Of a stretch of 64,000 bases of DNA, positions 1 through 64,000 are shown piece after piece. This DNA is from Wickerhamiella versatilis. Its lineage: Eukaryota. Under the pieces are notes generated by a model. That model was not told where the DNA came from, did not search any database, and saw nothing but the letters and a program-made list of their open reading frames with translations. Position 1 is the stretch's first letter, and each line of letters opens with the position of its first letter. The DNA lies in contig JAQOWU010000008.1 in NCBI GenBank assembly GCA_030867685.1, positions 4,340,001 through 4,404,000 on the forward strand, in the 5' to 3' direction. The translations under genes were made by a program, and so were the position numbers.

Positions 1-716
1 ATGGCTTCGTACGAATCTGGACCAGCAAAAAAGTCATTGGGATTCAAATACCAGTCATCGGCGTAGCCAAAATCACCTGGATGGACGACAAACTCATACG
101 AGTCAGCAAGAGATAGCAAACGCTCCACACTTGGATGATCTTGAGAGGGCGCATTGTTAGAGGTGTTTTTAAAGCCGTCTGTGCCAAAGAGTCCCATATC
201 AATTGCGACGGCAAAATTAAATGGCGTGTTATCTCCAGCTGTGCGACCACTCGTAAAGCTGCCAATAGTGCTATTGCTCGATTGAACCTTGTAATAGTAT
301 TTCGTCGATGGCTGCAAACCAGTGAGTTCCACAGAGCTGTACCATACTCGTGAAGTGGCATAACTTATGGAACCATTATCCGAACATGCAGTTGAGTTCA
401 GATTATCCTCCTCCGTGCCATAGGACACACATGGTCTCTGATACTGTTCAAAGGAGCTCCAGCCGATGTTCATCGATGATGGGGATGAGAACCCGAGCCG
501 TAGGCCTACAGGGGTTGAAGGGTCAGATGGACGCTGCGGCCACACACTTTTACCATCATAAGACGCAGAATCATTACCAATTGATGGCGTTGCCTGTGGA
601 TAGAATGCTGTTGACGCGTCATATGGCGTTATGAGGGATACCGTAGCGAAAATAGCGCCGCAGCTTTTGGCCATTAATATGAAAAATAGCGGTGAGAACC
701 AAAAAATGAACGCCAT
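1..716 (-). CDS. Secreted purple acid phosphatase / metallophosphoesterase, 5' part (runs off the window edge; missing from the ORF track)
   Basis: Manual translation from ATG 716: hydrophobic leader MAFIFWFSPLFFIL, FN3-like segment (VELTGLQPSTKYYYKV), then metallophosphoesterase motifs IDMG and HPGDFGYADDW. Open to base 1. Confidence 0.85.
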   Translation of the reverse strand, partial: MAFIFWFSPLFFILMAKSCGAIFATVSLITPYDASTAFYPQATPSIGNDSASYDGKSVWPQRPSDPSTPVGLRLGFSSPSSMNIGWSSFEQYQRPCVSYGTEEDNLNSTACSDNGSISYATSRVWYSSVELTGLQPSTKYYYKVQSSNSTIGSFTSGRTAGDNTPFNFAVAIDMGLFGTDGFKNTSNNAPSQDHPSVERLLSLADSYEFVVHPGDFGYADDWYLNPNDFFAGPDSYEA

Positions 717-1020
717 ATTGCAAACGGATTAAATTTAGAGCTAAAAAAAGAGAGATGGAGGGTAATAAGACTATTTAAATATACCTAGGAATTTGAAGGG
801 TCGGTCTTTCTTACTAACCAAGAAGATACCAGGGAGTCGATTGACGACTGGTTATAATTAACATCATATATAAGAAGGGAGTTATTAATGCCAGATAGGA
901 AGGGTAGCAATCTATATTACCAAAAGTCAATATGATATCTACAGCAAGCACTAACATATAGAAAAAAATGTCGCGTTGTTTTCCCAAGATGCAGTGATCA
1001 GCACATGACAAAGGCGGTAC

Positions 1021-1035
1021 CACGTGGGACACGTG
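1021..1035. promoter_or_regulatory. Tandem CACGTG E-boxes (Pho4-like sites) upstream of the acid phosphatase
   Basis: CACGTGGG at 1021 and CACGTGG at 1030, about 305 bp upstream of the phosphatase ATG. Pho4 binds CACGTG in yeasts. Confidence 0.5.
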
Positions 1036-2437
1036 GATCAGCCACTCCCGATCAACACAATGAACTTAACTGGGAATGAAGCCGATCTCATTGGTTAAAC
1101 GAGCTCGAGTCAAACACCCAAGTAACTGTATTTTAGTCGCTAAGATATACCTAGCAAATGACCGTCAATTTTTTAGACAGGTAGGTTATGGTCATCAGAT
1201 ATGGGTAGTGGCAAAAATAGGTGAATCCAGCAAGAGTATTGTTATTATATTGATTTCCTAGGATCGGAGAGGAGAAAACACAAATTTGAGCTATAGAATT
1301 CCTATGAACGAGTCCTTGCAAAAAACGTACCAGTAACTGAAAGTCATTTAAGCTAGTACGAAATTATCACAGCTCACAGGCTCAGGATGAGTTTCTTTAT
1401 GTTGACAAGAGGGGGTTGGTGTAAGAAGCAGCAAAAAGAACATATGTACGTATCTGCATGATAGCTGAAAGTGCAAGCTAGAAGAACTATAAACTCGATC
1501 GATTATGTTGAATTGAAGCCCATAAAAAGTATAAACCAAGGCCTAGGATATCGTAATAATTGTGAATTTAGAAATTTGTCAAATATTTTCAAGGTAATCT
1601 AGTAATTTTCCAGAAGTAATCATGGTAGCAGCATCATGACTTGTCATTCCCCTTCCAAGCTATATGCCGGTCGACACGCTCATTGTGTTCTCCGTCAGCC
1701 CATTCCGCCCCACATGCCCAGGGGATAGGGATAGGGGAGTTAATAACAGCCCCATAGTGCCTTTCTATTACTCCCCTTACCTCTCTTCCACTGTGATCAG
1801 CATACAATATAATTTTGCGAATAGTTGAGAAATTAGTTTATCATAATTGTGGATGAAGCAGACATATGAAATAATTTCTGAGCATCGAGAGCCCCCTTTC
1901 CCCTATTTAACCTAAATATTGTCAAATTCTGTAGAAAGAGCACTCTTTGGGACAGTACTCACGTGTGTATGTTTCAATGCCAGACCATACCGGGTAATAG
2001 AAATGCCTTGCGTCGGATATCCCCACTTATCATCAAAGTGCCTGCACTGATGACTGTTGGGTACTCTTCTGACATATTCGTAAAGTACACTTGAGAAAGG
2101 CAATAGAAATACAAGAAATTTCATAAGTATAAAAATCATAAGTATTAAGGGCCACTATACAGTACTATTGTAACAGATGTATCAGAAACCAATGCGGTAT
2201 GGTTGCCATGCCCCACTGGTAACCATAACAATACAAACAGTAGCTGCATTAGAAGATCAGTAACATAGGAGTACATGCATATTGTATAATAATGTAAATA
2301 AACAACCTAGAGGAAACTGGTGCACAACCATTATGAGTGAAAAATGGAGAGTTTACACTAGTACATTCCGCATATGCATAACCGTACGTGATCACCGTGG
2401 AGCACCTATATAGTGTGAAGCTTGTTATCTTGTATTT

Positions 2438-5383
2438 ATGGTTCGTGTTAGAAGATTTCTGTCACTGCAAGCTTCTTTGCAGTTTGCGTTCGGCGAAAGC
2501 CTTTCATCTGGCTCAGCTCTAAGCTCAGTTGTGTTCACTACCCCTACTTATAATCTGGTAGCACCTACAAGCAGCTCAAACTGTGTTTGTGAGAATGAGA
2601 GTGTTGCCGATGATCTAGCGAATCTCCTTGGCAAAACTGTTGATGAGGCGTTTTCTGTTTTTTCTGCAGGGTTGACACCATGGAATATTGTGAACGATGT
2701 CCAGACCATTCAGCACTTATTTAGTGATCTTAAGAGTCAAGCAGGTTCTATTGACTGCATCAGTTACTCCACTCAGGCAAAGCTCCTTAGTCTCCTTGAC
2801 CAGGTTTTGGATATTGATCACCAACTTTTGGAAGGTCTATATTCATTCGGGATTGTCGAGCTAATTGACGATCTTTTACCTGCCCTACATCTAATTAATG
2901 AGGGAATATCGAGTATCATAGTTAGCGTGAGTGGCGGGCTCTCGCTTCACCCATGCTGTGTTCTCTATGCTGAAGTGAATTCATCGGAAGATTTTATCAA
3001 CAAATTGAACACCATAGTTGATGCAATTAATGTCCTGGCTCCTATTCTTCATCTTCCACATGTCTCTGGATTTGGTTTGACTGTATCACTTACTGATTGC
3101 ACATCTAGTACAAGTAGCACTGGTTCTACTGGTACTTCTTCATCTGAAGTTTCTACTACATCGAGCTCCAGCTCCATCTCCAGCTCCAGTAGTACGAGGA
3201 GCGTTAGTTCCGCCGCCCAGAGCTCTTCCTCGATCTCGCTTCCTAGCAGCGTACCCACCACCACCATCTACCCCTCTATTTCATCATCCTACAGCATACC
3301 TCTGCCAAGCTCCACTTCGAGCTGTGCCTGCGATAATTCTGATGTCTCTGAACTGGTCCTTAGTTCGGTGCACAAAGCTGAAGATGCTGTGGTGGAGGTA
3401 CTGAGGGCGGGTATTAGTGTGTTCAATCTGCCGGGAAAGATCAATGCCCTCCAGTCAGTATTTGAGGATTTGAAGGACCTGGCGTCTGATATTGACTGTA
3501 TTAGCTATGATTTACAGTCAAAGCTATTCTCTGTCCTAGATTCGGCTCTTCAAAATGTTCACGAGCTTCTGGAAGGCGTATTATCACTTGGTGTTGTAGA
3601 ATTGATTGATCAGATAGCACCAGGTCTCGCATTGATCAACGAAGGCCTTTCGACTGTCACCGTGAAATTTACTGGCGGACTATCTCTGCACCCATGCTGT
3701 GTGCTTTGGGAGGAGGTAGAAACAACTCAAAAATTTGTTGATGATCTGAACAACCTTATTCATAAGCTGAACTCTATATCGATCATCAAATTGCCCGATG
3801 TTTATCCATTTGACTTATCGATTTCGCTGAAGGATTGTCCCACTTCATCATCCACCAGTGAGTCACCTGCTACAACGAGTATCTTATTGACAACCTCCAG
3901 TAGATTGTCAACTGCTCCTCAAAGCAGCACTTCCATTGGCTCTAGTGGGTCATCGAAAGCCCCCTCGAGCAGTACCTCAACTAGATCTAGTGGATTGTCA
4001 ACTGTTCGTCACAGCAGCACTTCCACTGGCTCTAGTGGATTGTCAACTGGTCCTCACAGCAGCACTTTCACTGGATCCAGTGGGTCATCGAAAGCCCCCT
4101 CGAGTAGTATCTCAACTAGATCTAGTGGATTGTCAACCGCCCCTCACAGCAGCTCGCAAGGTGCCCAGTTGACTACCTCTAGTAGATCGCCAATCGTCTC
4201 TGGCAAATCATCGCCTGTCCCTCCTTCCAGCATTAAACACCCAGCTTCATCCCTTCTAACCACCACTGGTTTGAATGTATGGAATTCTACTGTGTCATTT
4301 TCCGGGACAGCTAGTACGAGCGTAACAGATGTCGGCGCGCCAACCGATAGTGGCTCCTCTGGTACTTCTAGTATTTCTGGTGTTTCTGATGTATCAACCA
4401 GTGGTGCGACTGGTACACCTAATAGTGACGGATCTGGTGCTACTGGTAGTGGGTCTGGTACAGTAGCAGCAACTGGCGCTTCTACTGGGGGAAGTACTAC
4501 CGGTACGCCTGCTGGTAGCGAAGCTGGGACCGGTACTTCAGCTACTGAGGGTGGCGCTTCTGGTGCAGGTGTAACAACTACTGCCGGGTTGACTTATTTT
4601 ACGACTTATTGTCCATCACCAACTACATTTACCTATGGTTCTTCAACTTATACAGTTTCGGGACCGACGACATTGACCATTACTGAATGCCCTGCTTGTA
4701 GTGGAGGTGCTCCAACAGGTATCTCAACGGATAACGCAGGTGCTACGGGTACCGAATCTGGCGCTGCTGGTGTAACAATTACTAGTGAGGTGACTTATTT
4801 TACGACTTATTGTCCGTCGCCAACCACATTTACCTATGATTCCTCGGCTTATACAGTTTCGGGACCGACAACATTGACCCTTACTGAATGCCCTGCTTGT
4901 AGTGGAGGTGCTCCAACAGGTATCTCAACGGATAACGCAGGTGCTGAGGGTACCGAATCTGGCGCTGCTGGTATAACAATTACTAGTGAGTTGACTTATT
5001 TTACGACTTATTGTCCGTCTCCTACTACATTTACCCATGACTCTTCAACTTATACTATCACGGAACCAACCACGTTGACACTTACTGGAGAGCCATCCAG
5101 CTCACGCTATACATATACACCCCAAAGTGGCGGTGAGATATCTGAAGTCTCTAAGTCTGCTGGAACCGGAGCAACTAGCCCCTCTCCTACTGCTGAAACA
5201 TACAGTGGGATTGGTTCACCTAGTGCTACACCTGCCCCCCAAAAGTCTAGCGGGAATGTTTCACCTCTAGCCGAGCTCTCTAGTTCGCCTGAAGCTTCCG
5301 TGGCTGTTGCAAATGCAGCTACAAATGTAAAGTCATTAAGTGGTGCGTTTGGTATTGCACTTGCAGCAATTTTGATACTGTAA
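2438..5383 (+). CDS. GPI-anchored cell-wall/adhesin-like protein
   Basis: 981 aa. N-terminal leader, two copies of a Cys-containing domain, Ser/Thr stalk, three Sed1/Ccw12-type repeats (TYFTTYCPSPTTFTY...TTLTITECP) and a hydrophobic GPI tail (ANAATNVKSLSGAFGIALAAILIL). Confidence 0.88.
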   Translation: MVRVRRFLSLQASLQFAFGESLSSGSALSSVVFTTPTYNLVAPTSSSNCVCENESVADDLANLLGKTVDEAFSVFSAGLTPWNIVNDVQTIQHLFSDLKSQAGSIDCISYSTQAKLLSLLDQVLDIDHQLLEGLYSFGIVELIDDLLPALHLINEGISSIIVSVSGGLSLHPCCVLYAEVNSSEDFINKLNTIVDAINVLAPILHLPHVSGFGLTVSLTDCTSSTSSTGSTGTSSSEVSTTSSSSSISSSSSTRSVSSAAQSSSSISLPSSVPTTTIYPSISSSYSIPLPSSTSSCACDNSDVSELVLSSVHKAEDAVVEVLRAGISVFNLPGKINALQSVFEDLKDLASDIDCISYDLQSKLFSVLDSALQNVHELLEGVLSLGVVELIDQIAPGLALINEGLSTVTVKFTGGLSLHPCCVLWEEVETTQKFVDDLNNLIHKLNSISIIKLPDVYPFDLSISLKDCPTSSSTSESPATTSILLTTSSRLSTAPQSSTSIGSSGSSKAPSSSTSTRSSGLSTVRHSSTSTGSSGLSTGPHSSTFTGSSGSSKAPSSSISTRSSGLSTAPHSSSQGAQLTTSSRSPIVSGKSSPVPPSSIKHPASSLLTTTGLNVWNSTVSFSGTASTSVTDVGAPTDSGSSGTSSISGVSDVSTSGATGTPNSDGSGATGSGSGTVAATGASTGGSTTGTPAGSEAGTGTSATEGGASGAGVTTTAGLTYFTTYCPSPTTFTYGSSTYTVSGPTTLTITECPACSGGAPTGISTDNAGATGTESGAAGVTITSEVTYFTTYCPSPTTFTYDSSAYTVSGPTTLTLTECPACSGGAPTGISTDNAGAEGTESGAAGITITSELTYFTTYCPSPTTFTHDSSTYTITEPTTLTLTGEPSSSRYTYTPQSGGEISEVSKSAGTGATSPSPTAETYSGIGSPSATPAPQKSSGNVSPLAELSSSPEASVAVANAATNVKSLSGAFGIALAAILIL
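4590..5090 (+). repeat. Intragenic tandem repeat with a 201-bp (67-aa) period, about 2.5 copies
   Basis: TGACTTATTTTACGACTTATTGTCC recurs at 4590, 4791 and 4992 with near-identical intervening sequence. Confidence 0.9.
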
Positions 5384-6985
5384 TCTATCTTATTTTGAGA
5401 TTGTATTTTTTTTGGTGATACCCACATTTTTTTTTGATATTTTTGAGTTTTCTTACTTCTTCATTGATTGTTTGTGTAATTGCTACTTAGTGTACAAGAC
5501 AATAGGAGAGGGATAAGGGATAAGGCTATTTGTTGCCATTTTATAGGCACTTAACGTCTTGGACCAAAAAAACAAGTTTTCGTAGAATAGCAATTCAATA
5601 AATCAAATACTACAATAAAAATAACTCAAAAAATCTAATATTCCCTTAGCGAGGCTTTCGAGCCATAGCCTAGCTTAGTTCAATAAGTATCCTGGTTCTC
5701 GAAGGAATGAGTGAAAGCATTTTCTGCAATCAGGTATGGGCTGAACACCATTTTCTTTCCTTTTTCAGATTCAATAAAGAATTATTTATGTAGTTTGTTT
5801 TACGGATGATAGTTGATTTTGGGATTCAGAGGAATTTTGCTTGAACTCTAGTATTTCCAGATAATTGAATCAAACAAATTGAAGCATACAGTCACTTTAA
5901 TCGGTATAAAATGCGGATCCATAGCGGGTCCAACGTCGATGACAAAGGATAATGATTAGCAATCTGGTACGTTATCTGTCGTGACATCACGTGCAATAAC
6001 GCAATGACCTTCAAAGATCTGAGGTCATATTCTATCATCTATAGGTAATTTGTCGAAATCTCTTTGTTTGAGCCTTTAAAATTAGGTGGAATCCGAATCT
6101 GTCACTCCCGCTCGCTTGTTGCAAGCCAATGAGAGCGGCACACCAAACGGATTGGATGCACAATACTATGCTATAGACAATCAAACTGAAACTCTAGGAA
6201 CGTTATTGAAAGCTGGTGCACTAGTAAGGAATCTTTTAACTCCCCGTACCTCGATAACGGTGACGATGATTAGGTTGGCGTGGAAAACGTTACAAGCATT
6301 GTGAATCAACACAACCTTTTAATATACTATCCATTATTTCAAATATGAGGATAGAAAAGACAAATAAGACAATCCAAATGAGAAAAGGCGACAATTATCG
6401 TTAAGATAATAGATGCTTTATCAGGTCCAAGCAGTCTCAGGTATCAGCAGGTCGAATACGTATAAGTCAGTGTACCATCCTTTCGACATCACCACTTTTC
6501 AAGAGTAGTAAGTTTGGCGTAGACCATCACTAGCTGGTCTTCATAGTTATATTCAATTCAAATTAGCGAGTGTCACCATTGCCTGATACTGGTTGGAGCT
6601 AAATAGATCAAGCTTGAGCCAGAATTGCTGTTTACCTAGCCCAAATTGATGGATAAGCACCAAAAAAAAATTAAGAAGGACATGCATTATTTAGGTTCCT
6701 CCCCCTCTGTTGTCTTTATTCTCAGTATTGAAGATTTCAGATAGCTAAAGGGTCGATAAATGGTGGATTTATTCGCGGATTATAGCTCTTGCTCACACTA
6801 AGCTTCCTCAATGGGCACATCCAAATGGCAATTTTGCAGCATTTTAATACTGCTTTAAGATTTATATGATCATATTTACGAGGTCCAAGTCATATGTGAT
6901 TTAGGTCACAACGATTAATAACATTACCAATCGTGCATGGATCGCATGGTATATAAATAAGCACCCTGATGGATTGTAAGTAACT

Positions 6986-8050
6986 ATGCCTTCTCTCTTC
7001 GATTCAATTAAACTAGGCTCGTTCGAGTGTTCAAACCGTGTTCTCATGGCGCCGCTCACCCGGGCCAGGAGCGACCGTTCTGCGGTTCCCAATGATCTCA
7101 TGGTGGAGTACTATGCGCAACGTGCTGGCGCCGGACTCATCATCAGTGAAGCTACTGCAATTAGCCCTGAAGGGCACGGGTGGCCCAATGCACCCGGTAT
7201 ATGGACCGAGGAGCAGGTGAATGGCTGGAAGAAGGTGACAGATGCTGTTCATGCTAAAGGCGGCAAGATTGTATGCCAGTTGTGGCACATGGGGCGCTGT
7301 GCACACTCCGACGTCAGCACTGTGCCAGTTGTGGCGCCCTCACCAATCTCTTTGGGCACTTTGATACATGTCTACGACGGAAAGAAACCTGCCGAGACCC
7401 CGAAGGAGCTAACTAAGGAGGATATTTCTCGGATAGTTAAGGACTATGCCAAGGCTGCCAAGAACTCAATAGACGCAGGATTCGACGGTGTACAGCTGCA
7501 TGGTGCAAATGGGTATCTTGTGGATGAGTTTTTGAAGGATTCGACCAACAAGAGGACAGATGAATATGGCACCGACCGCGTCAAGTTTTTGCGTGAAGTT
7601 GTGGGCGCTCTGGTCGACGCCATAGGCGCGGAGCGGGTTGGTGTACGTTTCTCGCCCAATGGCGACACTTTTGGTGCATACAGTGAGCATCCTGAGAAGG
7701 TCATGATCCCGGCGGCAAAGGTCTTACAGGATGCCGGTGTGGCGTGGCTGGAGTTGCGGGAACCTGGTGCCCAGGGTACTTTTGGCTCCACAGAGCAACC
7801 CAAATTGCATGGTGAAATACGCAAGGTGTTTAAGAACCCCTTGTTCCTTAATCAAGACTATACCAAGGAGGCTGCAGTGGAAACAGTTCAAAGTGGTGTA
7901 GCGGACGGTATAGCGTTTGGCAGGCCGTTTATATCAAATCCTGACCTTGTAAAGAGACTCAAGGAAAACCTGGAACTAGCTAAGGACGACATGGCCACTT
8001 GGTACAGTCCAGGTCCGCATGGGTACGTGGATTATCCCGAGGCGAAATAA
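6986..8050 (+). CDS. Old Yellow Enzyme family NADH:flavin ene-reductase, alphaproteobacterial type
   Basis: MAPLTRAR, QLWHMGR, catalytic HGANGY, WLELREPG..GTFG.T.QPKL and LNQDY. Closely resembles Gluconobacter/Zymomonas ene-reductases as I recall them. Confidence 0.93.
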   Translation: MPSLFDSIKLGSFECSNRVLMAPLTRARSDRSAVPNDLMVEYYAQRAGAGLIISEATAISPEGHGWPNAPGIWTEEQVNGWKKVTDAVHAKGGKIVCQLWHMGRCAHSDVSTVPVVAPSPISLGTLIHVYDGKKPAETPKELTKEDISRIVKDYAKAAKNSIDAGFDGVQLHGANGYLVDEFLKDSTNKRTDEYGTDRVKFLREVVGALVDAIGAERVGVRFSPNGDTFGAYSEHPEKVMIPAAKVLQDAGVAWLELREPGAQGTFGSTEQPKLHGEIRKVFKNPLFLNQDYTKEAAVETVQSGVADGIAFGRPFISNPDLVKRLKENLELAKDDMATWYSPGPHGYVDYPEAK

Positions 8051-8478
8051 GACCTTTATTTAGTCAATACATTTTAGTGGTGATGAAAGGTTGCTTGGAC
8101 GCATTACCGTTATGCATAAAATAACTTGGGAAAGAAGCTGTAGTTTAATGAACCTTCTTTAACTTGTATTATATTTAATCAAGCTAATCTTCGCGGCAAA
8201 AATACGGCAAAAATACAGCGATTCAAAGCTTCCTCGCATGAGACATTTAGTTGTTATCCACCTATAATTAGAATTCCAAATAGGTACAAAACAAAAAAAA
8301 ACCACTCTAAGTAAAAATGTTGCGAAAGTCCGAGCGGTCTAGATCTCGCGGAAACTGTAACCGGCCCGCAAAATCTATTATGTAAGTTCGCACAAACATT
8401 CAATATTTATTTAATAATTTATTGCTTGTTTGGGCATAAACGTTAGACAGACACCCGGTAGATAGTTTGAACCGCAGG

Positions 8479-10077
8479 ATGAGTGAGTCTTTTAAAGATG
8501 AGAAGACAGTGGGAGATCAGGAGCAGCCTCAAGTTCTGCGGCCTGATGATATCCCTTTAGCCGAACCTGAGGCGCCTGAGGGCTCTTTGTTGCAAAGAAT
8601 TTCATCCCGGGTATCTAGTTTCAAGTTGCCTGATAACGATAATTATGAAGTGAGCAAGGAGGGACTGGTCACAGTCCCCGTAACATCCCCATTGCATCCT
8701 TGGTCATGGCCCACAGGAATCCGTATCTTTTGCACAGTTATCTATGCCGGTGCAACTGCTACAGTCCAGATGTCGACAACGTATGTTACATCAGATATAC
8801 CCCAAATTGCGCAACGATACAATGTCGGCACCGAAGTAGTCACTGTAGCGTTTAGTGTGATGATCCTGGGTAATATCATTGGCTCTGTTATTCTCTCGCC
8901 TCTGAGTGAGGCTTACGGGCGCAAGATATCGGTTTTCGCCTCCAACTTTGTATGTGGAGCTATTATTTGTGTTACTACGAACGTCGACAGCATTGCGGCT
9001 TTTACCGTCTTCCGGTTTATCGCTGGAATTTTTGCTGGGGCACCTCTCTCCATTGGTGCAGGTGCAATGTCCGACTTATGGGAGCCAAAGATTCGTATCG
9101 CTGCCATGGCCCTCTATGGTACCATGATTACGGTTGGAAGTGCAGTTTCTCCTGTTTTTGCTAGTCTACTAGTGACCCATGACCCTGGGTATGGCGACCG
9201 GTGGGGAGGCTGGACAATGGGGATATTCCAAATGGCATGGTCCCTATTAGCATTGTTAACTGTTCGTGAAACGTTTGTTCCCGGAATTGAGCGCGGTGTT
9301 TCTACAAACGTACGTGTCTCCCTTGAGCGATGGAATATCCATAGCCGCCTTGACAGGTATCGACTTACGGCAGGAGAATTCCTAACCGTCCATATTATGC
9401 GCCCAGTATGGCTGTTTTTCACGCCGACCATGTTATGTTACAATACCCTTTCATCGTTTGTTTATGGACTATTCTTCCTGCTCATTTCCACGAACACAGA
9501 AAACTTTCAGACAGTGCATAATTTCCCTGCCACCTCGGCTCATTGTACTTTCTTTGCCATTGTCGCTGGTTTTCTGTGCGGAGGAGCAATGCTGGTGGGC
9601 TTCGGCGCGGACATGGCCAGGTACGCTCAGAAAACTCGGGGCCCTCCACCGCCAGAGATGCTGCTCCGACCCATGATGATAGGCGTTGTATTTCTGCCGT
9701 CGGGCTGCTTCTTATATGGATGGAGTTTATATTCGTTCGTTCACTGGATTGTTCCGTGCATCGGCCTTGCGCTGGTAGGTGCGGGGTTTGCGCTAGTATT
9801 TGTGGTTAGCTTGGCATATATTGTACAGTGCTACAGTACGCCAAGGGCATCCTACGCGGCGAGTGCTATCGCTGCGAATATGATTTTGCGTTCAGGACTT
9901 GGCGGCGGGTTCCCCCTATTTGCAAGACAAATGTACCAGAACCTGAATGTCCATTGGGCAAGCTCCCTCTTGGGATTCCTCCTTGCCGTCGCTATACCGA
10001 TACCTTTCATTTTCTATATGCTGGGCCCTCGCATTCGTGCGGGAGATCGGTTCCGCAAAGAGCTCGAGTCTATGTGA
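8479..10077 (+). CDS. MFS drug:H+ antiporter, DHA1 family
   Basis: 12-TM pattern, PLSEAYGRK, YAASAIAAN..RS...FPLFA. First ATG is at 8479 (the track start at 8467 is TTG). Confidence 0.9.
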   Translation: MSESFKDEKTVGDQEQPQVLRPDDIPLAEPEAPEGSLLQRISSRVSSFKLPDNDNYEVSKEGLVTVPVTSPLHPWSWPTGIRIFCTVIYAGATATVQMSTTYVTSDIPQIAQRYNVGTEVVTVAFSVMILGNIIGSVILSPLSEAYGRKISVFASNFVCGAIICVTTNVDSIAAFTVFRFIAGIFAGAPLSIGAGAMSDLWEPKIRIAAMALYGTMITVGSAVSPVFASLLVTHDPGYGDRWGGWTMGIFQMAWSLLALLTVRETFVPGIERGVSTNVRVSLERWNIHSRLDRYRLTAGEFLTVHIMRPVWLFFTPTMLCYNTLSSFVYGLFFLLISTNTENFQTVHNFPATSAHCTFFAIVAGFLCGGAMLVGFGADMARYAQKTRGPPPPEMLLRPMMIGVVFLPSGCFLYGWSLYSFVHWIVPCIGLALVGAGFALVFVVSLAYIVQCYSTPRASYAASAIAANMILRSGLGGGFPLFARQMYQNLNVHWASSLLGFLLAVAIPIPFIFYMLGPRIRAGDRFRKELESM

Positions 10078-12099
10078 ATTTTGATGACGCCATAAAACAC
10101 GTAGCAGGATTCGGGCTCAAGCCTCTCTACTAATAGGAAGCCAGTTTATTCCGACTCGGTGGTTGACCGACAGGCGACAGTATCTGTTTAATCTATCTGA
10201 CAAATCAGTCCAGCTAATGTGCGGCTGTGTTGTTGGTGATGTTGCACAAGATAATTCAGCCACATAAGTTTTAATAGCCCAATACGGGATGATATATAGA
10301 CAATAGAACTACTAATGACCGCAAAGCTTTCAGCTGTATCTAAGAAAGTGTGTCGCTCTCAATTTGTCATTATTCATGGCTGGTTAAAAGACCTGGGATT
10401 AGGATGTGTCGACCGAAAACCTGCATATCTATCTGCTAGTTATGCGAACGGTTAGCATAAAGTTCTTGCTAAAATTCGAGTTCTGCGAAAAGCTTAGAAA
10501 CAGCATTACTAATCTGCGACAGACTAGAGGTTTTGGAGTTTAAAACTACGAGCTTCAGGTCCTAGGAGAGTTATCACCTGGAAATTAAGTGGAAATATGG
10601 GGTTATACAGCAATGGCTGAGATTCTTACTATGAACATAGTTGACAGTAGTCAGTGAACAATCGTCGGCGAGCAGCGGCTAATGGCCAGCGGCAAGTGTA
10701 TACTGCTTTTCTATTACTATTTAGCTCTCCATGATGTGATGAGTGGACTCTTTCATGTAAGTTAGCCTACTGTCAACCCCTTTCGTCCCTAAATAGAACA
10801 CCTTGCATATTAGTCACCATGTGTAATCGGAACTCCATGATGCGATGTTTATTAATGAGACATTATCTTGTCCATCTCGCTCGTCGTTCATGGGTCAGAT
10901 TAATTGAAGTTATGATCCTTGAACAATGTTTAAGCTAATACAGATATCAGTGATAGTGAATGGCTTCGTTTTATGCAGCTTAGAACCCGGTTTCATCGCA
11001 CGCATGGAGAGGGGGCGACGTACAAAATAATTAAGCTTAAAATGGGATGCAGTACTATCCATGGATTATTTGATATAAAATATTCATGAAGCTTAACAGT
11101 AGTGGTAGAGTTCTAGCCAATATCCTAATTATAGTGAGAAGGTTGTCACATGGCACCCACCGAGAGCCTGTAAGTGACGGTGTCATGGTAGTTTTGTAAA
11201 ATTTTCAGGCAAATAATAGCCAAATTTTCTTTATTTTTTGCTTTGTCGTCCGTTTTCTGGGTTCACACCCAGTGGGCATACTGGTGCCGATCGAACCCTA
11301 GCCCAGAAATAAGCGTACCTTAATGTACTTCGCCAGTAGATGGCACCGATCAAATAGATATTGCGATGGGTCATGTTTTCGCACCGCGATAGAGATAACA
11401 TAGCAACGACGTTTTAGTTAGTAGGTGCTAGCCCTGTTTAACTGTCCGTAAAGGATGGATGCTTGATGACCAGTTGTGCACACACCTCATTGGATGAATG
11501 AAATTTTTTTCGGCGACCAGCATGTTGCGGATTTTACGTACTGGAGTCAATAATTATAGCACTAAATAAGAACTTTTTATAATATAAGCGGTTCTTTTGG
11601 CCAGTTTTCTGACCTTGATGCCCCTGAGATTGCAAAGGTAAGGGGTTACACTGCCAGTTACATAATATAAAAAATCTGAGATGCGCTCTACTAGGCGAGG
11701 GCACTGCTGAGGCCAAATTACTAGAACTCTCAACAGCTCTGTGCTCTTTGCATATTTATATACCTGTAGTCGATATCAATGGCAGTGAGTAGGAGTTGTC
11801 TTCTGGTGGAAGTAGCAAAATGAGTCTAGTCAGCTTACCTGGGATAGGGTTATATTACCCTTGTTGATTTTGCATATGTAGCGAGATGCTAAAGATTTCC
11901 GGATATAGTATATTGTGCCAGTATATGAGGCCCTAAAGGTCAGCAAATGCTTTTTCCTTATTGTTGTCTCAATATTTGAGTACCTTAGCTTCTGTGGTAA
12001 GCTAATGTCTCAAATCGATCATCGTACAGGCTGCAGCTTACATAACTTCGTGAGGAAGTTTATAATAGGCGAGAATTCTCATCTGGGTAATCGCCAACT

Positions 12100-14094
12100 A
12101 TGAGTTCTTCGCCGACAGACCCAGTTCCGGCGACGGCCGAACAGGAGAAGTTGCCTTCAGAATCACCTCGAGATGTCTCGCTTGATGAGAAGATGTCTAA
12201 GAGTGATCCAGAGGACAGCTTGGGTTCCGACTCAGATGAAGTGTTTTTGGATAACTATGACAAGGGTGGTCATCGTGGTGTGATGCGTATCACTGCTATC
12301 AACAGGATACTCAATACCTACGGCACGTTTACTTTATTCGGCCGCAAAATTCATACTCTGAGAATCACGCTTCTGTTCTTCTTGTTTCTACAGGGGTACG
12401 TCACCGGCTTGGATGGTAACATGTCTATGACCATGCAGCAGGCACTTATCTCTATATTTGGTAGCAACGGTGATACAGCAGCTGTCACTACTGTGAAGTC
12501 TGTTATTGCGTCTGCGGTATTCATTCCATACGCCCGCCTGTCGGATAGGGTTGGACGTATGGAGATCTGGCTTGCTGCACTAATTCCATTCCTCGCTGGA
12601 AGGATAGCCACAGCAGCCACCCCTTCTTTTGCAGGGTTATTCGCAGGTGTCGTCGTCGAGGAGTTCGGCTACGCGGCTTTTCGTTTTCTGTCGGGTGTTC
12701 TTCCATCTGATATTTCCTCTCTTAAGGATCACACTTTCACGATTAACATCTATGAGTTGCCAGAAATCATCAATTTGTGGGCAGGATCGTATATTTCGCA
12801 GTCTTTGATAGGTGCGGATAAAACGGAGTACGGTCAACATGAAACCCAAGTCCGATGGGGATTCGGTATGTTCACCATCCTTGTACCATTCACCACAGCT
12901 ATGCTGGCCAGTGTGTATCTGTATGCACAATTTGTGGCTTACCGCCGTAAGGAGCTACCCAGTCTGCGTGATAGGGACTCTGGGAAATCCTTCGGCCGTA
13001 GCCTATATGATCTTTTGAGGGAACTGGATATTGTGGGTGTCATCCTTTATACAGCTGGGATGGTTCTCCTTTTTCTTGCGTTGAGTTTGGGTGGTGGTAA
13101 AGCAAACGAATGGAGTAGTGCACACATCATTGTAATGATTGTTATTGGTGGTGCCTTGATTCCGATCTGGGTTATATGGGAGGTTTTCTTTGCCACATCG
13201 CCGATTCTGCCGAAGCGCTACTTTGGAATCACATTTGCGTCTGCGCTAGTCATCGAGTTCTTCACTCGTGCCGCTATTTCAACTTTATTGGGGCAGGCTT
13301 CTACAGTCCTTTTGATTGCGTATGGCCAGTCTACTCAGCATGCTCAATGGCTAGGTGGAATGGTACTTTTTGTGGGTGCTGTTGTGAATCTCGTGATAGG
13401 TATCATATTGCACTACTGGCCTCATCCCAAATTCTTCGTAATGACTGGTGGATATATTTTCTTGCTTGGCGTAGGACTTTTCGTCAAGTATCGAGTGGCT
13501 TACTTCGATAACGGTATTCATGGATACATTGGAGCTGTGGTTATTATGGGACTCGGTGCTGCTTTTATACGCTATCCTTTATGGACACTAGTGCAAGCCT
13601 CTGTACCTCATAAGGATATGGCCTCTGCTCTAGGTCTTTTGATGTCCGCATATCAGATTGGTGCCTCTGTTGGATCTTGTCTTGCTTCGGCTATTTGGCA
13701 GAATACGATCCAAAAAGGTCTCATGGAATACGTGGCCCCAATCGAGAAAGTGTCTTACATGAACCCCAAGATGCACAAGGTCGTTACTGTCCCTGGCAAG
13801 AAATTTGCCGAGCTATTCTTCGCAAATCCGAATATGCTTGCAAGTGCATTTAAGCAACCAAAGACAGGCGAGCAAGTGCGTGAAGCTGTTCTAAAAGCTT
13901 ACGTACATGGCAACTGGGTCACGGCAGTGGTTGCCGTGGCGCTAGCCGCAGTTGTTGCTGTTTTGGTATTCGTTCCCTTCCCATATGACGTTGTGACTGA
14001 AAATGAAACCATTTCCGAAGAGAAACGTAAGGACGAGGAACGTAAGTTCTCAGATGGCCGCAAGCCGTACGTGCTCAGATTTTTCGGGTTTTAA
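12100..14094 (+). CDS. MFS siderophore-iron transporter, ARN/SIT family
   Basis: 664 aa, 14-TM. GVMRI.AI, YARLSDRVGRME, RWGFGMFTIL, QASVPHKDMA, GASVGSCLASAIWQN. Confidence 0.82.
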   Translation: MSSSPTDPVPATAEQEKLPSESPRDVSLDEKMSKSDPEDSLGSDSDEVFLDNYDKGGHRGVMRITAINRILNTYGTFTLFGRKIHTLRITLLFFLFLQGYVTGLDGNMSMTMQQALISIFGSNGDTAAVTTVKSVIASAVFIPYARLSDRVGRMEIWLAALIPFLAGRIATAATPSFAGLFAGVVVEEFGYAAFRFLSGVLPSDISSLKDHTFTINIYELPEIINLWAGSYISQSLIGADKTEYGQHETQVRWGFGMFTILVPFTTAMLASVYLYAQFVAYRRKELPSLRDRDSGKSFGRSLYDLLRELDIVGVILYTAGMVLLFLALSLGGGKANEWSSAHIIVMIVIGGALIPIWVIWEVFFATSPILPKRYFGITFASALVIEFFTRAAISTLLGQASTVLLIAYGQSTQHAQWLGGMVLFVGAVVNLVIGIILHYWPHPKFFVMTGGYIFLLGVGLFVKYRVAYFDNGIHGYIGAVVIMGLGAAFIRYPLWTLVQASVPHKDMASALGLLMSAYQIGASVGSCLASAIWQNTIQKGLMEYVAPIEKVSYMNPKMHKVVTVPGKKFAELFFANPNMLASAFKQPKTGEQVREAVLKAYVHGNWVTAVVAVALAAVVAVLVFVPFPYDVVTENETISEEKRKDEERKFSDGRKPYVLRFFGF

Positions 14095-14436
14095 TTTCTT
14101 TTCCTGGTCTACAGCACGAATTAGTACCAGTAATGTTAAGCTTTACGACGATATTGACTAAGTAATTGATATTCTAAATCCAGATATTAATGTTAATGCT
14201 TTTTGTTTGGTTGGAAAATACCATAAAGGTAATGAATATTAAAACTCGTCTTCCGAGGAGATCAAACTGATTATTTATAATAGTCCTTGTAATCTTTAAG
14301 ATAAAATAATATGAATAATACTAGTACACAAGAACACTTTCATTACACTAAGTATCAAGAGCGGTAAACCCCTTATCAACTTGAAGGGGTATTACTCTAA
14401 CAAAACAAAATGTTTAATGCATAGAAGCAAAATTTT

Positions 14437-16290
14437 TTATGATACCGGGCATTGATCCCTGTAATGCCACTCATACTCGGGTAAAATCTCGTCCAGCTTG
14501 TCAGCGAATTCTAATTCGGCTTGAGCCATATTCTCCTGGCTCAGGGCCCTCATAATGTCAGCAAGAAGCTGCCAGGTACCCATCAATGGGTTATTTTCAC
14601 CCCTTGCCGGCCATATCTCATTCCTAAACTCATGCAGGGATTTTTGAATGTAATCAAGATCTGATAGACTAGATCTGTCACTAGGATAGCACAACTGTTT
14701 GTAAAGAAGCACAAACAGTGAGGTGGTGACGCCTATAGAGCCCCTAGGTGATAGGCCCCTAGTCAGTCTCTGACTGGACAAAGAAACCCTAAATAGGTCA
14801 CGAGCAGCCTCAGTTATTTTGAGCAGGGACTTAGGAAATATTCCCGGAAAAAAATCTCGGTCGAAGGCCGGGATGGAATGGATGGCAATCAAGATGTAGT
14901 AATAGTTATATTGCACATCGAATGACGAGTAACAGTACAGCAGATCGTTCAAAGTTGGCTCTGCGGGTAAGGAAGTTTCCCATATTTCCCTGCGCGTATG
15001 AACCTTCCAATTTTCGGCCGTTGCCACAAGATTCTGTAGTTCCTCACAAAGACTGTCTTGTGAGATACCTGGGTTGAGTCCAAAAAGATACTTAAAAGAC
15101 CTATCATAAATCCTGTTCAGCTCAAGGGTGTGTTCAAGATAAGATGCTTCAGACATCGAAAGCCGTAGATTATGCGTCACTAGTTCCGGCTCGGAAACCA
15201 AAGACTTCAGTGAAAGTGCCGTGCAATGGGTATACTGAATGGTACATATTAAGAACCAGACATGCTCTCTCCACTCTGCCTCCTTTTTGGGATATCTGGA
15301 GTTTATATCTGCCCGATTAATACGGATTTTTTTTGCTATGTCGACTATGGCTTCCAAAAAATGAAACAATGACGGAATCGCGGTAGTGACAGCTAATAGC
15401 CAGAAGAGCAGCAATGATACCCTTGCCAACTGAAAAGAAGGCTTTGAAAAATGCATTAGATTCAAGCTACGGATTGCTTGATAGTAAGCTTTTTGGAGCT
15501 CTATATCAACAAACTCCTTCGAGAAGCCCCGGTAGTCTGAATTGCAACGCATATCTAAAGCTCCAGATATAATCACCGCAGCCACCACGCCATTTCTCAG
15601 GGGGTCGGGAATGCTCTGCCAATAGTTGGTCTCAAAGGTACTCGGAGGAACGAGAGGGTGAAAAAGAAAAATAGATGAGCCACAATATATTTCGGTGCAC
15701 TTTTTGAAAAGAGGCGTATTGGGAGAAATCTCACCCGTACTTTCGAACATACGCGCCACTACAGTTTGCGTAGATCGCCACAGATCATGTGACAGGGCTT
15801 CAAACTTATAGCCTAGCAATGGATCACCAAGCCTTCTTGAGAGAGTATTTATATGATCAGGACTTAAAACAGATACGACCATACCCGAGATATATGTTGT
15901 TGAGGACGGCTCATCCCCACTTGTGTATATTTTCATTCTCCCAAGGCGATCGTTAAAAGTTGGTTGAGGTATTCGATCTATATCCTGATTCGATGCGTTA
16001 TCATCTGAAGAATCTCTTTCCTGCAGTGAGCTTTCGTCATTTTGAGACGCCTTAGAACCGGTGAACTTTGCAAATGCTCGTTCAAGGCGTTCAATACGTT
16101 TATTCATGGAATTCAATTGCAAATGGGACGAATGTTGTCGATTTGTCGAAATATAGACGCATTCTTCGCCATATTTAGCACAATTTCCGCACACAGGCTT
16201 TTGGGCATCACACCTTGTCTTACGTTGCCGACAGAGGTTACACGCGACAGCGACACGTGTCTGTCGATGCTTCGATATGCCCCCCTCCAT
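14437..16290 (-). CDS. Zn(II)2Cys6 fungal transcription factor
   Basis: ACNLCRQRKTRCDAQKPVCGNCAKYGEEC followed by a coiled coil and a fungal TF middle region. Confidence 0.93.
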   Translation of the reverse strand: MEGGISKHRQTRVAVACNLCRQRKTRCDAQKPVCGNCAKYGEECVYISTNRQHSSHLQLNSMNKRIERLERAFAKFTGSKASQNDESSLQERDSSDDNASNQDIDRIPQPTFNDRLGRMKIYTSGDEPSSTTYISGMVVSVLSPDHINTLSRRLGDPLLGYKFEALSHDLWRSTQTVVARMFESTGEISPNTPLFKKCTEIYCGSSIFLFHPLVPPSTFETNYWQSIPDPLRNGVVAAVIISGALDMRCNSDYRGFSKEFVDIELQKAYYQAIRSLNLMHFSKPSFQLARVSLLLFWLLAVTTAIPSLFHFLEAIVDIAKKIRINRADINSRYPKKEAEWREHVWFLICTIQYTHCTALSLKSLVSEPELVTHNLRLSMSEASYLEHTLELNRIYDRSFKYLFGLNPGISQDSLCEELQNLVATAENWKVHTRREIWETSLPAEPTLNDLLYCYSSFDVQYNYYYILIAIHSIPAFDRDFFPGIFPKSLLKITEAARDLFRVSLSSQRLTRGLSPRGSIGVTTSLFVLLYKQLCYPSDRSSLSDLDYIQKSLHEFRNEIWPARGENNPLMGTWQLLADIMRALSQENMAQAELEFADKLDEILPEYEWHYRDQCPVS

Positions 16291-17791
16291 CGTTTTGTGC
16301 AGATATCTCTATGATACCCGGTAAATCACCCAAGTTGGTCGGGAGGAAGAAGATAGCGGGTGTCGGGACACACAAGATTCCGGATAATTACAAATCATCA
16401 CTATCCTATCTCAAAAATTGGGGATCGGGACACACGTGTGATACGGGTACCGTGAGCTTAGGGCCAAGAACCGTTGTCTAAACTGGTAGAGAGTAACGTT
16501 GGAGAATTCAGAGGTTCTCAGTTATTAAAGCCCAGGAAACATCTAGTACTGCTCGTATCAATACTGGTAAATAGCACCCATATATGCCGAGAGGAACACG
16601 TGACAGAACCGGAAGCCTCCGTGGTAGACAGATGGCGCCCCGTTTGCCGAAGTAAGATTGAGACGAAACATTTGTACAAAGCATAATTATAATATCCTCA
16701 TATGTATTTAGTTCACTTTTACTGATTGAGGAATTTCCTAGGGATCAGGCAGATATAGCCTAGGCCTCGGAAGACCAATACATGAAAGGGTTTAAACACC
16801 TCAAACTTGTTCTAAGAGAAGTTGACTGCAGATCCTGATTTTAGAACCTTGCTAGCTTGGTTCCAAATCTTTACATTATGATTTATCTTCTAAGGTAATA
16901 ATTACATTTCCTATTGATAAGTCCTTCGCTTTTCCACCCGATTTGACCCCACCCACCATAATTATATAATCATTATTGGGAGGGAGATTAGCTTTGGCAT
17001 GATCGAAGGTGATAGAACTAGGACCAGAACCGTAAAGGCAGTCCTATGCCCAGACCACCTTCATATATGGTCACGTTTGGAATTCATCGAGCAAAGTGAT
17101 GAATTCGAAATTCTGGGATTGTATGGCCCAGGCCCGAAAGTTACACAAATTGGGAGGATATGGTGTTTATGATAAACCAGAGGAATTGCTTTCCATTTGA
17201 GCCGAATTGTGTTTTATTTATTCCCTGGAATATGACGCTAGCCGACTGGCCCTCACAGCGGCTTGTCATGGTGTTAAGGGACTACTACTAGAGAGAATTG
17301 GGGTCGTAAACTCTCAGGAGACATTCGAAACACTGAAAGAATTAGCTATATTGAGACCCTATATACTTATCGAGTGGTGACGGAAGATGCATTATAGTGA
17401 TGCAATGGAGAAGGCCCGAAATCTGCTGGAGAGGCTGGTCAAACAAAACAAGTGCGCTATTTGCTACCTTGTTATTGTCACATTCCACCTAATGTCCTCG
17501 ATTCCCATAAAGGATCTCAAAAATAGCGATTATTACATTTTTTTTGTTGGGGGCTCGACATGTTGGGCACAGTCTCAGATAACCGAGAGACGATGACGTA
17601 ATACTTTTTTCCCAGTAGATTAAGGTTTGCATATTCTGAAGATCATCGTAATCCAACGTCAAAACCTTATTGCCCAGGATAAGTAAAAAACGAGACAAAA
17701 AAGCGGATATTCCAATATATTTAGTGGTAGGTTTCTATGATTTCACTGAGTCGCGATTGCTAGGCCAGTAAGGCCAAAAAAATCCACCAAC

Positions 17792-17955
17792 AGGGTAAGG
17801 TTAACCCAGGTGCTAGGAACGACCACTCCTGAGGCAATCATTTTCAAATAAGTCACAGGATATGGTGGAGCATAATGATCTACCGCCGAACCCCCCTTCA
17901 AATATGTGGTTAAACGGATTGCTGGTGATCATATAACCCATTTGCATGGAGATGG
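17792..17955 (+). pseudogene. Degenerate copy of the proximal promoter and first ~30 codons of the DHA1 gene at 21665
   Basis: Aligns with 21594-21768 (GGTTAACCCAGGT..TGAGGCAATCATTTTCAAAT..ATGGTGGAG..GATCTACCGCCGAACCCCCCTT..ATATAACCCATTTG), with an internal deletion and other indels. Confidence 0.85.
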
Positions 17956-18401
17956 GAAGTAACATTTGCACCGAGGAGCACGATTAAGATTTCTCCATAG
18001 AAAGAAGTTGTGGATTGCTATTTTATTCCGTGTATCAGAGATTGCTGTTGATACCATCTATCGAGCTCGAAAAGGCATGGCGTGTTCAATGGCGTTTTAG
18101 TCTGTTGCTAGAAGATCGCGTTTAATAACGGTATAGAGCTGAAAATAGTCCTATATACCAGATCGAAGGGTTAATATTAAATAATGTAATCCATGAGTGA
18201 CGGTAAATACCTACATGCGTTTAATCTATTGTGTTTATAGAAGGATAGTTTCTATTCAAATATGACTGTCATGTCCATAAGGGAGGAACTGGCACCTACA
18301 ATACAGTAAACTAGCAATGTATACCTACTATGCATAGTGCATATTGAATATTTGTATTTGGACAATAACGAGGTGAGCATTTTTTCGTGTTTTGCTATCC
18401 C

Positions 18402-20099
18402 TCACTGTAGGACTACCAAGCTGCTTGCAAGTTCTTCTAACCCCTGAATATACAAAGTATTGTTCCCAAGGGTCCATTTCACATCTCCCCAAGGCTGATT
18501 AACTATCCTCGACACGTTTTTGGGAAGCCTGATGCTCAGAGAGCTTTCGTGGCGCATGTAATCCAGGTTAGCTAGTCCAAGCATGATCTGATTCCCTGAA
18601 ACCCAATAAGCCACATCTATTAGAGGTTTACTAGCTATTTTCAGAGACACGGGCTGGGATCCCAATAAAAAATCAGATACTGGAGTGCCGGTAGCAACTT
18701 GGGCCATTCTACTATACGAATCCTGTTGGGCTGCACTAGTTGGGAAATCCCAACTCATGATTGCCTTGGCCTTATGGTTCCAGCTAAGTATCATCATAGC
18801 CCAAGTTTCTTGGGGTGTTGGATCCCGACTCCAATATTTCTCACCACTAAATGATTGCAATACAGCCCACAATGGCTTTTTGAAGCCGCCAATCCAATTT
18901 TGATACGTCTCAAATGTATCAAGCCTATTGCTTACATCTTCAAGTTCTCCAATGCAATTATCACAACCACAACACCCATAAGTAGTATTACAAACAGTAT
19001 CGTACTTCCTGGAGTAGTTCGGGCTTATACCAATGGGGTAGGCATCTTCCATAATGAAGTCGGCACCGGACGAATACTCTTGAAAATAGTAATTCTCACA
19101 GTTCAAGACAAGGGATATAGGATGGTAAGGATCTTCTCTCTTCAAAAGTTCGTAAGCACTTCGAGTGCTGTTAATCGGGTCAACATTTCCATCAGGCTCA
19201 TCTGCAGTATACCAACTCAATAAGTTGGACCTATCTTTAACATGCGGAATTTGTTCTCGAACCGAAGTAAGATTAGAATAAGACCAACGCATATTATACT
19301 GGTACCACAAGTTGACTTCATCCAACCAATCAAATAGGTAGCTCATATCGGCACTTTCAAATGAACAGCCAGGATTTATAGCATTGAAACCTAAGTCCTT
19401 ATAAGCTGAAACATTGGCAATGCTGTAATCAAGGTAATTTGAGCATCCCGTATAGAACCCAAACGGTAAAAACTTATGAAAAGCATAGCTTGTGAAGTTA
19501 TTTGCCACCAGAAGCCCGCCATTGAGATTATCTATCTTGACCATACTGCCGGTACGTTTCGTCGGTAGATACAGAAGCTCTCCAGCAGCGCTGAAAGACT
19601 GGTTGCTATAGGAAGCTGAGGGTGCACCATAAATTACCACTTTATAGGGAGTTAGTTGAGGTTCGAGAGCGTTGAGGGCAAACTTGACGATATTACCCGT
19701 CGTGTTCACTCTGATTTTTTCTGAAGCAAGCAGCTGATTCGTATTTTCAATTCTGATATCTAGAAACAAATCTGAAAAATGTTGCGTCTCATTCAAACCA
19801 GATGGTACAGGGGTACTATTGGACCAAGGAGCACCGTGAATGTGTGAAAGGACTGCGTCAACTATGAACTCACCGGTATCTTCGCTGCTCACATAGATAC
19901 TGTGACGAGGCTGAACCTTTAGATGTAGCTTCAGCTCTTGAGAGGGCTTAGGCTCTGATAAAATCCCACGTAGTTCCACATTTGGAGATCCCGCTTCATA
20001 AGGTTTACCACACCAACGAGGAATATCGGAGAGGTCCCGAGCTCCCAATTGGGCAGCCACATGATTAAATATCAGTAGTATTGCAAACAATAACTTCAT
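18402..20099 (-). CDS. Secreted uncharacterised glycoside-hydrolase-like (TIM-barrel) protein
   Basis: Signal peptide MKLLFAILLIFNHVAA (ATG 20099), LLSWYTADEPDG, YHPISLVLNC, Cys cluster CNTTYGCCGCDNC and many N-glycosylation sequons. Confidence 0.7.
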   Translation of the reverse strand: MKLLFAILLIFNHVAAQLGARDLSDIPRWCGKPYEAGSPNVELRGILSEPKPSQELKLHLKVQPRHSIYVSSEDTGEFIVDAVLSHIHGAPWSNSTPVPSGLNETQHFSDLFLDIRIENTNQLLASEKIRVNTTGNIVKFALNALEPQLTPYKVVIYGAPSASYSNQSFSAAGELLYLPTKRTGSMVKIDNLNGGLLVANNFTSYAFHKFLPFGFYTGCSNYLDYSIANVSAYKDLGFNAINPGCSFESADMSYLFDWLDEVNLWYQYNMRWSYSNLTSVREQIPHVKDRSNLLSWYTADEPDGNVDPINSTRSAYELLKREDPYHPISLVLNCENYYFQEYSSGADFIMEDAYPIGISPNYSRKYDTVCNTTYGCCGCDNCIGELEDVSNRLDTFETYQNWIGGFKKPLWAVLQSFSGEKYWSRDPTPQETWAMMILSWNHKAKAIMSWDFPTSAAQQDSYSRMAQVATGTPVSDFLLGSQPVSLKIASKPLIDVAYWVSGNQIMLGLANLDYMRHESSLSIRLPKNVSRIVNQPWGDVKWTLGNNTLYIQGLEELASSLVVLQ

Positions 20100-20420
20100 T
20101 TGTAGCAAAGTGAATAAGCTATTCAACCTTTACAAGACACCCAAACTATAGGAAGCTGTTGGTTGGATCTTGCTTATCTCATGTTATGATTACACACGCA
20201 ATGTAAGTGGGATGCGTTCAGGCTATGATAATCTTGCGATAAGATCTATACGAATTTCATAAAGCTGACACTTACTTACTTATACTGATTGATAACTCAA
20301 AAGTTCACAATCACATCCTTATAGCGGTAAATTCTTAATCACTGTGAGATGGTTTTTGATAAAAGGAAATTAATTTAAATACGTTTATATAGCTCATAGG
20401 ACTTACTATTTCAACTACTA

Positions 20421-20756
20421 TTAGACTTTCTGGTACTTATCTGTATAGGTAGCCTCTTCAGTGGGGATTCCAGAAATCACATCTGGGGCTCTCTCATCTT
20501 GAATCCACCAAAATATCGGCGCTAAAATGAGTAGTGAGCCAGAAACTAAACCCCAGTTTATGGCAAATTCTACATTGTAGTTTGTGCCTCTTGCGTTAAT
20601 TTTCCACGCAATGGCACCACCCACACCTTGCATTGACTTATAGAGACCAACAAAACGAGCCAGGAACAAATCTTCATTTGGTGTATCGTCCTGTCCAAGT
20701 GCACCAATCAACCAATAGGCCATTGTTTGCCAGACGGCACGAATGGTGCCTATCAT
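20421..20756 (-). pseudogene. C-terminal fragment of a UNC-93-like (DUF895) MFS transporter
   Basis: AVWQTMAYWLIGAL...ARFVGLYKSMQGVGGAIAWKI...FAINWGL matches the last helices of fungal UNC-93-like proteins. No intact upstream frame. Confidence 0.65.
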
Positions 20757-21664
20757 TTTACTCTTGATCCCCCCAAACTATCACTATACTTGCGTGAAGG
20801 TAGGGCTGGCTATTCTGCAGGGGAGTCCCGCTTGGACGAGTTTGGCGAGACTACACCACCCCGATGCATTCAGAAGTATTTCTTCAGACAGATGGACACT
20901 TTTTTGGAGAGGGTACGCCTTGGTCAGGTAAAGAGCAATGTGAACAGGTTAGGCTCATGTGGGATTCCTTTGCAGATGGAAATCATGCAAATTATGGACA
21001 TGATATTCAAAAGCGCAAGATCACATTCTTGGGTAGACAGCCCAAACTTTATGAGGGCTCCTATGACTTGATAGGCAGCATAGCTAACGAATAGAGATAC
21101 AGCATTAGAGTAAAATTAGGGCCAAATTTAGGTTACGACCTATTTATTTATGTTTGCTCAATTCCTTAGAATCGTGGCCAAATGATTACTGTATTGCCCT
21201 CAATAATCGGTCTTTGGTATAAATAAGTACATGCTGGGGATGCTTCTGAACAGGTGGATGGCCTGAACAGATACATTATCCAATCGTCTTTGTAGACGGC
21301 CTCTGCCTGATATTGACCTGTTAAAGGGCTTTTTAAAATGGTGAGTATTCTTTCCTCTTCTACGTTGTTTTGTCTGAGGTCTATATGTCTCAGATAAAGT
21401 TGAGGCCCTGATGTAAGCATTTCCAATTGCTTTAGGTTATGCATGTATGAAGATCTTGGTAATTTGGGTGCAGATCCTCTAGGATAAATAAGAAGCTATA
21501 AAGAGGAATATCCCAACGTTTGTAAAGGTGAATTACTGTCTAGATTCAAACAGGTTCCAGACAAGATCGACAGGGCTAAAAAAGGCCAATACTAGGGTAT
21601 GGTTAACCCAGGTACTAGGAACGGCCACTCGCTGAGGCAATCATTTTCAAATTAGTCACAGGAG

Positions 21665-23188
21665 ATGGTGGAGAACAGTGATCTACCGCCGAACCCCCCT
21701 TATTCTAGGGACAAATATATGGTTAAACTGACTGCTGGTGATCCATATAACCCATTTGAATGGAGTGGACGCAAAAAGACCTTCACTACTGCTATAGCGA
21801 TTGCAGGAAACTTTAACTCGATTTTTTCGTCGGCTATCCTCTCGCCTGGAAGCGCTGAGATTTCAAAAGACTTCCATGTGGGATCTGTAGTTGCGACATT
21901 GGGTGCAGTAAGTCTCTTTGTTGCAGGCTTCGCTAGCGGTCCTATCGTTTGGGGCCCGTCGTCCGAAATTCTTGGTCGCCGGATTCCATTTGCCCTCTCG
22001 GAGTTTCTGCTCATGTGCTTTAATTTTGCAGTGGCAACTAGCGAGAACATTCAAACTCTCGCGATATGTAGGTTCTTTAGTGGAATCGCAGGCTCGGGAG
22101 GACTCGTGCTTGCGCCGGCGGTTATTGGCGATATGTTCCCCACAAAGACCCGCGGGAAAATACAGACTTTAAGTGTTACGTTATTCATGCTTGGACCAGC
22201 ACTTGGGCCGATAATTGGTGCATATATCTCCCATTCGTATTTGCGCTGGCGCTGGACGATGTACCTAGACGGAATCATCAGCGCCGCCGTTCTCATCTTG
22301 CTGGTGTTCTTCCTCCCCGAGACATTCGCACCGATGAAGGCTAAGGACAAAGCTATGGCATTGCGGGACCAGTCGGGTATCTGGCCGCTTTTCGCACCCA
22401 TCGAGCGTGAACAGGTTGACATGGGACACGTAGCTCGCAAGGTGCTGCTACGACCGTTCTATCTCTTGCTCACAGAACCAATACTGCTGCTTCTCAGCTT
22501 GTACATTGGCTTTCTTTATGGTATACAATACCTGCTTCTGAGTTCCGTACCTCTCATCTTTGAGAGTTATGGATGGAAAGGCGGAAATGCATTTCTACCG
22601 TACATCGGCTTCTTGGTGGGGAATTTTGTGATTAGTGCTCTTAACATCTTTGTATTTGACCCCTATTACTTCCGGGGACTCGTTGCACGGAAGCAAAAGA
22701 TGTGGCCCGAAGGTCGACTTCCAGCCATGGTGTGCACGAGCGTGTCGTTTCCAGTAGGAATCTTTTTACTGACATGGTCGGGCAACTATAAGGTGCACTG
22801 GATTGTGCCTACAATTGGCCTGTTTTTCGTGGGAGTGGCTCTCTCTGGGATGTACATGGGGGGCTTTAATTACATTGTTGAGACGTATTTGAACGTGAGT
22901 GCGTCGGCAATGGCGGCTAATACGTTCATGCGGTCCGGAATGGGCTGCGCATTCCCACTGTTTTCTGTTATAATGTTTAAGAACCTGGGGACGAATTGGG
23001 CCGGTACGCTTCTCGGGTGTCTTGCCGTATTCTTCGCACCGGTTCCGATCGTGTTCTTCCTGTTTGGAGACAGGATCCGCCGATGGTCTAAGCACACTGT
23101 TAAGGACGATGACATGGAGATGGCTATCGAGGAGGACACGAAAGATGAGAAATCCTGTTCGGAGGAAGAGAATATGGCTAGTGAGTGA
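21665..23188 (+). CDS. MFS drug:H+ antiporter, DHA1 family (Tpo1/Flr1-like)
   Basis: DPYNPFEWS, GPIVWGPSSEILGRR, WRWT, PEGRLP, SASAMAANTFMRS. Confidence 0.92.
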   Translation: MVENSDLPPNPPYSRDKYMVKLTAGDPYNPFEWSGRKKTFTTAIAIAGNFNSIFSSAILSPGSAEISKDFHVGSVVATLGAVSLFVAGFASGPIVWGPSSEILGRRIPFALSEFLLMCFNFAVATSENIQTLAICRFFSGIAGSGGLVLAPAVIGDMFPTKTRGKIQTLSVTLFMLGPALGPIIGAYISHSYLRWRWTMYLDGIISAAVLILLVFFLPETFAPMKAKDKAMALRDQSGIWPLFAPIEREQVDMGHVARKVLLRPFYLLLTEPILLLLSLYIGFLYGIQYLLLSSVPLIFESYGWKGGNAFLPYIGFLVGNFVISALNIFVFDPYYFRGLVARKQKMWPEGRLPAMVCTSVSFPVGIFLLTWSGNYKVHWIVPTIGLFFVGVALSGMYMGGFNYIVETYLNVSASAMAANTFMRSGMGCAFPLFSVIMFKNLGTNWAGTLLGCLAVFFAPVPIVFFLFGDRIRRWSKHTVKDDDMEMAIEEDTKDEKSCSEEENMASE

Positions 23189-23794
23189 TCAGCGGTCACC
23201 GGAAATGGCTATCTTTCATGAAATATTTATATATAATAATGATAATCAAAGGTGTGCTGAAATTTGCGTTCTTGATTTTTTTTTGGGCATAAGTTTGGCA
23301 ACCATCATAAAGCAGGCAGATTGATGATGCCACTCACAAACCTGGTTTTTAGAATATCACCCGGGGCTCTGATTGATCTGCTAAGACCAATATCAACTCA
23401 AACATCCTGCAGTGATTTAAAATACAAACATCTTTCAACCTAGTTCGTGTTGTATCGGATTCCCACGAGTCCTTATTGCCACACTTCCTCTTCCTCTTCC
23501 TGTTTTACAAACGAGTTGATTTCTCGAGTTCGTCGTATATCATGGCAAACAACGATTTCCCCCGAGTATTCGGCCGAAATCATTCAGATCCAGCCTATCA
23601 TGTAGATCAGGCGGTTTCAAAATATGTTATCCCTGATGTAAGGTAGCTCTTGCTGATCGCGGTTGTGTGACCCTAAGATCACGGCAATTACCGCTTCTTT
23701 GATGAGTAAGCAATTTTTGATAAAGTAATGACATAGATAGGATGCAGTGTAATGGTTGGATAAAAAACTTCACGTATACTATAACCATTGCGGT

Positions 23795-23837
23795 ACTCGG
23801 ACTCTAGCCATCGTGGCACTCGGACTCCAGCCATCGC
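23795..23837. repeat. 23-bp tandem duplication
   Basis: ACTCGGACTCTAGCCATCG at 23795 and ACTCGGACTCCAGCCATCG at 23818. Confidence 0.75.
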
Positions 23838-23893
23838 GAAATGCAATAATCGTATACCGTAACATTCAATAAGCTTCGTCGATCCTGCACAGC

Positions 23894-23979
23894 CACAACG
23901 TTGCGCCCACAACGATGAGCCTGGCAACAGTGAGCCTGGTAACATTGTGCCCGGTAACATTGTGCCCCACAACGTTGTG
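23894..23979. repeat. Degenerate ~15-bp minisatellite, about 6 units
   Basis: cacaacgttgcgcc / cacaacgatgagcct / ggcaacagtgagcct / ggtaacattgtgccc / ggtaacattgtgccc / cacaacgttgtg. Confidence 0.75.
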
Positions 23980-24506
23980 AAGTGGCGCAATATCATCTAT
24001 TTTTGCGGATAAGTGATTTTATTTTAACGCTCTGTAAGTTGTATAGCAGTTAAAGTTTTTAGGCAACATCGTGAATCGTGGGTTCGACAGCAAACACGAA
24101 CCAAACTGACAATGTCATAAAACACCTGATGCACACGGGCAGTGGTTCCTGGTGCGATTCATAGCGCAACTTGGCTATGGAATTAATAGGGTTGGGCAAT
24201 GGGTACGGATCTTTAAACCGTGCCCCTCCGGCATGACCCGGTTGCTAAAAAAAAGAAGCTCAATCAAGCGAGTAATGCTGTAAATACATAGAGTTGCATT
24301 CATATGCTTTTTGTTATCTTTATAGAACTGATTCTAAAGACACATGCGGCTCCGGTCCACCTCTGTGGGGCCATCATCATCCCTTAAGTGGCTTACTTTC
24401 TGCATAGATTTGCACGTTGAAACCTTACTAATACCAATTTTATAGGTAAAAGTAGAAAGATTGTCGCTGTAAAAATTCGGCAGATCTAGGAACCAGATAA
24501 TTCTCG

Positions 24507-26099
24507 ATGTCGCAACAGGAGAAAGGAAAGGAGGAGACATTTCAGAGTCCGAACGAACAATGGCCTTCAGGGCATACGTCAACGCAAAGCGAGGACATCG
24601 AACACCAAACCATCCCCTTGGAGGATCATCAGGAAAAGATTACCGAGCTGGATCTCGATAAAGAAACGGTCAGAACGACCAAAACTAGGGATACCGAGCC
24701 CAATACGCTAGTAACCATTGAGCCATGGGAGCCGCAGCATCCGCTGGCCTGGAGCACGCGTAAAAAAATCACCCATACCGTAGCATATGGCCTCACTACA
24801 TTCACCGCTCAGTTCTCGGCATCCGTAATATCGCCGGCCGAACATCAGCTCGCAGAGCAGTTCTCAGTCGGTCGTGAAGTAGGCGTGCTTTGTTTTATAA
24901 TGTTCATTGCTGGAAACATTTTGGGGCCTATGATATTCGGCCCATTGAGCGAGGTTTATGGACGGAAACCGAGTGTATTTATTCCTAATTTTATATCGGG
25001 TATTCTCATGATTGTTTGCGCAAACGTTTCGAGTATCTGGGCACTGCTGGTATTCCGGTTTGTCGCTGGTATATTTGCAGCAGCCCCCATTGTGAGTTCT
25101 GGGGGCGCAATGGCAGATTTATGGGACCCAACTCAGCGGGGTGCGGCAATCATTCTGTACGCCCTGTGTATAACGACGGCGAGTTCTGCCGCACCAATAT
25201 TTGGCGCGTTATGCATCGACTCGGGCTCGTATGGCTGGCGGTGGGCATGCTGGCTCGGCTCGTTTCTGCAAATTATTGTGTCTGGGCTGAATATGTTGTT
25301 CTTGTCGGAGTCGTACCGACCGGTGATAGAGGCTCGACAGGTCCGGCGTATGCGGCAGTCAACGGGCAAATGGGGCCTGCACTGCATCCACGATGAGTGG
25401 GCGCTGACCCCGCAGGAGTTTTTCCAGATCCACCTGCGGCGGCCAATTCTGATGTTCCTGACGCCAATCCTCGCTCTTATGATGTCTTATGGATCTTTTG
25501 TGTATGGGTTGCTATTCTTGCTCATTGAGACAACGGGAGAGCAGTTTCAGGGTTACCACGGGTTCTACTTCACGACATCCTTTGTTCCACTGATTTGTAC
25601 GGCTATCGGATTTTTCTTTGGCGGAATGATCAACATCTGGAACTCAAGTCGGTATGCAGGGATATCGCGGCGAATCGGGGGCAGGCCGAACCCCGAGGAG
25701 CGGCTCATCCCTATGATGTACTTCTCGTGGGCGCTACCAGGTGGCTGCTTTATGTACGGATGGACTATTTGGGCACAAAGCCACTGGATTGGTACGTGCT
25801 TTGGGCTATTTCTTGTCGGATTTTCACTATGTATTTGTTTCCAAGGGGCGCTGGTATACATGGTGGACTGCTATACGAAATATGCCGCATCTGCCATCGC
25901 TGGCTATACCGTTATGCGGAGTGTATACGGTGCGGTCTTTCCTCTGTTTGCCAGCCAGATGTTCAGTGCAATGGGACCACACTGGGCAAGTAGTCTGCTT
26001 GGTTTTGTGGGTATAGCGCTCATGCCCATCCCATGGATATTCTATTTCTTCGGACCACGAATTCGGATGCACGATCCCTTCCGCAAGGAACTTACTTAG
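24507..26099 (+). CDS. MFS drug:H+ antiporter, DHA1 family
   Basis: HPLAWS, GPLSEVYGRK, WRW, PEERLIPM, YAASAIAG. Paralog of 8479-10077. Confidence 0.92.
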   Translation: MSQQEKGKEETFQSPNEQWPSGHTSTQSEDIEHQTIPLEDHQEKITELDLDKETVRTTKTRDTEPNTLVTIEPWEPQHPLAWSTRKKITHTVAYGLTTFTAQFSASVISPAEHQLAEQFSVGREVGVLCFIMFIAGNILGPMIFGPLSEVYGRKPSVFIPNFISGILMIVCANVSSIWALLVFRFVAGIFAAAPIVSSGGAMADLWDPTQRGAAIILYALCITTASSAAPIFGALCIDSGSYGWRWACWLGSFLQIIVSGLNMLFLSESYRPVIEARQVRRMRQSTGKWGLHCIHDEWALTPQEFFQIHLRRPILMFLTPILALMMSYGSFVYGLLFLLIETTGEQFQGYHGFYFTTSFVPLICTAIGFFFGGMINIWNSSRYAGISRRIGGRPNPEERLIPMMYFSWALPGGCFMYGWTIWAQSHWIGTCFGLFLVGFSLCICFQGALVYMVDCYTKYAASAIAGYTVMRSVYGAVFPLFASQMFSAMGPHWASSLLGFVGIALMPIPWIFYFFGPRIRMHDPFRKELT

Positions 26100-26315
26100 G
26101 CAATTATAATTCATTTATTTATTTAGATAGCGATGGTGAATTCTGAACGATTAGTATGATGTGGGACCAATGGATGGTGGGCATAGGTGCTATGATGAGA
26201 GTGCGTATATAAGGCCAGAATGGTCAGATTCAGATTATACTTGCCATAATCAGTTTAAAAGGAGATTTTAAGGGAGAAGAATTTTCACAAGGAAAGGAAG
26301 TCGGGTGGGCTATCA

Positions 26316-26355
26316 CTGTCACGTGACAGGGACAAAACAACACGTGCAGCACGTG
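26316..26355. promoter_or_regulatory. Three CACGTG E-boxes, one inside the perfect palindrome CTGTCACGTGACAG (Cbf1-like), upstream of GDT1
   Basis: 14-bp palindrome at 26316-26329 and further CACGTG at 26341 and 26350. Confidence 0.5.
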
Positions 26356-26411
26356 CGTTCAAATCAATCAAGGGTATCAAGGCCCACTACCGTGATTATT
26401 GTGAAGAACAA

Positions 26412-27533
26412 ATGCACGCGAGCTATTCAATTTATAGTTTTGGACTTTTAGGACTAGCCCATGCGCCAGGAATTCTTTCAGAATCACAGGTGGCCCCAGC
26501 GGCGACGTCCCCCGCTGGAATGGAGCAAGTCTCCGCCTATGATAAGGTACTTCGACATAAAGATACTCAAATGAAGGCCACAGCGATCCCTAAAGTAGGA
26601 AATCCACAAACTGTGACCATTCAGGACCATGGCAAGATGAACGATGCCGTTAACAATTTACAGGGAGAGCAATATGCTGAGGAGATCGTATTAAATCGTG
26701 ACACAGAGTCCAGAACTCACAAAAAACATGGTAAAGGTAGACATTCTCATGAAAAAAGCGGAAAATACGGCGAATACGATGACATGGAAGGTCTATCAGG
26801 GCAAACCAGTGATCATGAAACGGAATCACAGGTGCATCAGCCAAAACTTAGTCGGTGTCTCGCAGTCTCAGCTATGATAGTGGTGAGCGAGGTGGGAGAC
26901 AAGACGTTTTTTATTTCTGCTCTTATGGCAATGAGAAGCTCACCATGGCTTGTGTTTAGTGCCAGCATAGCACCCCTGGCTATCATGCACACGTTATCAA
27001 CATTTCTCGGGTTGGTGCTGCCTAGCATTCTCTCTCCAAAAAAGACCTTACTTCTTGCAACAGTGCTATTCTTGGTATTTGGACTAAAAATGATGGTCGA
27101 GGCACTTAGAATGAAAGTCGGCGATTTGAGCAATGAGGAGATGGAGGAGGTTGAGCATGAGATAGAGATCCAGGACTCAAATAGAATAATGGAAAAAACA
27201 GAAAAACAGTCGAATGAGTCAAGCATGTCGGGTGATAGATTCAGATTCTCGTCTGTGGTCTCCCCAATGTGGATCCAAATCTTTGTGATGATATTTCTTG
27301 CTGAGTGGGGTGACAGGTCGCAGATAGCAACGATTGCCTTAGGTGCCAGCACACATATTCGAGATGTTCTTTTGGGTGGAATTGTAGGTCATGCAATATG
27401 CTCTACCCTTGCTGTGGTTGGTGGGTCGCTGCTTGCAACAAAACTATCACCTCGCACTATTACGTTCTGTGGGGCAACTTGTTTTTTGGCATTTTCAGTT
27501 CTTTACTTTCTAGACTGGAAAAAGGAATGTTAG
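26412..27533 (+). CDS. GDT1: GDT1/TMEM165 (UPF0016) Golgi Ca2+/Mn2+:H+ antiporter
   Basis: Both family motifs are present: SEVGDKTF and AEWGDRSQIAT. Confidence 0.92.
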   Translation: MHASYSIYSFGLLGLAHAPGILSESQVAPAATSPAGMEQVSAYDKVLRHKDTQMKATAIPKVGNPQTVTIQDHGKMNDAVNNLQGEQYAEEIVLNRDTESRTHKKHGKGRHSHEKSGKYGEYDDMEGLSGQTSDHETESQVHQPKLSRCLAVSAMIVVSEVGDKTFFISALMAMRSSPWLVFSASIAPLAIMHTLSTFLGLVLPSILSPKKTLLLATVLFLVFGLKMMVEALRMKVGDLSNEEMEEVEHEIEIQDSNRIMEKTEKQSNESSMSGDRFRFSSVVSPMWIQIFVMIFLAEWGDRSQIATIALGASTHIRDVLLGGIVGHAICSTLAVVGGSLLATKLSPRTITFCGATCFLAFSVLYFLDWKKEC

Positions 27534-28206
27534 AATTCGAAATGTACCTAAAAATGGCAAAACGAACCTGCATGATATCAAAAGAGCAGTTATTTCCAAT
27601 CCGCATTTTTCTATGGTCAGCTAATTACATCCCTGAATCTGTTACAGAGCAATACCTGCTAAAAATGGGACTTCCTCGTTAGACGTTCTTGAATCCTGCA
27701 CAGCCAATTATGATCACACTAACTTAATTTATCAGCACCAACTCAATAAGATGTTAGAAAGTAATTTGAGGGAAAATAAAACGAAATATACCAGAAAGAA
27801 ATACACTGATATACATTTAAAGCCCAACTGATTCTTCCCCAAAGTATTGTGGAAGTATCAAGCGTCGCCAACTTTCCCAGATGGTAACCCCCGGGAATAT
27901 TCCGACTGAGCGATATTATTACTCACCGGATAGGGCGAGGGCAGATATTATCACCCTGTGTTCTGAATCAGGACGGGTTTATCCTGGCTTTATCGTGTTG
28001 TGTATATCATGCCAAGGGACAAAGTGTCGGAAAATGAGAGAAAAGAGATCCCGGGCTCCATTTGGATCAACAACTCAAACAATGCTTCTCAAGAAACTGA
28101 TGAGGGGAGCTCTTCTTTAAAAAAAGCACATAAGTTCCTCCATACGGTGGCATGTGGGTCCTCACCTTCTGAAAACAACTTTAATCTACACTTTGGCCAT
28201 TGGTGG

Positions 28207-28565
28207 GATTGAATTGACCGTACAAACCGGGGTGTACTGGGGTGTACCGGGGTGAATTTACTGATTTCTATCCAATATATACTTTCAGCCTACGTGCGAC
28301 ATTGGTAGGCTGTAAAGGTTTTCACTTCACGTCTAGAAAAAGAGAAAAAACACTAACAGCTCACATTATTCTGTAATGCGCCGCGCTACATGCTCTGATT
28401 GAACTGACCGGGGTGTAGTGGGGTGAATTAACTGAATTCTATTCGATATGTACTTTCAGCCTACATGTGACGTTGGTAGGCTGTAAAGGTTTTCACTTCA
28501 CATCTAGAAAAAGATAAAAAACACTGACAGCGCATTATTCTGTAACGCGACGCGCTACATGCTCC
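28207..28565. repeat. Tandem direct duplication of about 190 bp and 169 bp with an internal hairpin
   Basis: Copy 1 at 28207-28396 and copy 2 at 28397-28565. Both run GATTGAA.TGACC...GGGGTG...CAGCCTAC-N11-GTAGGCTG...CGCGCTACATGCTC. Confidence 0.92.
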
Positions 28566-28612
28566 TAATTCTTTCTTTCTTTATTAAAATATAAAAAACA
28601 TGCCTTAGTGTA

Positions 28613-28651
28613 ATATTATTATTATTATTATTATTCTTATTATTATTATTA
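28613..28651. repeat. (ATT)n microsatellite
   Basis: attattatt... run with one interruption. Confidence 0.9.
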
Positions 28652-28758
28652 CTGCTAACTCGATACATCATCCCAGTAAAATCTGCTGTGGTGTAGTTTT
28701 AGCCATTTGGATTGGCAAGTAACATCTATTATCAATAGTCACATAATGTCGGACGACC

Positions 28759-29886
28759 TTAAAGACCACCACTTCCGATGACTCGGATGGAACTACCCGA
28801 ACCGTATTTAGCCTGAGCAATTCCTGCCTGCTTGTTGTCCAAATCGTAAACAACATAGGCTGAACGAAGGAATGTGTCTCCTAGGATAACCTGGTTCTCG
28901 GTTTGACTGGCAGGTGCGAGGCCAAACACCTTTGTGCCGCTTTCTTCAACAATGAGTTCAGAGGCAGGCACAGTGATTTTAGTGCCTGAGAAGTCAAATT
29001 CAACGTCAACGCCGTCGCTATCACCATGAATGATATACAAACCTTGGAAGAAGTCGTAGCTAGCTCCAAACTCCTTAGCAAGGCTTGAAACTAGAGAGTC
29101 GTCGAGATAAGTCAAGCTGGTACCACTGTCAAGGACGCCATTTGCAGACTGGCCATTGACTGAGAAATCAACGTTGAAAGACCGGTCACTTGTGAAAGGA
29201 ACCTTGCCCAACGAGCCCTCATAACGAGAGTCATCAACAGCACCAAGGAGGAAAACCCCAGTGTCGGAGTTAACATCATCAAGATAAAGAGAGTAAAGTG
29301 CCGAGGAAATTATGCTTTGCTTCTTAAGAGCATATGGCAAGTTGTCGTATGTGGACCCATCGGTAGTTGCCTCGGTAGACTTGAATCCGACGCCAAACAC
29401 AGTATCGTCCAGATTCTCATAATTATCAGTTACGGCGAACTGCAAGTCAAAGTCAATACCACCCCAAGATACTTTGTCAGTGTAATAATCGCCATTTGCA
29501 CCCGATCCATCTACATACATGATGCTGAAATCATCAGACACGTACTTGCTCGAAGAACTGCTGCTCGAGTCGTACTGATATTTAGCCTGAGAAACCTTTG
29601 AGCTATACACCCACAAGTCGGATGATCCGGTGTCAAGAGCGCTGGTGAAACTCTGGCCTGGCGAGCCCAAGTCGAAAGACACCAAGTACTGGAACACTTT
29701 ATTAGTTAGGGTTTCCGAAGCACCTCCGTTAGATGACTTCACAATAGCGTGACGGTGCAGTGGCGAACTAGGAGCAGTTGTGTTAGTACGATGGCGCTGG
29801 AAGCCTGCAGATAGATAGCCCTGGCCACTAGTAGGTGCACCTAATACATAGGCAGAAAGCAGTAGAAATGCTGAAGTTATCTTCAT
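28759..29886 (-). CDS. Secreted pepsin-like aspartic protease (Sap/yapsin-like, no GPI tail)
   Basis: Signal peptide, catalytic LDTGSSDLWV and LDSGTSLTY, and ILGDTFLRSAYVVYDLDN. Confidence 0.95.
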   Translation of the reverse strand: MKITSAFLLLSAYVLGAPTSGQGYLSAGFQRHRTNTTAPSSPLHRHAIVKSSNGGASETLTNKVFQYLVSFDLGSPGQSFTSALDTGSSDLWVYSSKVSQAKYQYDSSSSSSSKYVSDDFSIMYVDGSGANGDYYTDKVSWGGIDFDLQFAVTDNYENLDDTVFGVGFKSTEATTDGSTYDNLPYALKKQSIISSALYSLYLDDVNSDTGVFLLGAVDDSRYEGSLGKVPFTSDRSFNVDFSVNGQSANGVLDSGTSLTYLDDSLVSSLAKEFGASYDFFQGLYIIHGDSDGVDVEFDFSGTKITVPASELIVEESGTKVFGLAPASQTENQVILGDTFLRSAYVVYDLDNKQAGIAQAKYGSGSSIRVIGSGGL

Positions 29887-31377
29887 TTTTGATATTTTAG
29901 ATGTAGTATACCCTGGTATTGTACCATATATATACCCATTAGTCTGGTTAGGGCTATAGGTGTGATCTTCGGGTCATGTATCTCTCGTGATAGTCTAATG
30001 CTCCCATAATGGTGGGGTCTCGAGCGATTAGTACACCGATGCGTTCGAATCTTGAACGAATAAACGTATCTAAATAATTCAAATTGTATAGTAATAAACC
30101 GAGAGGTATTTAGCACTAGGAGCTGCTCAGAACTAGGGACTACTATGTGGGTAGGGGTGAAGATCTGCAAATGATAAACGATTGCGTATTCGACAATGGT
30201 TATTTGACATATGACGAAAGAATGGGCATGTCCTAATCAGCTATTTAGAGCAGAAGAGACGATTTTAGCTTTATTGCTATCATCGAGAATCCGCTTTTAT
30301 GCTTTATCTGGACCTTTGAATAACTTGTCGAATTAGCATCCGGGAAATTGTTATGTGATTTGCTAATCGTGATCGCATTAGTGATTTGCATGCCGTAATT
30401 TAGAGATTGGAGTAGTGATGTCTTATTATTGCGACGCATCACTCATATCCCGATTCAGTTAGAATTTTCCTTTCGCTTGTTCCATGGCGATCGCACCTTA
30501 AGACATATGGTATCATTTAGAGGGTAAGGGGCGGGTACCTCCGGGTTAATGCCGGCTGACTTATACTCTAATCGGTTAAGTTTAATGAGAAGAATATCCT
30601 CATTTGTCAATGCTTTAGACGGTTTGTTTCCTCGATTCCTATGATACCCGTCTGCTAATTATGATTTGCGCGTGTGGCCGATATATCTGGCGATGCCTTT
30701 GATTGGTAATAAACTAGTTAAGATTGTCGTGATTTTGGGATGTCTGCTGATGTACTATTGCCTAATTTTTGTGAAGACACAGTGCTTTCTCATTAAGCAT
30801 TGTATGTCCTGGGCATTTCAACTTAGTGAAAAATAAGTCATCATGATATAGTAAGGGCAAGATTGGATTGCAAAAACCGAAGATGAAGTTACGTGCGAGG
30901 AATAAATGTTCATGATGATCTATCAAAAAATTATTTTCAAATTGAAAAATATAGTATATTCCTCAGAGGGCCTGAAATTAACCACGGTCACAATTTCTTT
31001 TTTAGAAGTATTATTTAAGCATTTATTAATTTTATTGTAAGTGCATAAATTCTAATAAGAGAATTTGAGTATCATGAAGTGTTTTTTTACCTCTAGATAT
31101 CAGTACATGAGAGGCTCTGTACTTATTCATTCAAATATTGTCATTCAAATATTGTTCGATAAAACTCTATATTCGCTTGATATGTACGCCAGGCCATTCT
31201 CACCGTGCCAGTATTTGTCACCTTAGTTTATATGATGATAATCGATAACCCGGACTTGTTTTGTTCTGTAACAAAATTGAGTGTTGTCCGTAGACATTTT
31301 TTCTACATATATATATTTCTTATTGCTAACTACTTAGATACGATGATTTCTTAGACTGAAAGAACGTTAAAGATTGA

Positions 31378-32544
31378 CTATGATGAGATCGTGTGAGATG
31401 GACTAGGACCAGATGGGGCAGAAACAAAAGGAGGATGTCCGGATGGTAGGACACCAGATAAAGGTAGAGCTGATAGGGGGCTACCAGAAGGTAGTAAGCC
31501 GGGGGCTCCACGCTTTTTGAGTTGTGCAGCTGTCACTGAACGAGAAGTGATGAAATCCGAAGGAATTGGGCCAGAGGGAATTGGATCGGAAGGGATTGGA
31601 CCAGAAGGAATAGGACCCGATGGAACAGGAATCGATAGAGGTTGTCCAGAAGCAGCACGCTTCTTGAATTTAGCCTCTGAAGTTGGACCGGAAGGAATTG
31701 GACCGGAAGGAATTGGACCGGAAGGAATTGGACCGGAAGGAATAGGACCGGATGGAATAGGACCCGAGGGAGGCGGACCAGGTAGTGGAGAGCCAGAAAC
31801 CTCACGCTTCTTGACTTCAGCAGCTGGGATTGAGCCAGAAGGAGGGGGACCCGAAGGGATGGGGCCAGGTGGTGGAGAGCCAGAAGCATCACGCTTCTTG
31901 AATTTAGCCTCTGAAGTTGGACCGGAAGGAATTGGACCGGAAGGAATTGGACCGGAAGGAATTGGACCGGAAGGAATTGGACCGGAAGGAATAGGACCGG
32001 ATGGAATAGGACCCGAGGGAGGCGGACCAGGTGGTGGAGAGCCAGAAGCATCACGCTTCTTGAATTTAGCCTCTGAAGTTGGACCAGAAGGAATTGAGCC
32101 AGAAGGAATGGGACCCGAGGGAGGCGGACCAGGTGGTGGAGAGCCAGAAACCTCACGCTTCTTGACTTCAGCAGCTGGGATTGAACCAGAAGGAGGGGGA
32201 CCCAAAGGGATGGGGCCAGAAGGAATTGAGCCAGAAGGAATGGGACCCGAAGGGATGGGACCAGGTGGTGGAGAGCCAGAAACCTCACGCTTCTTGACTT
32301 CAGCAGCTGGGATTGAACCAGAAGGAGGGGGACCCGAAGGGATGGGGCCAGAAGGAATGGGACCAGATGGAACAGGACCAAATAAAGGAGGGCCAGAAGT
32401 ATCTCGCTTGCTAAGTTCAGCAGCTGGGGCTAAACTAGATAAAGCAGCACCAGGTATAGAAGCGTATGAAGGCACAGGTCTACTGGGATCTGTAGCTGGA
32501 GCTGCGTATGTGAGACTGAGCAAATAAAGATATGAAAACAACAT
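31378..32544 (-). CDS. Secreted Pro/Ser/Gly-rich repeat protein with 8 Kex2 (KR) sites; Kex2-processed repeat protein precursor
   Basis: Signal peptide MLFSYLYLLSLTYA and (PSGPI)n blocks separated by AAEVKKR/EAKFKKR. TATA-like TATAAA lies just upstream on the minus strand. Confidence 0.85.
   Translation of the reverse strand: MLFSYLYLLSLTYAAPATDPSRPVPSYASIPGAALSSLAPAAELSKRDTSGPPLFGPVPSGPIPSGPIPSGPPPSGSIPAAEVKKREVSGSPPPGPIPSGPIPSGSIPSGPIPLGPPPSGSIPAAEVKKREVSGSPPPGPPPSGPIPSGSIPSGPTSEAKFKKRDASGSPPPGPPPSGPIPSGPIPSGPIPSGPIPSGPIPSGPIPSGPTSEAKFKKRDASGSPPPGPIPSGPPPSGSIPAAEVKKREVSGSPLPGPPPSGPIPSGPIPSGPIPSGPIPSGPIPSGPTSEAKFKKRAASGQPLSIPVPSGPIPSGPIPSDPIPSGPIPSDFITSRSVTAAQLKKRGAPGLLPSGSPLSALPLSGVLPSGHPPFVSAPSGPSPSHTISS
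31560..32395. repeat. Coding 15-bp minisatellite (GGACCGGAAGGAATT) nested in higher-order ~90-160 bp units
   Basis: Perfect 15-bp arrays at about 31685-31740 and 31919-31990, with repeated CACGCTTCTTGA spacers. Confidence 0.9.
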
Positions 32545-33277
32545 GACGAGTAAAGGGATATACCGGCATTATTTATAGTTAAAATTACTCTCCAATTGCT
32601 GCTGAGCCTTCACACCTAGCCAAACCCTATGCCTCAAGGAGTTTGATATCGTGCATGCAGCAGTGCTTGCAAAGAATCACTCTGTATTCACAAGTCATCA
32701 GAAGTTGATTAAAGAAACCTAATTATCTTATTGAATGTGAAATATGCTTCGCTAGAGCCATAATAGGCATATTCAATTTACTGTATTGCGTAATTAGTTA
32801 CTTTTCTTAACAACGAAACCTCGGTCTCGTAGGGGCTACGTAAGAAATATTCTCGGTATATTTCAAGAGTTGTTTTTAAAGAGCTGTTCTGCTACAATTC
32901 TAAGGCTTTTGGCGGACATCATGCAAAGTAGAGGCTCAGCACTGTGAATATATAGTTACTAATCGGAATTATTTTCCGTCAACTGTCACGTAGCAGGTCG
33001 GGATGTGGAAATAGTCGACCTTTTCCGTTTGACATCCTTTTTAGAAACATTAATTAATTATGTATTAAAACGATCCATGAATCTGTGAACGTTTATAGTT
33101 ATTTTCCTTGGATATTCTGTGCATAAGAGTCAAGCGAACCTATGACGCGAGAATTGGATAATCTTTATCTGTAACAGCATTTTGTCCTTATGACGAAATT
33201 TAGCATGCAGCTATGAGTTGAGCCTCCTTCAGGACTATATCCGATGTTAATAAGCGGATGTATTCCATTATTTTGAA

Positions 33278-35128
33278 ATGGGTCGTGTAGGAAAATCGAA
33301 ACACACAGCTATAGCTTGTACTAGTTGCAGGAGACGCAAAATCAGATGTGATTCACAAAGACCGAAGTGCGAGAACTGTATTAGCTCCACCGAGATTTGT
33401 GAATACAGAGAAATTCCTCGTCAGTCTATACCAGCAACATCACTTTCTGCCGTGTATCAGCGCCTCAGTGCACTAGAAGAGAAAGTAAGCTTACTTTCAG
33501 AGCCCGCTAAGGAGCCTAGGTCCATGGTGAAACCTATATCTTCCTGGATGGACACAGAAAAGAAGCCTGCATTTATGGCTGAGGAACCAAATGAGAAGAA
33601 AAGTAAAGAGCTTTTGATCCCTTTTCGTGACATGCCTCCGTCAAATCCTACTTTCAATGATCGCTTAGCTGACTTTAAAGCACAAGTGAATGGAGAGAAA
33701 GAGTATAGTAACATGATGTACACTTCAGGCTTGTTCTTCATAATCCTAGGACCAACTGAAATTGAAAAAATTTCTATACGACTTTACGATTCGCATTTGA
33801 TGGAGTACCTGGAATACGTCTCTTATACCATCTGGCTCAAAACTCAATCGCTTCATGCACAACTAGTTCATCCGCTTTGGCAATCTCTACCACAGGGTAG
33901 CTTTTTAGATCAATGTAAGGAAGTTTTTGCAGAAAATTTTGCATTCTATCCCCTAATCACCCTGAAAGACATTGAGAAAGGTGTGTTTTCTGAAATTCCG
34001 GGACAACAGGAACAATGCCAGAATGCCATGAATGCCGCTATAATTATCATAGGATGCATCAAAATGAGAGAAAATAAAGAATTTGAGATGTTTCCAAAGT
34101 CTTTTCTTGATACTCAGGAAACTCTCGCCTATTACCATGCCATCAAGATTCTGAGCTTGATCAAGTTTTCGCCTCCCTCTTTTTGCTTATTGCGTATCTC
34201 AGCTTTTTTGTGGAGGCTGCTTTATGATAACACTGCGACTCCATCATTACAGTTATTGCTACGTTCCATTCTTGACATGGCTAGAGCTGTTGGCTTAAAT
34301 GAATTGGGGCGGTCTCCGCATTCTTGTTCGCCGCAACCACCAGATATAAAGCAGCGAATACAGACCTCATGTGTGTTGGTTAGTTTTCAACACTCTATCA
34401 GCATATCACTATCCTTAAAACCTTATGACTGGAAGCTGGACACACAGGCACTCTTGAATGGGTTAACCTGCCCTGAAGAAGTTGAAATATACAAACATGT
34501 GTTCAAGTTGCACCAAGTATATAGCAAGACTCATCATTTGCTTTTCTCACTTCCTATTCGCAGAGCTCCTATTCAAGAAATTCATCATCTTGTGGTGGAA
34601 TTAGGACGAGAGCTTGCTGAATGGGAGGAGAATGGACCGGAAGGGATGTGGAATCATGACAATTCTTCCAGTGAGATCAAATTTACATATTTTTGCCCAC
34701 AGTACGAGGTTCACTGTGAATACTATCATACTTTGATTGCAATTCATTCTGTATCAGCTTTCAACCCAGAGTGCTTTCCCGATCAGTCTCAGATGTCTTT
34801 GAACAAAGTGACTCAAGCCGCAAGACAACTACTTAATGTATGTTTAAGTGCTCAAAAAGTGAAGAGTGGTCTTACTTTACTAGAAAGCAGCGCTGTGACT
34901 GCGGCACTTTGTGTATTTCTGTATAAGCAAATATGCTTTCCTGGGGAACAATCTCTTTTTGCAGATATGGGATACATCCGTGACTTTATGAGTAAATTCT
35001 CAGATTTAAGCTTGTGGCCTGGAGAAGATTCTGAGATCCCTACAGTGGAAATTTGGAGAACTTTAGTTCAAATTATGAATCGTGTTTCAAATGCGGAGCA
35101 GGAGAGAGCGAGGCTTTCTGGTATTTAA
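33278..35128 (+). CDS. Zn(II)2Cys6 fungal transcription factor, paralog of 14437-16290
   Basis: ACTSCRRRKIRCDSQRPKCENCISSTEIC. Shares PTFNDRL, LIAIHS and LYKQ.C.P with the other TF. Confidence 0.93.
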   Translation: MGRVGKSKHTAIACTSCRRRKIRCDSQRPKCENCISSTEICEYREIPRQSIPATSLSAVYQRLSALEEKVSLLSEPAKEPRSMVKPISSWMDTEKKPAFMAEEPNEKKSKELLIPFRDMPPSNPTFNDRLADFKAQVNGEKEYSNMMYTSGLFFIILGPTEIEKISIRLYDSHLMEYLEYVSYTIWLKTQSLHAQLVHPLWQSLPQGSFLDQCKEVFAENFAFYPLITLKDIEKGVFSEIPGQQEQCQNAMNAAIIIIGCIKMRENKEFEMFPKSFLDTQETLAYYHAIKILSLIKFSPPSFCLLRISAFLWRLLYDNTATPSLQLLLRSILDMARAVGLNELGRSPHSCSPQPPDIKQRIQTSCVLVSFQHSISISLSLKPYDWKLDTQALLNGLTCPEEVEIYKHVFKLHQVYSKTHHLLFSLPIRRAPIQEIHHLVVELGRELAEWEENGPEGMWNHDNSSSEIKFTYFCPQYEVHCEYYHTLIAIHSVSAFNPECFPDQSQMSLNKVTQAARQLLNVCLSAQKVKSGLTLLESSAVTAALCVFLYKQICFPGEQSLFADMGYIRDFMSKFSDLSLWPGEDSEIPTVEIWRTLVQIMNRVSNAEQERARLSGI

Positions 35129-36309
35129 GTCTTGTTGATAGTGTCGTGTACAAAGCCTCCTTGCATGAAGATGTCAAAATACCATAGGAGTACCCGACTA
35201 TTTCGAACATGAACTAAAATTTGCGTCAAATACTAAGTAAGTTGTAGGACCTAGTAGCATTGTTTATTTATTAATTGTCCATACGCCGATGAAAAAGGGG
35301 GTACAGCTAGAACTTCATTTTAAAAAAGTTTCAAGGAGCAGCTAGTGCATAGTTAATATCGATTGGTATGAGCTCAACTGGCATACTATGACTATAGTAA
35401 AATAGATAAACCAACGCTACAAGGGCTAGGGTATAAATGGTGCACTTCGTGACCACTAAGGATGGCGCTTCGAAATATCGAGAGTTAAAAAATTTCTCAG
35501 AGATTTTGAGATGGACCGATTGATATGCGGTGCCTTCAATAGTCGTTAACACTTCGAATCTTGAGGATAGGAAAACTTACATAAATACACATGCTAACTA
35601 GATTATGCCAGATCTTATCGGACATTACGCATTTTTATAGGCTAGAGGCTGATGCTAAAGCTCATGCTATTAATATTAATTGAAGTTGTTCATTGAGTAT
35701 TTATGTGATTAATTTAAGTTCCTGATTTCTACCTGCCCTTTTTCATGTTTACTCCCTGCCTTGAACTTACTTAGACTTTCAGTTTAATGCTAACGGCTAA
35801 GATGCAGATATGACTCAGATATGTTATTTCAGGTAATTATATCCCTGCAGACCACTGTCACTACCTTTAAGTTTATTCTTAGTGATATGGGATTGTGTGC
35901 TATGTGCTGGATTGACAGCTATCGCACTCTCTGATGTTCTCATTCAACCAGAATGAGTTATAATAACTGGGCAAAAGCTATGAATATAGTAAATTTACTA
36001 TAGGAGGAGCCTATTTTCCTGCTATTATAATCAGTGAGAGAGAGAGTAAGTGTGACAATCGCTGAGTAATGACGAGTGATAAGCAATTCCAAGCTTTATT
36101 TTTATTAGTATTCAAATTACGTGTTGTTATTCAATCATCAGGTAACTGTTGAGAGATTTTTCTAATATGTTGATTAGAAAATGAATGGAATAGCTTAACA
36201 AAAGAGATGATTAACGAATTATATTCCTCGTATAATGTGGACTGCGAGGGGATATTGGTGCGTTGCGAAAGCGAGGAATAACCACAAGTCGCTAGCAGAC
36301 GGTGATTTT

Positions 36310-36975
36310 TTAGCCAGTGGCAAGCTTCTTTAGCTGGGTAATATCGCCATTGAAAATATCAGAGTCGCCACCTGCGGAATAAGAATCCGCATTTTGCCAA
36401 ATAGTCTCAAAAGGCCAGCCTCCGGGGGCGGCCTGAGGTGAGGATCCCCAGCTAGCAAGCATGAGGGGAGAATTCTTGCTGAATTTTGTACTATCTCCAG
36501 TACATTCCTTCCACCATGATGGAGAGGTGTACAAAATTGGGTAGCGACCTGTTTTGGAGTGATATGTATCGACAAAGTCGCTGATATAGTTGACGGTAAA
36601 GGAGGCGCTTCCTGGGCAGACACCCTCCAGATCTAGCATACCTGGAAGGGTTATTCCGTCATCACTCCATCCTCCACCATGAGCGAGAAAATACTCCGCC
36701 TCAGAGGCACCATTTCCATAACTTGCAAAGTGGTAACCTCCACGAATTAGGCCCGCCTCAGTAGCTCCCGTATACTGCTCACTGAATTCGGGGCTGATAT
36801 AGCTGGTACCCTCCGTTGCCTTAATGACAACGAATCGGGCACCATTTGAATAGGCAGATTTGAAATCTACATTGGGCTGGTAGCTAGAGATATCAAATCC
36901 TTGCACGGAGGCTGCGGAAGCAGCACCAATCATATATCCTAAGAAACCCAGACTGCCAATATTGTTCAACCTCAT
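36310..36975 (-). CDS. Secreted GH25 lysozyme (Chalaropsis-type N,O-diacetylmuramidase)
   Basis: Signal peptide, VQGFDISSYQ, IKATEGT, IRGGYHFA, GGGWSDDGITLPGMLDLE (catalytic D and DxE). Confidence 0.93.
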   Translation of the reverse strand: MRLNNIGSLGFLGYMIGAASAASVQGFDISSYQPNVDFKSAYSNGARFVVIKATEGTSYISPEFSEQYTGATEAGLIRGGYHFASYGNGASEAEYFLAHGGGWSDDGITLPGMLDLEGVCPGSASFTVNYISDFVDTYHSKTGRYPILYTSPSWWKECTGDSTKFSKNSPLMLASWGSSPQAAPGGWPFETIWQNADSYSAGGDSDIFNGDITQLKKLATG

Positions 36976-37203
36976 TTTTTATTGGGAATCTTCACAGAAT
37001 TTATTTTTTAGGCAATAATATATATATTAATATGGGCTAGGAGGGGGCAAGGAATATGAATTCGACCAACCAGATGCCTTGCTTGCATCGTACTTATGTG
37101 TAAGATGATCACCGAAATTGTCTTGCATGAGACCGCAGGTCCTTCGACATTGCTTTATATAAATAAACTAATAATTATACTTCCAGTTTGCACATTGCTG
37201 TAA

Positions 37204-38355
37204 ATGAGGTCATTTCCATTTCATCTTCTCCCGGTATTCAATCATTTAATGTGCACACCATTTTTTGGTGCCTCGAGCCTAACTATGAATGGTGCTATTG
37301 CCAGTCCACAATTAGAAGGGACTAGCCAAAAGTCAAGCATGTGTGATCTTGAAGATGTTGAATTACTTGCAGCAACACATGTTATATATTCGTACAGCGG
37401 CGCGGAACCTCCTCTAGAACTACTCAACCTGACAGAACAGGGGAAAGTCGGTGGCATTATGCTTTTCGGTGGAAACGTTAACGATAATCTCTCAATTAAT
37501 ATTGAGAAAATTCAGCAAGCATATAAGATGAGTCCTGCATACTTTGGCAAACCTCTTTTGATTTCAACTGATCAAGAAGGAGGCTATGTGAAAAGGATAC
37601 CTGGTGGGCCATATGAATCTGCAAAGGAGGCAGGACAACAAAGAAACCCAATTTGTGCCGCGTTACAGGACGGAAAGGATGCAGGACAAACGCTCAAGAG
37701 TCAAGGAGTAAATGTGAATTTGGCACCAGTGCTAGGTGTTTATCGATCGGAAAGTAATTTTTTGAATCAGTTTAACAGGTCATACAGCAATGATACAACC
37801 ATTGTCTCAGCCTGTGGTTCTTCGTTTATTCAGTCGGAACAAAAAGTAGGCATTGCGAGTACTGCAAAGCATTTCCCTGGGCTAGGCTTAGCAGGAAGTG
37901 ATACCACTGATGGGGTACCAGTGACAATAAACTCGACTCTTAAAGAGCTCAGAGAGATTGATATTGTACCGTTTCGTAATGCCATATCAGATGGCGTCGA
38001 CCTAGTTATGGTCTCATGGGCATTCTATGATGCCTTGGATGGCAGCTTACCAGCAGGATTGAGCAAGAAGTGGGTAAAAGGGGAACTTAGAAATGAAATT
38101 GGTTTTGAGGGTGTAACAATTACAGATGCAATTGAAGCAGGTGCCCTCATATCTTTCGGAGATGATAATGAAAGAGCTATCCTCGCAACCCAGGCCGGCA
38201 TGGATCTAATTTCTGCAGGACGTCGCAATGTATCGCAAGGTCTATCGATTGTGAAGGCACTTAGTGCTAAATTGGCTGACGGTTCATTGCCACTTCAAGA
38301 ATTCAGAGAAGCTACTAACCGGATTCAAAAACTCCAAATGAAACTTGGAGCCTAG
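37204..38355 (+). CDS. Single-domain GH3 beta-N-acetylglucosaminidase-like (NagZ-related)
   Basis: LLISTDQEGG.V.R, NLAPV, AKHFPGLG, ITDAIE. No C-terminal GH3 domain. Confidence 0.85.
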   Translation: MRSFPFHLLPVFNHLMCTPFFGASSLTMNGAIASPQLEGTSQKSSMCDLEDVELLAATHVIYSYSGAEPPLELLNLTEQGKVGGIMLFGGNVNDNLSINIEKIQQAYKMSPAYFGKPLLISTDQEGGYVKRIPGGPYESAKEAGQQRNPICAALQDGKDAGQTLKSQGVNVNLAPVLGVYRSESNFLNQFNRSYSNDTTIVSACGSSFIQSEQKVGIASTAKHFPGLGLAGSDTTDGVPVTINSTLKELREIDIVPFRNAISDGVDLVMVSWAFYDALDGSLPAGLSKKWVKGELRNEIGFEGVTITDAIEAGALISFGDDNERAILATQAGMDLISAGRRNVSQGLSIVKALSAKLADGSLPLQEFREATNRIQKLQMKLGA

Positions 38356-38969
38356 AATGCTGTATATTCAAGAGATGAAAATCAATGTTACGAAATTACA
38401 AGTTGAATTATATCTTAAATACTATATACTTAGGCAGCAAGAGCGATAAGCTATAGACTGATTTTAGTGCATTACAGAACATTTTTGATTCAGTAATAAT
38501 ATTAGCCAGCAAACGGTTACTTAAATGTTTTGACCAGAGACAAAGCGTGATACTTTGAGTGCACACACAAGCGGAGTATCTAAAGTTATCCCACCACAGT
38601 CTATAGCAAAATTCAGAAATAAAACAGTTAGAATTTCAGCTCAGACAGAAAATTCAGTGTCACTTCGCTTTCGAGATATAACGCCACATCGAATCCCCGT
38701 CCTCGGTGCCCGAATCCATAACTGTGACTATGCCATCGCATACGTAACGCAGTTTTCCGATATAAAGTTGGAGGAGCCCCATACCTCTCTTTTTAGCTAT
38801 AATATATAATAGTAAGAATCAAAGTTTAATAATTAATGATACTTCACGCTACCCAATCTCTGAGTTTTGTGAGCTAGTTAACCATCGGAAAATGTCGTCG
38901 GAACTTGATTGTCGATTACTCATATTTTGTGGGAGACTACTGTTGACTCAATCTTTCTTGTCTATTGAC

Positions 38970-39545
38970 ATGGCAATTGAGCCTAAGCATGTTGTATTGA
39001 CTGATGGATCAGATGCAACGGTATTCACTGTTGCATCTGCAGAGGAAGTCACTGCTGATATTGCAAGAAAAATGTGCGAAATGTACAATTATGAGGTCTC
39101 AAGGGGTCAAACGTTTCCCCTCGATGAAATACTAGACATAAGTAGTTTTTGTGACTACTGGATACCGCCTTGTTGTGGAATTATGGTATCTGGCTATCAT
39201 CACAAGTTGCCGTCTGATGGAAGCACTGTGCTAGCAACATACTTTATCAAAAAAAACTATCCCTACGGTAGGTGCTCCCATATCGGCAATGCTGCCATGA
39301 TGGTAGATCGTAATGCGCGGAGAAAGGGTATTGGAAAGATTTTAGGTTCTTGCCTGCTTCAAGATGCAAAAGCGTTAAGATATACCTACATAATGCTGAA
39401 TCTGGTGTTTATCACTAACGTTGCTTCACAGAAAGTCTGGGAAGCCATCGGATTCGAAAAAATTGGGCGCATACCTCACGCAGTTAAAGCAGAAGGATAT
39501 CCTCAGCCAGTCGATGCACTAATTTATGGAATGACACTTTCGTAA
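38970..39545 (+). CDS. GNAT N-acetyltransferase, Mpr1/Spt10-like
   Basis: YFIKKNYPYGRCSHIGNA, ARRKGIGK, NLVFITNVAS..WE.IGF..IGRIP. Likely start 38970, with an in-frame ATG also at 38892. Confidence 0.85.
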   Translation: MAIEPKHVVLTDGSDATVFTVASAEEVTADIARKMCEMYNYEVSRGQTFPLDEILDISSFCDYWIPPCCGIMVSGYHHKLPSDGSTVLATYFIKKNYPYGRCSHIGNAAMMVDRNARRKGIGKILGSCLLQDAKALRYTYIMLNLVFITNVASQKVWEAIGFEKIGRIPHAVKAEGYPQPVDALIYGMTLS

Positions 39546-40174
39546 AAAGTGCATAAATCAAGGCAGAGCGACTATCCTACTCATTCGGTTACACTTATTA
39601 AGGCTTAATTGAATCAAAGATACTAGCTTAGTTCTCACATTCAATCTCTAATAAGCTAAATCGGATTATACAGTATAAATTTATGGACTTAAAATTTTCT
39701 GTACGTCAAAGATGTTAAAAGTCAAAAGAAAAAATTCATCAAAATAGAAAAAAACAATTGTATTGAGTGGGTAGGTAAAAAAGTTCCCGTATTTCGCTGA
39801 ATATGATAGCGGCTATTAGGAATATCAGTGATAAACATTTATTCCGACACATGTGTAATCGCAAAAGTTACTTTGGAGACCATGACCGCTCACACCACAA
39901 GCCCAGAGAACGGGGGTTTCACCAGCTTTAACCTTGACTGGATCACAAAAATCGGGTTTCCACAATCAGTGTAGATTTATTTGGAACTCAATGATTTATG
40001 TTGAACGACATGAGCAAAAAGACACAGAATACGCAGTGCTAATAAATGGCATAAATATAACATAGTTCCATATGTAAAATTATTACAGGTAAGTGTATTA
40101 TTAGAAAACAACCGAGTAGGGGACAAAACCTTGAAAAAAGTGTTACCCACTTAAGAGTGATTGCACAGGAAGAA

Positions 40175-41185
40175 TTAATTAGACCAAGAATAAGATCCCA
40201 AAATAATTACCACAATACAGCAGCCGGAAAATACAGTCACGACTCCATAAGCATAGGCTCTCCACAAAGGCAAGCTATACATCTCAACAATAACCATAGG
40301 CACGGTGCTTAAGCAAGCACAAAATCCACGTGTTAAGCTATACAGTACTTGTCTCTGCAGAGTTGAGGACGTAACAGAGCTCCGAAGAATTCTAAACATA
40401 CATGCTAGAGCAACACTGAGCATGTTAGCAGCGAAGGTGCCCAATTTGTAGTATGGTTTGTTAAATCTCGTCAGATAGAAGCGCAACCATGTTCCGAACG
40501 GGGAGAACGATGCAATCAAAGGCAAATTCCTTTCAGAGCCCATTACGACCGCTAGCACTACCACAGTCACCCACCCTGCCACTCCAAGCGTAGCCGTGGC
40601 ACGAAGATACCACAATTCTAGGATAGGATCTCGAATGAAATTAACAGGAAGATAAAGTTCACAAAAGGAGGCCAAATGAATTCCCATTTGAAACCCTGAA
40701 AAACTCACCGCTATTTCAATGATTAGATCTGCCATAAACAATGGTACTCCATATCCATACGTTGGCCAGTTACTCTTTGGTGACGTGACATTAAAGAACT
40801 CAACAATAAGGTAAGTACTTAAGCTTGACAACGTTCCACTAAGACCCATCCCATGGAGTATAGACAGTTTAGGACCAAATACCTCCCGGAGACCCATGAG
40901 CAAGGAGCCGGCAAAGTTAACCCACTTAGTGGATCCATTTTCAAAGCCAGTCAGGTTCTCTAGACCAGTTCGTGCGACAGAGCCGCATAAAGAGAAGAAA
41001 GCCAGAGCCAGAGCTAACTCAAGGGTCTCTAGTTTTGAAACAGAGCGTGTATCGGCAATCGGGATTAAGTCAGATCCTACGAAATAAACGATGAGTAAGC
41101 TATATATGTCGGACGACAGTTCGTAGTACCCATACCTACTATTCGAGGACATATCAGCTGAGCAGATATCGTACTTAAAGGCCAT
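40175..41185 (-). CDS. Fluoride exporter FEX-like (two CrcB/Fluc domains), diverged
   Basis: G..AR.GL..., NFAGSLLMG, PFGTWLRFYL...GTFAAN, RGFCACLSTV. Confidence 0.8.
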   Translation of the reverse strand: MAFKYDICSADMSSNSRYGYYELSSDIYSLLIVYFVGSDLIPIADTRSVSKLETLELALALAFFSLCGSVARTGLENLTGFENGSTKWVNFAGSLLMGLREVFGPKLSILHGMGLSGTLSSLSTYLIVEFFNVTSPKSNWPTYGYGVPLFMADLIIEIAVSFSGFQMGIHLASFCELYLPVNFIRDPILELWYLRATATLGVAGWVTVVVLAVVMGSERNLPLIASFSPFGTWLRFYLTRFNKPYYKLGTFAANMLSVALACMFRILRSSVTSSTLQRQVLYSLTRGFCACLSTVPMVIVEMYSLPLWRAYAYGVVTVFSGCCIVVIILGSYSWSN

Positions 41186-41219
41186 TAAATAGATATTTTT
41201 TATTGAGAAAATACAAAAT

Positions 41220-42509
41220 CTATTGCAATGTGCGTGCGGTCTGAAAAAAAATGCGTGCTGCCGATCCCATCTCTATTAGCTGTGATCTTAAATTACTATT
41301 TCCAGAGCCATTTTCAAATTCGCTAGAATCAGGATGCTGTCCTTCATTGCTGTTCACGTACTGATTGTATCGATCAGCACGTGACTTATCGAGCTTAGTG
41401 GGGTTCATGTCCCCCGCATACCATCCATCATTAAACTTCAAAAATTCATTCATGAGAAAAATAGTATTGTTTGCTTGAAAATGTATTGACTGGTCCAGTT
41501 TTGAATCGCGACCACCGAAAATTTCAAGATAATCAGCGAAACTAGTGACAAGTAGCTGGTAGAACTTGGTATAGTCGGAATAAAAACGCCGGCTTGTGTT
41601 TGCTGGACGTGTGTCAAATATGGCTGTCGAGCTGTTTGTAGCTTGAGACATTATATCATGGCTTTTTTGGTAGTAGGATTCATCTTTAGTGTACTTGTAC
41701 AGCAACGTACACAGGGATACTGGGGTCCCTTGATTGTAAGTCCACTTTCGCAAATTTCCACCACCCCCAGAGGGAGGTCCATCATAGAATAGCCCATCCG
41801 AAGGATCGAGAGTATTGCTCCAGAGATAATCGAGACATTTCTTTGCAAAGTCTGTATAGGTATCATTTCTCAAATGATTCGCTAGGCGTGCAGCGGCTAA
41901 GCCTGCCTCAGAGGTAGTGACCGTGTTTGCACCTGGATGATTTCTGTGCCAAACGACGCCTCCAGTGGTGTCATTCCAACCTGTCATGAGAAAGTCAACA
42001 CAACGTTTTCCGTATTCGAGGTAAGTATTGTTACCACTGACCTCATATGCTGTGAGATATGCCTCTGCAACCTGGCTATTGTCATCGTAGTACATATCAG
42101 TATCTCCATTAAAGTATTCCGTGGCGGTGTATCCCTTCTGAACAGGGTTCCAGTAGGTGTCAAGCGTATCAAGCGCGGTGGCCATCTTGGGAAGCCATCC
42201 CGAGTCAGCACTGGCTGCATCCACGAGAGCCTGAGCGGCAACCACCGTACTCCAAAGCTCGTACTTCCCTCCACTCATGCCACCGGTACTGTTGTTCATA
42301 TCAATAAAAGCATTCTGGCCTCCACTGTAGAAATGGGACAGCATATTTCCTGCGACAGTGAATCCTGTTTGACGACTGCCAGAAACATCTATCACTTGCT
42401 CAGCACGGTTTTGGAAATGGTGATGGTGCTGCACAGGCTGAGATCGAGTGAAATCTATAGAGCATAGAAGGACACATAGTACCCGCAAAATTCCGTGATG
42501 TTGTCCCAT
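41220..42509 (-). CDS. Secreted GH76 alpha-1,6-mannanase-like protein
   Basis: Signal peptide, catalytic YYDDN, GGVVW, DGLFYDG, WTYNQG. Confidence 0.88.
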   Translation of the reverse strand: MGQHHGILRVLCVLLCSIDFTRSQPVQHHHHFQNRAEQVIDVSGSRQTGFTVAGNMLSHFYSGGQNAFIDMNNSTGGMSGGKYELWSTVVAAQALVDAASADSGWLPKMATALDTLDTYWNPVQKGYTATEYFNGDTDMYYDDNSQVAEAYLTAYEVSGNNTYLEYGKRCVDFLMTGWNDTTGGVVWHRNHPGANTVTTSEAGLAAARLANHLRNDTYTDFAKKCLDYLWSNTLDPSDGLFYDGPPSGGGGNLRKWTYNQGTPVSLCTLLYKYTKDESYYQKSHDIMSQATNSSTAIFDTRPANTSRRFYSDYTKFYQLLVTSFADYLEIFGGRDSKLDQSIHFQANNTIFLMNEFLKFNDGWYAGDMNPTKLDKSRADRYNQYVNSNEGQHPDSSEFENGSGNSNLRSQLIEMGSAARIFFQTARTLQ

Positions 42510-42618
42510 AGCCCAAATTAACTTGATCGACGAAAGGTTAATGGTCTTAATATAAAGCTCTAAAAAATGGTTTCTAACGGCTCGGGGATCAACCCCTTCC
42601 CTTATGTTTATAAGCGAT

Positions 42619-42784
42619 ACGCGTGAGACAGCAGTACCCTTACATATAATGAGAGGTACGCCTGCCCTCTACCAATGCTACATTGTAATAGAAATAATTG
42701 GAGTTAACAAGGCATATTTTAATGATGAAATAACCAGAATCCTAACTTTTCTGCGCGAAAAACGCGTCGGACTTGCTGACGCGA
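42619..42784. promoter_or_regulatory. Cluster of MCB/SCB-like elements upstream of the GH76 gene
   Basis: ACGCGT at 42619 and 42762, CGCGAAA at 42754, ACGCGA at 42779. Confidence 0.4.
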
Positions 42785-43392
42785 ATCACTTACCTTACCT
42801 CTCCGATATTTGTTACACGAGAAGAGAGGGGTAGATCGTGTGCCTTGGTAGCAAATCTTCGCGATTGTTCCACACTTGAAAACAGGAAATTATGTCTAAA
42901 GATTACATAGATACAATCTACTAGATCGAGACTATATCTATGAGTTCTTAGTAGTATCTAAAGCAGAGGGTTAATTTTCCACTGACTAACCAGCCAGATG
43001 TTAGCCATGCTGAGTACAACTAGTAAATGCTTAAGGCTAAATTTGGACACCAAAAAAAAGGTGATGCAGGACCTCTAATCTGATGGCTTGCTGAACATTC
43101 TTTAGAGGGCATTTGTCAATGTCCTAATCTTTCCTTACCACCAAAGTATTATAAAGACGATCCTTCTGTACAACAATACCAAATACGACAGCTCGAATGT
43201 TTTCGTGGCTCAGGACCACATGACTCGCTGGTTCGCTGGTGTACATAGGTGCGAGCAAACTATTGTAGCCAACTTGAGTAGGTAAGGTCAGAAGAGAAAC
43301 AGAGAGGTAACAATTCAAACCTCGATAGGTCTTTATACAAAACATCTAGTTCCACACCATCGTAACAGGTATCAATGATTATATATATTTAT

Positions 43393-44442
43393 CTATTGCA
43401 GACGTACCACAATCTTATAGCCTGATGCACCATCTTGCATCGCCTTGAAAGCTTTAGGTATGTCATCGAGCGAATTACCGAGCACATGAACCGGCAATGC
43501 TTTCAGGCCCTTTGCTTTAATGACTGAACTTACTTGTTTGATGATTTCAGGTCCCTTCTGGAACACAGCAGGTGGCGCAGGAACTTCCGTGTCACCGAAC
43601 TTTATTTTGTCGTGTAGGAGGAAGAAAACCATTATACCGTGCACAGTTACATTTTCAGGGGCCTTTACATCAACGGGGAGGAACACATTGAAGTCGACCT
43701 TCTTCGATTTGGATGCTACTTCCAGCGCCTTGCTAGATGTGGCTGAGCTGCTAAATGCGTCGAAAATCATATCAAAATTATCACCACCTAGTTCGCGTGA
43801 CTGCTTGACCCAATCACCGTTACGATCCACAAAGTGTCCAATTCCTTCCAATAGAGACTTATACTGAGCACCAGCCACAACAACAACCTCGTAACCAAGA
43901 TATTTCAGAAGCTGTGCGGACTCGTAGCCAAGTGAAGTTGAAGCACCATACACAAGCGCCCAGGAGCCCTTTTTACTATCCTTGACAAGATCTATGCCGT
44001 TGTATCCCACTATGCTTGCTGCAGCTGTCCATGTACTGAGGGCATGTGCCGCTGCCGCCTCATAATGAGTAGCAACTACTTCGGATGGGATTTCAGAGCC
44101 TTCTCCAAGTTCCAGGGAAGGGAACTTGGTAACAAAGTCCTCATGCGTTTTCACTTCATTCGAAAAAGCCCCTTGCCAAGGCTCCAAGGGGTTGGCGCCT
44201 TTAAGCATGGCAGCTACCTTGTCCCCAACTTTCAGCGAGGTAACTGCCACGCCTACCTCTATTACATCACCGGCGAGGTCACAGCCCACACCAGTATTTT
44301 CAACGGCAAGCTTGTAATCACAAGGGTTCAGAGCCACAGCCTTTGGTTTGATTAGAACCTCGTGGGGACCAAGCTCAAGCTGAGGCACACTCTTGGCTAC
44401 AGGCGCACCTTTTTCCATAACATAAAGAGTACGGTTAACCAT
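43393..44442 (-). CDS. MDR-superfamily zinc-independent enoyl/quinone reductase (ToxD/YCR102C-like)
   Basis: AVALNPCDYK, GCDLAGDVIEVG, LVYGASTSLG, SGYKIVV. First ATG at 44442. Confidence 0.87.
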   Translation of the reverse strand: MVNRTLYVMEKGAPVAKSVPQLELGPHEVLIKPKAVALNPCDYKLAVENTGVGCDLAGDVIEVGVAVTSLKVGDKVAAMLKGANPLEPWQGAFSNEVKTHEDFVTKFPSLELGEGSEIPSEVVATHYEAAAAHALSTWTAAASIVGYNGIDLVKDSKKGSWALVYGASTSLGYESAQLLKYLGYEVVVVAGAQYKSLLEGIGHFVDRNGDWVKQSRELGGDNFDMIFDAFSSSATSSKALEVASKSKKVDFNVFLPVDVKAPENVTVHGIMVFFLLHDKIKFGDTEVPAPPAVFQKGPEIIKQVSSVIKAKGLKALPVHVLGNSLDDIPKAFKAMQDGASGYKIVVRLQ

Positions 44443-46653
44443 CTTGTACTGATTTAATTGATCGGGGATTGACAATCAAGGAACCTTATATAGTCGCTAT
44501 CTTACTAAATTATAGAGGTGAAGGGTCTGGAATTCCTTCGAAACCTTAGTAAGTACGCTTTAGCCATAGGGCCGTTGATTTCCTAGCCTGTTGAGTGAGT
44601 ATTTAACAACCAATGGAAATCACATTTTAACTAATAGGCTATAAATGCAAACCTTTGGACCAAGAATTGTTTTTAGTAGAACTAGAGCCATCCCTTATTA
44701 CCTTCGTGCCGCGATGACTAAAGCACGCAATGCACATATTGCTTTGTTGAATAATAGATCGTCAATATTAACGACTGTAAACTCTGGTGACAACGTTTCC
44801 TGAGAGCAAAAGCGAGATATGTAAAAGAACTTGTAATAAGCATAGTATAACAACATGTGTTACTGAGTTTGTACAAATCTGTGATTGGAGCAGGCCTAAG
44901 TAGACGGAAATAAAAGCGTATAAGGACTTTTTAAAAATTGTGGAAGACAACAATAATACTCAGAAATCTTAAGCGCTCATGAACAAAATCGAGATGCAAA
45001 AGAAATATTTGAACGTGATATATTGGATTCGACTCGACTATCATGATTTGGTCATTAGATAGTACTATATGCATTAAGCAAGTCAATTTAAGTTGAGTAG
45101 AGCCACGCGAGTATCAAAAACTGCTGTTCTGTGTATTCTTTATGTTGTACCCTAATAGAAAGCTACCCAGCCTTTATAGTATCGTGACTTTAAAAGAATA
45201 GCACCCTTACTAGGCTAAATATGACTATGACAGTCCTACTCTCGCTAATAATTAGCACTTCGAAAGGAAGAAATAGCTCATTGTTAATGGTTGTTTCTGT
45301 TTGTGGTCGCAGGAGCAGCTATGCAGATACTACGTCGTCAGGGCGAATGTATATTACATAAACACATTGATACCCGATATGCGAGATGTTGATAGAATAG
45401 ATTTAGATATAGTATATTTTAGGCTAATTGCTGATAGCATTTATTTCAGAAGGCGTCCCTAATTAAATATATGGTCCAGCAGCTCTAATCGTAAAAAGTG
45501 AAATCTAACCAAGCCGGCGTATGTCTCAGAGCTTACTGCATCGAGCATTGTAAGCTCCTATCCCCCGTTGTTGATCTGGTGAAACAATGGTTTGTGTGAC
45601 CCAATTTGATATTTGCCCGATAAAGTGATGCTTCAGCTCCACTCATACTATAATTGTGATACCGCCTTTGAATAAATTGCAAGAGAAAAATAATCAGCTA
45701 GGTATAGAGTCGCTCCAAACCTGGGGGAAACATATCGGCATAAATACAACTCATGATTTTCATTTGCAAAAAAAATTGCCAAAATCTTTATAAAATGCTA
45801 GAATACATTCCCATAAGCCTTTCGGGCTTATCACTCATTGGATACCACAAGCTAGCTTAATGCGAGCGATACGTTAAGAACAAAGTAATTAAATAAATTT
45901 CTACGGTATTTTAATTGAAATATGCGGCAACTGCTATCTCTTGGCAGCAATATCATATCTATGGGGATTGCTCTTGATATAGTAAAATTTTTGCCAGTAT
46001 CGACTGGCACGTATATAATTCAGTACCAGACAGCTAACTGAATTTGTAGGTTACTGAAATCTAAGGAGTATGTTTTTGCACAAAGAACAGAATTTTGGTG
46101 CATATCGGTGTTATATAGCAACGATATCTTGGAACTCTTGCACTTAATAATGGTCCGGGGGTCTAACACATAAGCGCTGGTATGTACGTTGACGAAACCA
46201 TGGTCAGAAAAGCAGCAATAGCAGACTAGAGCCCATTTTAGATCTTAATAGACTGATATTACTGGCGTATGTCTTCTGACATAGCTAGAACCTTGCGAAT
46301 CACGAAGCATCGAACAAATCTGCGAACTACCTTGCATAATATACACTCGGATAAGTCCGATTAAGAAGTAATAGTTCAATAGATTTGAAACCTTTTAGCT
46401 AGAAGAACTAACATTAGCCCTATTTTCTATTTTTCGCTTCCGCATAGGGTATATCAGCCAGACATGGTTAGGGTAGGGTATAATTTGTAAAGTCGCTCTT
46501 AAATACTACATAGAATCAAGCAGCCAGATCCGACTCCTGTGGCTCATGACCCTCGCCCTCCGTTTCCTATGATTCTGCCCCGGTTATACGATAGATAAGA
46601 AATTTATTGGTTTTCAAAATTAAAAGTTTCTCATCGGATCGTTATCTTGGAAA

Positions 46654-48211
46654 ATGAAGCTCGATATCTTTGAATTAAGACAGAGTAGCGAGTCCCAAAG
46701 AAAAGATCATGAGAAAGGCTGGATAGCTGATATACATCTGGGATGTTCAGAATCTCTGAACCGTGAGTACTCGATGCTGAGTGTCTTTTCATTTACGATA
46801 TCGATTTCGGCCCTTTTTGCAACAGTAGGAACGTCATTTGCTTATCCTTTGATAGCTGGAGGACCAGTATGTATTGTATGGTCATGGCTAATAGGTGGTG
46901 TAGGCTCCCTTCTCATCGCATTGTCAGTTTCAGAACTCGTAAGTGCCTATCCGCGTTCTGGAGGGTTGTACTATGTATGCAGCCGTGTTTTTCCTGCGGA
47001 ACCTAGTTGGCACGGATGGGCCCCGCTGATGGCATGGGTCAATGGGATACCTTAGTTTAGGTGGACAACTGGCTTGCGCAGCTTCCTCAGAGTGGGGTGG
47101 CGCTCAAATGGTTCTGAGTGCCGCTTCAATGGGGTCGGACTTTACCTATATTCCTACAGACTCCCATACTGTCGGTACGGTGAGCGCAATCATTCTATTT
47201 CATGGTTTTATTAATTGTCTACCCACAAAATATGTGGAACGTTTAGGTAGAGTCTACTTTGTGCTACACTACGCTGCGCTCGTTGCGGGCGTGATTACTC
47301 TCCTGGTATGTACGAAGGACAAGAATAATGTTGACTACGTGTTTAAAAAATTTGATTCGACCTCAGGATGGTCTCCAGATGGCTGGTCATTTATGTTTGG
47401 CTTCCTTGCTGTTAGTTGGACACTTACCAATTATGATGCACCTGCACACTTGTGTGAGGAGACCAAGAGCCCAGATACCAAGGTGCCTTGGGGTATTGCC
47501 ACTGGAAATTCAGTTACAGTACTCCTTGGTTTTGTTTACAATATAGTCTTATGCTTTTGTATGGGTCGGCCAGATTCTATCGTTGATGCTTCTCTGCCTG
47601 TAGCACAAATATACTATAACCAGCTTGGTAAAGCAGGAGGTATCACATTTACCATACTAATGTTTCTGGTAATGAACTTTGCTTGCATTAGTATAATCCA
47701 GGCTGCAAGTAGAACAATGTGGGCTCAAGGAAGGGACAATTTATTTGGAAGACGAGGTTCGCGACTAGTAGGAAGGGTCAATCACGTTACGAATACTCCA
47801 ATAAATTCTGTATTAATCTCTTCTTTCCTGTGTATCTGTATAAACTTGATTGGGCTCGGTAGCGACGAGACAATTAATGCTATATTTAATGCTACACCAA
47901 TTCTTATTGATTGGTCCGCATGCATACCAATTATTGGGAAGCTACTTAATCCCAAATTATTTAAACGTGGTCCCTGGCATCTGGGAAAAGCATCGACTGC
48001 TATAAATGTCGCTTCAGTCCTGTGGACATCTTTTGTGAGCATTGTTTTTGTTATGCCCAGCTCAATGCCAGTGAACAAAGAAAATATGAATTACTGTGTT
48101 GTTTTCATAATTGCTCTATTGTTTTCATCTCTACTAGGATGGCGATTTGGTGGTAAAAGAGCTTATAAAGGTCCTGAGGAGGAATCAGAGATCGAATACT
48201 CGGAAAAGTAG
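46654..48211 (+). pseudogene. Fungal APC amino-acid/GABA/polyamine permease (Uga4/Tpo5-like), split by a 1-nt frameshift
   Basis: ORFs 46654-47055 and 47042-48211 join into one permease (SELVSAYPRSGGLYY...WVNG|YLSLGGQ...YDAPAHLCEET) if one G is removed from AATGGGATAC (47044-47046). Could be an assembly error. Confidence 0.85.
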
Positions 48212-48304
48212 GGAAAGTTCTAACCATCAAGCTTTTTTGAAATAAGCTTCTAAATTTTAACGATAATTTGAATTTTTTAGGAATAAAAAAGAAAAAAATT
48301 TAAT

Positions 48305-49759
48305 CTAGTTCCATATAAGCAATTTCAAGGGTGTCGGTTCATAACCACTGCATGGGTTATTGAGCTGGGGGCAATTTGAGATCAGCACCACTAGGTCCAT
48401 TTTGGCTTTCATCTCTACATATTTTCCTGGGCCTGATACACCATCAGCAAAGTCAAGCACACCATCTGGGGAGACAGGGACATTCATGAAAAAGTTAATA
48501 TTATGAGCGATATCGCGTTTGGTGATCCCAAACTCTGGATGCAGAGCTGTTGCAAGCATCCAGTTGTCACGGCATGAATGCATATGTCGCCTTTCCAGAT
48601 CATATCGGACAGTGTTGCTCTCACTGGCACATGCTCCACCAAGTGTATCATGCCTACCACATGTGTCGGCTGTAATCTCTAACATTTCATTACCCAGATT
48701 TGAAAGAAGTTTGGTGCCCGTACTCAAATACAAATTTTTCTGTTCCCGAATTGTATCCATGCAGCTATAACGCTCTGAGGTATCATCTGCGCGAAAGAAA
48801 AGCGTATCCGCGGCTTCATTGCCTTCAACGTCTACAATTCTTAAGGTTTGTCCTTTCCTAACCTTTCCAATGTAATGATCGCCGGCATCAATGACGTAGT
48901 GAGTGATAGCATTTTCCTCACGTTTGATGCTCTCCAAAAGACGAGGGTTTTCAAATTTCATATTAGCGAACCTGTCCACCACATCGAAGCTGCTTTTGTC
49001 ACTAGAGTCATGTAATGATAGTGAGCTCAAATTCCGTAGTCCTAAGTGATAGAGACGATTATTCTCAAATCCTCTCTTGTTTTCAGGACAGTGTTTAAGG
49101 CACAAGTCGGAAGATAGCATGGGAGGTGCTTCACTGAGGTTGATATCAACACCTCTCTTGATATAATTTAGGCTCGAATCCATAGGATGTGGACAGGTGT
49201 GGATAATTACAAGTGTGTCCATCTCGAAACGAAGTGTAACACTACTTCCAGGCTTACAATTTCCAGGAACGTAAGCCAGCTCCCCGCGATCGTCACATTC
49301 CACTTTACTGAAAATATTCAGGTTTGCAGGCATATCTCGTCGTCCGAGGCCATATTTGGCCATCTCAATAAGAAAACTTTCGTATCCGGTTTGAGTGCGA
49401 TCGTTATGAGCTGACTGGAAGCCAACTTCTTGCCAAAATTTACGCAGCATGAGATCTCTAGTAAGATTCCCACCCACGCAATCGTGCCAACCCACATTGT
49501 CTGCGACAATTGAAGCAAAAATTCTTCCCATATCAGAATAGATACAATTTCCACGTGACAACTTGAATGTATGCTGACACTTTAACGTATCGGGTAGATT
49601 CAGACGCTCCAACTTATTTTCAGGGTTGAAGAATAACATACCAACATTCGTATCTTCATATTGGGTAGACAATGTCATTGTGGTACCTTGACGTAGTCGT
49701 AATGACCAGTGCTGGCCACCGGGTAAATGTGTAGTGTAGCTGAATTCTTTTTGTTCCAT
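48305..49759 (-). CDS. cgdAB: Fused carboxyguanidine deiminase CgdA-CgdB (two urea-carboxylase-associated DUF1989 proteins in one ORF)
   Basis: N-half LPGGQHWS...ERLNLPDTLKCQHT...YSDMGR...WHD...CPHP. C-half GQTLRIVDVEGNEAADTLF...DTCGRHDTLGGAC...NINFFMNVPV...SNCPQLNNPC. A Ser-rich linker separates them. Confidence 0.9.
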   Translation of the reverse strand: MEQKEFSYTTHLPGGQHWSLRLRQGTTMTLSTQYEDTNVGMLFFNPENKLERLNLPDTLKCQHTFKLSRGNCIYSDMGRIFASIVADNVGWHDCVGGNLTRDLMLRKFWQEVGFQSAHNDRTQTGYESFLIEMAKYGLGRRDMPANLNIFSKVECDDRGELAYVPGNCKPGSSVTLRFEMDTLVIIHTCPHPMDSSLNYIKRGVDINLSEAPPMLSSDLCLKHCPENKRGFENNRLYHLGLRNLSSLSLHDSSDKSSFDVVDRFANMKFENPRLLESIKREENAITHYVIDAGDHYIGKVRKGQTLRIVDVEGNEAADTLFFRADDTSERYSCMDTIREQKNLYLSTGTKLLSNLGNEMLEITADTCGRHDTLGGACASESNTVRYDLERRHMHSCRDNWMLATALHPEFGITKRDIAHNINFFMNVPVSPDGVLDFADGVSGPGKYVEMKAKMDLVVLISNCPQLNNPCSGYEPTPLKLLIWN

Positions 49760-50111
49760 AATGCGACTGTAAAAGTTGTGAAGACTGTTACCATAAGATA
49801 TATCAATATATACTCCGCGGACTTAGTATCAAAATCTCGCTACAAATTACCCTGCAACTCGGAGCGACGGTTACCAGGATCGGCAAACGGACGCCGCAGC
49901 TAGTTGCATAACTTTGTCATGGTAACGAGTACTGCATATGAAGAAATGGCAATTTAGAGCGAATAAGCCACTTTACTTTATTTTAAAATATGAGATAGAT
50001 ACTAGTGGAAAGTTATAGCGATGATATGTGTTTAATCACGGTGCTTAGAATCTCAATCAGATCTACAAATAACCGCTATACCCTTCAATTTAATTCAAAC
50101 AACCGCTTCAC
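49760..50111. promoter_or_regulatory. Bidirectional promoter between cgdAB and the carboxylase
   Basis: 352 bp between divergent ATGs, with a GC-rich core carrying four CGG triplets and three GTTACCA copies. Confidence 0.6.
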
Positions 50112-53100
50112 ATGTTCGATAAGGTATTGATAGCGAACCGTGGTGCAATAGTAACGCGAATTCTTCGCACCTTGAAACGATTAAAGATAAAAGCGGTTGT
50201 TGTATATGCTGAAAGCGACCGCGAAGCGCCATATGTACATGATGCGGATGAATCCTACTCTCTCGGTGATGGAACAGCTAGCCAAACATACCTTGACATG
50301 GAAAAAATTCTCATTATCGCTCGCAAAAGTGGAGTGGAGGCTATACACCCTGGATATGGGTTTCTATCGGAGAATGCCGACTTTATTAACGCCTGTGATA
50401 AATCAAAAATTGTCTTTCTTGGTCCTAAGGCACATCATGTTCAGGAATTCGGCTACAAGCATCGGGCGAGGCAATGTGCTGAACGAGCAGCTGTAGCACT
50501 AGTGCCTGGTTCTGGACTTCTTGATGATGTGGAAAAAGCTCAGAAAGTAGCTCAAGAAATAGGTTTTCCCGTGATACTCAAATCAACTGCTGGTGGGGGA
50601 GGTATTGGTATGCAGGTGTGTGAAGACTCCTCGGCTTTGAGTCGATCTTTTGAGTCTGTACAAACTCTCAGTAAGCGTAATTTTGGGAACGGAGATGTCT
50701 ATATAGAGGCTTTTATACCTAAAGCCCGTCACCTGGAAGTCCAGATATTTGGTGATGGTACAGGCAAAGTAGTAGCTCTTGGAGAGCGGGATTGTTCATC
50801 GCAGCGCCGCAATCAAAAAGTTGTTGAAGAATGTCCAGCACCCGCACTGCCCGATCGTGTAAAACAGGAAATTCATGACACAGCTAGGCGCCTCGGGGAA
50901 TCGGTTAAGTACCAAAGCGCAGGCACTGTAGAGTTTATCTATGACGTACCTCGTCAAAAGTTTTACTTTCTTGAGGTCAATACGCGACTTCAAGTAGAGC
51001 ATGGGGTCACAGAACTAGTTTGGAATGTTGATCTTGTCGAGTGGATGGTTCGTCTAGGGGCAGGTGAGCTGCCTCAGTTAGACTCTCTAAGGAGTAACCT
51101 AGCACCTTCTGGCCATGCTATTCAGGCAAGAATATATTCTGAAGATCCCCTACATAACTTTCGTCCTAGTTCAGGACTTCTCACAGAAGTGAGATTTCCC
51201 GAGTTCCATGGACTACGAATTGATCACGCACTGAAGGCAGGAATTGAAGTCTCGGCGCTTTATGACCCCATGATTGCGAAGGTGATATCTTTCAGTTCTA
51301 ATCGCAACAATGCTTGTGACCTGCTAAGGGAATCACTTGAAAATACTCAGATTTATGGAGTCATCACGAATAAGGAGTGGCTAGTAGCTCTACTTACTAG
51401 TAGAAGCTTTTTATCCGGAAATATTTATACTCAATGGTTAGAGTCATTTCAGTGGTTACCAGATGCAATCGAAATACTAGCATCAGGTACCCTCACGACT
51501 ATTCAAGATTATCCTGGCCGCCAAGGATATTGGAATGTCGGTGTTCCTCCCTCTGGGCCCTTCGATGACTGGTCCTTCCGACTTGGAAATCGCCTTCTAG
51601 AGAATCCAGAGAATGCTGCAGGATTTGAGATAACGCTAAATGGACCCAAAATACAGTTTTTCGTCGCAACCCAGATAGTAATTGCTGGCTCATCATACTC
51701 AGCGACACTCAATGGAAACCCTATCCAGCCGTGGGTAGTTATTGATGTGAATGTAAGGGATATACTCTCTATGGGCTCTGTATGCAATGGTATGAGAAGC
51801 TACCTATTGTTCCGCGGGGGTGTCAAGTGCCCTCTGTATTTAGGCTCACGTAGCACGTTCACCCTGGGACAATTTGGTGGCCATGTTGGGCGCTCACTGA
51901 AGACAGGAGACCAACTTGGCCTCAACAAGCTTCCTCCGGTTCGAACTCGTATTCTTAATCCTTCCCTATTGCCAAGATATTCTAATGGCGATGGACTCTG
52001 GGAAATATCAGTATGCTATGGACCTCATGGCGCCCCAGATTTTTTCACAGAACAGGACATCAATACTCTATTCAGTCACCAATGGAAAGTTCATTATAAT
52101 TCAAGTCGTACTGGTGTTAGACTTATGGGACCGCATCCTGAGTGGGCCCGTAGTGATGGTGGAGAAGCAGGTCTGCACCCGTCTAATATACATGACAATG
52201 CATATGCATTTGGTACAATTGACTTTACTGGAGACATGCCTATCATCCTCGGTCCTGATGGACCCTCTTTAGGAGGTTTTGTCTGTCCTGCCACAGTAAT
52301 CCACAGTGATCGCTGGAAAATAGGGCAGTTGGCACCCGATGACAGAGTTAAATTCGTTCCTGTCTCAATGAATCAAGCGCAAGCCATTGAGAGACAGTAC
52401 ACTCATGCTCTAGAAAACTTATCCCCACTATGCCTGCCTGCTATTATACCATCTAAAGGCTCACCTATTCTACGTGAAGTAGAAGCAAGTGAAGCCGGTG
52501 AATGTATAACATATCGTTGTGCTGGTGACGATTTTCTACTTATCGAGTTTGGACCCATAATTCTCGACATATCTCTTCGCTTTAGGGTGCATACCTGGAT
52601 GCTTTGGGTAGAGTCGCATAAATTACCGGGAATAAAAGAATTGACGCCAGGAATACGCTCTTTGCAGATACACTACGATCCCAGCAGATTGTCGATAGAA
52701 GCACTTTTGATTCATTTAAGGCAAGCTGAGAATGAGCTGCGCAGTATTAATGATTTAGAAGTTGAGACTCGTGAGATATTCCTCCCAATTTCTTGGGATG
52801 ATCCTGACTGCCAAAAGGCAATCGATCATTACCAGCAGAGTGTCAGACCAGGAGCACCATGGTGTCCAAGCAATTTAGAATTCATCCGTCGAATCAATGG
52901 ACTTAAAGATATCAGTCAAATAAGAGATATTATTTTTGATGCTAGCTATCTTGTCATGGGGCTGGGTGATGTATATCTTGGTGCGCCAGTGGCCACTCCA
53001 TTAAATCCAACACAACGGCTCGTAACCACAAAGTATAACCCAGCTCGTACATGGACGGCAGAGAATTCAGTTGGTATAGGTGGCGCTTACCTTTGTGTTT

Positions 53101-53711
53101 ATGGGATGGAAGGTCCTGGTGGATACCAATTTGTCGGGCGGACATTGCAAATGTGGAATCGTTACGAGAGTACCGAATATTTCAGTAACCCCTGGTTATT
53201 GAAGTTTTTCGACCAGTTGCGATTCTATGAAGTTAGTCATGACGAATTGATCAGAATACGTCGAGACTTTCCACATGGTCGTTTCAAGCTGAATGTTCGT
53301 CAGAATACTTTCCGATTAGCAGACTACGTCGAAGATATGAAGAAGATTCAAGAGGATGTCGATGAGTTTCGCGTAAAGCGCGAAAAAGCTTTTCAGGAGG
53401 AAATTGCCAGATGGCATGCGAATGGTCAATTCACGTTTGAAGAAGACCCGAAGGAGTTGTACAGTAATGATAACCCAGTTGTTGAAGATGGCGAGCTGCA
53501 GGTTGAAAGTCCAGTCTCGGGGAACATATGGAAAGTGATGGTGAATGTTGGCGATTTCGTACAGAAAGACGACACACTTGTACTTATAGAGTCGATGAAA
53601 ATGGAACTCGCGGTATGTGCCCAGTGTAATGGAGCTATTGAGAGAATTCTGATCAAGGAAGGGGTTATGACTACCAACGGTCAGCCTTTGATCGTTATGA
53701 AAGAAATATGA
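50112..53711 (+). CDS. uca: Stand-alone bacterial-type urea/guanidine carboxylase (biotin carboxylase + carboxyltransferase + BCCP; no allophanate hydrolase domain)
   Basis: MFDKVLIANRGAI, FLEVNTRLQVEHGVTE, GLHPSNIHDNAYAFGTIDFTGDMP, TKYNPARTWT and biotinylation site ESMKME. 1199 aa versus about 1830 aa for yeast Dur1,2. Confidence 0.95.
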   Translation: MFDKVLIANRGAIVTRILRTLKRLKIKAVVVYAESDREAPYVHDADESYSLGDGTASQTYLDMEKILIIARKSGVEAIHPGYGFLSENADFINACDKSKIVFLGPKAHHVQEFGYKHRARQCAERAAVALVPGSGLLDDVEKAQKVAQEIGFPVILKSTAGGGGIGMQVCEDSSALSRSFESVQTLSKRNFGNGDVYIEAFIPKARHLEVQIFGDGTGKVVALGERDCSSQRRNQKVVEECPAPALPDRVKQEIHDTARRLGESVKYQSAGTVEFIYDVPRQKFYFLEVNTRLQVEHGVTELVWNVDLVEWMVRLGAGELPQLDSLRSNLAPSGHAIQARIYSEDPLHNFRPSSGLLTEVRFPEFHGLRIDHALKAGIEVSALYDPMIAKVISFSSNRNNACDLLRESLENTQIYGVITNKEWLVALLTSRSFLSGNIYTQWLESFQWLPDAIEILASGTLTTIQDYPGRQGYWNVGVPPSGPFDDWSFRLGNRLLENPENAAGFEITLNGPKIQFFVATQIVIAGSSYSATLNGNPIQPWVVIDVNVRDILSMGSVCNGMRSYLLFRGGVKCPLYLGSRSTFTLGQFGGHVGRSLKTGDQLGLNKLPPVRTRILNPSLLPRYSNGDGLWEISVCYGPHGAPDFFTEQDINTLFSHQWKVHYNSSRTGVRLMGPHPEWARSDGGEAGLHPSNIHDNAYAFGTIDFTGDMPIILGPDGPSLGGFVCPATVIHSDRWKIGQLAPDDRVKFVPVSMNQAQAIERQYTHALENLSPLCLPAIIPSKGSPILREVEASEAGECITYRCAGDDFLLIEFGPIILDISLRFRVHTWMLWVESHKLPGIKELTPGIRSLQIHYDPSRLSIEALLIHLRQAENELRSINDLEVETREIFLPISWDDPDCQKAIDHYQQSVRPGAPWCPSNLEFIRRINGLKDISQIRDIIFDASYLVMGLGDVYLGAPVATPLNPTQRLVTTKYNPARTWTAENSVGIGGAYLCVYGMEGPGGYQFVGRTLQMWNRYESTEYFSNPWLLKFFDQLRFYEVSHDELIRIRRDFPHGRFKLNVRQNTFRLADYVEDMKKIQEDVDEFRVKREKAFQEEIARWHANGQFTFEEDPKELYSNDNPVVEDGELQVESPVSGNIWKVMVNVGDFVQKDDTLVLIESMKMELAVCAQCNGAIERILIKEGVMTTNGQPLIVMKEI

Positions 53712-53775
53712 GCCAGGTTAAACTTTCTTTAGATTATTATTGAAATTATGTTATATCGTCTGATTAGTGAGCATG

Positions 53776-54195
53776 CTAAATTATCGTCACATTATATACC
53801 GTAGACAACATTAACTTACTTACCATTTTGAGGCCCACAACACCACCTACTATCATAGATAAGAACACAAATTTAGTTAAGTCCATGGACTCAGTACCCC
53901 ACAGTACAGATACACTTACTGTCGCGACCCCGCCTACTGCAGTCCACACCGCATAAGCCGTACCAGTTGGTACAAAACTCATTGACCAACCCAAACCTCC
54001 CATACTTATAGAAAGACCAACTAGGAAAATTGATATAGGTGCAGCTTTGTGTGGCCCCTCCACATTCCCGAGAGCTGTAGCCCAAACGGCCTCGAACAGT
54101 CCGGACACCAGCAATATTAACCAAGCACTTTGGTTACTGTTCGCAGCAAAGCTTCCGGATTCTTGTTTGAGCGAAAATGAATTTGGAATCCACAT
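53776..54195 (-). CDS. gdx: SMR-family guanidinium exporter Gdx/SugE, bacterial type
   Basis: AWLILLVSGLFEAVWATAL (membrane Glu13 and Trp16 equivalents), ISM, PTGTAYAVWT, GVVGLK. Four TM helices with short N- and C-terminal extensions. Confidence 0.88.
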   Translation of the reverse strand: MWIPNSFSLKQESGSFAANSNQSAWLILLVSGLFEAVWATALGNVEGPHKAAPISIFLVGLSISMGGLGWSMSFVPTGTAYAVWTAVGGVATVSVSVLWGTESMDLTKFVFLSMIVGGVVGLKMVSKLMLSTVYNVTII

Positions 54196-55052
54196 TTCGT
54201 TTTCTTGTACTCCAGCATTTTAATCAAACTTCTTATACTTTGTATAGCCGGGGACTCGTTCTTAACTTCCCTCAATAGACATCATGACTAACACACCTGC
54301 GTGATAGCGTGCTCGGTCTCTGTTACGTTCTCTGTTACTTGTCTTTAGTAATTGGATGTCATTAGTAGTTGGATATCAGTTAAGGTTTCAGGTTTCCTAA
54401 GTTGAGCCGCGCGACATCCGTTAAGGTATTAGCCACAACGTGGAACGGTTCTAGCTAATTTATGAAAAGGAATGAAGCTAGATGGTGTCGCAAAAACAAA
54501 TCATTAATAAAATCTCTAAGCTGATTCTCATGATGTGGCTATAATGGTATTGGTTATTTTTCGACTGTATTCTGCTGTTACGAGTATCTGTATGGTCATA
54601 GAGGCATCACAGCAATCACCCCAATCCCCGCCATTTTCCAATTTTTTTCCTGTGTTAGGCTGTTTATTACATGCGATGATGTTCCATGCTTCACAAAATG
54701 TGAAAACACATATTATGATTGATAATACCTCAGATGCCTTTTTTCAGACGTATTTGGGCCTTTACTAATTTTGAATGATCTGTTAATATAAGATCAGCAA
54801 CCAGCTATAACTCATCATGCAGCACTGTACTCGCACTTTCTTGTATAAGCTTTGTTAAAAATACATTAATTCCAGTAGTCAGTAAATTTGTTTTTGTTTC
54901 TAGCGACTAGAATACCGCCGGGGTTTCGCGTTTCTGGCAGTGTCGAACTGGGGTATTATTACTATGACTAATTTGATGAGTAGCATACGTAACAAACAGG
55001 TTAAATCAAGCCGCGGCTTACGCTTCACCATTTTTTAAAGGGGCTTTGATTA

Positions 55053-56180
55053 ATGTATAAGGTACTTGTTCTCGGTGGATCATTTGCCGGTGTATGCATC
55101 TCACATGCCCTCCTGAAACAAAATTCAGACGTGCACGTAACCCTAGTAAACCCCCACGATGATTTTTACTTTTGCCTAGCAGGGCCCCGCATATTTGCAG
55201 ATCCGAGCTTTTTTAAGCCAGAACAATATTTACACTCCATAAAGGAAGCATTTAAGAAGTATGGGCGCAGGTTTGAGTTTGTGAAAGGCTTGGCTGAGGA
55301 CATCGACCTAAATGACAAAACCGTACTGCTCTCAAGTTCCCAGAGACTTTCATACGACTACCTTGTAATAGCTACTGGTAGCAAAACAACATTTGATGCT
55401 TTCAAACCATCAGGCGATTTAAAAGAAAGCATTAAAAACCTTCAGGATCAAATAGCCAAATCTAAAAGTATAGCGATTGGTGGTGGTGGACCTTTAGGTA
55501 TTGAAATTGCTGGAGAAATTGCAAACTCGTATCCATCAAAAAGCCTTGTACTCATTTGTGCTACAGATCGGTTATTGGACACACTCAAGCCTTCTGCTGG
55601 TACTAAGGCGAGAAACCTTCTTGCAAAACAGAATGTTAAGGTAATTGAAGGCACGAAGGTAAAAGAATATGTGGATGGAAAGGTCTATCTCACGAGTAAT
55701 CCTATGTCGAAGGTGGTGAAGAAGTCCAAAGTTACTGGATACGTAAGTAAAGAAGCAACTTTCGATAATTCAGGTGAGCCGCTTGATGCAGATTTGTATA
55801 TACCGGCCACAGGTGTCACGCCAAATAACAGTGCCATTCCCAAATCCTTATTGACAAGCAGCGGATATGTTAAAGTTAACAAGAACATGAAAGTCGCGGA
55901 CTATGTATATGCTGCCGGAGATGTGACAAATATTTCCGACAAGCTCGCTAGCAGAGCCATGGATGAGGCTAAGGTAGTAGCCTCCAATATAAGTTCAGAG
56001 GTTCGCGGTACAAGGCCTTCTAAGAAATTTAAAGAAGGGCCATTAATGATGCTTGTACCCATAGGCCCTTCGACAGGGACAGGCCAGATCTCCAACATAA
56101 TCATTAGTGGCTTTTTGATCAAATACATTAAGGCCAAAGATTTTCTGATATCATTCGGTAAATCCATTGCATATCAGTAG
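55053..56180 (+). CDS. AIF/AMID-like FAD-dependent pyridine nucleotide oxidoreductase
   Basis: VLVLGGSFAG, YDYLVIATG, IGGGGPLGIEIAGE, YAAGD. Confidence 0.88.
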   Translation: MYKVLVLGGSFAGVCISHALLKQNSDVHVTLVNPHDDFYFCLAGPRIFADPSFFKPEQYLHSIKEAFKKYGRRFEFVKGLAEDIDLNDKTVLLSSSQRLSYDYLVIATGSKTTFDAFKPSGDLKESIKNLQDQIAKSKSIAIGGGGPLGIEIAGEIANSYPSKSLVLICATDRLLDTLKPSAGTKARNLLAKQNVKVIEGTKVKEYVDGKVYLTSNPMSKVVKKSKVTGYVSKEATFDNSGEPLDADLYIPATGVTPNNSAIPKSLLTSSGYVKVNKNMKVADYVYAAGDVTNISDKLASRAMDEAKVVASNISSEVRGTRPSKKFKEGPLMMLVPIGPSTGTGQISNIIISGFLIKYIKAKDFLISFGKSIAYQ

Positions 56181-56561
56181 ATAGTCAGGATATGACGAAA
56201 TGCTTAATATGTTCCTTTAATCCTGAATATACCAATCAGGAGATTTTATCAGCTCTTTAATTATGGTACTAAGATTATGTGATCGATTCGCTGGTAAATA
56301 ACGTCTTTGATTCATAGTTGCCAAGAAGACGTAACAACGAAATGTCTATAAGTAATTAGGGTCTGTAGAAGTCGATTCCTGAAAATACAATGTATTTCTG
56401 CGCTGGAAGCCATGTCGTTGACTTCAATTTGTAGCAAGATGTTACTGCATCCCAAGATTGTGTAATTTATTTTACATTGCTATGATAGCTTCCCTGGTTC
56501 TCAGATATGATTTCTGCAATATTAGTAATATATCCCCTCCCCACAGGGACAGAAAACGTAA

Positions 56562-57518
56562 ATGCGAGCAGCGGCGGTAGCAGCAGCAGGCGGTCTTGGA
56601 TTGACTATATTACTCTATGTCAAACGCTCCAGGTCATGGGAAATGATTGAACCTAGTTTGAGGAACATTGTGGTTCGTTTCAAAACACCAAACGCAAGTA
56701 CTTGGATCTGGATACTTAGAGTCCTCGGACGGTTACCGCAACCTCTATATCCTAAAACAGTAGTAAGGAAACATGATATCAATGCGAATGGGCTTCAATT
56801 GTATCTTTACTTGCCGGAGAAGGCCACATCGAGAGGAGCTCTTTTCTACGTGCATGGTGGTGGTTTCATCGGTGGAAGTGCACCGCTTTATCATAACCTT
56901 TTATCAGAAATCGCAGGGAAGGCGAAGTGTGTAGTCGCGCAGGTTGAATATCGGTTGGCCCCTAAGAATCCTTATCCAGCTGGGATGGATGATAATTGGG
57001 AAGGATACAAATGGCTCCATGATCATGCAGACGAACTAGGGGTCGATAGAAATTATCTGGTGATAGGTGGAGACAGCGCGGGTGGAGGCCATGCAGCGTC
57101 ATTGGTACATAAGGTTCATGATGAGTGGCCGGCGGCTCAGCCTGTGCTGCAGTTGTTGAATTATCCGATGCTTGATGATAGAACACCCAAACAGTTTCCT
57201 CGTGGGGAGCTCATCTGGACGTGGGAATCAAATCAACACGGTTGGAAGTCGTATATAGGACAAAATCCAGGGAACTATACAGTAGCGGCGAGGAGAAATG
57301 ATCTTAGTGGACTACCTCCTGCTTGGATAGGTGTGGGTAGCCTTGACTTATTCTATGAGGAGGATCTTACCTATGCGTCGAGACTTAAAGAAGCTGGAGT
57401 TCCTTGCACACTAGATATTGTCGAGGGCGCTTATCATGCGTTCGACTTCCTACCCACCCAAATCTCACTACAGTATCGAGAGAGAATGATAGCAGCTTTA
57501 GCTAAGGCTATCAATTGA
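56562..57518 (+). CDS. HSL-family alpha/beta-hydrolase esterase
   Basis: HGGG oxyanion hole, EYRLAP, GDSAGG nucleophile, DLF and YHAFD. Confidence 0.92.
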   Translation: MRAAAVAAAGGLGLTILLYVKRSRSWEMIEPSLRNIVVRFKTPNASTWIWILRVLGRLPQPLYPKTVVRKHDINANGLQLYLYLPEKATSRGALFYVHGGGFIGGSAPLYHNLLSEIAGKAKCVVAQVEYRLAPKNPYPAGMDDNWEGYKWLHDHADELGVDRNYLVIGGDSAGGGHAASLVHKVHDEWPAAQPVLQLLNYPMLDDRTPKQFPRGELIWTWESNQHGWKSYIGQNPGNYTVAARRNDLSGLPPAWIGVGSLDLFYEEDLTYASRLKEAGVPCTLDIVEGAYHAFDFLPTQISLQYRERMIAALAKAIN

Positions 57519-58105
57519 TCCGCTTGGCCCATTATGAATGTTATCTCATTTGCTTGGCTGTCTCTATTCTGTTCTTGGGTTTGGTTTTTGGTTTATCACT
57601 ATGCTTATCGCAAATCTTCTATAAATTTGAGAATTCTTTTTTTTTGGATATGAAAATTATGACACACTTTCTAAGAATTAAAGTTACTCCACAGGGTACT
57701 CACTGTTACACTTATTTACTTAGGGGAAAGTTAAGCGAAAACGTAATGTTTCGCTGATGTAACAACCGGAACTCCGAAACACTTGAAGTTCTATGGATGA
57801 TAGGGTTATGTATACCGCGCTAAAAGGTTCTTTTAGTGCTCTGCAATATCCAATGGATGAAAGATATTTTTACTAGAGCTAACAATCTGACCGGTTGGAT
57901 CAAAAGTTTTGTCACTCCTGTTTAGAAGCGCCGCATTAGTCCCATTCGTTGTATGCAGGAATGTTAGGAATGTTTTTGTAAGCTACGGTCCCCCGAGCTT
58001 CCACCTACGTAATTAATTTGATAATCGAAGTATTATTAAGTATTTATTCTCTATAAGTATATGACGCGATATAAATCCAAGTTAGCAACTGCGGGAATTT
58101 TAGCC

Positions 58106-59002
58106 ATGTGGTCAAATCTCTCTTACCTATTACTCTTGGCTACTGCCCGCTGTAGCCCAACTTGTGCGGCACCCACATCCTCACTATCAATAGCGGAGGT
58201 CTATAATCCTGGACTTGGATCGATCTTCGATGTTTCTTCTGAAATCTTGGAAACAGACGATTATCTGGTACTTTTTGACACGCAGTTCCAGAAAAATGAT
58301 TCAGAAGTATTGGTTCAGAAGATTAAAGACCTCAACAAACCTTTGAAGACAGTTTATGTTACTTATTCAGATCCCGACTATTACTTTGGGGCTGCTGTCA
58401 TTCAAGATGCTTTCCCGGATGCGCAGATAGTTGCTACCCGTCCAGTTGTTGATGCTATAAAGGGAAATGAGGAATTGAAGCAAAAGACCTGGGATAAGCA
58501 GCTGGGTGATAATGCTCCAGACCGGATCGTAATTCCTGACCCTATTGATGTGGGAAGCTGTCATGTTGTACTTGATATTGAGGGACACAAAGTGTATTCC
58601 TACGGAGTTCTGGATAACCGTACATTCAATTGGATTCCTTCACTTGGCACAGTGCTTGGTGGTATACTTGTTGATGTGAATGCTCACGTTTGGTTAGCTG
58701 ATACGCAGACTACAGAATCGCGAGAGATATGGATTCAATCATTGGATCAAATTAAGAGCCTTAATCCAGCAAAGGTCATTCCAGGCCACTTTTACAAGAA
58801 TAGCAATGGCACCGACCCCTTTTCTATCGCATCCATTGATTTCACTGCGGAGTATATCCGTAAATTTAATGAGGAAAACTCTCGCACTGGTAACTCCACT
58901 CAGCTCATCGATGCAATGACAGCAATATATCCTGATCTCGCAGGTACCAGCAATCTCGAAACGAGCGCTCAGGTCATTAAGGGTGAAATTCCTTGGCCAT
59001 AG
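58106..59002 (+). CDS. Secreted MBL-fold metallo-hydrolase-like protein, proteobacterial type
   Basis: VYNPG..SIF.VSS, DTQFQKND, TYSDPDYYFG, HVWLADTQT, VIPGH, C-terminal KGEIPWP. Signal-like start at 58106, alternative ATG 58061. Confidence 0.82.
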   Translation: MWSNLSYLLLLATARCSPTCAAPTSSLSIAEVYNPGLGSIFDVSSEILETDDYLVLFDTQFQKNDSEVLVQKIKDLNKPLKTVYVTYSDPDYYFGAAVIQDAFPDAQIVATRPVVDAIKGNEELKQKTWDKQLGDNAPDRIVIPDPIDVGSCHVVLDIEGHKVYSYGVLDNRTFNWIPSLGTVLGGILVDVNAHVWLADTQTTESREIWIQSLDQIKSLNPAKVIPGHFYKNSNGTDPFSIASIDFTAEYIRKFNEENSRTGNSTQLIDAMTAIYPDLAGTSNLETSAQVIKGEIPWP

Positions 59003-59725
59003 AAGAGCAATTTAGCTATATTATAGAATTCGAACTACCCTAGAAATGAATGATTTATAACTTGAAATTATCGCTGATAAAAATGACTGAAAGAGATCCA
59101 GTCATCTTGGTATTACGGGTGGAGTAGCCTATACATGTCACTGCACGCACTACTGGGGAGCGCAATCTCGCTACCAGTATCAGGCTTAGAAGAATTCTAC
59201 AAGGCATCTTCAATAACCTCTTATCGGCTTATACAGATAGATCTCAAATCTTGGACCTGCATCTACTGACAGAAAAGTATCCTAATCGAACGTAACGAGA
59301 GTTTTAGGTTTGTAATTCTTAGGCACGAGAATCGAGGGTTGGGCAATCACAAGCCAAACAGGGATTGAAAGATACAGTAAAATAAAAAGAAACGACATCG
59401 CATACAATTGTGACTATATATCTTATGACGTTTTTGGTATGGAAAGATCTGTATCAACCAAATCTAGTAGTGGCGTGGTTATTGAGATGAGGCACAATTC
59501 TAGTTCAATACTCTCTGCTATACTTGCTGAGGTTGTGCCACCTTCGCTTATATTATGAGACTTCACGGTTATGAAAGATATCGGTCCGATCCTGGATAAA
59601 CATGATTGGTAATTGGTCTCCACCTATTATATTTAGATGACAAATATTTATAAGCGGAATTGGGTTAAGAGATTATTATAAAAGACAAGTTGTAAGTGTG
59701 AGTGTTTGCAGGAGTGCTCACATCA

Positions 59726-60388
59726 ATGAACGTATCTGAGGCCATTGCGACCCGTCGTTCCGTTAGGAAGTATTTACCCGATCCAGTATCCTTAAGTACC
59801 ATTCAAAAGGTGTTCGATAAAGCCCGCTGGTCGCCATCAGGATGCAACTTTCAACCCTGGGAAGGCACCGTGCTCGCAGGCCAGCCATTGAAGGATCTTC
59901 AAGCAAAGCTTGTGAGTGCACCGAGGGATGATCCTTTGGAGTATGACTGGTCAATACCGGATAAAGTTGAAAAATACCTAAAACGCAAGCAGGAGTTGGG
60001 AGCGTCAATGTATGGTGCCCTAGGTATTAAGCGTGACGATACGGAATCACGTAGGAATTTCGTTGTGGAGAACTTGAAATCCTATGGGGCTCCTGCTCTT
60101 TTGGTGATCTACTTCCCCAAGATGATGGAGGCACCCCAATGGTCCGACGTCGGGATGTGGCTGCAGTCTGTTATGTTACTCCTTCGAGAAGAGGGCCTAG
60201 ACAGCTGCCCTCAAGAGTTATTGGGATGGTACGGTCGTACTATCAAGGCCCATCTTGGCCTTCCGGACGACTACATAGTGTTCTGTGGGTTGACAATTGG
60301 CAAAAGTGATTCAGAAGCCCCCATTAATACATTTGAACGTCCGAGAGTTCCGCTGAGTGACCAAGTGAAATTTGTTGGGTTTGATTAG
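59726..60388 (+). CDS. Nitroreductase family flavoprotein, bacterial type
   Basis: MNVSEAIATRRSVR, SPSGCNFQPW, DVGMWLQSVMLLLREEGLDSCPQE. First ATG 59726. Confidence 0.92.
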   Translation: MNVSEAIATRRSVRKYLPDPVSLSTIQKVFDKARWSPSGCNFQPWEGTVLAGQPLKDLQAKLVSAPRDDPLEYDWSIPDKVEKYLKRKQELGASMYGALGIKRDDTESRRNFVVENLKSYGAPALLVIYFPKMMEAPQWSDVGMWLQSVMLLLREEGLDSCPQELLGWYGRTIKAHLGLPDDYIVFCGLTIGKSDSEAPINTFERPRVPLSDQVKFVGFD

Positions 60389-60876
60389 GGGTTTGTGGAA
60401 GCTATTGCGTCTCCAGAAACGTGGGCTTTGAAAATGTATTCGATGCGGCACGCTGTCATTGATGATGCTAGTGACCGCATGCCACATATTCAGATATCTT
60501 AGTCGATATACCAGGCAGAGGAGGTGCTATGAGCTTATGAGTATGTGGCCCTGAATACCATTGCTATTTCTAGGTCAAGCAATTTTTGAGACCGTCACGA
60601 ACCACAACACTTAATCAGCTATCATAATTCTTAGATTCCACGCTGGAATCTATCTTTGAAAGGACCAGGTAAAAAAAATACAATACTAGAGTATTTAAGA
60701 TTAATCGGACATGAGGTCCTGTGTAATTTCAAAAAAATTGAAATAAAGGATAACAACGACACATGTCACTTTTAAAGTACATTTGGAGTAATCAACCTCG
60801 ACACCAAACCTTAACCCATTCATCATCATATGGGCTCTCTACACTTCAAAAAAAATACTCATTCTATAGAAATCGA

Positions 60877-61866
60877 TTATTCGGGGTACAAGCCATGCGT
60901 TCTTGCAAATAATCTGGCCATGCCAAACAGATCATTCATGCTAGGAGTTTCAATTCGCAACAATCTGGCGAGCTCCACCACACTCGCAAGGATGGCATCA
61001 AGCTCTATAGGCCTTCCTCTTTCTGCATCTTGGAGCATGGATGTTTTAACTGCTCCCAGTCCAGCTGTGAGTTTGTTTCGTTCCTCTGGGGTCCAGGAAA
61101 TATAAAGCCCTAATTTTTCGCCAATAAATTTAGCTTCATTCATGACTTTGACACAGAAAACACTTAAGAACTCATCGTTCAGAATCCTGTCCACAGTAGC
61201 TCCTGTGATTGCAGAAAGAGGATTAAGTGTCATATTACCCCATAGTTTATACCATATCTCTTGTCGTATCTTTGACGTAACTGTAACCCTTAGGCCTGTA
61301 CCTTCGAATAATGATGCAGCTTCACTTAGGACGTGTTCATTGGCTGGAGTAGGCGTACCAAAAATCAAGTGATCACCTCCATTATGAAAGACATGTCCAG
61401 GTTTATCATCCAAAGTGTGCGCGCTGGGATGCACCACACATCCAATAACCTGGTCATTAGGTACAGCTTTTCGAATCAAACCCTCCGGATCGAGGACTGA
61501 GAGTCTCTTTCCATTCAAAGCCTGCAATCCTTCGTCGAACCACCACGGAATACCATTCATTGCCGTGATAATTTGCGTATCAGGTCCAATAAGGGGGGTA
61601 ATTTTGTTGATTATATGAATCAATGCATGCGCCTTGACAGAAATCACTACAAAATCTTGAACTCCCAAATCCTCAGGATTATCGGTTGCAGCAACTCTGA
61701 AAGTACTGATTCCAGCGTTTGTTTGAAGTTTCCAACCTTGACTTCGAATAGATGTCAAGGTTTGGTTACGAGCAATCACACTGACCTCGTTCTCTTTAGC
61801 GCTACAAAGGTTACATCCTATAAGACCACCTATTGCACCAGCTCCGAAGATACAGATTTTTGGCAT
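60877..61866 (-). CDS. panE: 2-dehydropantoate 2-reductase (PanE/ApbA family), proteobacterial type
   Basis: ICIFGAGAIGG, VKAH, AMNGIPWWF, WYKLWGNMTLNPLSA, SMLQDAE.GRPIE. Confidence 0.88.
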   Translation of the reverse strand: MPKICIFGAGAIGGLIGCNLCSAKENEVSVIARNQTLTSIRSQGWKLQTNAGISTFRVAATDNPEDLGVQDFVVISVKAHALIHIINKITPLIGPDTQIITAMNGIPWWFDEGLQALNGKRLSVLDPEGLIRKAVPNDQVIGCVVHPSAHTLDDKPGHVFHNGGDHLIFGTPTPANEHVLSEAASLFEGTGLRVTVTSKIRQEIWYKLWGNMTLNPLSAITGATVDRILNDEFLSVFCVKVMNEAKFIGEKLGLYISWTPEERNKLTAGLGAVKTSMLQDAERGRPIELDAILASVVELARLLRIETPSMNDLFGMARLFARTHGLYPE

Positions 61867-62921
61867 ATTGAATCGGTTGAACCAACCTTACCTGGGAACA
61901 GACGACAAAATTATGTAACAGCACGTGACCACGGTATTAAGCATGTGTCGGAACTAGCTTTGCAGCGGGCCGTATATAAATAATAGTAGAATTGTTGTAA
62001 TAATAAGCCAGAGCTGCTAGATGTTTCTGATTACCTGCTCCTAAACTGCCAAAGAGGTCGATGTTGGCTAACACGAATACGGTAATACCAAGTAAGCCTA
62101 CATAAAATTTATTCCTGTTTTTTAGAGGTGGGCAGGCAAAAAGTTTTTTTGTAGAACATGAATTCACGTGCCGTAGAATGCTCTATTCGGCTATCCTTAC
62201 GATAGAATAACCTTATTTAGACTCCACTTATCATAAAGCTTATGAAACCGCTGGTTCACCAAAAAATACATGATAGCCCAGATTAGCTGAATATTTGGAG
62301 CTTATTGCCAGCGCGAAATATTGAGCCTGGGTGTCAAGCACTGCGGGGTAATGTACTTTATCACTTAGGGTTGAGGGTTGTGTTGCATGATCCTAGTACT
62401 GGTAAGCTTTCCAGTGAAGTGGCCTACTGTGTGACTGTGAGCACCAAAAGTATCTTTATATATTAATATTTGCGGGTAAAATTTCAAGTTTCGCAGCCGG
62501 AAATCCAGCTTTTTAGAGAAGATTAGTGACCTGATAACTCCCTCACGCTATTCGCTTTGCCTTTGCCTCACCCCATGGTACTAAGTCTGACACAGAGAAT
62601 TTTCGACAAAACGGAAGAGGAAAAATCTCAGACATTTCGCCGTGCATCGCTACCTGGGAAAAAGACTGCATAATGAAGTTCATAACGCCGACTTTGATAG
62701 TTAGAAGTATCTACTAGATTTCAGCATGCGAACTCTAACAAGAGACATAATGCTTTTAGTTCTTTTAGTTTTGACTAAGTCAAGAAGATGCAGCTTGAGA
62801 TCGATCCAAGCTAAAAAAGATTAATTTAGTCATATATACTTGCTGTCGTGTACCTGCCTACATTCCTGTCTGAATGGCCAGAATGCAATGATTATATAAA
62901 GCTCGATTCTCACAATATCTC

Positions 62922-63707
62922 ATGGGTTTACGGGTTAAAAATAAAATTGCACTGGTTACGGGTGGTGCCAAGGGTCTGGGAAAGGCGATATCAAACCTGC
63001 TAGCCGAAGAGGGTGCTACGGTGTTCGTCACAGATATGGATGAGGTTGCAGGCGCTGAGACCGTGGCCAAGATGAAAGCTGAAGGTTACCTCGCCTTTTT
63101 CTTCAGGCTTAACGTTGCCTTAGAGTCCGACTGGAAGAACGTTCTAAGCGAAGTGGAGGAGAAGTATGGCCGACTCGATATTTTGGTAAATAATGCGGGG
63201 ATCGCGATTTTTGAGAGCGTGCAAGACTCGAGTTTGGAAAATTGGCGCAAGGTTCTCAGTATTAACTTGGATGGTGTTTTCCTAGGTACAAAATATGCTA
63301 TTGAACTTATGAAGCCCCAGAAGAGTGGTAGTATTGTCAACCTGTCCTCCATAGAAGGCATCGTTGGTGACCCAAGACTCGCGGCTTATAACGCCAGTAA
63401 GGGTGGAGTGAAGCTTTTCAGCATGTCATCTGCTCTGGATGTTGCTAAAAGTGGTATTAGAGTCAACACTATTCACCCTGGCTACATCGAAACTGATATG
63501 GTAAAACAAAATTGTGCGGAGAGCGAGCCAGAGACTAAAGATTTCCGGGAAACAGCTAAGTACCGAGAACTTGCAAGTTTGCATCCTGTTGGAAGGCTTG
63601 GACAACCCATTGATATCGCTTATGGTGTTTTATACTTAGCGTCTGATGAATCGAAGTTCGTAACCGGCAGCCAGCTAGTAATAGATGGTGGATATACTGC
63701 TCAATAG
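62922..63707 (+). CDS. Classical SDR oxidoreductase (cyclopentanol/R-alcohol/3beta-HSD-like), bacterial type
   Basis: TGGAKGLG, NNAG, SSIEG, YNASK, IHPGYIET, VIDGGYTAQ. Confidence 0.92.
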   Translation: MGLRVKNKIALVTGGAKGLGKAISNLLAEEGATVFVTDMDEVAGAETVAKMKAEGYLAFFFRLNVALESDWKNVLSEVEEKYGRLDILVNNAGIAIFESVQDSSLENWRKVLSINLDGVFLGTKYAIELMKPQKSGSIVNLSSIEGIVGDPRLAAYNASKGGVKLFSMSSALDVAKSGIRVNTIHPGYIETDMVKQNCAESEPETKDFRETAKYRELASLHPVGRLGQPIDIAYGVLYLASDESKFVTGSQLVIDGGYTAQ

Positions 63708-64000
63708 GCTCAGCAGGGTGATTTATGGGCATTTCTGAGATTTTCAAATGCAATTCTTGTCATTTTATTATTTTCTGGATCCTAAGACTATTACTGTTAA
63801 TAGGACTGACTGAATTGTTGAATTTCTAGTAGTAGACATAGCAGCATAAACCATGTGTGCCAAACTAGCATTGCTCATATAAATAGCCATAGGCCTGAGA
63901 CTTGTTGAACAATGTAAGATAGCCCACAGATTGAGCAAGTGCGAAAGGCCTATCCCAAACTTTATAATGTGATTATGCAGTATTTGCGGATGCAATAGTT

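Follow-up and report, generated by a model that had tools for sequence, protein, structure and literature searches.

The window, a 64,000-nucleotide stretch of the genome of Wickerhamiella versatilis, a budding yeast of fermented foods, contains two genes that face away from each other across a short intergenic region. One encodes a predicted GH25 muramidase, and the other a NagZ-like GH3 glycosidase. The features are as follows:

36310..36975, minus strand: GH25 (Chalaropsis-type) muramidase gene, 221 aa, intron-free (open reading frame call, standard code, ATG starts)
36976..37203, no strand: divergent intergenic region of 228 bp, presumed bidirectional promoter (sequence between the outward-facing ATGs)
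37204..38355, plus strand: gene of a single-domain, NagZ-like GH3 glycosidase belonging to the His-less '[N/D]-T-D' subfamily, 383 aa when read from Met1 (open reading frame call)

The original prediction placed the two genes head-to-head across 228 bp, and the open reading frames and Pfam domains agree with this layout. One database gene model starts the GH3 at Met28 (nt 37285), giving a protein of 356 aa without the N-terminal hydrophobic stretch and a start-codon gap of 309 bp.

The GH25 and GH3 proteins and their locus

GH25 enzymes are, at the level of the family, secreted endo-muramidases cutting MurNAc-beta-1,4-GlcNAc bonds, and their products are muropeptides with GlcNAc at the non-reducing end. 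The 221-aa yeast protein matches the Pfam domain Glyco_hydro_25 (PF01183) over profile positions 2-179 of 180 (4.4e-43, 148.1 bits against a cut-off of 27). The catalytic D-x-E, a motif defined for fungal muramidases in PMC7954357, is found as D115-L-E117 (nt 36625-36633) and aligns with the DxE of the solved fungal muramidases 6zmv and 2x8r, both of which align over the full length of the protein (7e-72 and 9e-68, respectively). Residues 1-20 are hydrophobic (N-terminal score 1.61) with AASA at the end, and the mature chains of 6zmv and 2x8r begin at residues 21-24 of the query; the first 20-23 residues resemble a signal peptide. In general, the protein resembles the muramidases of Trichobolus zukalii (TzMur, 6zmv), Acremonium alcalophilum (AaMur, 6zm8) and Aspergillus fumigatus (2x8r), as all consist of a single GH25 domain of ~200 residues behind a signal peptide (PMC7954357), which in the yeast protein is a predicted one, with the DxE kept and full-length E-values of 7e-72 to 4e-66. 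However, it lacks the 4-5 residue insertion that the solved fungal muramidases carry right after the DxE, and, unlike them, it is hosted by a budding yeast, where its muramidase activity is predicted from sequence. Among the best 120 matches, the closest named relatives belong to Talaromyces, lichen-forming fungi and Xylariales (62-71% identity). A secreted GH25 of another yeast-form fungus, the basidiomycete Moesziomyces bullatus, is a lysozyme used in microbial antagonism; this yeast belongs to another phylum than W. versatilis, and the accessible text of the two reports does not describe a GH3 partner (PMC7870139, PMC12626018).

The GH3 protein carries the Glyco_hydro_3 N-terminal domain (PF00933; 5.8e-56, 190.7 bits against a cut-off of 27), and the nearest solved structures, among them 6k5j (1.2e-38) and Bacillus subtilis YbbD (5.5e-36), are all GH3 beta-N-acetylglucosaminidases. 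The AlphaFold model has a mean pLDDT of 81.9, and all matches listed by Foldseek (ranks to 50) are GH3 N-acetylglucosaminidases. The fold is common to the NagZ/YbbD enzymes of B. subtilis (3bmx/4gyk), Paenibacillus (6k5j) and M. tuberculosis (LpqI, 6gfv), with query-normalised TM scores of 0.75-0.79. Members of this group take GlcNAc off GlcNAc-MurNAc muropeptides; solved NagZ entries bind GlcNAc-MurNAc, according to their structure titles, and some NagZ-type enzymes reportedly act as phosphorylases. LpqI, for example, is described as freeing GlcNAc from muropeptides (PMC6572805), and chitin-directed enzymes also exist among the characterised GH3 N-acetylglucosaminidases (PMC6415606). The closest named relatives among the best 120 matches come from Penicillium and Aspergillus (50-58% identity). 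The N-termini of fungal GH3 homologues are hydrophobic (n = 101 proteins, with a median score of 2.31), that of the yeast protein only weakly so, at 1.53 in their 5th percentile. If the Met28 start is right, the GH3 would be intracellular and would have no contact with extracellular muramidase products. Strain variants are mostly synonymous, with 13 of the 15 listed for both genes, namely eight of ten in the GH25 and all five in the GH3.

The gene order of the window is that of the table published by Brito et al. 2026 (Commun Biol, PMC13376923, Supplementary Data 6), where genes 94-100 read GH76, GNAT, PTHR30480 hydrolase (the GH3), LYSOZYME, an unannotated gene, an aspartic protease and GDT1. 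There, 'HGT Pezizomycotina' is the label of three genes in a row (96-98), namely the GH3, the lysozyme and the one without annotation; no open reading frame of the window was found to match published gene 00098. In its main text, the paper mentions a gene of the lysozyme family as stemming from Pezizomycotina, and the accessible part deals with the lysozyme alone, saying nothing of the pairing, the absent His of the GH3, the tandem in actinobacteria or the co-expression. The neighbouring wall-related genes are the GH76 at 41220-42509 and the aspartyl protease at 28759-29886, and a Zn2Cys6 factor, assigned by a protein-atlas search to Ascomycota and no more closely, also neighbours the locus.

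A GH3 subfamily without the catalytic histidine

The string KHFPGLG...DTTD, which had been singled out as departing from the D-S-H dyad of NagZ, is indeed present at residues 222-236 (nt 37867-37911), and the His is absent. Its first part, K222-H-F-P-G-L-G228, fits the K-H-(F/I)-P-G-(H/L)-G portion of the NagZ signature (Mayer et al. 2006, quoted in PMC6415606). The D-(S/T)-H dyad is replaced by D233-T-T235-D236, with Thr standing where His is expected from the alignment to D232/H234 of YbbD. This is a property of a whole subfamily, whose members come from actinomycetes, many fungi and some Chloroflexota: His occupies the dyad position in 0 of 267 parsed sequences, while a Thr-Asp pair in its place is invariant (267/267). 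Within the catalytic-loop triplet, 221 of the 267 parsed sequences read NTD and 44 DTD; T-T-D is confined to the yeast GH3 and its own database copy, the other 265 having N-T-D or D-T-D.

The remaining active-site elements are conserved. The yeast protein retains DQEGG, R192-S-Y, K222-H223 and the predicted nucleophile D308 (nt 38125-38127), which lies in GVTITDA and is matched in the alignment by the IVTDA Asp of YbbD, the enzyme whose D318N mutants are named in structure entry titles. Across the subfamily, the nucleophile Asp, DQEGG, RS[YF] and KH[FYW]PG are each retained in 278-281 of 281 sequences, and 269 of the 281 have the nucleophile motif [TS]D[AS]. The yeast GH3 shares KHFPG(L)G, DQEGG, the Arg and the nucleophile Asp with NagZ/YbbD, whereas its subfamily differs from them in carrying Thr-Asp for the Asp-His dyad, in forming a separate clade and in being exported rather than cytoplasmic.

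In a quick LG+G4 tree, the subfamily (93 rows) is separated from six canonical D-S-H paralogues with 100% SH-aLRT support, and the yeast GH3 lies inside a fungal clade of 43 rows with 100% support. Bacterial genomes hold several canonical D-S-H paralogues beside the His-less GH3, and an identity gap is seen in those genomes, with 27-33% for the canonical paralogues against 46-50%. Against the NCBIfam NagZ equivalog NF003740, the yeast protein scores 128.4 bits, below the cut-off of 207, and a subfamily protein from Streptomyces reaches 126.1. The label of NagZ-type GH3 given to it originally does not, in the strict sense, survive the absent dyad and the missed cut-off: the protein is not a canonical NagZ, having a NagZ-like fold and nucleophile and belonging to a separate subfamily. 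A literature search found canonical GH3 enzymes only and no description of a His-less GH3 subfamily, and a text search of the literature for 'KHFPGLG' found no occurrence.

With the acid/base His gone, the GH3 might stand outside the NagZ-type hydrolases altogether, as a carbohydrate-binding or regulatory protein that has lost catalysis, or as an enzyme with another chemistry or substrate. The complete lack of His among the parsed sequences and the low NCBIfam score could be read in this way, as could the further departure of the yeast protein to T-T-D and the pLDDT of ~60 for catalytic-loop residues 221-240, the lowest-confidence part of the folded domain. We nevertheless hold this to be improbable, given the near-universal retention of the nucleophile and its accompanying motifs, the synonymous nature of every listed strain variant of the GH3, and the maintenance of this type alongside several canonical paralogues in bacterial genomes. 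Moreover, decay would hardly leave the Thr-Asp pair invariant, which suggests that a catalytic residue has been replaced. The invariant Asp, D236, is the likely carboxylate acid/base.

Expression, descent and the bacterial tandem

The 228-bp region is presumed to be a shared bidirectional promoter. Public RNA runs, which are unstranded and come from another strain under the species label (95-99% identity), give thin coverage of the GH3 and show features of transcription at both edges. On the GH25 side, loose ends resembling the template-switch oligo place a transcript start near 36992, 17 nt upstream of the ATG (RNA run X24). On the GH3 side, a TATA-like element is found at 37156-37166, ~40 bp ahead of the ATG, and the bin 37171-37337 has a surplus of plus-oriented reads, as for the left end of a plus-strand transcript. 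In run X24, depth is ~25-60 over the GH25 and ~4-11 over the GH3, several-fold higher for the former. Published values for six RNA-seq samples (PMC13376923), all pure cultures in which bacteria were absent, are 158.9/165.3/274.1 and 40.7/46.5/125.4 TPM for the GH25 and 26.6/25.5/46.1 and 5.8/5.5/17.3 TPM for the GH3. Co-expression, proposed at the outset as a check on the pairing, is borne out by these samples: the genes correlate with r = 0.995 on log2 TPM and r = 0.989 within conditions, and the TPM ratio stays between 6.0 and 8.5 in all six.

Expression in pure culture (41-274 TPM for the GH25) also bears on a different role for the pair. GlcNAc polymers occur in fungal walls, and the wall-related GH76 and aspartyl protease genes lie near, so the two enzymes might serve the wall or life cycle of the yeast itself, for example in remodelling, autolysis or chitin trimming, rather than act on bacteria. 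Yet the GH25 enzymes that have been characterised act as muramidases and fungal walls contain no MurNAc (PMC7954357), other budding yeasts manage without both genes, with none named among the best 120 matches of either search, and the bacterial counterparts are exported enzymes of a lytic type. A function in the yeast's own wall is therefore given a low probability here.

The claim that these are genes of the filamentous-fungal type fits the evidence on their relatives. The best named relatives are the fungi given above, no Saccharomycotina protein is named among the best 120 matches of either the GH25 or the GH3 search, and the published label is one of horizontal transfer. In both trees, the fungal copies cluster in a single clade that sits among actinomycete sequences. 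The yeast GH25 lies inside a fungal set of 40 rows with support of 95/96 (careful search, bootstrap not fully settled), an alternative tree that unites all fungi but the yeast in a single clade, in line with vertical descent rather than transfer from Pezizomycotina, also passes the AU test (p = 0.35), and the placement of the yeast GH3 within the fungal clade lacks resolution in the quick LG+G4 tree. Judging from the trees, the deeper source of both genes is Actinomycetota. Metcalf et al. 2014 (eLife, PMC4241558) infer that an ancestral actinobacterium was the origin of fungal GH25, and the GH25 tree obtained here agrees on the actinomycete affinity. The same study takes a glycoside hydrolase that adjoins the GH25 in Aspergillus oryzae and has actinobacterial relatives to have been transferred together with it. 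The hydrolase is named as a GH2, and the terms 'GH3' and 'glucosaminidase' are absent from the main text. Whether this neighbour could be a mislabelled GH3 was considered and rejected, since its self-score of 1316 bits in the supplement corresponds to an estimated length of roughly 640 aa, not that of a 360-aa GH3.

In bacteria, a GH25 gene is found directly upstream of the subfamily GH3, on the same strand, at 17 of 80 Actinomycetota genome loci (71 of the 80 extend 1.5 kb or more to either side) and at one of 80 metagenome loci (20 with both flanks); Streptomyces and Actinoallomurus are among the genera with the tandem. Of the metagenome matches, obtained with the GH3 alignment, 79 are bacterial contigs of high GC, and the last is a contig of 1 kb with 55% GC. 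The order is GH25 then GH3 on one strand in 18 of 18 cases, and in the 16 pairs for which the distance was measured, 29-208 bp separate the GH25 stop from the GH3 start. The yeast genes are immediate neighbours (228 bp) as in the bacterial cassette, but they are divergent and do not share its order. Tandem members fall in the same two clades in the GH25 and GH3 trees, and the flanking genes vary across five tandem loci. Viewed from the other side, a GH3 lies beside the GH25 at one of 29 actinomycete GH25 loci, in a genome already counted with the pair. At the tandem loci, export signals are Sec-like in the GH25 proteins and of the twin-arginine type in their GH3 partners; a strict RR pattern is present in 44 of 79 bacterial GH3 N-termini, and several others have RR variants or lipobox-like cysteines.

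In the yeast, both genes, jointly or apart, might simply have landed in a chromosome end that collects foreign genes, with a GH3 acting on chito-oligosaccharides or another beta-glycoside, as the existence of chitin-directed GH3 enzymes would allow. Numbers 96-98 on the scaffold put the three consecutive 'HGT Pezizomycotina' genes near a chromosome end, and the retention of xenologues in such regions is a theme of PMC13376923. Chance adjacency of two given genes in a yeast genome, at roughly one in a few thousand by a rough estimate rather than a calculation, is likelier than the genome average for two foreign genes in such a region. Meaningless adjacency would also be in line with the 63 of 80 bacterial genome loci where no GH25 lies beside the GH3, and with the four Pezizomycotina species common to both match lists, in all of which the two genes are unlinked (different contigs or distant locus tags). 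Such an explanation is, in our view, rather unlikely. The GH25 recurs beside the subfamily GH3 in 18 bacterial loci from two clades with differing flanks, and other neighbours show no comparable recurrence: at GH25-free loci, where the 117 nearest ORFs were scanned, other families recur at most about three times. The constant expression ratio in the yeast likewise speaks against coincidence.

Linkage was probably also kept in a distant yeast relative, whose matches share 68% (GH3), 78% (GH25) and 55% (GDT1) identity with the W. versatilis proteins; the GDT1, a native gene, is thus only 55% identical, and GDT1 matches from named yeasts are distant (40-47%). A longest contig of 40,977 bases is reported for all three, so the relative seems to carry the three genes on one 41-kb contig, their adjacency being deduced from equal contig values. 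The expectation that the pairing is conserved therefore holds in part: it extends to 17 of 80 Actinomycetota loci and probably to the distant yeast relative, and it fails in the four Pezizomycotina species.

A proposed extracellular lytic pair

The best reading is that of a co-expressed, probably secreted pair of actinobacterial ancestry, predicted to degrade peptidoglycan, with secretion of the GH3 likewise a prediction. The genes being co-expressed in the yeast and side by side in soil actinobacteria, they probably form one cell-wall-degrading kit, and that the two proteins work as one functional unit against bacterial peptidoglycan outside the yeast cell is rather probable. The secreted GH25 would cut MurNAc-beta-1,4-GlcNAc bonds and release muropeptides ending in GlcNAc, and the GH3, as a single-domain NagZ-like exo-glycosidase, may then trim the terminal GlcNAc by catalysis in which the acid/base D236 would take the place of the Asp-His dyad. 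This substrate is proposed for the GH3 because its recurrent neighbour is a muramidase. Its action outside the cell would accord with the export of subfamily members in bacteria and their predicted signal peptides in filamentous fungi. In the yeast, outward transcription from the 228-bp region would underlie the parallel expression of both genes.

The pair may go back to the same-strand two-gene cassette of Actinomycetota, with each gene probably having entered fungi once. The yeast copies are of the fungal type, published as Pezizomycotina transfers, and their linkage probably predates the split from the distant relative. Co-acquisition of the GH25 and GH3 in one event is plausible. It could be speculated further that the GH25 and His-less GH3 are an old mobile lytic cassette of Actinomycetota that crossed to fungi as a unit and is still linked and co-regulated in the yeast lineage, the GH3 being a new catalytic type, with Asp for His as acid/base, and, rather than NagZ-like, an obligate extracellular hydrolase dedicated to finishing the products of the muramidase; in this full form the proposal is a tentative one, possible and on balance doubtful.

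Regarding the role of the proposed lytic pair, antagonism is more likely than feeding. The idea of a bacteria-feeding module is weakened, as GlcNAc-6-phosphate deacetylase and glucosamine-6-phosphate deaminase are not named in the accessible version of the published annotation table. The enzymes may instead help the yeast to compete in fermentations rich in bacteria and not serve to supply GlcNAc as food.

The subfamily represents a large, uncharacterised branch of GH3 without the catalytic His thought universal in the N-acetylglucosaminidases of the family. That its gene is linked to a muramidase gene both in bacteria and in a yeast is comparative evidence of unusual directness that the two form a functional couple. 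The occurrence of this linkage across kingdoms also makes it testable whether a small lytic cassette passed as one from bacteria to fungi. Fungal GH25 muramidases are in use as feed enzymes (PMC7954357), so a natural partner enzyme could have practical interest. Finally, for W. versatilis itself, the pair suggests one possible way in which a yeast may withstand bacteria in soy-sauce-type and pickle-type fermentations.

The divergent GH25 and GH3 genes and their neighbourhood

The GH25 and GH3 genes of W. versatilis are real, intact and conserved members of their families that are co-expressed, and the same couple occurs in bacteria as an exported tandem. As the original prediction had it, they form a divergent pair, for which both reading frames, both Pfam families and a gap of 228 bp between the outward-pointing start codons were found in the window sequence. 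Around the pair lie ordinary yeast genes.

Genes of the pair and its surroundings
36310-36975, minus strand: GH25 gene, 221-aa ORF, standard code, ATG start, Pfam Glyco_hydro_25 (4.4e-43)
37204-38355, plus strand: GH3 gene, 383-aa ORF, standard code, ATG start, Pfam GH3 N-terminal domain (5.8e-56)
33278-35128: Zn2Cys6 factor, neighbour
38892-39545, plus strand: GNAT acetyltransferase, neighbour
40175-41185: CrcB/FEX-type fluoride channel, neighbour
41220-42509: GH76, neighbour
28759-29886: aspartyl protease, more distant neighbour
26412-27533: GDT1, more distant neighbour

The GNAT gene, presumably resembling yeast Mpr1-type acetyltransferases, is expressed at a very high level. Template-switch-like loose ends put its transcript start at 38911-38922, downstream of the first ATG of the ORF, so the true start is probably a later methionine (MAIEPKH..., around nt 38970). 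In 103 of 140 reads of the poly-A run, which derives from another strain, an extra A follows 39543, two bases ahead of the stop codon, and would change either the final amino acid or the stop itself. A 388-aa ORF at 31378-32544 (minus strand) has a signal-like N-terminus and about eight proline-rich repeats (SGPIPSGP...) split by KR/KKR dibasic sites, and resembles a secreted repeat protein processed by Kex2; no Pfam family matches it, and the opposite strand carries an overlapping ORF. Further out, 48305-53711 holds a divergent pair with a bacterial-style layout, encoding a biotin-dependent urea-carboxylase-like protein (1199 aa) that lacks an amidase domain, and a second protein containing two DUF1989 domains. 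The stretch 2438-27533 is rich in genes of accessory type, with four MFS transporters, an old-yellow-enzyme and a second Zn2Cys6 factor, as would fit a chromosome-end region where xenologues are common.

Xenologues of Wickerhamiella and Starmerella yeasts have been studied by Brito et al. 2026 (PMC13376923), whose text names a W. versatilis lysozyme-family gene of Pezizomycotina origin. The gene order of the window is that of their genes 00094-00100, although no CrcB gene appears in the rows compared. By this order, in a table without sequences, the window would belong to W. versatilis or a close relative.

Published genes matching the window (PMC13376923, Supplementary Data 6)
JCM_5958_gene_v001_00094: mug191-type (GH76)
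JCM_5958_gene_v001_00095: GNAT
JCM_5958_gene_v001_00096: PTHR30480 hydrolase, 'HGT Pezizomycotina'
JCM_5958_gene_v001_00097: LYSOZYME, 'HGT Pezizomycotina'
JCM_5958_gene_v001_00098: unannotated, 'HGT Pezizomycotina'
JCM_5958_gene_v001_00099: aspartic protease
JCM_5958_gene_v001_00100: GDT1

The transfer label of both genes of the pair (00096 and 00097) is thus already published; the passages of that paper seen here mention neither the pairing, nor the altered GH3 catalytic motif, nor the bacterial tandem. The third labelled gene, 00098, may be the ORF at 31378-32544 or the Zn2Cys6 gene at 33278-35128.

Published TPM values cover three replicates each in YNB and YPD, listed here as two sets of three in no particular order of media (PMC13376923). 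They are 26.6, 25.5, 46.1 and 5.8, 5.5, 17.3 for GH3, and 158.9, 165.3, 274.1 and 40.7, 46.5, 125.4 for GH25, with a GH25/GH3 ratio of 6.0-8.5 throughout the six samples. The log2 values of the two genes correlate at r = 0.995, or 0.989 once condition means are removed (n = 6); the other five neighbours range from -0.21 to 0.87 overall. With six samples such co-expression is suggestive; it is the pattern expected of a shared divergent promoter. Raw RNA was taken from four other, unstranded runs of another strain, and in the poly-A run the depth is about 25-60 over GH25 and 4-11 over GH3. Loose ends near 36992, 17 nt before the ATG, which we take to be template-switch-oligo-like, mark the GH25 transcript start. 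An excess of plus- over minus-oriented reads in the bin 37171-37337 and a TATA-like element at 37156-37166 fit a GH3 transcript start just ahead of the first ATG; thin RNA coverage also runs across 37004-37170. Among the listed strain variants, 15 fall in the two genes and 13 of these are synonymous; the whole region covered by the RNA reads has 46 more beyond those listed.

A predicted muramidase and a GH3 protein lacking the catalytic histidine

From end to end of its mature chain, the GH25 protein aligns with fungal muramidases of known structure (6zmv, 7e-72; 2x8r, 9e-68; 6zm8, 4e-66) and more weakly with Streptomyces cellosyl (1jfx, 1.2e-42). Its D115-L-E117 is the catalytic DxE motif described for fungal GH25 muramidases (PMC7954357). 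The solved mature chains start at its residues 21-24, right after a hydrophobic N-terminus ending in AASA, which fits a putative cleaved signal peptide.

The nearest solved relatives of the GH3 protein are all GH3 beta-N-acetylglucosaminidases, led by Paenibacillus 6k5j (1.2e-38) and B. subtilis YbbD/NagZ (5.5e-36), with beta-glucosidases entering the list only from 1e-10. From an alignment of 16 sequences, AlphaFold gave a model with a mean pLDDT of 81.9 and disorder at residues 1-49, and all Foldseek matches listed for it (ranks to 50) are GH3 N-acetylglucosaminidases, the best at TM 0.75-0.79. The literature signature of these enzymes is K-H-(F/I)-P-G-(H/L)-G-x4-D-(S/T)-H (PMC6415606), and all known NagZ enzymes are described as using an Asp-His dyad (PMC6572805). 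The window protein reads K222-HFPGLG-LAGS-D233-T-T235-D236. Its T235 aligns with H234 of YbbD (dyad D232/H234), so that the acid/base histidine of the dyad is a threonine here. The 'NagZ-type' label first given to this protein therefore had to be dropped, as the defining dyad fails and the protein reaches 128 bits with the NCBIfam NagZ equivalog model, whose cut-off is 207; the yeast GH3 is best described as NagZ-like, not a NagZ.

A motif census covered 281 sequences, one from the window, 120 from the best database hits and 160 from bacterial loci, of which 267 were parsed by pattern. The catalytic-loop triplet is N-T-D in 221 of these, D-T-D in 44 and T-T-D in 2 (the window and its own database copy), and none of the 267 has a histidine there. 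The 14 unparsed sequences failed solely the pattern's requirement for a nearby proline, and three of them (bacterial loci L045, L061 and L071) are visibly NTD. DQEGG, RS[YF] and KH[FYW]PG are retained in 278-281 of the 281. The missing histidine is a property of the whole subfamily, not a lesion in the yeast gene, and the invariant aspartate following the threonine (D236 in the window) would replace histidine as acid/base. In the paper library searched, the subfamily brought up only canonical GH3 enzymes, and its motif string was found in no paper.

Secretion of GH3 is the weakest link in the module reading. Read from Met1 (MRSFPFHLLPVFNHLMCTPFFGASS), its N-terminus has a hydropathy of 1.53, which puts it at the 5th percentile among 101 fungal homologues, whose median is 2.31; the yeast GH25 signal has only 1.61. 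The database gene model starts at Met28, without the hydrophobic stretch, and the model of the closest database relative has an upstream hydrophobic extension. Since the bacterial and filamentous-fungal members are clearly exported, the yeast GH3 is, by analogy, probably secreted as well.

The bacterial tandem and the origin of the fungal copies

Alignment-based scans gave 80 GH3 loci in metagenomes (79 of 80 with 63-75% GC) and 80 in named genomes (41-50% identity to the yeast GH3), the latter from Streptomyces, Amycolatopsis, Micromonospora, Nocardia, Actinoallomurus, Pseudonocardiaceae and others, with a few Chloroflexia and Thermomicrobiales. The subfamily is mostly actinobacterial. Three actinomycete genomes each hold several canonical D-S-H paralogues (27-33% identity) and one His-less member (46-50%).

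With the yeast GH25 as tblastn query, a GH25 gene (40-52% identity) was found immediately upstream of GH3 in 17 of 80 genome loci and 1 of 80 metagenome loci. Of the genome loci, 71 have 1.5 kb or more of sequence on each side; of the metagenome loci, 20 have both flanks. The genes lie on the same strand in 18 of 18 bacterial pairs, GH25 first, whereas the yeast pair is divergent; 29-208 bp separate the GH25 stop from the presumed GH3 start (16 pairs measured). GH25 carries a Sec-type signal and the linked GH3 a twin-arginine signal (e.g., ..SRRGALLAG..). The strict RR pattern occurs in 44 of 79 bacterial GH3 N-termini from genome loci, and several of the other 35 have RR variants or lipobox-like cysteines. 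Genes around the pair vary among five linked loci compared, and the nearest neighbours in loci without GH25 (117 ORFs scanned) are mixed, with MurJ and ABC-2 permease seen three times each and penicillin amidase twice, which leaves GH25, present in 18 loci, as the sole recurrent partner. In three related uncultured actinomycete genomes (L083, L089, L101; about 8100-9800), murJ, encoding the lipid II flippase, lies directly upstream of the His-less GH3, which is another cell-wall link. In one Streptomyces locus (L102:5828-7942), a 704-aa GH84-like beta-N-acetylglucosaminidase (PF07555 plus a GH20b domain) precedes the pair; its homologues lie only near two unlinked GH3 loci (L084, L110), placing it outside the conserved cassette.

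Looking out from GH25 tempers this result. An even sample of the class has a GH25 match in 68 of 201 genomes (66 of 199 without the unpublished G026 and G034). GH3 lies alongside in only 1 of its 29 best GH25 loci, a Streptomyces genome already counted as paired; L200, from an unpublished genome, was left out of this check and of the GH25 tree. The tandem belongs to particular lineages. One is a Streptomyces clade with 12 members; the other joins Actinoallomurus with a single MAG, a single metagenome contig and another Streptomyces.

The GH3 tree (quick IQ-TREE, LG+G4) has 99 rows: the window, the relative, named (29) and unnamed (12) sequences from the 120 hits, the 18 linked loci, alternate ones of 63 unlinked genome loci, and six canonical paralogues as outgroup. 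The subfamily is monophyletic (100). Within it the 43 fungal rows group together as a single clade (100) among actinomycete lineages. The window and the relative are sisters (100), grouping weakly (83) with the basidiomycete Meira. Fungal-type copies in Bifiguratus (Mucoromycota; P0044), Meira (P0101) and a record labelled as the tree Carpinus fangiana (P0120) fall among ascomycete sequences, which suggests fungus-to-fungus transfer or assembly contamination.

The GH25 tree has 91 rows: the window, the relative, named (33) and unnamed (10) hits, the 18 linked loci, and 28 class-sample loci, without L191, a duplicate of L102. It comes from a careful search with a bootstrap not fully settled, an earlier quick tree being unreliable. 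All 45 fungal rows form one clade (100/100), nested in a 70-row clade (86/93) that also contains both linked bacterial clades. As the fungal clades lie inside actinomycete diversity in both trees, each gene seems to have passed into fungi a single time, from an actinomycete source; for fungal GH25, Metcalf et al. 2014 (PMC4241558) had argued this before. By both trees the ultimate source is actinobacterial, which revises the original prediction. The yeast pair of sequences sits inside a 40-row fungal set (95/96) in the GH25 tree, and a tree with all other fungi constrained as one clade is not rejected (AU test, p = 0.35). Vertical descent of the yeast copies and acquisition from Pezizomycotina would both be compatible with the two trees. 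In either tree the linked bacterial copies split into two clades of matching content, the outcome expected when each pair is inherited as a unit.

Metcalf et al. also propose co-transfer of a hydrolase adjoining the A. oryzae lysozyme (PMC4241558). This hydrolase, called a GH2 there, was rejected as a candidate for the present GH3, its self-score of 1316 bits corresponding to an estimated 640 aa or so.

The relative's GH3 (P0002), GH25 (P0122) and GDT1 (P0242) are 68%, 78% and 55% identical to those of the yeast, and each record gives a longest contig of 40,977 bases. This shared figure, with GDT1 about 9 kb from the pair in the window, makes the neighbourhood seem conserved in a quite distant relative, where we infer GH25 and GH3 to be adjacent. 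Pairing did not hold as a general Pezizomycotina trait: the genes are unlinked, on different contigs or at distant locus tags, in 4 of 4 filamentous fungi found in both lists of best 120 hits, namely Chaenotheca gracillima (M4579_003547 versus M4579_004932), Pseudogymnoascus VKM F-4513 (V494_03264 versus V494_05321), Rhizodiscina lignyota and Pleurostoma richardsiae. Neither list of best 120 hits contains a named Saccharomycotina protein.

A putative peptidoglycan-directed unit

The proposal of a peptidoglycan module withstood attempts at refutation and gained independent support from the bacterial tandem. GH25 would cleave peptidoglycan, GH3 would strip terminal GlcNAc from the products, and the unit may serve to antagonise bacteria. 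A role in feeding on GlcNAc seems less likely, as 'glucosamine-6-phosphate', part of the deacetylase and deaminase names, has no occurrence in the available portion of the published annotation tables, a count that depends on annotation. The W. versatilis xenologue list (PMC13376923, supplementary file 13) also includes, under 'HGT Bacteria', two D-aminopeptidases along with a D-amino-acid dehydrogenase and, under 'HGT Pezizomycotina', a D-amino-acid oxidase, and it could be speculated that these act on peptidoglycan stem peptides. The main interest lies in the His-less GH3 subfamily, which is uncharacterised, and in its linkage to GH25 across kingdoms.

Follow-up and report, generated by a model that had tools for sequence, protein, structure and literature searches.

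A candidate guanidine-assimilation gene cluster in a yeast, combining a bacterial operon core with a fungal permease

The bacterial carboxylase pathway for guanidine, whose chemistry is set out in PMC12186494, is encoded in operons that have been described in Halomonadaceae (Vreelandella boliviensis; Sinn et al. 2025, PMC12508155) and in enterobacteria (PMC12186494). Guanidine and methylguanidine reportedly induce the V. boliviensis operon of this type, and the bacterium is reported to grow with methylguanidine as sole nitrogen source (PMC12508155). Gdx-type SMR transporters, exemplified by Gdx-Clo (6wk5; reviewed in PMC9574504), are guanidinium exporters and act as proton antiporters in bacteria. 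In fungi, the nearest described relatives are the urea amidolyase Dur1,2 and the stand-alone urea carboxylases (Strope et al. 2011, PMC3073912), for which a bacterial origin was also proposed; Table 2 of that study gives 7 of 7 Saccharomycotina as having urea amidolyase, lacking urease and lacking a stand-alone carboxylase. Yeasts of the Wickerhamiella/Starmerella group carry a bacterial enterobactin operon, whose genes have stayed together and which is used with the fungal importer ENB1 (10.1101/399394; PMC11043216). The guanidine pathway has so far been described only in bacteria, and a 2025 review foresees eukaryotic regulation of guanidine metabolism but names no eukaryotic degradation pathway (PMC12186494).

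The DNA analysed here is a stretch of 64,000 nucleotides (the window), in which positions 46654-54195 hold four genes, in the order permease, cgdAB, carboxylase and SMR, arranged as two convergent pairs flanking a 352-bp divergent intergenic region (Table 1). A preliminary description had reported three bacterial-type genes and a fungal APC permease within yeast DNA, and all four genes were recovered at the positions that it gave, with best matches of the three in bacteria; their order was mended to that given above, and the window copy of the permease was found to be frameshifted. Both flanks are fungal, with genes for a Zn2Cys6 factor, a eukaryotic aspartyl protease, GDT1, a two-domain CrcB/FEX protein and a GH76 protein. 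The host is an intron-poor, food-associated ascomycete yeast with an assembly of ~10-11 Mb. Reassignment of CTG was considered and rejected in favour of the standard code, CTG aligning with Leu in 58% of cases, near the 66% found for CTA.

Table 1. Features of the cluster, in window positions.
Feature	Position	Strand	Basis
APC-superfamily permease, fungal choline-transport/amino-acid type (TIGR00907)	46654..48211	+	Pfam AA_permease_2 and TIGR00907 on both ORF pieces
Fused deiminase (CgdA-CgdB), 484 aa, two DUF1989 domains	48305..49759	-	PF09347, 389 bits
CgdB-like (UAAP2) half, residues 272-484 plus stop codon	48305..48946	-	TIGR03424, 417.5 bits, residues 284-483, cut-off 285
Linker, ~30 residues (242-271)	48947..49036	-	junction alignment; pLDDT < 50
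CgdA-like (UAAP1) half, residues 1-241	49037..49759	-	TIGR03425, 444.6 bits, residues 8-238, cut-off 206
Divergent intergenic region, cgdAB/carboxylase	49760..50111	.	352 bp, read directly from sequence
Stand-alone biotin-dependent urea/guanidine carboxylase (Gca type), 1199 aa	50112..53711	+	TIGR02712, 1701 bits, cut-off 1304
SMR transporter, Gdx/SugE subtype, 139 aa	53776..54195	-	PF00893, 67.3 bits, cut-off 23.7

The deiminase gene joins the CgdA-like and CgdB-like halves in one ORF, and the junction alignment places the linker at the position of the bacterial cgdA stop codon, short spacer and cgdB start. The CgdA half is 59-70% identical to Halomonadaceae cgdA, the CgdB half reaches 79% identity with the Carnimonas-type cgdB of locus L180, and the yeast protein shares all 33 invariant columns of an alignment of 34 sequences. 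The structure model (pLDDT 83.7, pTM 0.84) contains two folded halves, the CgdA half with high pLDDT, and the linker between them is disordered in the model. Bacterial cgdA and cgdB lying in frame would be preadapted to fusion by loss of one stop codon. Among the strain differences listed for cgdAB, five are synonymous and four non-synonymous, two of the latter falling in the linker.

In the carboxylase, the BC, CT and BCCP domains are all present, with the biotin lysine (K1163) within the motif SMKME. The protein is 60-65% identical to Halomonadaceae carboxylases, and its best 120 matches include no fungal name; the named matches at 64-69% identity among these 120 are Halomonadaceae or Salinisphaera, except for one labelled Endozoicomonas sp. 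It also aligns over its full length with the carboxylase domain of K. lactis urea amidolyase (3va7; KlUC 1152 bits over 1192 residues, Halomonas 1090 bits over 661 residues), and is nearest to Halomonadaceae, not to Dur1,2.

The trees agree with these matches. In the careful cgdAB tree, a clade of six rows (support 98/89) unites P0003/P0004 and the Carnimonas-type L180 with the three yeast rows (window, P0001, P0002); this clade lies within a nine-row subclade of Halomonadaceae and Salinisphaera (100/99), and in an earlier tree of 53 rows the yeast, Salinisphaera and 11 Halomonadaceae fell into one clade (100/99). In the careful carboxylase tree, the window protein and P0242 join P0311 (96/85), and these three are sister to P0289 and Carnimonas bestiolae (100/99) within a Halomonadaceae/Salinisphaera group (100/99). 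The operons that hold the nearest bacterial orthologues of cgdAB and the carboxylase carry guanidine-I and guanidine-II riboswitches (both matched by Rfam in L082 and L083, guanidine-II in L086), in line with the earlier statement that the bacterial counterparts are riboswitch-controlled, and the L082 operon comprises an ABC importer, cgdA, cgdB, the carboxylase and an allophanate hydrolase. Around the yeast cluster, a search for riboswitches and other known RNAs returned no Rfam match in 44400-55100, even with E values up to 1 allowed. The 64-kb window yielded no relic of the ABC importer or of the downstream operon genes, nor any of the hydrolase (best tblastn E 0.047), and the preliminary description was correct in finding no allophanate hydrolase there. 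Read from these comparisons, the contiguous cgdA-cgdB-(guanidine-II riboswitch)-carboxylase core was evidently transferred from a Halomonadaceae/Carnimonas-like guanidine operon. In the yeast, cgdA and cgdB have become a single ORF facing away from the carboxylase, and nothing is left of the two riboswitches, the ABC importer or the hydrolase of the bacterial operon.

At least one more yeast-like lineage carries cluster genes, at 71-79% identity. The cgdAB sequence P0001 (97%) and the SMR P0122 (89%) have the same longest contig (19,793 nt), as do the cgdAB sequence P0002 (79%) and the carboxylase P0242 (33,593 nt). Because the composition of the cluster is fully ameliorated and this second lineage shares its genes, the transfer appears to be old, not recent. 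For the fused P0003/P0004/P0311 lineage, 0 of 160 loci match above 62%; its amino-acid composition suggests a low-GC organism, and these fused, low-GC-type sequences hint at further eukaryotic lineages with the same module.

The SMR gene has a different affinity. Among 19 SMR models, SugE NF008512 scored highest against the protein (69.6 bits, below the cut-off of 126), and the protein matched Gdx-Clo (6wk5) at 66.7 bits and EmrE at 27 bits. It shares with the Gdx exporters the four-helix SMR architecture and five binding-site residues, whose roles in Gdx-Clo are described in PMC9574504: E35, W38, S64, Y81 and W84 align with E13, W16, S42, Y59 and W62 of Gdx-Clo, in columns that are invariant in 45 sequences. 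Unlike those exporters, it is encoded in a eukaryote, lacks a riboswitch, falls under the curated SugE cut-off and carries extensions of 23 residues at the N terminus (also present in two yeast-type relatives) and 14 residues at the C terminus. Its Lys count is near-balanced (3 on one side, 2 on the other), with no Arg, and a homodimer prediction score of 0.01 speaks neither for nor against a dimer. In the tree, the yeast SMR groups with Actinomycetota SugE, to which it is 55-63% identical, and its identity to the SMRs of 10 Halomonadaceae/Salinisphaera genomes is at most 37%. Since an AU test in which the yeast SMRs were held with Halomonadaceae SMRs did not reject that placement (p 0.298, 106 columns), the two-donor reading rests mainly on identity and branch support, and these support, less firmly than for the core, a separate Actinomycetota-like source. 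The phylogenies suggested in the preliminary description put cgdAB and the carboxylase within Halomonadaceae/Salinisphaera and the SMR with Actinomycetota SugE. Its view of the locus as a eukaryotised guanidine regulon needs correction in that the locus was not transferred as a single regulon: cgdA-cgdB-carboxylase trace to one operon, and the SMR groups elsewhere.

The permease, by its nearest Atlas clusters (100% Eukaryota, mainly Ascomycota), is of fungal, Ascomycota type, and is a candidate guanidinium importer. It is split into two ORFs in the window by one extra G in the GGG run at 47044-47046. The base at 47044 is absent in the isolate run X1 (21.1/21.1 depth) and in the metagenome X10 (210/210), and removal of one base yields a 518-aa permease ORF with no internal stop. 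Strain differences in this gene, among those listed, are 7 synonymous to 1 non-synonymous. As a whole, the cluster seems to have been put together from genes of at least two donors and a permease of the host.

The divergent intergenic region is presumed to be a bidirectional promoter common to cgdAB and the carboxylase. It contains 0 GATAA nitrogen-regulation sites, and GATAA is not enriched upstream of the permease (4 in 854 bp, against 2.6 per kb window-wide). A scan for sigma-70 promoters and terminators in the cgdAB region gave results at chance level, and a search for integration marks (flanking direct or inverted repeats, tRNAs) returned nothing meaningful.

Bacterial best matches for three of four genes are what contamination or a chimeric assembly would also produce, and read support across the junctions had been named earlier as the check. 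In X1, which may be the source of the window DNA itself, one contig of 85,688 nt covers window positions 43000-57600 with 0 mismatches and 1 gap, and the depth of X10 is even over cluster and flanks (170-296x). The cluster genes have a GC content of 0.42-0.45 and a GC3 of 0.36-0.41, compared with 0.41-0.53 and 0.34-0.57 for 23 other genes of the window and a GC content of 0.55-0.67 for the related bacterial loci, and their codon use is likewise yeast-like. Identity to any bacterium is only ~60-70%, the riboswitches are missing, the genes are fused and rearranged, and reads of a poly-A library from a different strain map to the permease and cgdAB. Contamination is effectively refuted, and the cluster is a real chromosomal cluster of the yeast. 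Vertical inheritance, with the genes kin to the stand-alone carboxylases of Pezizomycotina and Basidiomycota and lost in most yeasts, would fit the occurrence of stand-alone urea carboxylases in other fungi (described in PMC3073912), and the trees contained no fungal carboxylase; it is nonetheless highly improbable, given the lack of fungal names among the best 120 carboxylase matches, the well-supported nesting of both genes in a bacterial family and a neighbourhood that is that of a bacterial operon core.

As we read the sequence, the cluster probably (at roughly 0.7) gives the yeast a route to assimilate and tolerate free guanidine. Guanidinium would be taken up by the host-type APC permease, and the carboxylase would convert guanidine, ATP and bicarbonate to carboxyguanidine. 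The fused CgdA-CgdB would then convert carboxyguanidine to allophanate and ammonium, and the allophanate would be hydrolysed by the allophanate-hydrolase domain of the host urea amidolyase Dur1,2, encoded outside the window. The Gdx-type SMR may serve as a safety valve that clears excess cytosolic guanidinium.

Other uses of the same genes were weighed against this route, together with having no use at all. Expression bears on the last of these. Two RNA runs (X21, X24) were available, from a strain that differs from the window by 1-5% and with growth conditions not stated. With both read directions summed, X24 covers the permease and cgdAB at ~5-12x, the carboxylase at 0-1.4x and the SMR at ~1.4x, compared with ~80-115x over the coding region of a flanking dehydrogenase, and X21 has essentially nothing on the cluster; because the libraries look unstranded, the cgdAB reads could be antisense. 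Such near-absence of reads on the carboxylase and SMR in two runs, with the frameshift of the window permease, is what one would see if an old transfer had left a relic that is now silent, decaying and functionless. That is quite improbable all the same: the ORFs are undamaged (1199, 484 and 139 codons) and conserved at 60-79% in the second lineage, the invariant residues are kept, the frameshift is not found in X1 or X10, and synonymous changes outnumber non-synonymous ones in the strain differences listed. The cluster might instead serve urea, the carboxylase acting as a second urea carboxylase that feeds Dur1,2 and the DUF1989 fusion acting elsewhere, as the match to the 'urea carboxylase' equivalog TIGR02712 and the full-length alignment to 3va7 at 1152 bits would allow. 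Against this, the nearest bacterial orthologues stand behind guanidine riboswitches, CgdAB is described as required only for the guanidine route (PMC12186494), a Gdx-type exporter adjoins and Dur1,2 already handles urea in budding yeasts, so a role in urea use seems distinctly unlikely. Somewhat better placed, though still unlikely, is a role in the use of a substituted guanidine or related compound (methylguanidine, guanylurea), or one chiefly in detoxification and not in nitrogen nutrition. Halomonadaceae operons of this type are reported to be extended for methylguanidine (PMC12508155), the cluster includes an exporter, and the sequence is present in metagenome runs from food fermentation, food and sediment; yet the cluster has no MgdH/MgdL-like or other accessory enzyme, and a search of the window with operon proteins recovered no relic.

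Assimilation and tolerance of free guanidine remaining the favoured reading, the cluster can be set beside the systems from which it departs. The Halomonadaceae and enterobacterial operons (PMC12508155; PMC12186494) have an orthologous carboxylase (60-65%) and orthologous CgdA/CgdB (59-79% per half). There, as in the yeast, these three genes lie side by side, and the predicted chemistry is the same, from guanidine to carboxyguanidine to allophanate. The yeast locus differs in its eukaryotic host, in having no guanidine-I or guanidine-II riboswitch, ABC importer or allophanate hydrolase in the window, in the fusion of cgdA to cgdB through a ~30-residue linker and their inversion relative to the carboxylase, which creates a divergent promoter, and in the addition of a fungal APC permease and an SMR that probably came from an unrelated donor. 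Compared with the enterobactin transfer, the guanidine cluster is predicted to be catabolic and nitrogen-related and comes from another donor family; only a three-gene core was kept, with two genes fused and the last step presumably left to a host enzyme, a bacterial gene, probably from a second donor, has joined, and the host permease lies physically inside the cluster. With the fungal urea carboxylases of Strope et al. (PMC3073912), the yeast carboxylase shares its superfamily and domain order, but it is accompanied by CgdAB, and none of the Saccharomycotina listed there has a stand-alone carboxylase.

No eukaryotic CgdAB, guanidine carboxylase or SMR cluster was found in the literature, including PMC13376923, PMC13255410 and a 2024 algal preprint, and supplementary tables of large yeast gene-transfer surveys may list the genes; the earlier suggestion that the complete cluster is undescribed in eukaryotes agrees with this. 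That it is a new eukaryotic cluster, built by at least two inter-domain transfers (a Halomonadaceae-type core and an Actinomycetota-type Gdx) and a native permease and joined at allophanate to the yeast's own Dur1,2, is a tentative proposal, to which we give slightly less than even odds.

If true, guanidine catabolism would be documented in a eukaryote for the first time, with the carboxylase route as the pathway used. The cluster would also, to our knowledge, contain the first working SMR transporter in a eukaryote, which raises the question of how a bacterial SMR of dual topology enters a eukaryotic membrane and functions there. For a second clear time, a yeast would have domesticated the core of an operon, here by fusing genes, inverting them to a shared promoter, shedding the RNA switches and leaving the last step to a host enzyme, and the locus would illustrate how a cluster can collect genes of different donors together with a host gene. 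The carboxylase and cgdAB might suffice for any Dur1,2-bearing yeast to grow on guanidine, which could then serve as a selective nitrogen source.

Open reading frames were read under the standard code, and Pfam and NCBIfam matches identified four genes, of the types that the preliminary description had assigned to this region.

Genes of the candidate guanidine cluster (window positions)
Feature	Position	Strand	Description
Permease	46654-48211	+	APC amino-acid permease, TIGR00907 type; read as two ORFs (133 and 389 aa)
Fused deiminase (cgdAB)	48305-49759	-	484 aa, double DUF1989
Urea carboxylase	50112-53711	+	1199 aa, full-length; TIGR02712, 1701 bits (cut-off 1304)
SMR protein	53776-54195	-	139 aa; best model SugE, 69.6 bits (under cut-off 126)

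The N-terminal half of the deiminase matched UAAP1 (CgdA; TIGR03425, 444.6 bits) and the C-terminal half UAAP2 (CgdB; TIGR03424, 417.5 bits), both above cut-off, and the carboxylase carries the biotinylation motif SMKME, with lysine K1163. Two convergent gene pairs, whose 3' ends are separated by 93 and 64 nt, flank a 352-bp divergent intergenic region. With regard to targeting, the cluster proteins, SMR excepted, had no added N-terminal extension relative to bacterial homologues. Since carboxylase CTG codons were aligned with leucine in bacterial homologues at a rate (58%) near that of CTA (66%), the standard code applies. The 2.2 kb upstream of the permease (44443-46653) contained no ORF of at least 80 aa and no RNA family match, and RNA reads were almost absent there.

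The letter at 47044 was missing from both X1 (an isolate run) and X10 (a metagenome), so an assembly error or a private mutation accounts for the frameshifted permease of the window, and the one-base deletion produced a 518-aa ORF with 0 internal stops. The nearest Atlas clusters of the permease were choline-transport and amino-acid permease families (100% eukaryotic, mostly Ascomycota), and its fit to the permease model of the bacterial 'urea carboxylase system' was weak; the permease is a host-type gene lying beside the transferred ones.

The cluster flanks were fungal, with a Zn2Cys6 factor, a eukaryotic aspartyl protease, GDT1, a two-domain CrcB/FEX fluoride exporter, GH76, and MFS transporters, all long uninterrupted ORFs. 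The stretch was present in 20 sequencing-run rows from 11 studies, covering isolates as well as food-fermentation, food, and sediment metagenomes; the isolates carry a single organism label, and their Logan contigs sum to about 10-11 million letters. Gene content, the paucity of introns in the ORFs, and this assembly size point to a budding yeast. Four runs were mapped to window 43000-57600. X1, which may be the source of the window DNA, had a single 85,688-nt contig over the whole region, with 0 mismatches and 1 gap, and X10, which has its own polymorphisms, had a depth of 170-296x, alike over cluster and flanks. Cluster genes had a GC of 0.42-0.45, GC3 of 0.36-0.41, and a codon-adaptation value of 0.79-0.82, compared with 0.41-0.53, 0.34-0.57, and 0.74-0.84 for the other 23 window genes, and a GC of 0.55-0.67 in related bacterial loci. 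The placement of the cluster within yeast DNA was thus borne out by the spanning X1 contig, the even X10 depth, and the yeast-like composition, and contamination and chimerism as its source are effectively excluded.

Elsewhere in the window, three neighbouring bacterial-like genes at 36310-39545 encode a GH25 muramidase (-), a NagZ-like GH3 beta-N-acetylhexosaminidase (+; NF003740, 128 bits, under cut-off), and a GNAT acetyltransferase (+); they could be a further acquired set, for the digestion of bacterial cell wall. An MBL-fold metallo-hydrolase at 58061-59002 had a bacterial Vmh family model as its top match (263.6 bits, cut-off 430).

The deiminase protein search gave 242 matches from 5047 candidates, and among the best 120 of these the closest were P0001 (97%) and P0002 (79%), followed by fused metagenomic forms (54-61%), bacterial half-length proteins (52-57%), and two EukProt entries (52% and 45%). 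For the carboxylase, the best 120 of 8000 scored matches contained no fungal-named protein; the best non-self match among them was P0242 (73%), followed by Halomonadaceae and Salinisphaera at 64-69%. The longest contig has the same length (33,593 nt) for cgdAB P0002 and carboxylase P0242, and lengths likewise agree for P0001 and SMR P0122 (19,793 nt); from these equal lengths, the genes of each pair are putatively linked in the relatives. Scans for the deiminase confirmed 579 of 598 stretches in metagenome contigs and 578 of 586 in GTDB genomes, with 80 kept from each. A same-strand carboxylase match was found in 72 of the 80 kept metagenome loci, directly downstream in 71, and the best of the GTDB genomes (80 kept of 578) were Halomonadaceae (Halomonas, Vreelandella, Billgrantia, Franzmannia) and Salinisphaera, with deiminase identities of 63-68% and carboxylase identities of 60-65%; genomes of other Gammaproteobacteria came next at 51-58%.

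Three maximum-likelihood trees were calculated: a 53-row deiminase tree (window, 17 listed proteins, loci L081-L092, and every third locus of L093-L160), a 41-row deiminase tree (without 25 long-branch or redundant rows and with 9 further rows from Halomonadaceae genomes), and a 36-row carboxylase tree selected from 114 full-length matches pre-screened with FastTree. The 53-row tree placed the yeast rows, Salinisphaera, and 11 Halomonadaceae in one clade (100/99). In the 41-row tree, the yeast rows formed a clade (100/100), joined by bacterial locus L180 and proteins P0003 and P0004 in a 6-row clade (98/89), itself nested in a 9-row subclade of Halomonadaceae and Salinisphaera (100/99). In the carboxylase tree, P0311 joined the window and P0242 (96/85), the pair of P0289 and Carnimonas bestiolae P0272 was sister to that group (100/99), and all of these lay inside a Halomonadaceae and Salinisphaera group (100/99). 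The three trees agreed, and since the L180 carboxylase is 100% identical to P0272, deiminase and carboxylase both point to a Carnimonas-like corner of the family. The bacterial origin claimed in the preliminary description was thereby upheld for these two genes, in trees whose rows included no fungal carboxylases. Across 342 Halomonadaceae genomes, no match was closer than ~70% for the CgdA half or 79% for the CgdB half, indicating that the transfer is old.

Grouping with the yeast and Carnimonas sequences is a lineage (P0003, P0004, P0363-P0365, P0311) whose CgdAB is a 487-aa fusion and which also has a carboxylase, found on contigs up to 242 kb; its amino-acid composition is of low-GC type (FYMINK/GARP 0.9-1.1 vs 0.4-0.6 in Halomonadaceae), and it might be another eukaryote. 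The EukProt entries are fused CgdAB-like proteins of Symbiodinium sp. Y106 (P0011, 52%) and Mesostigma viride (P0016, 45%). Neither DUF1989 nor guanidine is mentioned in papers on the 'urea amidolyase system' of Symbiodiniaceae and algae, so some algal 'urea' genes may be guanidine genes, unless these entries are bacterial contaminants.

For the SMR gene, a search gave 706 homologues from 1557 candidates, and among the best 120 of these the N-terminal extension of the yeast protein was shared by P0122 (89%) and P0123 (60%), with the next matches being SugE proteins (55-63%), all named ones from Actinomycetota (Rothia, Gordonia, Aestuariimicrobium, and others). A 53-row tree was built from the window, 6 Halomonadaceae matches, and 46 proteins (cluster member P0370 plus 45 listed matches). 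Here the yeast trio (100/96) fell in an 8-row clade otherwise of unnamed proteins (96/89), part of a larger clade of 47 rows (96/93) in which every one of the 13 named members belonged to Actinomycetota. The preliminary description had treated the cluster as one regulon, which fits cgdAB and the carboxylase, both pointing to the same Halomonadaceae corner, and probably does not fit the SMR gene, which groups with Actinomycetota. A shared origin is compatible with an AU test on 106 columns, in which a tree holding yeast and Halomonadaceae SMRs together was not rejected (p 0.298); against it, the top SMR match per genome in 10 Halomonadaceae and Salinisphaera genomes, including the Carnimonas type, was 24-37% identical to the yeast protein, and an SMR match lay within 10 kb in 5 of 160 deiminase loci, at 26-36% identity. 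On these comparisons the SMR gene was probably acquired separately from the deiminase and carboxylase. In one Halomonadaceae genome (G232), an SMR gene 33% identical to that of the yeast shares contig C74 with cgdAB, at a distance of ~3 kb.

The best solved relative of the SMR protein was the guanidinium exporter Gdx-Clo (6wk5, 66.7 bits; EmrE, 27 bits). The Gdx binding-site network described in a section of PMC9574504 (E13, W16, S42, Y59, W62) aligned with E35, W38, S64, Y81, and W84 of the yeast protein, in columns invariant across a 45-sequence alignment.

In Halomonas sp. HK25 (L082), the operon runs from a guanidine-I riboswitch through an ABC substrate-binding protein (TIGR03427), ABC permease, ABC ATPase, cgdA, cgdB, a guanidine-II riboswitch, and the carboxylase to allophanate hydrolase; both riboswitches were present in Vreelandella glaciei (L083), and guanidine-II in Salinisphaera (L086). 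This layout is the design published for the related V. boliviensis, where, according to parts of PMC12508155, guanidine and methylguanidine induce the whole operon and methylguanidine serves as sole nitrogen source for growth. Compared with this operon, the yeast keeps only the contiguous core of cgdA, cgdB, and carboxylase, with the deiminase gene inverted relative to the carboxylase. Between 44400 and 55100, no RNA family was matched at E up to 1, and the 64-kb window contained no relics of the ABC importer or allophanate hydrolase, the latter in line with the earlier remark that no hydrolase lies in the window.

In the yeast, cgdA and cgdB form one ORF: at the junction, a sense codon stands in place of the bacterial stop, followed by an insert of ~30 residues, and in Salinisphaera a longer in-frame spacer occupies this site. 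An AlphaFold model (mean pLDDT 83.7, pTM 0.84) showed two well-folded deiminase halves and a disordered linker (residues 242-271). Among bacterial and metagenomic loci L001-L160, cgdA and cgdB were in the same reading frame in 153 of 157 with a full-length match, far above the one-in-three chance expectation, separated by one stop (two or three in a few) and truly fused in 4; in Carnimonas they are in different frames. The shared frame could stem from an ancestral gene fusion, from translational coupling, or from read-through.

Expression was read from runs X24 (poly-A) and X21, of the same species label and a strain 1-5% different, with depths summed over both read directions and reads on both strands, so that sense and antisense are not separable. 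X24 covered the permease 3' part and deiminase at ~5-12x, the carboxylase at 0-1.4x, the SMR gene at ~1.4x, and the coding region of a neighbouring dehydrogenase at ~80-115x; X21 had essentially no reads on the cluster. These depths fit a repressed or inducible cluster, without proving it. Twelve X24 poly-A reads start at 48038, behind the same kind of tag (presumably template-switch adaptor) as at the dehydrogenase mRNA 5' end (44459), and could mark the start of a plus-strand RNA inside the permease gene, running antisense into cgdAB, or a priming artefact. Among the strain differences listed (160 more exist besides), synonymous and non-synonymous changes numbered 7 and 1 in the permease, 5 and 4 in the deiminase (2 of the 4 in the linker), and 18 and 4 in the dehydrogenase. 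In a pyridine-nucleotide disulphide oxidoreductase gene, the RNA strain and one metagenome contig have 'AC' instead of 54 nt at 55814-55869; since DNA shows the difference too, an indel polymorphism, not an intron, accounts for it.

Full-text literature searches found no description of a eukaryotic carboxyguanidine deiminase, of guanidine carboxylase or DUF1989 in fungi or yeast, of SMR/SugE gene transfer in yeast, or of yeast growing on guanidine as sole nitrogen source, and term look-ups in a 2026 survey that covers about 600 genes transferred into Wickerhamiella/Starmerella yeasts did not find the cluster genes. Within this literature, the earlier suggestion that no such cluster had been described in a eukaryote stands, although supplementary tables of large yeast gene-transfer surveys may list the genes. 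A passage of Strope et al. (PMC3073912) gives the stand-alone carboxylase as wholly missing from Saccharomycotina. The nearest precedent in kind, from parts of 10.1101/399394 and PMC11043216, is the enterobactin operon of W/S-clade yeasts, integrated with the fungal importer ENB1. Both the pathway and the transfer of an operon into yeast have been described before; the eukaryotic host, the cgdA-cgdB fusion, the divergent rearrangement, and the loss of RNA switches and last enzyme are new here, as would be the assembly with an SMR gene (a predicted exporter) from a putative second donor and a host permease.

In bacteria, as outlined in PMC12186494, the carboxylase converts guanidine to carboxyguanidine with ATP, CgdAB converts this to allophanate and ammonium, and allophanate hydrolase frees two more ammonia. 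Orthology, adjacency, and intactness of the genes support the first two steps in the yeast, where the carboxylase would make carboxyguanidine and the fused CgdAB allophanate and ammonium. Table 2 of Strope et al. 2011 (PMC3073912) lists 7 Saccharomycotina, all with urea amidolyase and without urease. Allophanate hydrolysis would presumably fall to the host urea amidolyase (Dur1,2). Allophanate is the inducer of the S. cerevisiae DUR genes, so the imported module might switch on the host step by itself.

Follow-up and report, generated by a model that had tools for sequence, protein, structure and literature searches.

A 64-kb stretch of DNA, referred to here as the window, carries a gene in which the coding regions for two bacterial proteins, CgdA and CgdB, are joined in one reading frame, next to a gene for a stand-alone biotin carboxylase (Table 1). 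Both genes were horizontally acquired from bacteria and are integrated in a fungal chromosome. We consider it quite likely that they represent an acquired guanidine-assimilation module in which cgdA and cgdB were fused by loss of a stop codon and in which the two halves of the fused protein pack as an intramolecular heteromer. The guanidine carboxylase pathway and CgdAB are said to have been defined by Schneider et al. 2020. The pathway is described for bacteria (PMC11410670, PMC9800807, PMC12186494), where CgdAB is a heteromer (PMC11410670, PMC12508155). We found no paper that describes a fused CgdAB or carboxylase-pathway guanidine breakdown in a yeast; fused or eukaryotic CgdAB may be listed in the supplements to PMC11410670 and Schneider et al. 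The locus is real and apparently an undescribed eukaryotic variant of the known bacterial pathway.

Table 1. Features of the guanidine cluster and its direct neighbors. Positions count from the first nucleotide of the window.
Feature	Position	Strand	Remarks
APC-family permease (TIGR00907 type)	46654..48211	+	two overlapping frames, 46654-47055 and 47042-48211
Fused carboxyguanidine-deiminase-like protein, 484 aa, single ORF	48305..49759	-	CgdA-type half, then CgdB-type half
CgdB-type DUF1989 half, residues 284-483	48311..48910	-	TIGR03424
Linker, residues 239-283	48911..49045	-	matched by neither TIGR03425 nor TIGR03424
CgdA-type DUF1989 half, residues 8-238	49046..49738	-	TIGR03425
Divergent spacer, 352 bp, between fusion gene and carboxylase	49760..50111	.	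putative shared promoter region
Stand-alone biotin carboxylase, 1199 aa	50112..53711	+	TIGR02712, guanidine-carboxylase signature residues
SMR-family protein, 139 aa, SugE/Gdx-like	53776..54195	-	PF00893

The first-pass annotation of the window had described two DUF1989 paralogs in one frame and proposed a profile scan in which two matches were expected. The scan returned both. PF09347 (DUF1989, Pfam) matched the fused ORF twice with a sum of 389.4 bits against a cut-off of 27, and the NCBIfam models TIGR03425 ('urea amidolyase associated protein UAAP1'; 444.6 bits, cut-off 205.95) and TIGR03424 ('UAAP2'; 417.5 bits, cut-off 284.7) follow each other in that order. The Ser-rich linker that had been placed at about 49040-48962 lies inside the unmatched region between the two models, which spans about 45 residues, is poorly conserved and contains serine at 8 of 45 positions. 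The internal methionine noted at 48961 near the expected start of CgdB is Met267 (ATG at 48961-48959). It sits within the linker, 6 residues before residue 273, which aligns with the start Met of bacterial CgdB. Halves, linker, methionine and gene orientation, the descriptive elements of the earlier observation, are all confirmed.

The annotation had further suggested that the two genes were joined by read-through, and the junction fits the loss of a stop codon. The C-terminus of bacterial CgdA, NNRLYHLGL, is kept to its last residue in the fungal protein, the linker containing its last three residues (LGL), and CGG (Arg) at 49036-49034 replaces the stop of bacterial cgdA. In Halomonas, NNRLYHLGL is followed by a stop, 4-5 codons and the CgdB start Met; the window has NNRLYHLGL-R, 30 residues and then CgdB homology. 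A stop codon in the linker, which would speak against the fusion, appears neither in RNA reads of a strain that is 95-99% identical nor in the fused relatives P0001 (97% identity) and P0002 (79%). Linker motifs are common to P0002 and the window protein, indicating that the linker dates back at least to the divergence of these two proteins (79% identity). Less favorable to this route is the result of sampling with the CgdB model alone, in which the two bacterial genes are in frame with each other in only 15 of 35 Halomonadaceae genomes and 1 of 12 class-wide genomes. They are also out of frame in L155, which is among the two closest bacterial loci. A general in-frame constraint on the gene pair was rejected: the common frame in all of the best 80 GTDB loci stems for the most part from their ranking, in which tblastn reads through an in-frame stop and thereby doubles the score.

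The fused gene is transcribed. In a poly(A) RNA run from the 95-99% identical strain (RNA runs were chosen by species label), coverage extends over 48044-49961 and includes the linker bin, and this run contains no splice joints across the same interval, linker included. Strain differences leave the ORF open. Of 28 listed in the fusion ORF, 21 leave the protein unchanged. The other 7 alter a residue and account for 3 of the 4 differences in the linker and for 4 of the 24 elsewhere in the ORF. We asked how these data bear on a fusion at the DNA level only, in which two proteins would arise by initiation at Met267 or by cleavage of the linker and reassemble as a heteromer. The distance of Met267 to the bacterial CgdB start position and a linker that is disordered and evolves faster than the domains would suit this scenario. 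It would be unusual, however, for a yeast to initiate internally after 266 codons, Met267 is not conserved in the fused relatives P0002, P0003 and P0004, and RNA coverage continues across the linker with no 5'-end cluster reported there. We regard two separate proteins as very unlikely.

Structure prediction supports binding of the two halves to each other. AlphaFold2 folded the single chain with a pTM of 0.84 and a mean pLDDT of 83 and placed disorder in the linker only, with pLDDT below 50 at residues 242-271. The input was alignment A3, composed of 36 fused proteins only; alignment A2, a mixture of fused proteins and separate halves, was dropped because MAFFT stacked the paralogous halves on each other. 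For the comparison with a CgdAB-type heteromer that the first-pass annotation had asked for, the two halves were predicted as a complex. They scored 0.90, the best of three controls reaching 0.04, with at least 96% contact agreement between runs and a partner pLDDT of at least 91; of 78 solved complexes 51 attain the mark applied to this score, as do 2 of 108 mismatched pairs, and the predicted packing may partly reflect solved DUF1989 structures or the paralogy of the halves. A search of solved structures found no CgdAB heteromer. The CgdB half alone, not the CgdA half, matched solved chains of DUF1989 and TMAO-demethylase proteins.

The carboxylase matches TIGR02712 (urea carboxylase) with 1701.3 bits (cut-off 1303.85). 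It carries a biotin-carrier domain (PF00364) at residues 1135-1196 with an MKM motif near residue 1163, as counted on the translation, and a Pfam scan found no amidase domain. Guanidine carboxylases are called by Asp at the position equivalent to K. lactis 1584 together with Asp, not Asn, at 1330 (Palatinszky et al. 2024, PMC11410670). In an alignment to the K. lactis urea amidolyase 5i8i_A, Asp704 of the carboxylase (52221-52223) corresponds to position 1330, which is Asn in the urea enzyme (GTIDFTGD in the window, GAINFTGD in K. lactis), and Asp953 (52968-52970) corresponds to position 1584 (GLGDVYLG and GLGDVFLG, respectively). Judged by these published residues, the protein classifies as a guanidine carboxylase.

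The old 'urea carboxylase-associated protein' annotation implies a different substrate, namely urea or another compound. The NCBIfam/TIGRFAM names indeed say urea, the yeast urea amidolyase pathway would also yield allophanate, and activity on guanidine is a prediction. Against this, the Asp at the K. lactis 1330 position is the very residue that separates guanidine from urea carboxylases, guanidine-I and guanidine-II riboswitches control the closest bacterial relatives (L001 and L012 have both, L006 has guanidine-II), and a SugE/Gdx-like gene adjoins the carboxylase. A substrate other than guanidine is, in our judgment, highly improbable.

The adjoining SMR gene lies tail-to-tail with the carboxylase gene. 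Its product scores 67.3 bits with PF00893 (cut-off 23.7), and the top NCBIfam match, SugE NF008512, remains with 69.6 bits under its cut-off of 126. The protein is a possible guanidinium exporter. Its nearest named relatives are found in Aestuariimicrobium, Rothia and Gordonia (52-60% identity), an actinobacterial affinity, and the gene is probably the product of a separate transfer event. Halophilic gammaproteobacteria and actinobacteria are both common in salty food fermentations, where DNA of the window also occurs. On the other side of the cluster, a permease gene is convergent with the fusion gene. Its two frames are the result of a frameshift or an assembly error, and a role of the permease in guanidine uptake would be a guess. 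An allophanate hydrolase was not found within the 64-kb window.

The first-pass annotation had taken both genes to be of bacterial origin, and phylogeny leaves little doubt about this. In a tree of 42 rows, the window protein groups with P0001 and P0002 (support 100/99), P0003 and P0004 join them (98/90), and the resulting clade of five fused proteins is sister to Salinisphaera L006 and L155 (100/99), the whole being nested in a clade of Halomonadaceae and Salinisphaera (100/100). The CgdA half is 65-70% and the CgdB half 71-77% identical to the respective proteins of Halomonadaceae and Salinisphaera. The carboxylase shows 60.5-65% identity to the gene directly downstream of cgdAB in loci of this type. 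In the nearest bacteria whose genome context is available, cgdA and cgdB are separate genes, co-directional with the carboxylase gene.

The surroundings, in turn, are those of a eukaryotic chromosome. Fungal genes lie on both sides of the guanidine cluster, and the window encodes Zn2Cys6 factors, a eukaryotic aspartyl protease, a double-CrcB FEX-type protein and GDT1. The GC content of the fusion gene (0.434) and of the carboxylase gene (0.449) is close to that of the window (0.43), whereas the bacterial loci range from 0.555 to 0.663. The host is an intron-poor, yeast-like fungus that decodes CTG as leucine; 11 of the 15 CTG codons of the carboxylase gene align with columns in which Leu or Ile is the most frequent residue among 25 bacterial homologues, and in 6 of these 11 columns Leu is invariant. 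Nesting in a bacterial clade, integration between host genes and host-like GC, the hallmarks used to recognize horizontal transfer, come together at this locus, which is also covered by poly(A) reads. Could bacterial contamination, a chimeric assembly or a sequencing error that erased a stop produce the same picture? The frameshift in the neighboring permease gene could be an assembly error. However, besides the matching GC and the fungal flanks, the stretch is present in 20 of 24 listed sequencing runs from 11 studies, poly(A) reads of another strain cover the fusion gene, and a 45-residue linker that is conserved in P0001 and P0002 amounts to more than one missing stop. We attach next to no probability to an artefact.

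The fused ORF had also been described as flipped relative to the carboxylase gene, and this is borne out. Fusion gene and carboxylase gene are arranged head-to-head, whereas in bacteria the carboxylase gene follows cgdAB on the same strand in 75 of 76 GTDB loci and in 54 of 56 metagenome loci (counting those with 1500 nt or more of sequence downstream), and none of these 76 and 56 loci has a divergent carboxylase gene. The idea that the inversion placed both genes on a bidirectional promoter did not fare as well, as it was derived from the layout only. In the one informative RNA run, summed depth per bin is ~5-14 in most bins of the fusion gene and ~0-1.5 in the carboxylase gene. Given such unequal expression of two divergent genes, a shared bidirectional promoter is only putative, and a carboxylase gene that is nearly silent while the fusion gene is expressed is a poor fit to simple co-regulation. 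GATAA does not occur in the spacer (0 vs 0.91 expected), which gives no support for nitrogen regulation by GATA factors. Rfam had no match at E up to 1 in 46000-55000, so that a guanidine riboswitch is absent from this region, as would be expected for a eukaryotic copy of the locus.

When did the fusion occur? We lean towards an origin in the fungal lineage, once the genes had been transferred. Bacteria usually have the split state: of the best 80 loci among 578 relatives retrieved from 185,579 GTDB species, 79 have two separate ORFs, and of the 150 best cluster representatives, only 2 combine both domains in a protein of at least 430 aa. The first-pass annotation had named fusion in the closest bacterial donors as a result that would refute its reading. 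The nearest bacterial loci, those of the Halomonadaceae/Salinisphaera group, are split in 19 of 19 cases, but P0003 and P0004, which belong to one clade with the window protein, are fused, and the fusion may have preceded the transfer. A metagenome scan for the contigs of these two proteins, based on an alignment of the five fused clade members, gave only bacterial-type loci of 43-67% identity among the matches listed. The ESM Atlas, which listed only single-domain bacterial clusters, was uninformative.

A search for bacterial fusions, also proposed at the outset, did detect fused CgdAB in ordinary bacterial operons. A-to-B fused proteins are encoded in compact operons of ABC transporter, cgdAB and carboxylase genes (L094, L129, L070). 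They belong to other clades, beside the Binatia locus L023, the gammaproteobacterial MAG L070 and Actinobacteria, and source names place fused proteins in Solirubrobacteraceae, Patulibacter and Methylobacterium, although both halves of the Methylobacterium protein scored as B-type in a half-by-half check, which does not support an A-to-B order there. The tree requires at least 7 changes between the fused and the split state. These forms indicate that the CgdAB heteromer tolerates tethering. They also show that fusion is not specific to eukaryotes, so that it does not have to reflect the adaptation to monocistronic expression that the first-pass annotation had proposed.

The same observations could mean that the bacterial donor itself had the fused form and passed it on as a single gene, in which case the fusion would be uninformative on adaptation to eukaryotic expression. 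The fused forms in normal bacterial operons, the repeated changes of state and the fused P0003 and P0004 in the clade of the window protein are all compatible with such a donor. However, the nearest bacteria for which DNA is available are split without exception, and no fused member of the Halomonadaceae/Salinisphaera clade is found among the best 80 of 578 GTDB relatives. The FYMINK/GARP ratio of P0003 and P0004 (~1.0) is intermediate between that of the window protein (1.2) and those of the Halomonadaceae and Salinisphaera sequences compared (0.67-0.86), a hint that the two proteins are unlike those of high-GC bacteria. Together with the age of the linker motifs, these points make a fused donor unlikely, and we favor the loss of the stop codon after transfer.

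The module resembles several known systems. With bacterial CgdAB and guanidine carboxylase it shares both DUF1989 paralogues, in the same order and adjoining a carboxylase that bears the signature residues, and the A and B halves are predicted to bind. It differs by its single polypeptide with a disordered linker, its eukaryotic host, the lack of a riboswitch, an ABC importer and an adjacent allophanate hydrolase, and a carboxylase gene that is divergent instead of downstream. The Vreelandella (Halomonas) boliviensis operon (Sinn et al. 2025, PMC12508155) has the same cgdA, cgdB and gca content, and this operon and its relatives provide the closest sequences (65-77% per half, 60.5-65% for the carboxylase). 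In contrast to the window, their two genes are set apart by a stop and 4-18 spacer codons, guanidine-I and guanidine-II riboswitches are present, and all genes run in one direction. The bacterial single-chain CgdA-CgdB proteins, known from databases only, share the A-to-B order and a comparable linker length but come from other clades and have unrelated linkers and compact operons.

Two precedents exist among yeasts. The enterobactin operon of the Wickerhamiella/Starmerella clade (Kominek et al., 10.1101/399394) is likewise a bacterial operon taken into yeast that is still clustered, rearranged, located beside other genes and transcribed into poly(A) RNA. For that operon, translation as a fused polypeptide was considered and excluded because intergenic lengths are not multiples of three (10.1101/399394), whereas in the window two transferred genes form one ORF. 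Yeast DUR1,2 (allophanate hydrolase and urea carboxylase; Strope et al. 2011, PMC3073912) belongs to the sister pathway and likewise goes back to bacteria, two neighboring bacterial genes being combined in one fungal protein. Its fusion partners are different, and the carboxylase of the window has no amidase domain; among the Saccharomycotina sampled by Strope et al., none had a stand-alone urea carboxylase.

Taken together, we propose the following course of events. The donor would have been a relative of halophilic gammaproteobacteria (Halomonadaceae or Salinisphaera) with an operon composed of a guanidine-I riboswitch, an ABC importer, cgdA, cgdB, a guanidine-II riboswitch and a guanidine carboxylase gene, of which the fungus would have retained only cgdA, cgdB and the carboxylase gene. 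Loss of the cgdA stop, where an Arg codon now stands, would have placed cgdA in one reading frame with cgdB, the short spacer would have grown into a disordered linker of ~30 residues, and the carboxylase gene would have come to face away from the fusion gene. The halves most likely pack against each other like the subunits of the bacterial CgdA-CgdB heteromer, but within one molecule, and a single mRNA with a single translation start would yield equal amounts of both subunits, as the first-pass annotation had envisaged. The carboxylase would convert guanidine, ATP and bicarbonate to carboxyguanidine, from which the fused CgdAB would produce allophanate and ammonia, and a putative host allophanate hydrolase would release ammonia and CO2 from allophanate. 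We offer more tentatively the wider reading that this is the first eukaryotic guanidine-carboxylase pathway, a two-phylum mosaic of gammaproteobacterial carboxylase and cgdAB with an actinobacterial Gdx-type exporter, shaped by stop loss after transfer.

If true, stop loss would solve the problem of expressing a two-subunit operon enzyme in a fungus. If the module works, it would provide the fungus with a new nitrogen source and possibly with guanidine tolerance. It would also represent a clean natural case of operon-to-fusion conversion in a transfer from bacterium to eukaryote and offer a ready single-chain CgdAB for structural and enzymatic studies.

Two complete paralogs are encoded in the one open frame of the fused gene. 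A Pfam profile search matched PF09347 (DUF1989) twice, and NCBIfam models assigned residues 8-238 to the TIGR03425 type (444.6 bits, cut-off 205.95) and residues 284-483 to the TIGR03424 type (417.5 bits, cut-off 284.7). These families represent CgdA and CgdB, the two subunits of carboxyguanidine deiminase in bacteria; CgdA and CgdB form the two clades of PF09347 and the enzyme is heteromeric according to the accessible text of Palatinszky et al. (2024, PMC11410670). The first-pass annotation had described two in-frame DUF1989 paralogs joined by a Ser-rich linker with an internal Met at 48961, and because the domains, the linker and an ATG for Met267 were all verified, this description was right in every point. 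In the divergent biotin carboxylase, Pfam and NCBIfam profiles found no amidase domain. Aligned with the K. lactis urea amidolyase (5i8i_A), the carboxylase has Asp at the position of Asn1330 and keeps Asp1584, the same Asp pair that separates guanidine carboxylase from urea carboxylase in the available part of Palatinszky et al. (PMC11410670).

Features of the cluster and its surroundings (window positions), and bacterial single-chain CgdAB (positions within each locus)
Feature	Position	Strand	Remarks
Fused CgdAB-like ORF	48305-49759	-	484 open codons
Linker, residues 239-283	48911-49045	-	45 residues, 8 Ser; outside both NCBIfam models
Met267 in linker	48961-48959	-	
Biotin carboxylase, 1199 aa	50112-53711	+	TIGR02712, 1701.3 bits, cut-off 1303.85; opposite strand to the fusion, 352-bp spacer
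SMR protein, SugE/Gdx-like, 139 aa	53776-54195	-	Tail-to-tail with carboxylase; best NCBIfam match SugE, below cut-off
APC permease, TIGR00907 type	46654-48211	+	Two overlapping frames, overlap ~47042-47055; opposite flank of the fusion gene
GH25 muramidase (-), NagZ-like GH3 beta-N-acetylhexosaminidase, GNAT acetyltransferase	36310-39545		GH3 protein 128 bits, below cut-off
Bacterial-looking enzyme run	55053-63707		Downstream of the cluster
Bacterial single-chain CgdAB	L094 1018-2442; L129 2358-3614; L070 7908-9365		Inside ordinary guanidine-type operons

Scanning a single genome for each GTDB species gave 578 relatives; of the best 80 of these 578, all but a Binatia MAG belong to Pseudomonadota, and Halomonadaceae and Salinisphaera rank highest. 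In a tree of 42 rows built from the two joined halves (LG+C20+F+G4), the window protein grouped with the fused database proteins P0001 (97% identical) and P0002 (79%; support 100/99), and this trio with the fused proteins P0003 and P0004 (59-61%; 98/90). The five were sister to the Salinisphaera locus L006 and the metagenome locus L155 (100/99), and all of these lay inside a clade of Halomonadaceae and Salinisphaera (100/100). The carboxylase shares 60.5-65% identity with the gene that directly follows cgdAB in Halomonadaceae and Salinisphaera loci, compared with ~57% for the next-best loci, and points to the same origin as cgdAB. In two bacterial loci (L001, L012) a guanidine-I riboswitch lies upstream and a guanidine-II riboswitch separates cgdB from the carboxylase gene; L006 has a guanidine-II riboswitch. 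These bacterial loci are true guanidine operons, and the V. boliviensis operon, as set out in the accessible portion of PMC12508155, has the same layout. No riboswitch match was found at 46000-55000 of the window.

We compared the junction between the two halves with the bacterial gene pairs. Halomonas CgdA ends in NNRLYHLGL; its stop is separated from the start Met of CgdB by 4-5 codons, and the Salinisphaera spacer has 18 codons. The window protein reads NNRLYHLGL and then Arg (CGG, 49036-49034) at the position of the bacterial stop, and 30 residues later it aligns with CgdB from the first residues of the latter. This pattern fits stop-codon loss, in which the cgdA stop would have disappeared and the spacer turned into a linker that was later lengthened. 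As linker motifs are common to P0002 and the window protein, Gly-Ile-Pro at the junction is common to P0002, P0003 and P0004, and the tree unites them, the simplest reading is that the five clade members inherited a single fusion from their common ancestor.

A fusion that arrived ready-made from the donor seems unlikely to us. The split state is usual in bacteria: 79 of the best 80 GTDB loci have two ORFs, as the first-pass annotation had supposed, and two-domain proteins of at least 430 aa account for 2 of the 150 best cluster representatives. Speaking for such a donor, fused A-to-B proteins do recur in bacteria, plain operons included. One group of 472-474 aa adjoins the Binatia locus L023 in the tree, and its metagenome contigs carry an ABC ATPase, fused cgdAB and a biotin carboxylase with gaps of 35-100 nt, which is a plain bacterial operon. 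Fused cgdAB also occurs in the gammaproteobacterial MAG locus L070, in proteins of 520-570 aa (two named by source as Solirubrobacteraceae and Patulibacter) and in two EukProt entries, one from Mesostigma. No published description of the single-chain CgdAB of L094, L129 and L070 was found in the literature searched. The fewest fused/split changes on a 103-row tree, whose fused rows were chosen because they are fused, number seven. The contigs of P0002, P0003 and P0004 were absent among the matches listed in one metagenome scan. The fusion is not special to the eukaryote. The earlier idea of a read-through fusion is retained for the junction, which fits stop loss. Adaptation to monocistronic expression need not be the explanation, since fused genes also occur in ordinary bacterial operons.

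The reading frame of the bacterial genes deserves caution. cgdA and cgdB share a frame in all of the best 80 GTDB loci, mostly with one stop between them, but we rejected a shared frame as a general rule: tblastn reads through an in-frame stop, which doubles the score and over-ranks such loci, and in samples drawn by the CgdB model alone the pairs were in frame in 15 of the 35 genomes from Halomonadaceae and in 1 of the 12 sampled class-wide. The nearest group had 16 loci in frame and three not (n=19), a set biased like the tblastn-ranked list. The loci ranked by tblastn E-value (L001-L160) are strongly enriched for same-frame pairs, a general trap for studies that read gene-pair spacing off lists of this kind. 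A donor with both genes in frame is therefore plausible, not given.

Expression was assessed with poly(A) RNA reads of a strain that is 95-99% identical. The reads covered 48044-49961 without joints or indels; most bins had a summed depth of ~5-14, and the linker bin had ~7. Applying the 28 listed strain differences (37 more exist across the stretch compared) left the ORF open, with no stop codon seen in the linker; 21 were silent and seven residue-changing, the latter including three of the four in the linker. This pattern is consistent with a constrained enzyme and a loose tether. The carboxylase reached a depth of ~0-1.5. A bidirectional promoter shared by the two divergent genes had been proposed, and it is unsupported because the carboxylase is near-silent in the one run that expresses the fusion gene. 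The divergent spacer contains a CGG/CCG-rich patch (49845-49900) that includes CCGCGG as well as CGG and CCG spaced as CGG-N10-CCG. Sites of this type are bound by Zn2Cys6 factors; no gene for such a factor is adjacent to the spacer. Twelve poly(A) reads have a loose end just before 48038 that appears to resemble a template-switch oligo. This suggests either a library artefact or a plus-strand RNA whose 5' end lies in the 3' part of the permease ORF and which extends, as an antisense transcript, into the fusion gene at its 3' end.

AlphaFold2, run on an alignment of 36 fused sequences, gave a model with a pTM of 0.84 and a mean pLDDT of 83 (below 50 at residues 242-271). Foldseek matched it to the solved DUF1989 proteins 3ORU, 3SIY and 3DI4; at the sequence level solved chains, TMAO demethylase among them, match the B half alone, and the PDB contains no CgdAB heteromer. 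With the halves as separate chains, a complex test scored 0.90 against 0.04 for the best of three controls, with contact agreement of at least 96% and partner pLDDT of at least 91. Among solved complexes 51 of 78 reach this mark, as do 2 of 108 mismatched pairs. The test ran without our alignments, and its result may partly reflect solved DUF1989 structures or the paralogy of the halves. The prediction supports binding of the two halves to each other. The predicted interface contains many of the invariant residues of the two halves, which may share an active site.

The SMR gene and the permease gene have no match in the flanks of bacterial cgdAB loci, which suggests that the SMR gene was acquired separately. 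The nearest named relatives of the SMR protein are from Aestuariimicrobium, Rothia and Gordonia (52-60% identity), all actinobacterial genera. It has an N-terminal extension of ~23 residues beyond the 104-aa bacterial forms, and further copies lie on contigs of 86,550 bp (100% identical) and 19,793 bp (89%). The longest contigs of P0121, another relative of the fusion protein, and of P0001 have these same lengths, and judging only from this equality the pairing of the SMR gene with the fusion gene is probably conserved. Across the break in the permease gene the profile is matched without any missing positions; the cause is either a frameshift of one base or an error in the assembly, and RNA depth there is low. 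The trio at 36310-39545 resembles a bacterial-cell-wall toolkit and may be another foreign or defence-related cluster. The run at 55053-63707 comprises a pyridine-nucleotide disulphide oxidoreductase, an HSL-type esterase, a nitroreductase, a ketopantoate-reductase-like protein, an SDR and a Vmh-family MBL-fold hydrolase (263.6 bits, below the cut-off of 430). The region as a whole is rich in transporters and accessory enzymes.

Other window genes encode two Zn2Cys6 factors, a eukaryotic aspartyl protease, a double-CrcB protein, GDT1 and several MFS transporters, all as long uninterrupted ORFs. GDT1 has a relative that is 95% identical, and its best named ones are from budding yeasts (43-47%), with some early-diverging fungi similar. 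The uninterrupted ORFs and the GDT1 relatives point to an intron-poor, yeast-like host, probably a budding yeast. At 11 of the 15 CTG codons of the carboxylase gene the commonest aligned residue is Leu or Ile (six of these columns are invariant Leu), and therefore the standard code applies. The GC content of the three foreign genes (0.43-0.45) equals that of the window, and the nearest bacterial loci have 0.555-0.663. The stretch was present in 20 of 24 listed runs from 11 studies, mostly food-fermentation metagenomes.

The enzyme pair and its pathway are already known from bacteria, and operon transfer into yeasts is known too. For the enterobactin operon, likewise transferred into yeasts, a fused polypeptide was considered and, unlike here, excluded because the spacers are not multiples of three, according to the available text of Kominek et al. 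(10.1101/399394). Yeast DUR1,2 is an older fusion in the sister urea pathway, and PMC3073912 reported that none of the budding yeasts it sampled in 2011 has a stand-alone urea carboxylase. In the literature searched (Schneider et al. 2020 and supplements lay outside its scope) we found no publication that describes a fused CgdAB or the guanidine carboxylase pathway in a fungus. The initial observation holds, and of its interpretation the bacterial origin and the stop-loss junction are supported and the shared promoter is not. This is a real, expressed, bacterial-derived putative guanidine module in a fungus, with CgdAB as a single chain.

Follow-up and report, generated by a model that had tools for sequence, protein, structure and literature searches.

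Guanidine carboxylases (Gca) and urea carboxylases are told apart in print by a residue that is numbered after the K. lactis enzyme. The Methods of Palatinszky et al. 2024 (Nature; PMC11410670), citing earlier work, take Asp at K. lactis position 1330 as the mark of a guanidine carboxylase that distinguishes it from a urea carboxylase, and further demand Asp at position 1584, which is needed in both enzyme types. A 2025 review (PMC12186494) likewise assigns an aspartate to the guanidine carboxylases and an asparagine to the urea carboxylases, while PMC5770610 presents Lys1605 of the K. lactis enzyme as the probable general base. Stand-alone 'urea carboxylases' of bacterial origin are known from fungi as well: Strope et al. 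2011 (PMC3073912) described them in Basidiomycota and Pezizomycotina and, in that survey of 64 fungi, reported their absence from Saccharomycetes. In a literature search that covered articles without their supplements and few subscription journals, we found no published description of a fungal or other eukaryotic guanidine carboxylase, and the eukaryotic, horizontally acquired setting of a guanidine-type carboxylase looks unreported.

Here we analyse a 64-kb stretch of Wickerhamiella versatilis DNA (hereafter the window) that encodes a predicted Gca next to a predicted carboxyguanidine deiminase, and compare both the specificity residue and the locus with their bacterial and fungal counterparts.

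Results

The carboxylase gene and its landmark residues

The carboxylase gene and its neighbours are arranged in the window as follows:

46654..48211, forward strand: APC-family amino-acid/organocation permease in two overlapping frames, with a 1-nt frameshift near 47045-47050
48305..49759, reverse strand: predicted single-chain carboxyguanidine deiminase CgdA-CgdB (CgdAB), a 484-aa fusion of two DUF1989 domains (PF09347 twice)
49760..50111, no strand assigned: divergent intergenic region of cgdAB and the carboxylase gene, 352 bp, a presumed bidirectional promoter
50112..53711, forward strand: predicted guanidine carboxylase (Gca) gene, ORF of 1199 aa (3600 nt)
53776..54195, reverse strand: SMR-family membrane protein of the SugE/Gdx type, 139 aa (PF00893), with an N-terminal extension of ~23 aa

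The carboxylase ORF is intact and retains all landmark residues, and Pfam orders its domains as the N-terminal, ATP-grasp and C-terminal modules of biotin carboxylase, followed by the carboxyltransferase A-B and C-D modules and the biotinyl carrier, with no amidase domain in the 1199-aa protein. The NCBIfam equivalog TIGR02712 'urea carboxylase' spans its whole length (1701 bits, cutoff 1304), and among solved structures it aligns best with the K. lactis urea carboxylase 3va7 (1152 bits) and the urea amidolyase 5i8i, both covering residues 2-1193 at ~1150 bits. The residues on which the argument turns are encoded at these positions:

52221..52223, forward strand: GAC codon of Asp704, the guanidine-type residue at the position of K. 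lactis Asn1330 (5i8i alignment)
52968..52970, forward strand: GAT codon of Asp953 in GLGDVYLG, equivalent to K. lactis Asp1584 (structure-chain alignment)
53031..53033, forward strand: AAG codon of Lys974 in TTKYNPA, equivalent by alignment to K. lactis Lys1605, the probable general base of carboxyl transfer
53112..53114, forward strand: GGT codon of Gly1001, directly N-terminal to PGGYQ, which co-varies with residue 704
53598..53600, forward strand: AAA codon of Lys1163 within MKM, where biotin is expected to be attached; the residue is nearly invariant across alignment A1

Biotin carrier domains bear their biotin on the Lys of this MKM motif. At the specificity position, query residues 700-708 (fgtiDftgd) pair with residues 1326-1334 of the 5i8i chain (lgaiNftgd), which sets Asp704 on Asn1330; the same alignments place Asp953 on D1584 and Lys974 on K1605, and the numbering is therefore self-consistent. 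An earlier note on this DNA had read Asp704 as the guanidine-type residue and proposed an alignment with the K. lactis enzyme as a check, and residue 704 does fall on the specificity position. The yeast motif that it gave as GAINFTGD, with Asn, agrees with the K. lactis chain, and its rule that guanidine-preferring bacterial enzymes carry Asp was already in print in PMC11410670 and PMC12186494. The 24-residue peptide that it described is encoded here, with the Asp704 codon exactly at the three bases that it gave; its interval of 52171-52290 is trivially offset, as the peptide (residues 687-710) occupies 52170-52241, such that the interval starts 1 base inside codon 687 and ends as far as residue 727. 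In its sequence, the 1199-aa protein shows every feature of a Gca that we tested, namely the single-chain domain set, an Asp both at 1330 and at 1584 in K. lactis numbering, the Lys of position 1605 and the biotinyl-Lys motif, and the Asn or Ser of urea-type enzymes at position 1330 is not found, the residue there being Asp704.

The gene cluster around the carboxylase

The two halves of CgdAB correspond to UAAP1 (residues 8-238) and UAAP2 (residues 284-483), with matches to TIGR03425 at 445 bits and to TIGR03424 at 418 bits, and the gene runs divergently from that of the carboxylase at a distance of 352 bp, which supplies the adjacent cgd genes that accompany a Gca. When the Protein Atlas was searched with CgdAB, every cluster returned was bacterial and of the single-subunit type. 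Eukaryote protein sets, that of Mesostigma viride among them, contain fused forms as well. The intergenic region between the two genes would function as their common promoter. GATA-factor sites offered no evidence bearing on nitrogen regulation: GATAAG does not occur in the 352-bp intergenic region, its 35 copies in the window are close to the 38 expected, and the copy at 50118 lies inside the coding sequence. Control by a guanidine riboswitch is frequent, though not universal, in bacteria. An Rfam search found no guanidine riboswitch or remnant of one in the 64-kb window, and tblastn gave 0 hits to an allophanate hydrolase over the same 64 kb; the lack of a riboswitch and of a linked allophanate hydrolase is as expected, because the host is a eukaryote.

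On the other side of the carboxylase, the SMR protein scores 69.6 bits against the SugE model NF008512, below the cutoff of 126, and is possibly a guanidinium transporter. Its nearest named relatives are actinobacterial (Rothia and Gordonia, 55-63%), unlike those of the carboxylase, and this similarity search with a short protein hints at a second donor for the SMR gene. The APC permease upstream of the carboxylase may be an importer or a broken gene; an intron was ruled out as the cause of its interruption, since the two reading frames overlap and join by a 1-nt shift. Related genomes appear to keep the cluster, with the carboxylase P0002 (74% identity) and the CgdAB protein P0122 (79%) forming one set of counterparts and the CgdAB protein P0121 (97%) and the SMR protein P0392 (89%) another.

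Residue 704 across the family and in bacterial loci

Among the 119 nearest relatives of the carboxylase (P0002-P0120), the column of residue 704 holds Asp in 118 and Asn in one (P0054), and Asp953 and Lys974 are kept in all 119. Across 150 diverse cluster representatives, 114 of which have an aligned residue in this column, we counted 37 Asp, 56 Asn, 10 Ser and 11 others. These counts make the column a real two-state marker of the family, more than chance would give, rather than a freely variable position. Eleven long representatives were scanned with Pfam, and the eight that carry an allophanate hydrolase/amidase part have Asn (six) or Ser (two) at this column and never Asp. The earlier note had given Asn as the urea-type state, which holds for six of these eight fused forms and needs a small correction for the remaining two, so that 'urea-type' is better defined as Asn or Ser.

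Gene context was then read from bacterial and archaeal genomes. A scan with alignment A1 yielded 71 loci, of which 28 match the carboxyltransferase region and 26 are readable at the 704 column (20 Asp, 5 Asn and 1 Gln). Three of these loci are without flanking sequence (L001, L002 and L016) and two are distant (L049 and L046), leaving 18 Asp-type and three Asn-type loci with a usable flank. Two tandem ORFs of the DUF1989 (Cgd-like) family stand directly upstream of the carboxylase in all 18 Asp-type loci and in none of the three of the Asn type, and an allophanate hydrolase is present in 15 of the 18. The Asn-type loci, from Streptomyces drozdowiczii (L015), Amantichitinum ursilacus (L017) and Nocardia noduli (L022), each have an adjoining allophanate hydrolase and no cgd genes. 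Rfam further identified a guanidine-I riboswitch upstream and on the same strand in seven of the 18 Asp-type loci (L005, L007, L018, L019, L020, L021 and L023), two of which (L018 and L020) additionally carry a guanidine-II riboswitch; no guanidine riboswitch was found by Rfam in the three Asn-type loci. The residue had been put forward in the earlier note as independent support for guanidine as the substrate. The guanidine reading itself is supported by these results, but residue and gene neighbourhood are not wholly separate lines of evidence, because the bacterial carboxylase and its cgd partners share one operon and the corresponding genes are adjacent here as well.

Tree placement and origin of the carboxylase

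The phylogeny was computed from the carboxyltransferase region of 58 proteins after removal of column 704, as a quick IQ-TREE run that has SH-aLRT values as its only support and contains several long branches. In this tree, Asp-type proteins form one clade of 40 rows (37 Asp, 3 Asn; SH-aLRT 98) that includes the Wickerhamiella protein, whose successive sisters are P0002 (SH-aLRT 100) and Carnimonas bestiolae P0022 (99) within a Halomonadaceae set (96). The Asn-type actinobacterial loci L015 and L022, which have no cgd genes, nest within the Asp-type actinobacteria (support 100); here residue and gene context have changed together a second time and independently. The association of Asp with cgd genes is thus strong in count and modest in phylogenetic weight, since only about two independent changes between Asp and Asn lie behind the contrast of 18 against three loci.

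By pairwise identity, the nearest relative of the carboxylase is again P0002, at 74%, followed by proteins of Halomonadaceae at 66-69%. The surroundings are those of a fungal chromosome: the window contains two Zn2Cys6 regulators, a eukaryotic aspartyl protease, a two-domain CrcB protein (FEX-type), GDT1 and a GH76 protein, the nearest Atlas cluster of the GDT1 neighbour is mostly Ascomycota, and nearly all genes are single ORFs, as would suit a budding yeast. The GC3 values of the carboxylase (0.37), CgdAB (0.41) and the SMR gene (0.41) fall among those of the other window genes (0.34-0.57), and GC is even along the 64 kb. Host-like GC3 and even GC argue for a transfer old enough to have been fully ameliorated, and against contamination.

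A second site that co-varies with residue 704

A column-by-column comparison of 54 rows revealed that only one other position, 1001, also separates the two types perfectly: all 36 Asp-type rows carry Gly there and all 18 rows of the Asn/Ser type carry Ser, among them the three Asn rows that fall within the Asp clade. The K. lactis enzyme has Ser at chain index 1633, before PGGYQ, and the Wickerhamiella protein is of the guanidine type at both sites. Among the 119 close relatives, the combination at 704 and 1001 is Asp with Gly in 117, Asp with Ser in one (P0053) and Asn with Ser in one (P0054). Both sites and the PGGY(Q) motif are aligned in 76 of the 150 representatives, which divide into 19 with Asp and Gly, 38 with Asn and Ser, 7 with Ser at both sites, 2 with Asn and Gly, and 10 others (Asn with Ala, Gln, Thr or Cys; Met with Gly; Ser with Gly; Tyr with Leu). 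The exceptions to the pairing are thus P0053 (Asp with Ser) and P0253 and P0384 (Asn with Gly). Such patterns of co-variation suggest that specificity may reside not in a single Asp but in two coupled residues that switch together, from Asn or Ser with Ser to Asp704 with Gly1001.

Discussion

Taken as a whole, the locus is very likely to encode a biotin-dependent guanidine carboxylase with its CgdAB pathway, derived from a Halomonadaceae-like donor and later adjusted to the composition of its host. In this explanation, an ascomycete yeast lineage acquired the carboxylase gene from a Halomonadaceae-like gammaproteobacterium, and the gene has since come to the host's base composition. Because the Asp-marked gene belongs to a fungus and to a small cluster derived from bacteria, the fungus is probably able to use guanidine as a nitrogen source. 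Several observations speak against the explanation: the window holds no allophanate hydrolase and no riboswitch, the APC permease is frameshifted, the 704/1001 pairing has exceptions, and the changes between Asp and Asn that could be counted as independent number about two.

A pathway of this kind would begin at the N-terminal domain, which would use ATP and bicarbonate to carboxylate the biotin on Lys1163. Guanidine would then enter the carboxyltransferase pocket, in which Asp953 lies and Lys974 would act as base, and receive the carboxyl group. In place of the amide or hydroxyl of urea enzymes, Asp704 would present a carboxylate to the positively charged guanidinium, and Gly1001 would amount to the removal of a Ser side chain from the pocket at what is presumably a point of contact with the substrate. 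Carboxyguanidine would next be deaminated by CgdAB to allophanate, and an allophanate hydrolase encoded elsewhere in the host, for example of the Dur1,2 type, would convert the latter into ammonia and CO2. These steps are drawn from those described for bacteria in PMC12186494, PMC12508155 and PMC11410670, and we infer that they operate in the fungus, where the genes are presumably expressed and the preferred substrate of the carboxylase would be guanidine.

The protein could instead be an ordinary urea carboxylase in which Asp704 marks a clade neutrally and has no influence on which substrate is used. Its closest relatives in NCBI and UniRef are indeed all named 'urea carboxylase', it matches the equivalog model of that name, and it has its fold and catalytic residues in common with the K. 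lactis urea carboxylase; yet these database names predate the guanidine work, or are blind to it (PMC12186494), and a fold and catalytic residues of this kind are joined here to a residue that accompanies cgd genes in every one of the 18 flanked Asp-type loci, guanidine riboswitches in seven of them, and none of the eight amidase-fused urea amidolyases. CgdAB next door would moreover be superfluous for urea carboxylation, and the Dur1,2-type arrangement, a fused or adjacent allophanate hydrolase without cgd genes, is not found at the locus, where the carboxylase has no amidase part and adjoins CgdAB. We regard this reading as very unlikely. The enzyme might also carboxylate a different or broader range of guanidino or amidino compounds (methylguanidine or guanylurea-type substrates, for instance), with free guanidine not the main physiological substrate in the fungus. 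In favour of this, the donor-like Halomonadaceae have additional genes that extend the pathway to methylguanidine, which one riboswitch fails to discriminate (PMC12508155), and the bacterial regulators are missing from the fungal cluster. According to the same study, however, methylguanidine is demethylated to guanidine before carboxylation; the conserved partner CgdAB acts on carboxyguanidine, and Pfam scans revealed no mgdH- or mgdL-like gene adjoining the cluster, which makes a main substrate other than guanidine highly improbable.

The frameshift in the neighbouring permease and the want of an allophanate hydrolase in the 64 kb would also fit a horizontal acquisition in decay, unexpressed and without present function. 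A decaying gene is hardly what an intact ORF of 3600 nt with every landmark residue retained would suggest, however, and the base composition matches that of the host, while related genomes encode counterparts of all three proteins (carboxylase, CgdAB and SMR) at 60-97% identity; we find decay scarcely credible. Homology-based annotation calls the gene a 'urea carboxylase', yet it bears all the sequence and context marks of guanidine use, and under the guanidine-carboxylase explanation its annotation would be corrected. As a principle the residue is nothing new, since guanidine carboxylases are already called in print by the Asp/Asn rule. The Gly/Ser site offers a concrete two-residue hypothesis for the discrimination of guanidine from urea. 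If the pathway is functional, guanidine assimilation reaches from bacteria to a eukaryote, and the locus would show clearly how a bacterial catabolic module is remodelled once it has entered a yeast.

The separate observations can be joined into a fuller account, which we advance tentatively and, on balance, lean slightly against. The locus would then hold the first guanidine-carboxylase pathway to be described from a eukaryote. A yeast lineage would have taken up a gca-cgdAB module from a Halomonadaceae-like bacterium and rebuilt it for expression in a eukaryote by fusion of cgdA to cgdB, a divergent shared promoter, loss of the riboswitch and reliance on host allophanate hydrolysis. The module would have come to lie beside the gene of an SMR transporter of the guanidinium type, whose nearest named relatives are actinobacterial, so that more than one donor would have contributed to the cluster, and the whole would support growth on guanidine, with specificity maybe set by a two-residue switch.

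Comparison with known systems

The closest counterpart of the Wickerhamiella carboxylase is the bacterial Gca, for which Pseudomonas syringae serves as model and which the operon of Vreelandella boliviensis (Halomonadaceae) represents in PMC12508155. The domain order is the same and cgd partner genes stand next door; like the bacterial enzymes, the yeast protein has Asp at K. lactis positions 1330 and 1584, Lys at 1605 and Gly before PGGYQ, and over the carboxyltransferase region it is 66-69% identical to Halomonadaceae proteins. Unlike the bacterial order cgdA-cgdB-gca-allophanate hydrolase on one strand, the yeast cgdA and cgdB are fused and face away from the carboxylase gene, the host is a eukaryote with a composition that the genes have come to resemble, and the cluster includes no riboswitch, ABC importer or allophanate hydrolase.

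With the urea carboxylase of K. lactis Dur1,2 (3VA7, 5I8I) the protein shares a full-length alignment at 1152 bits, the residues equivalent to Asp1584 and Lys1605, and the biotin motif, whereas that enzyme has Asn1330, Ser1633 (chain index) and a fused allophanate hydrolase where the yeast carboxylase described here has Asp704 and Gly1001 and is unfused. The stand-alone fungal carboxylases of Strope et al. resemble it in their bacterial origin and in the absence of an amidase domain, but the nearest relatives of the Wickerhamiella gene are those of Halomonadaceae and not of other named fungi.

Coupled variation at a second carboxylase site

Across the carboxylase family, comparison of alignment columns reveals a near-perfect co-variation between the diagnostic position, occupied by Asp704 in the predicted guanidine carboxylase of the window, and a second site close to a conserved motif:

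53112-53114: Gly1001, the residue before the carboxylase PGGYQ motif

Asp at position 704 is paired with Gly at position 1001, and Asn or Ser at 704 with Ser. Three Asn-type sequences that fall within the Asp-type clade follow this pairing as well, and the exceptions are a relative with Asp and Ser (P0053) and two with Asn and Gly (P0253 and P0384). A group of relatives with Ser in place of Asn at the diagnostic column ('GSVSFTGDEAV') comprises P0247, P0248, P0259, P0269, P0284 and P0314; an allophanate hydrolase part is present in P0248 and P0259, the two Ser-type relatives checked. In the tree, the Asn-type carboxylases of two bacterial loci, L015 (Streptomyces drozdowiczii) and L022 (Nocardia noduli), are placed within the Asp-type actinobacterial clade, and both loci encode allophanate hydrolase while the cgd genes are absent, in what looks like a reversion from a guanidine-type to a urea-type enzyme.

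Genomic surroundings and neighboring genes

The carboxylase gene is accompanied by the following features:

36310-38355 and 55053-61866: accessory-type gene regions around the cluster
46654-48211, + strand: APC-family permease, in two overlapping reading frames
48305-49759, - strand: CgdA-CgdB single-chain fusion
53776-54195, - strand: membrane protein of the SMR family (SugE/Gdx-like)

The accessory-type genes encode GH25 lysozyme-like, GH3, nitroreductase, metallo-beta-lactamase fold, alpha/beta hydrolase and ketopantoate reductase-like proteins, as well as four MFS transporters and two Zn2Cys6 regulators, and some of them may be of bacterial origin too. Three further long ORFs, of 981 aa (2438-5383, + strand), 574 aa (18402-20126, - strand) and 388 aa (31378-32544, - strand), gave no Pfam match at E <= 0.001. 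The APC permease is split by a single-base frameshift near 47045-47050, so that the gene is broken unless the shift is an error of the assembly; an intron was rejected as the cause, as the two frames overlap and are offset by a single-base shift.

The fusion of CgdA and CgdB recurs in relatives P0123-P0136 (440-512 aa), among them entries from eukaryote protein sets (P0131, and P0136 from Mesostigma viride), which suggests that the guanidine pathway may occur in further eukaryotes. The SMR protein, here encoded by a fungus, carries an N-terminal extension of ~23 aa; among named sequences it is closest to actinobacterial proteins of 104 aa (Rothia and Gordonia, 55-63%) rather than to proteins of Halomonadaceae. 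In an Asp-type locus of Aliarcobacter (L019), an SMR-like ORF (15286-15627; 62 bits to the window SMR) follows the allophanate hydrolase gene, indicating that SMR genes can belong to bacterial guanidine carboxylase operons.
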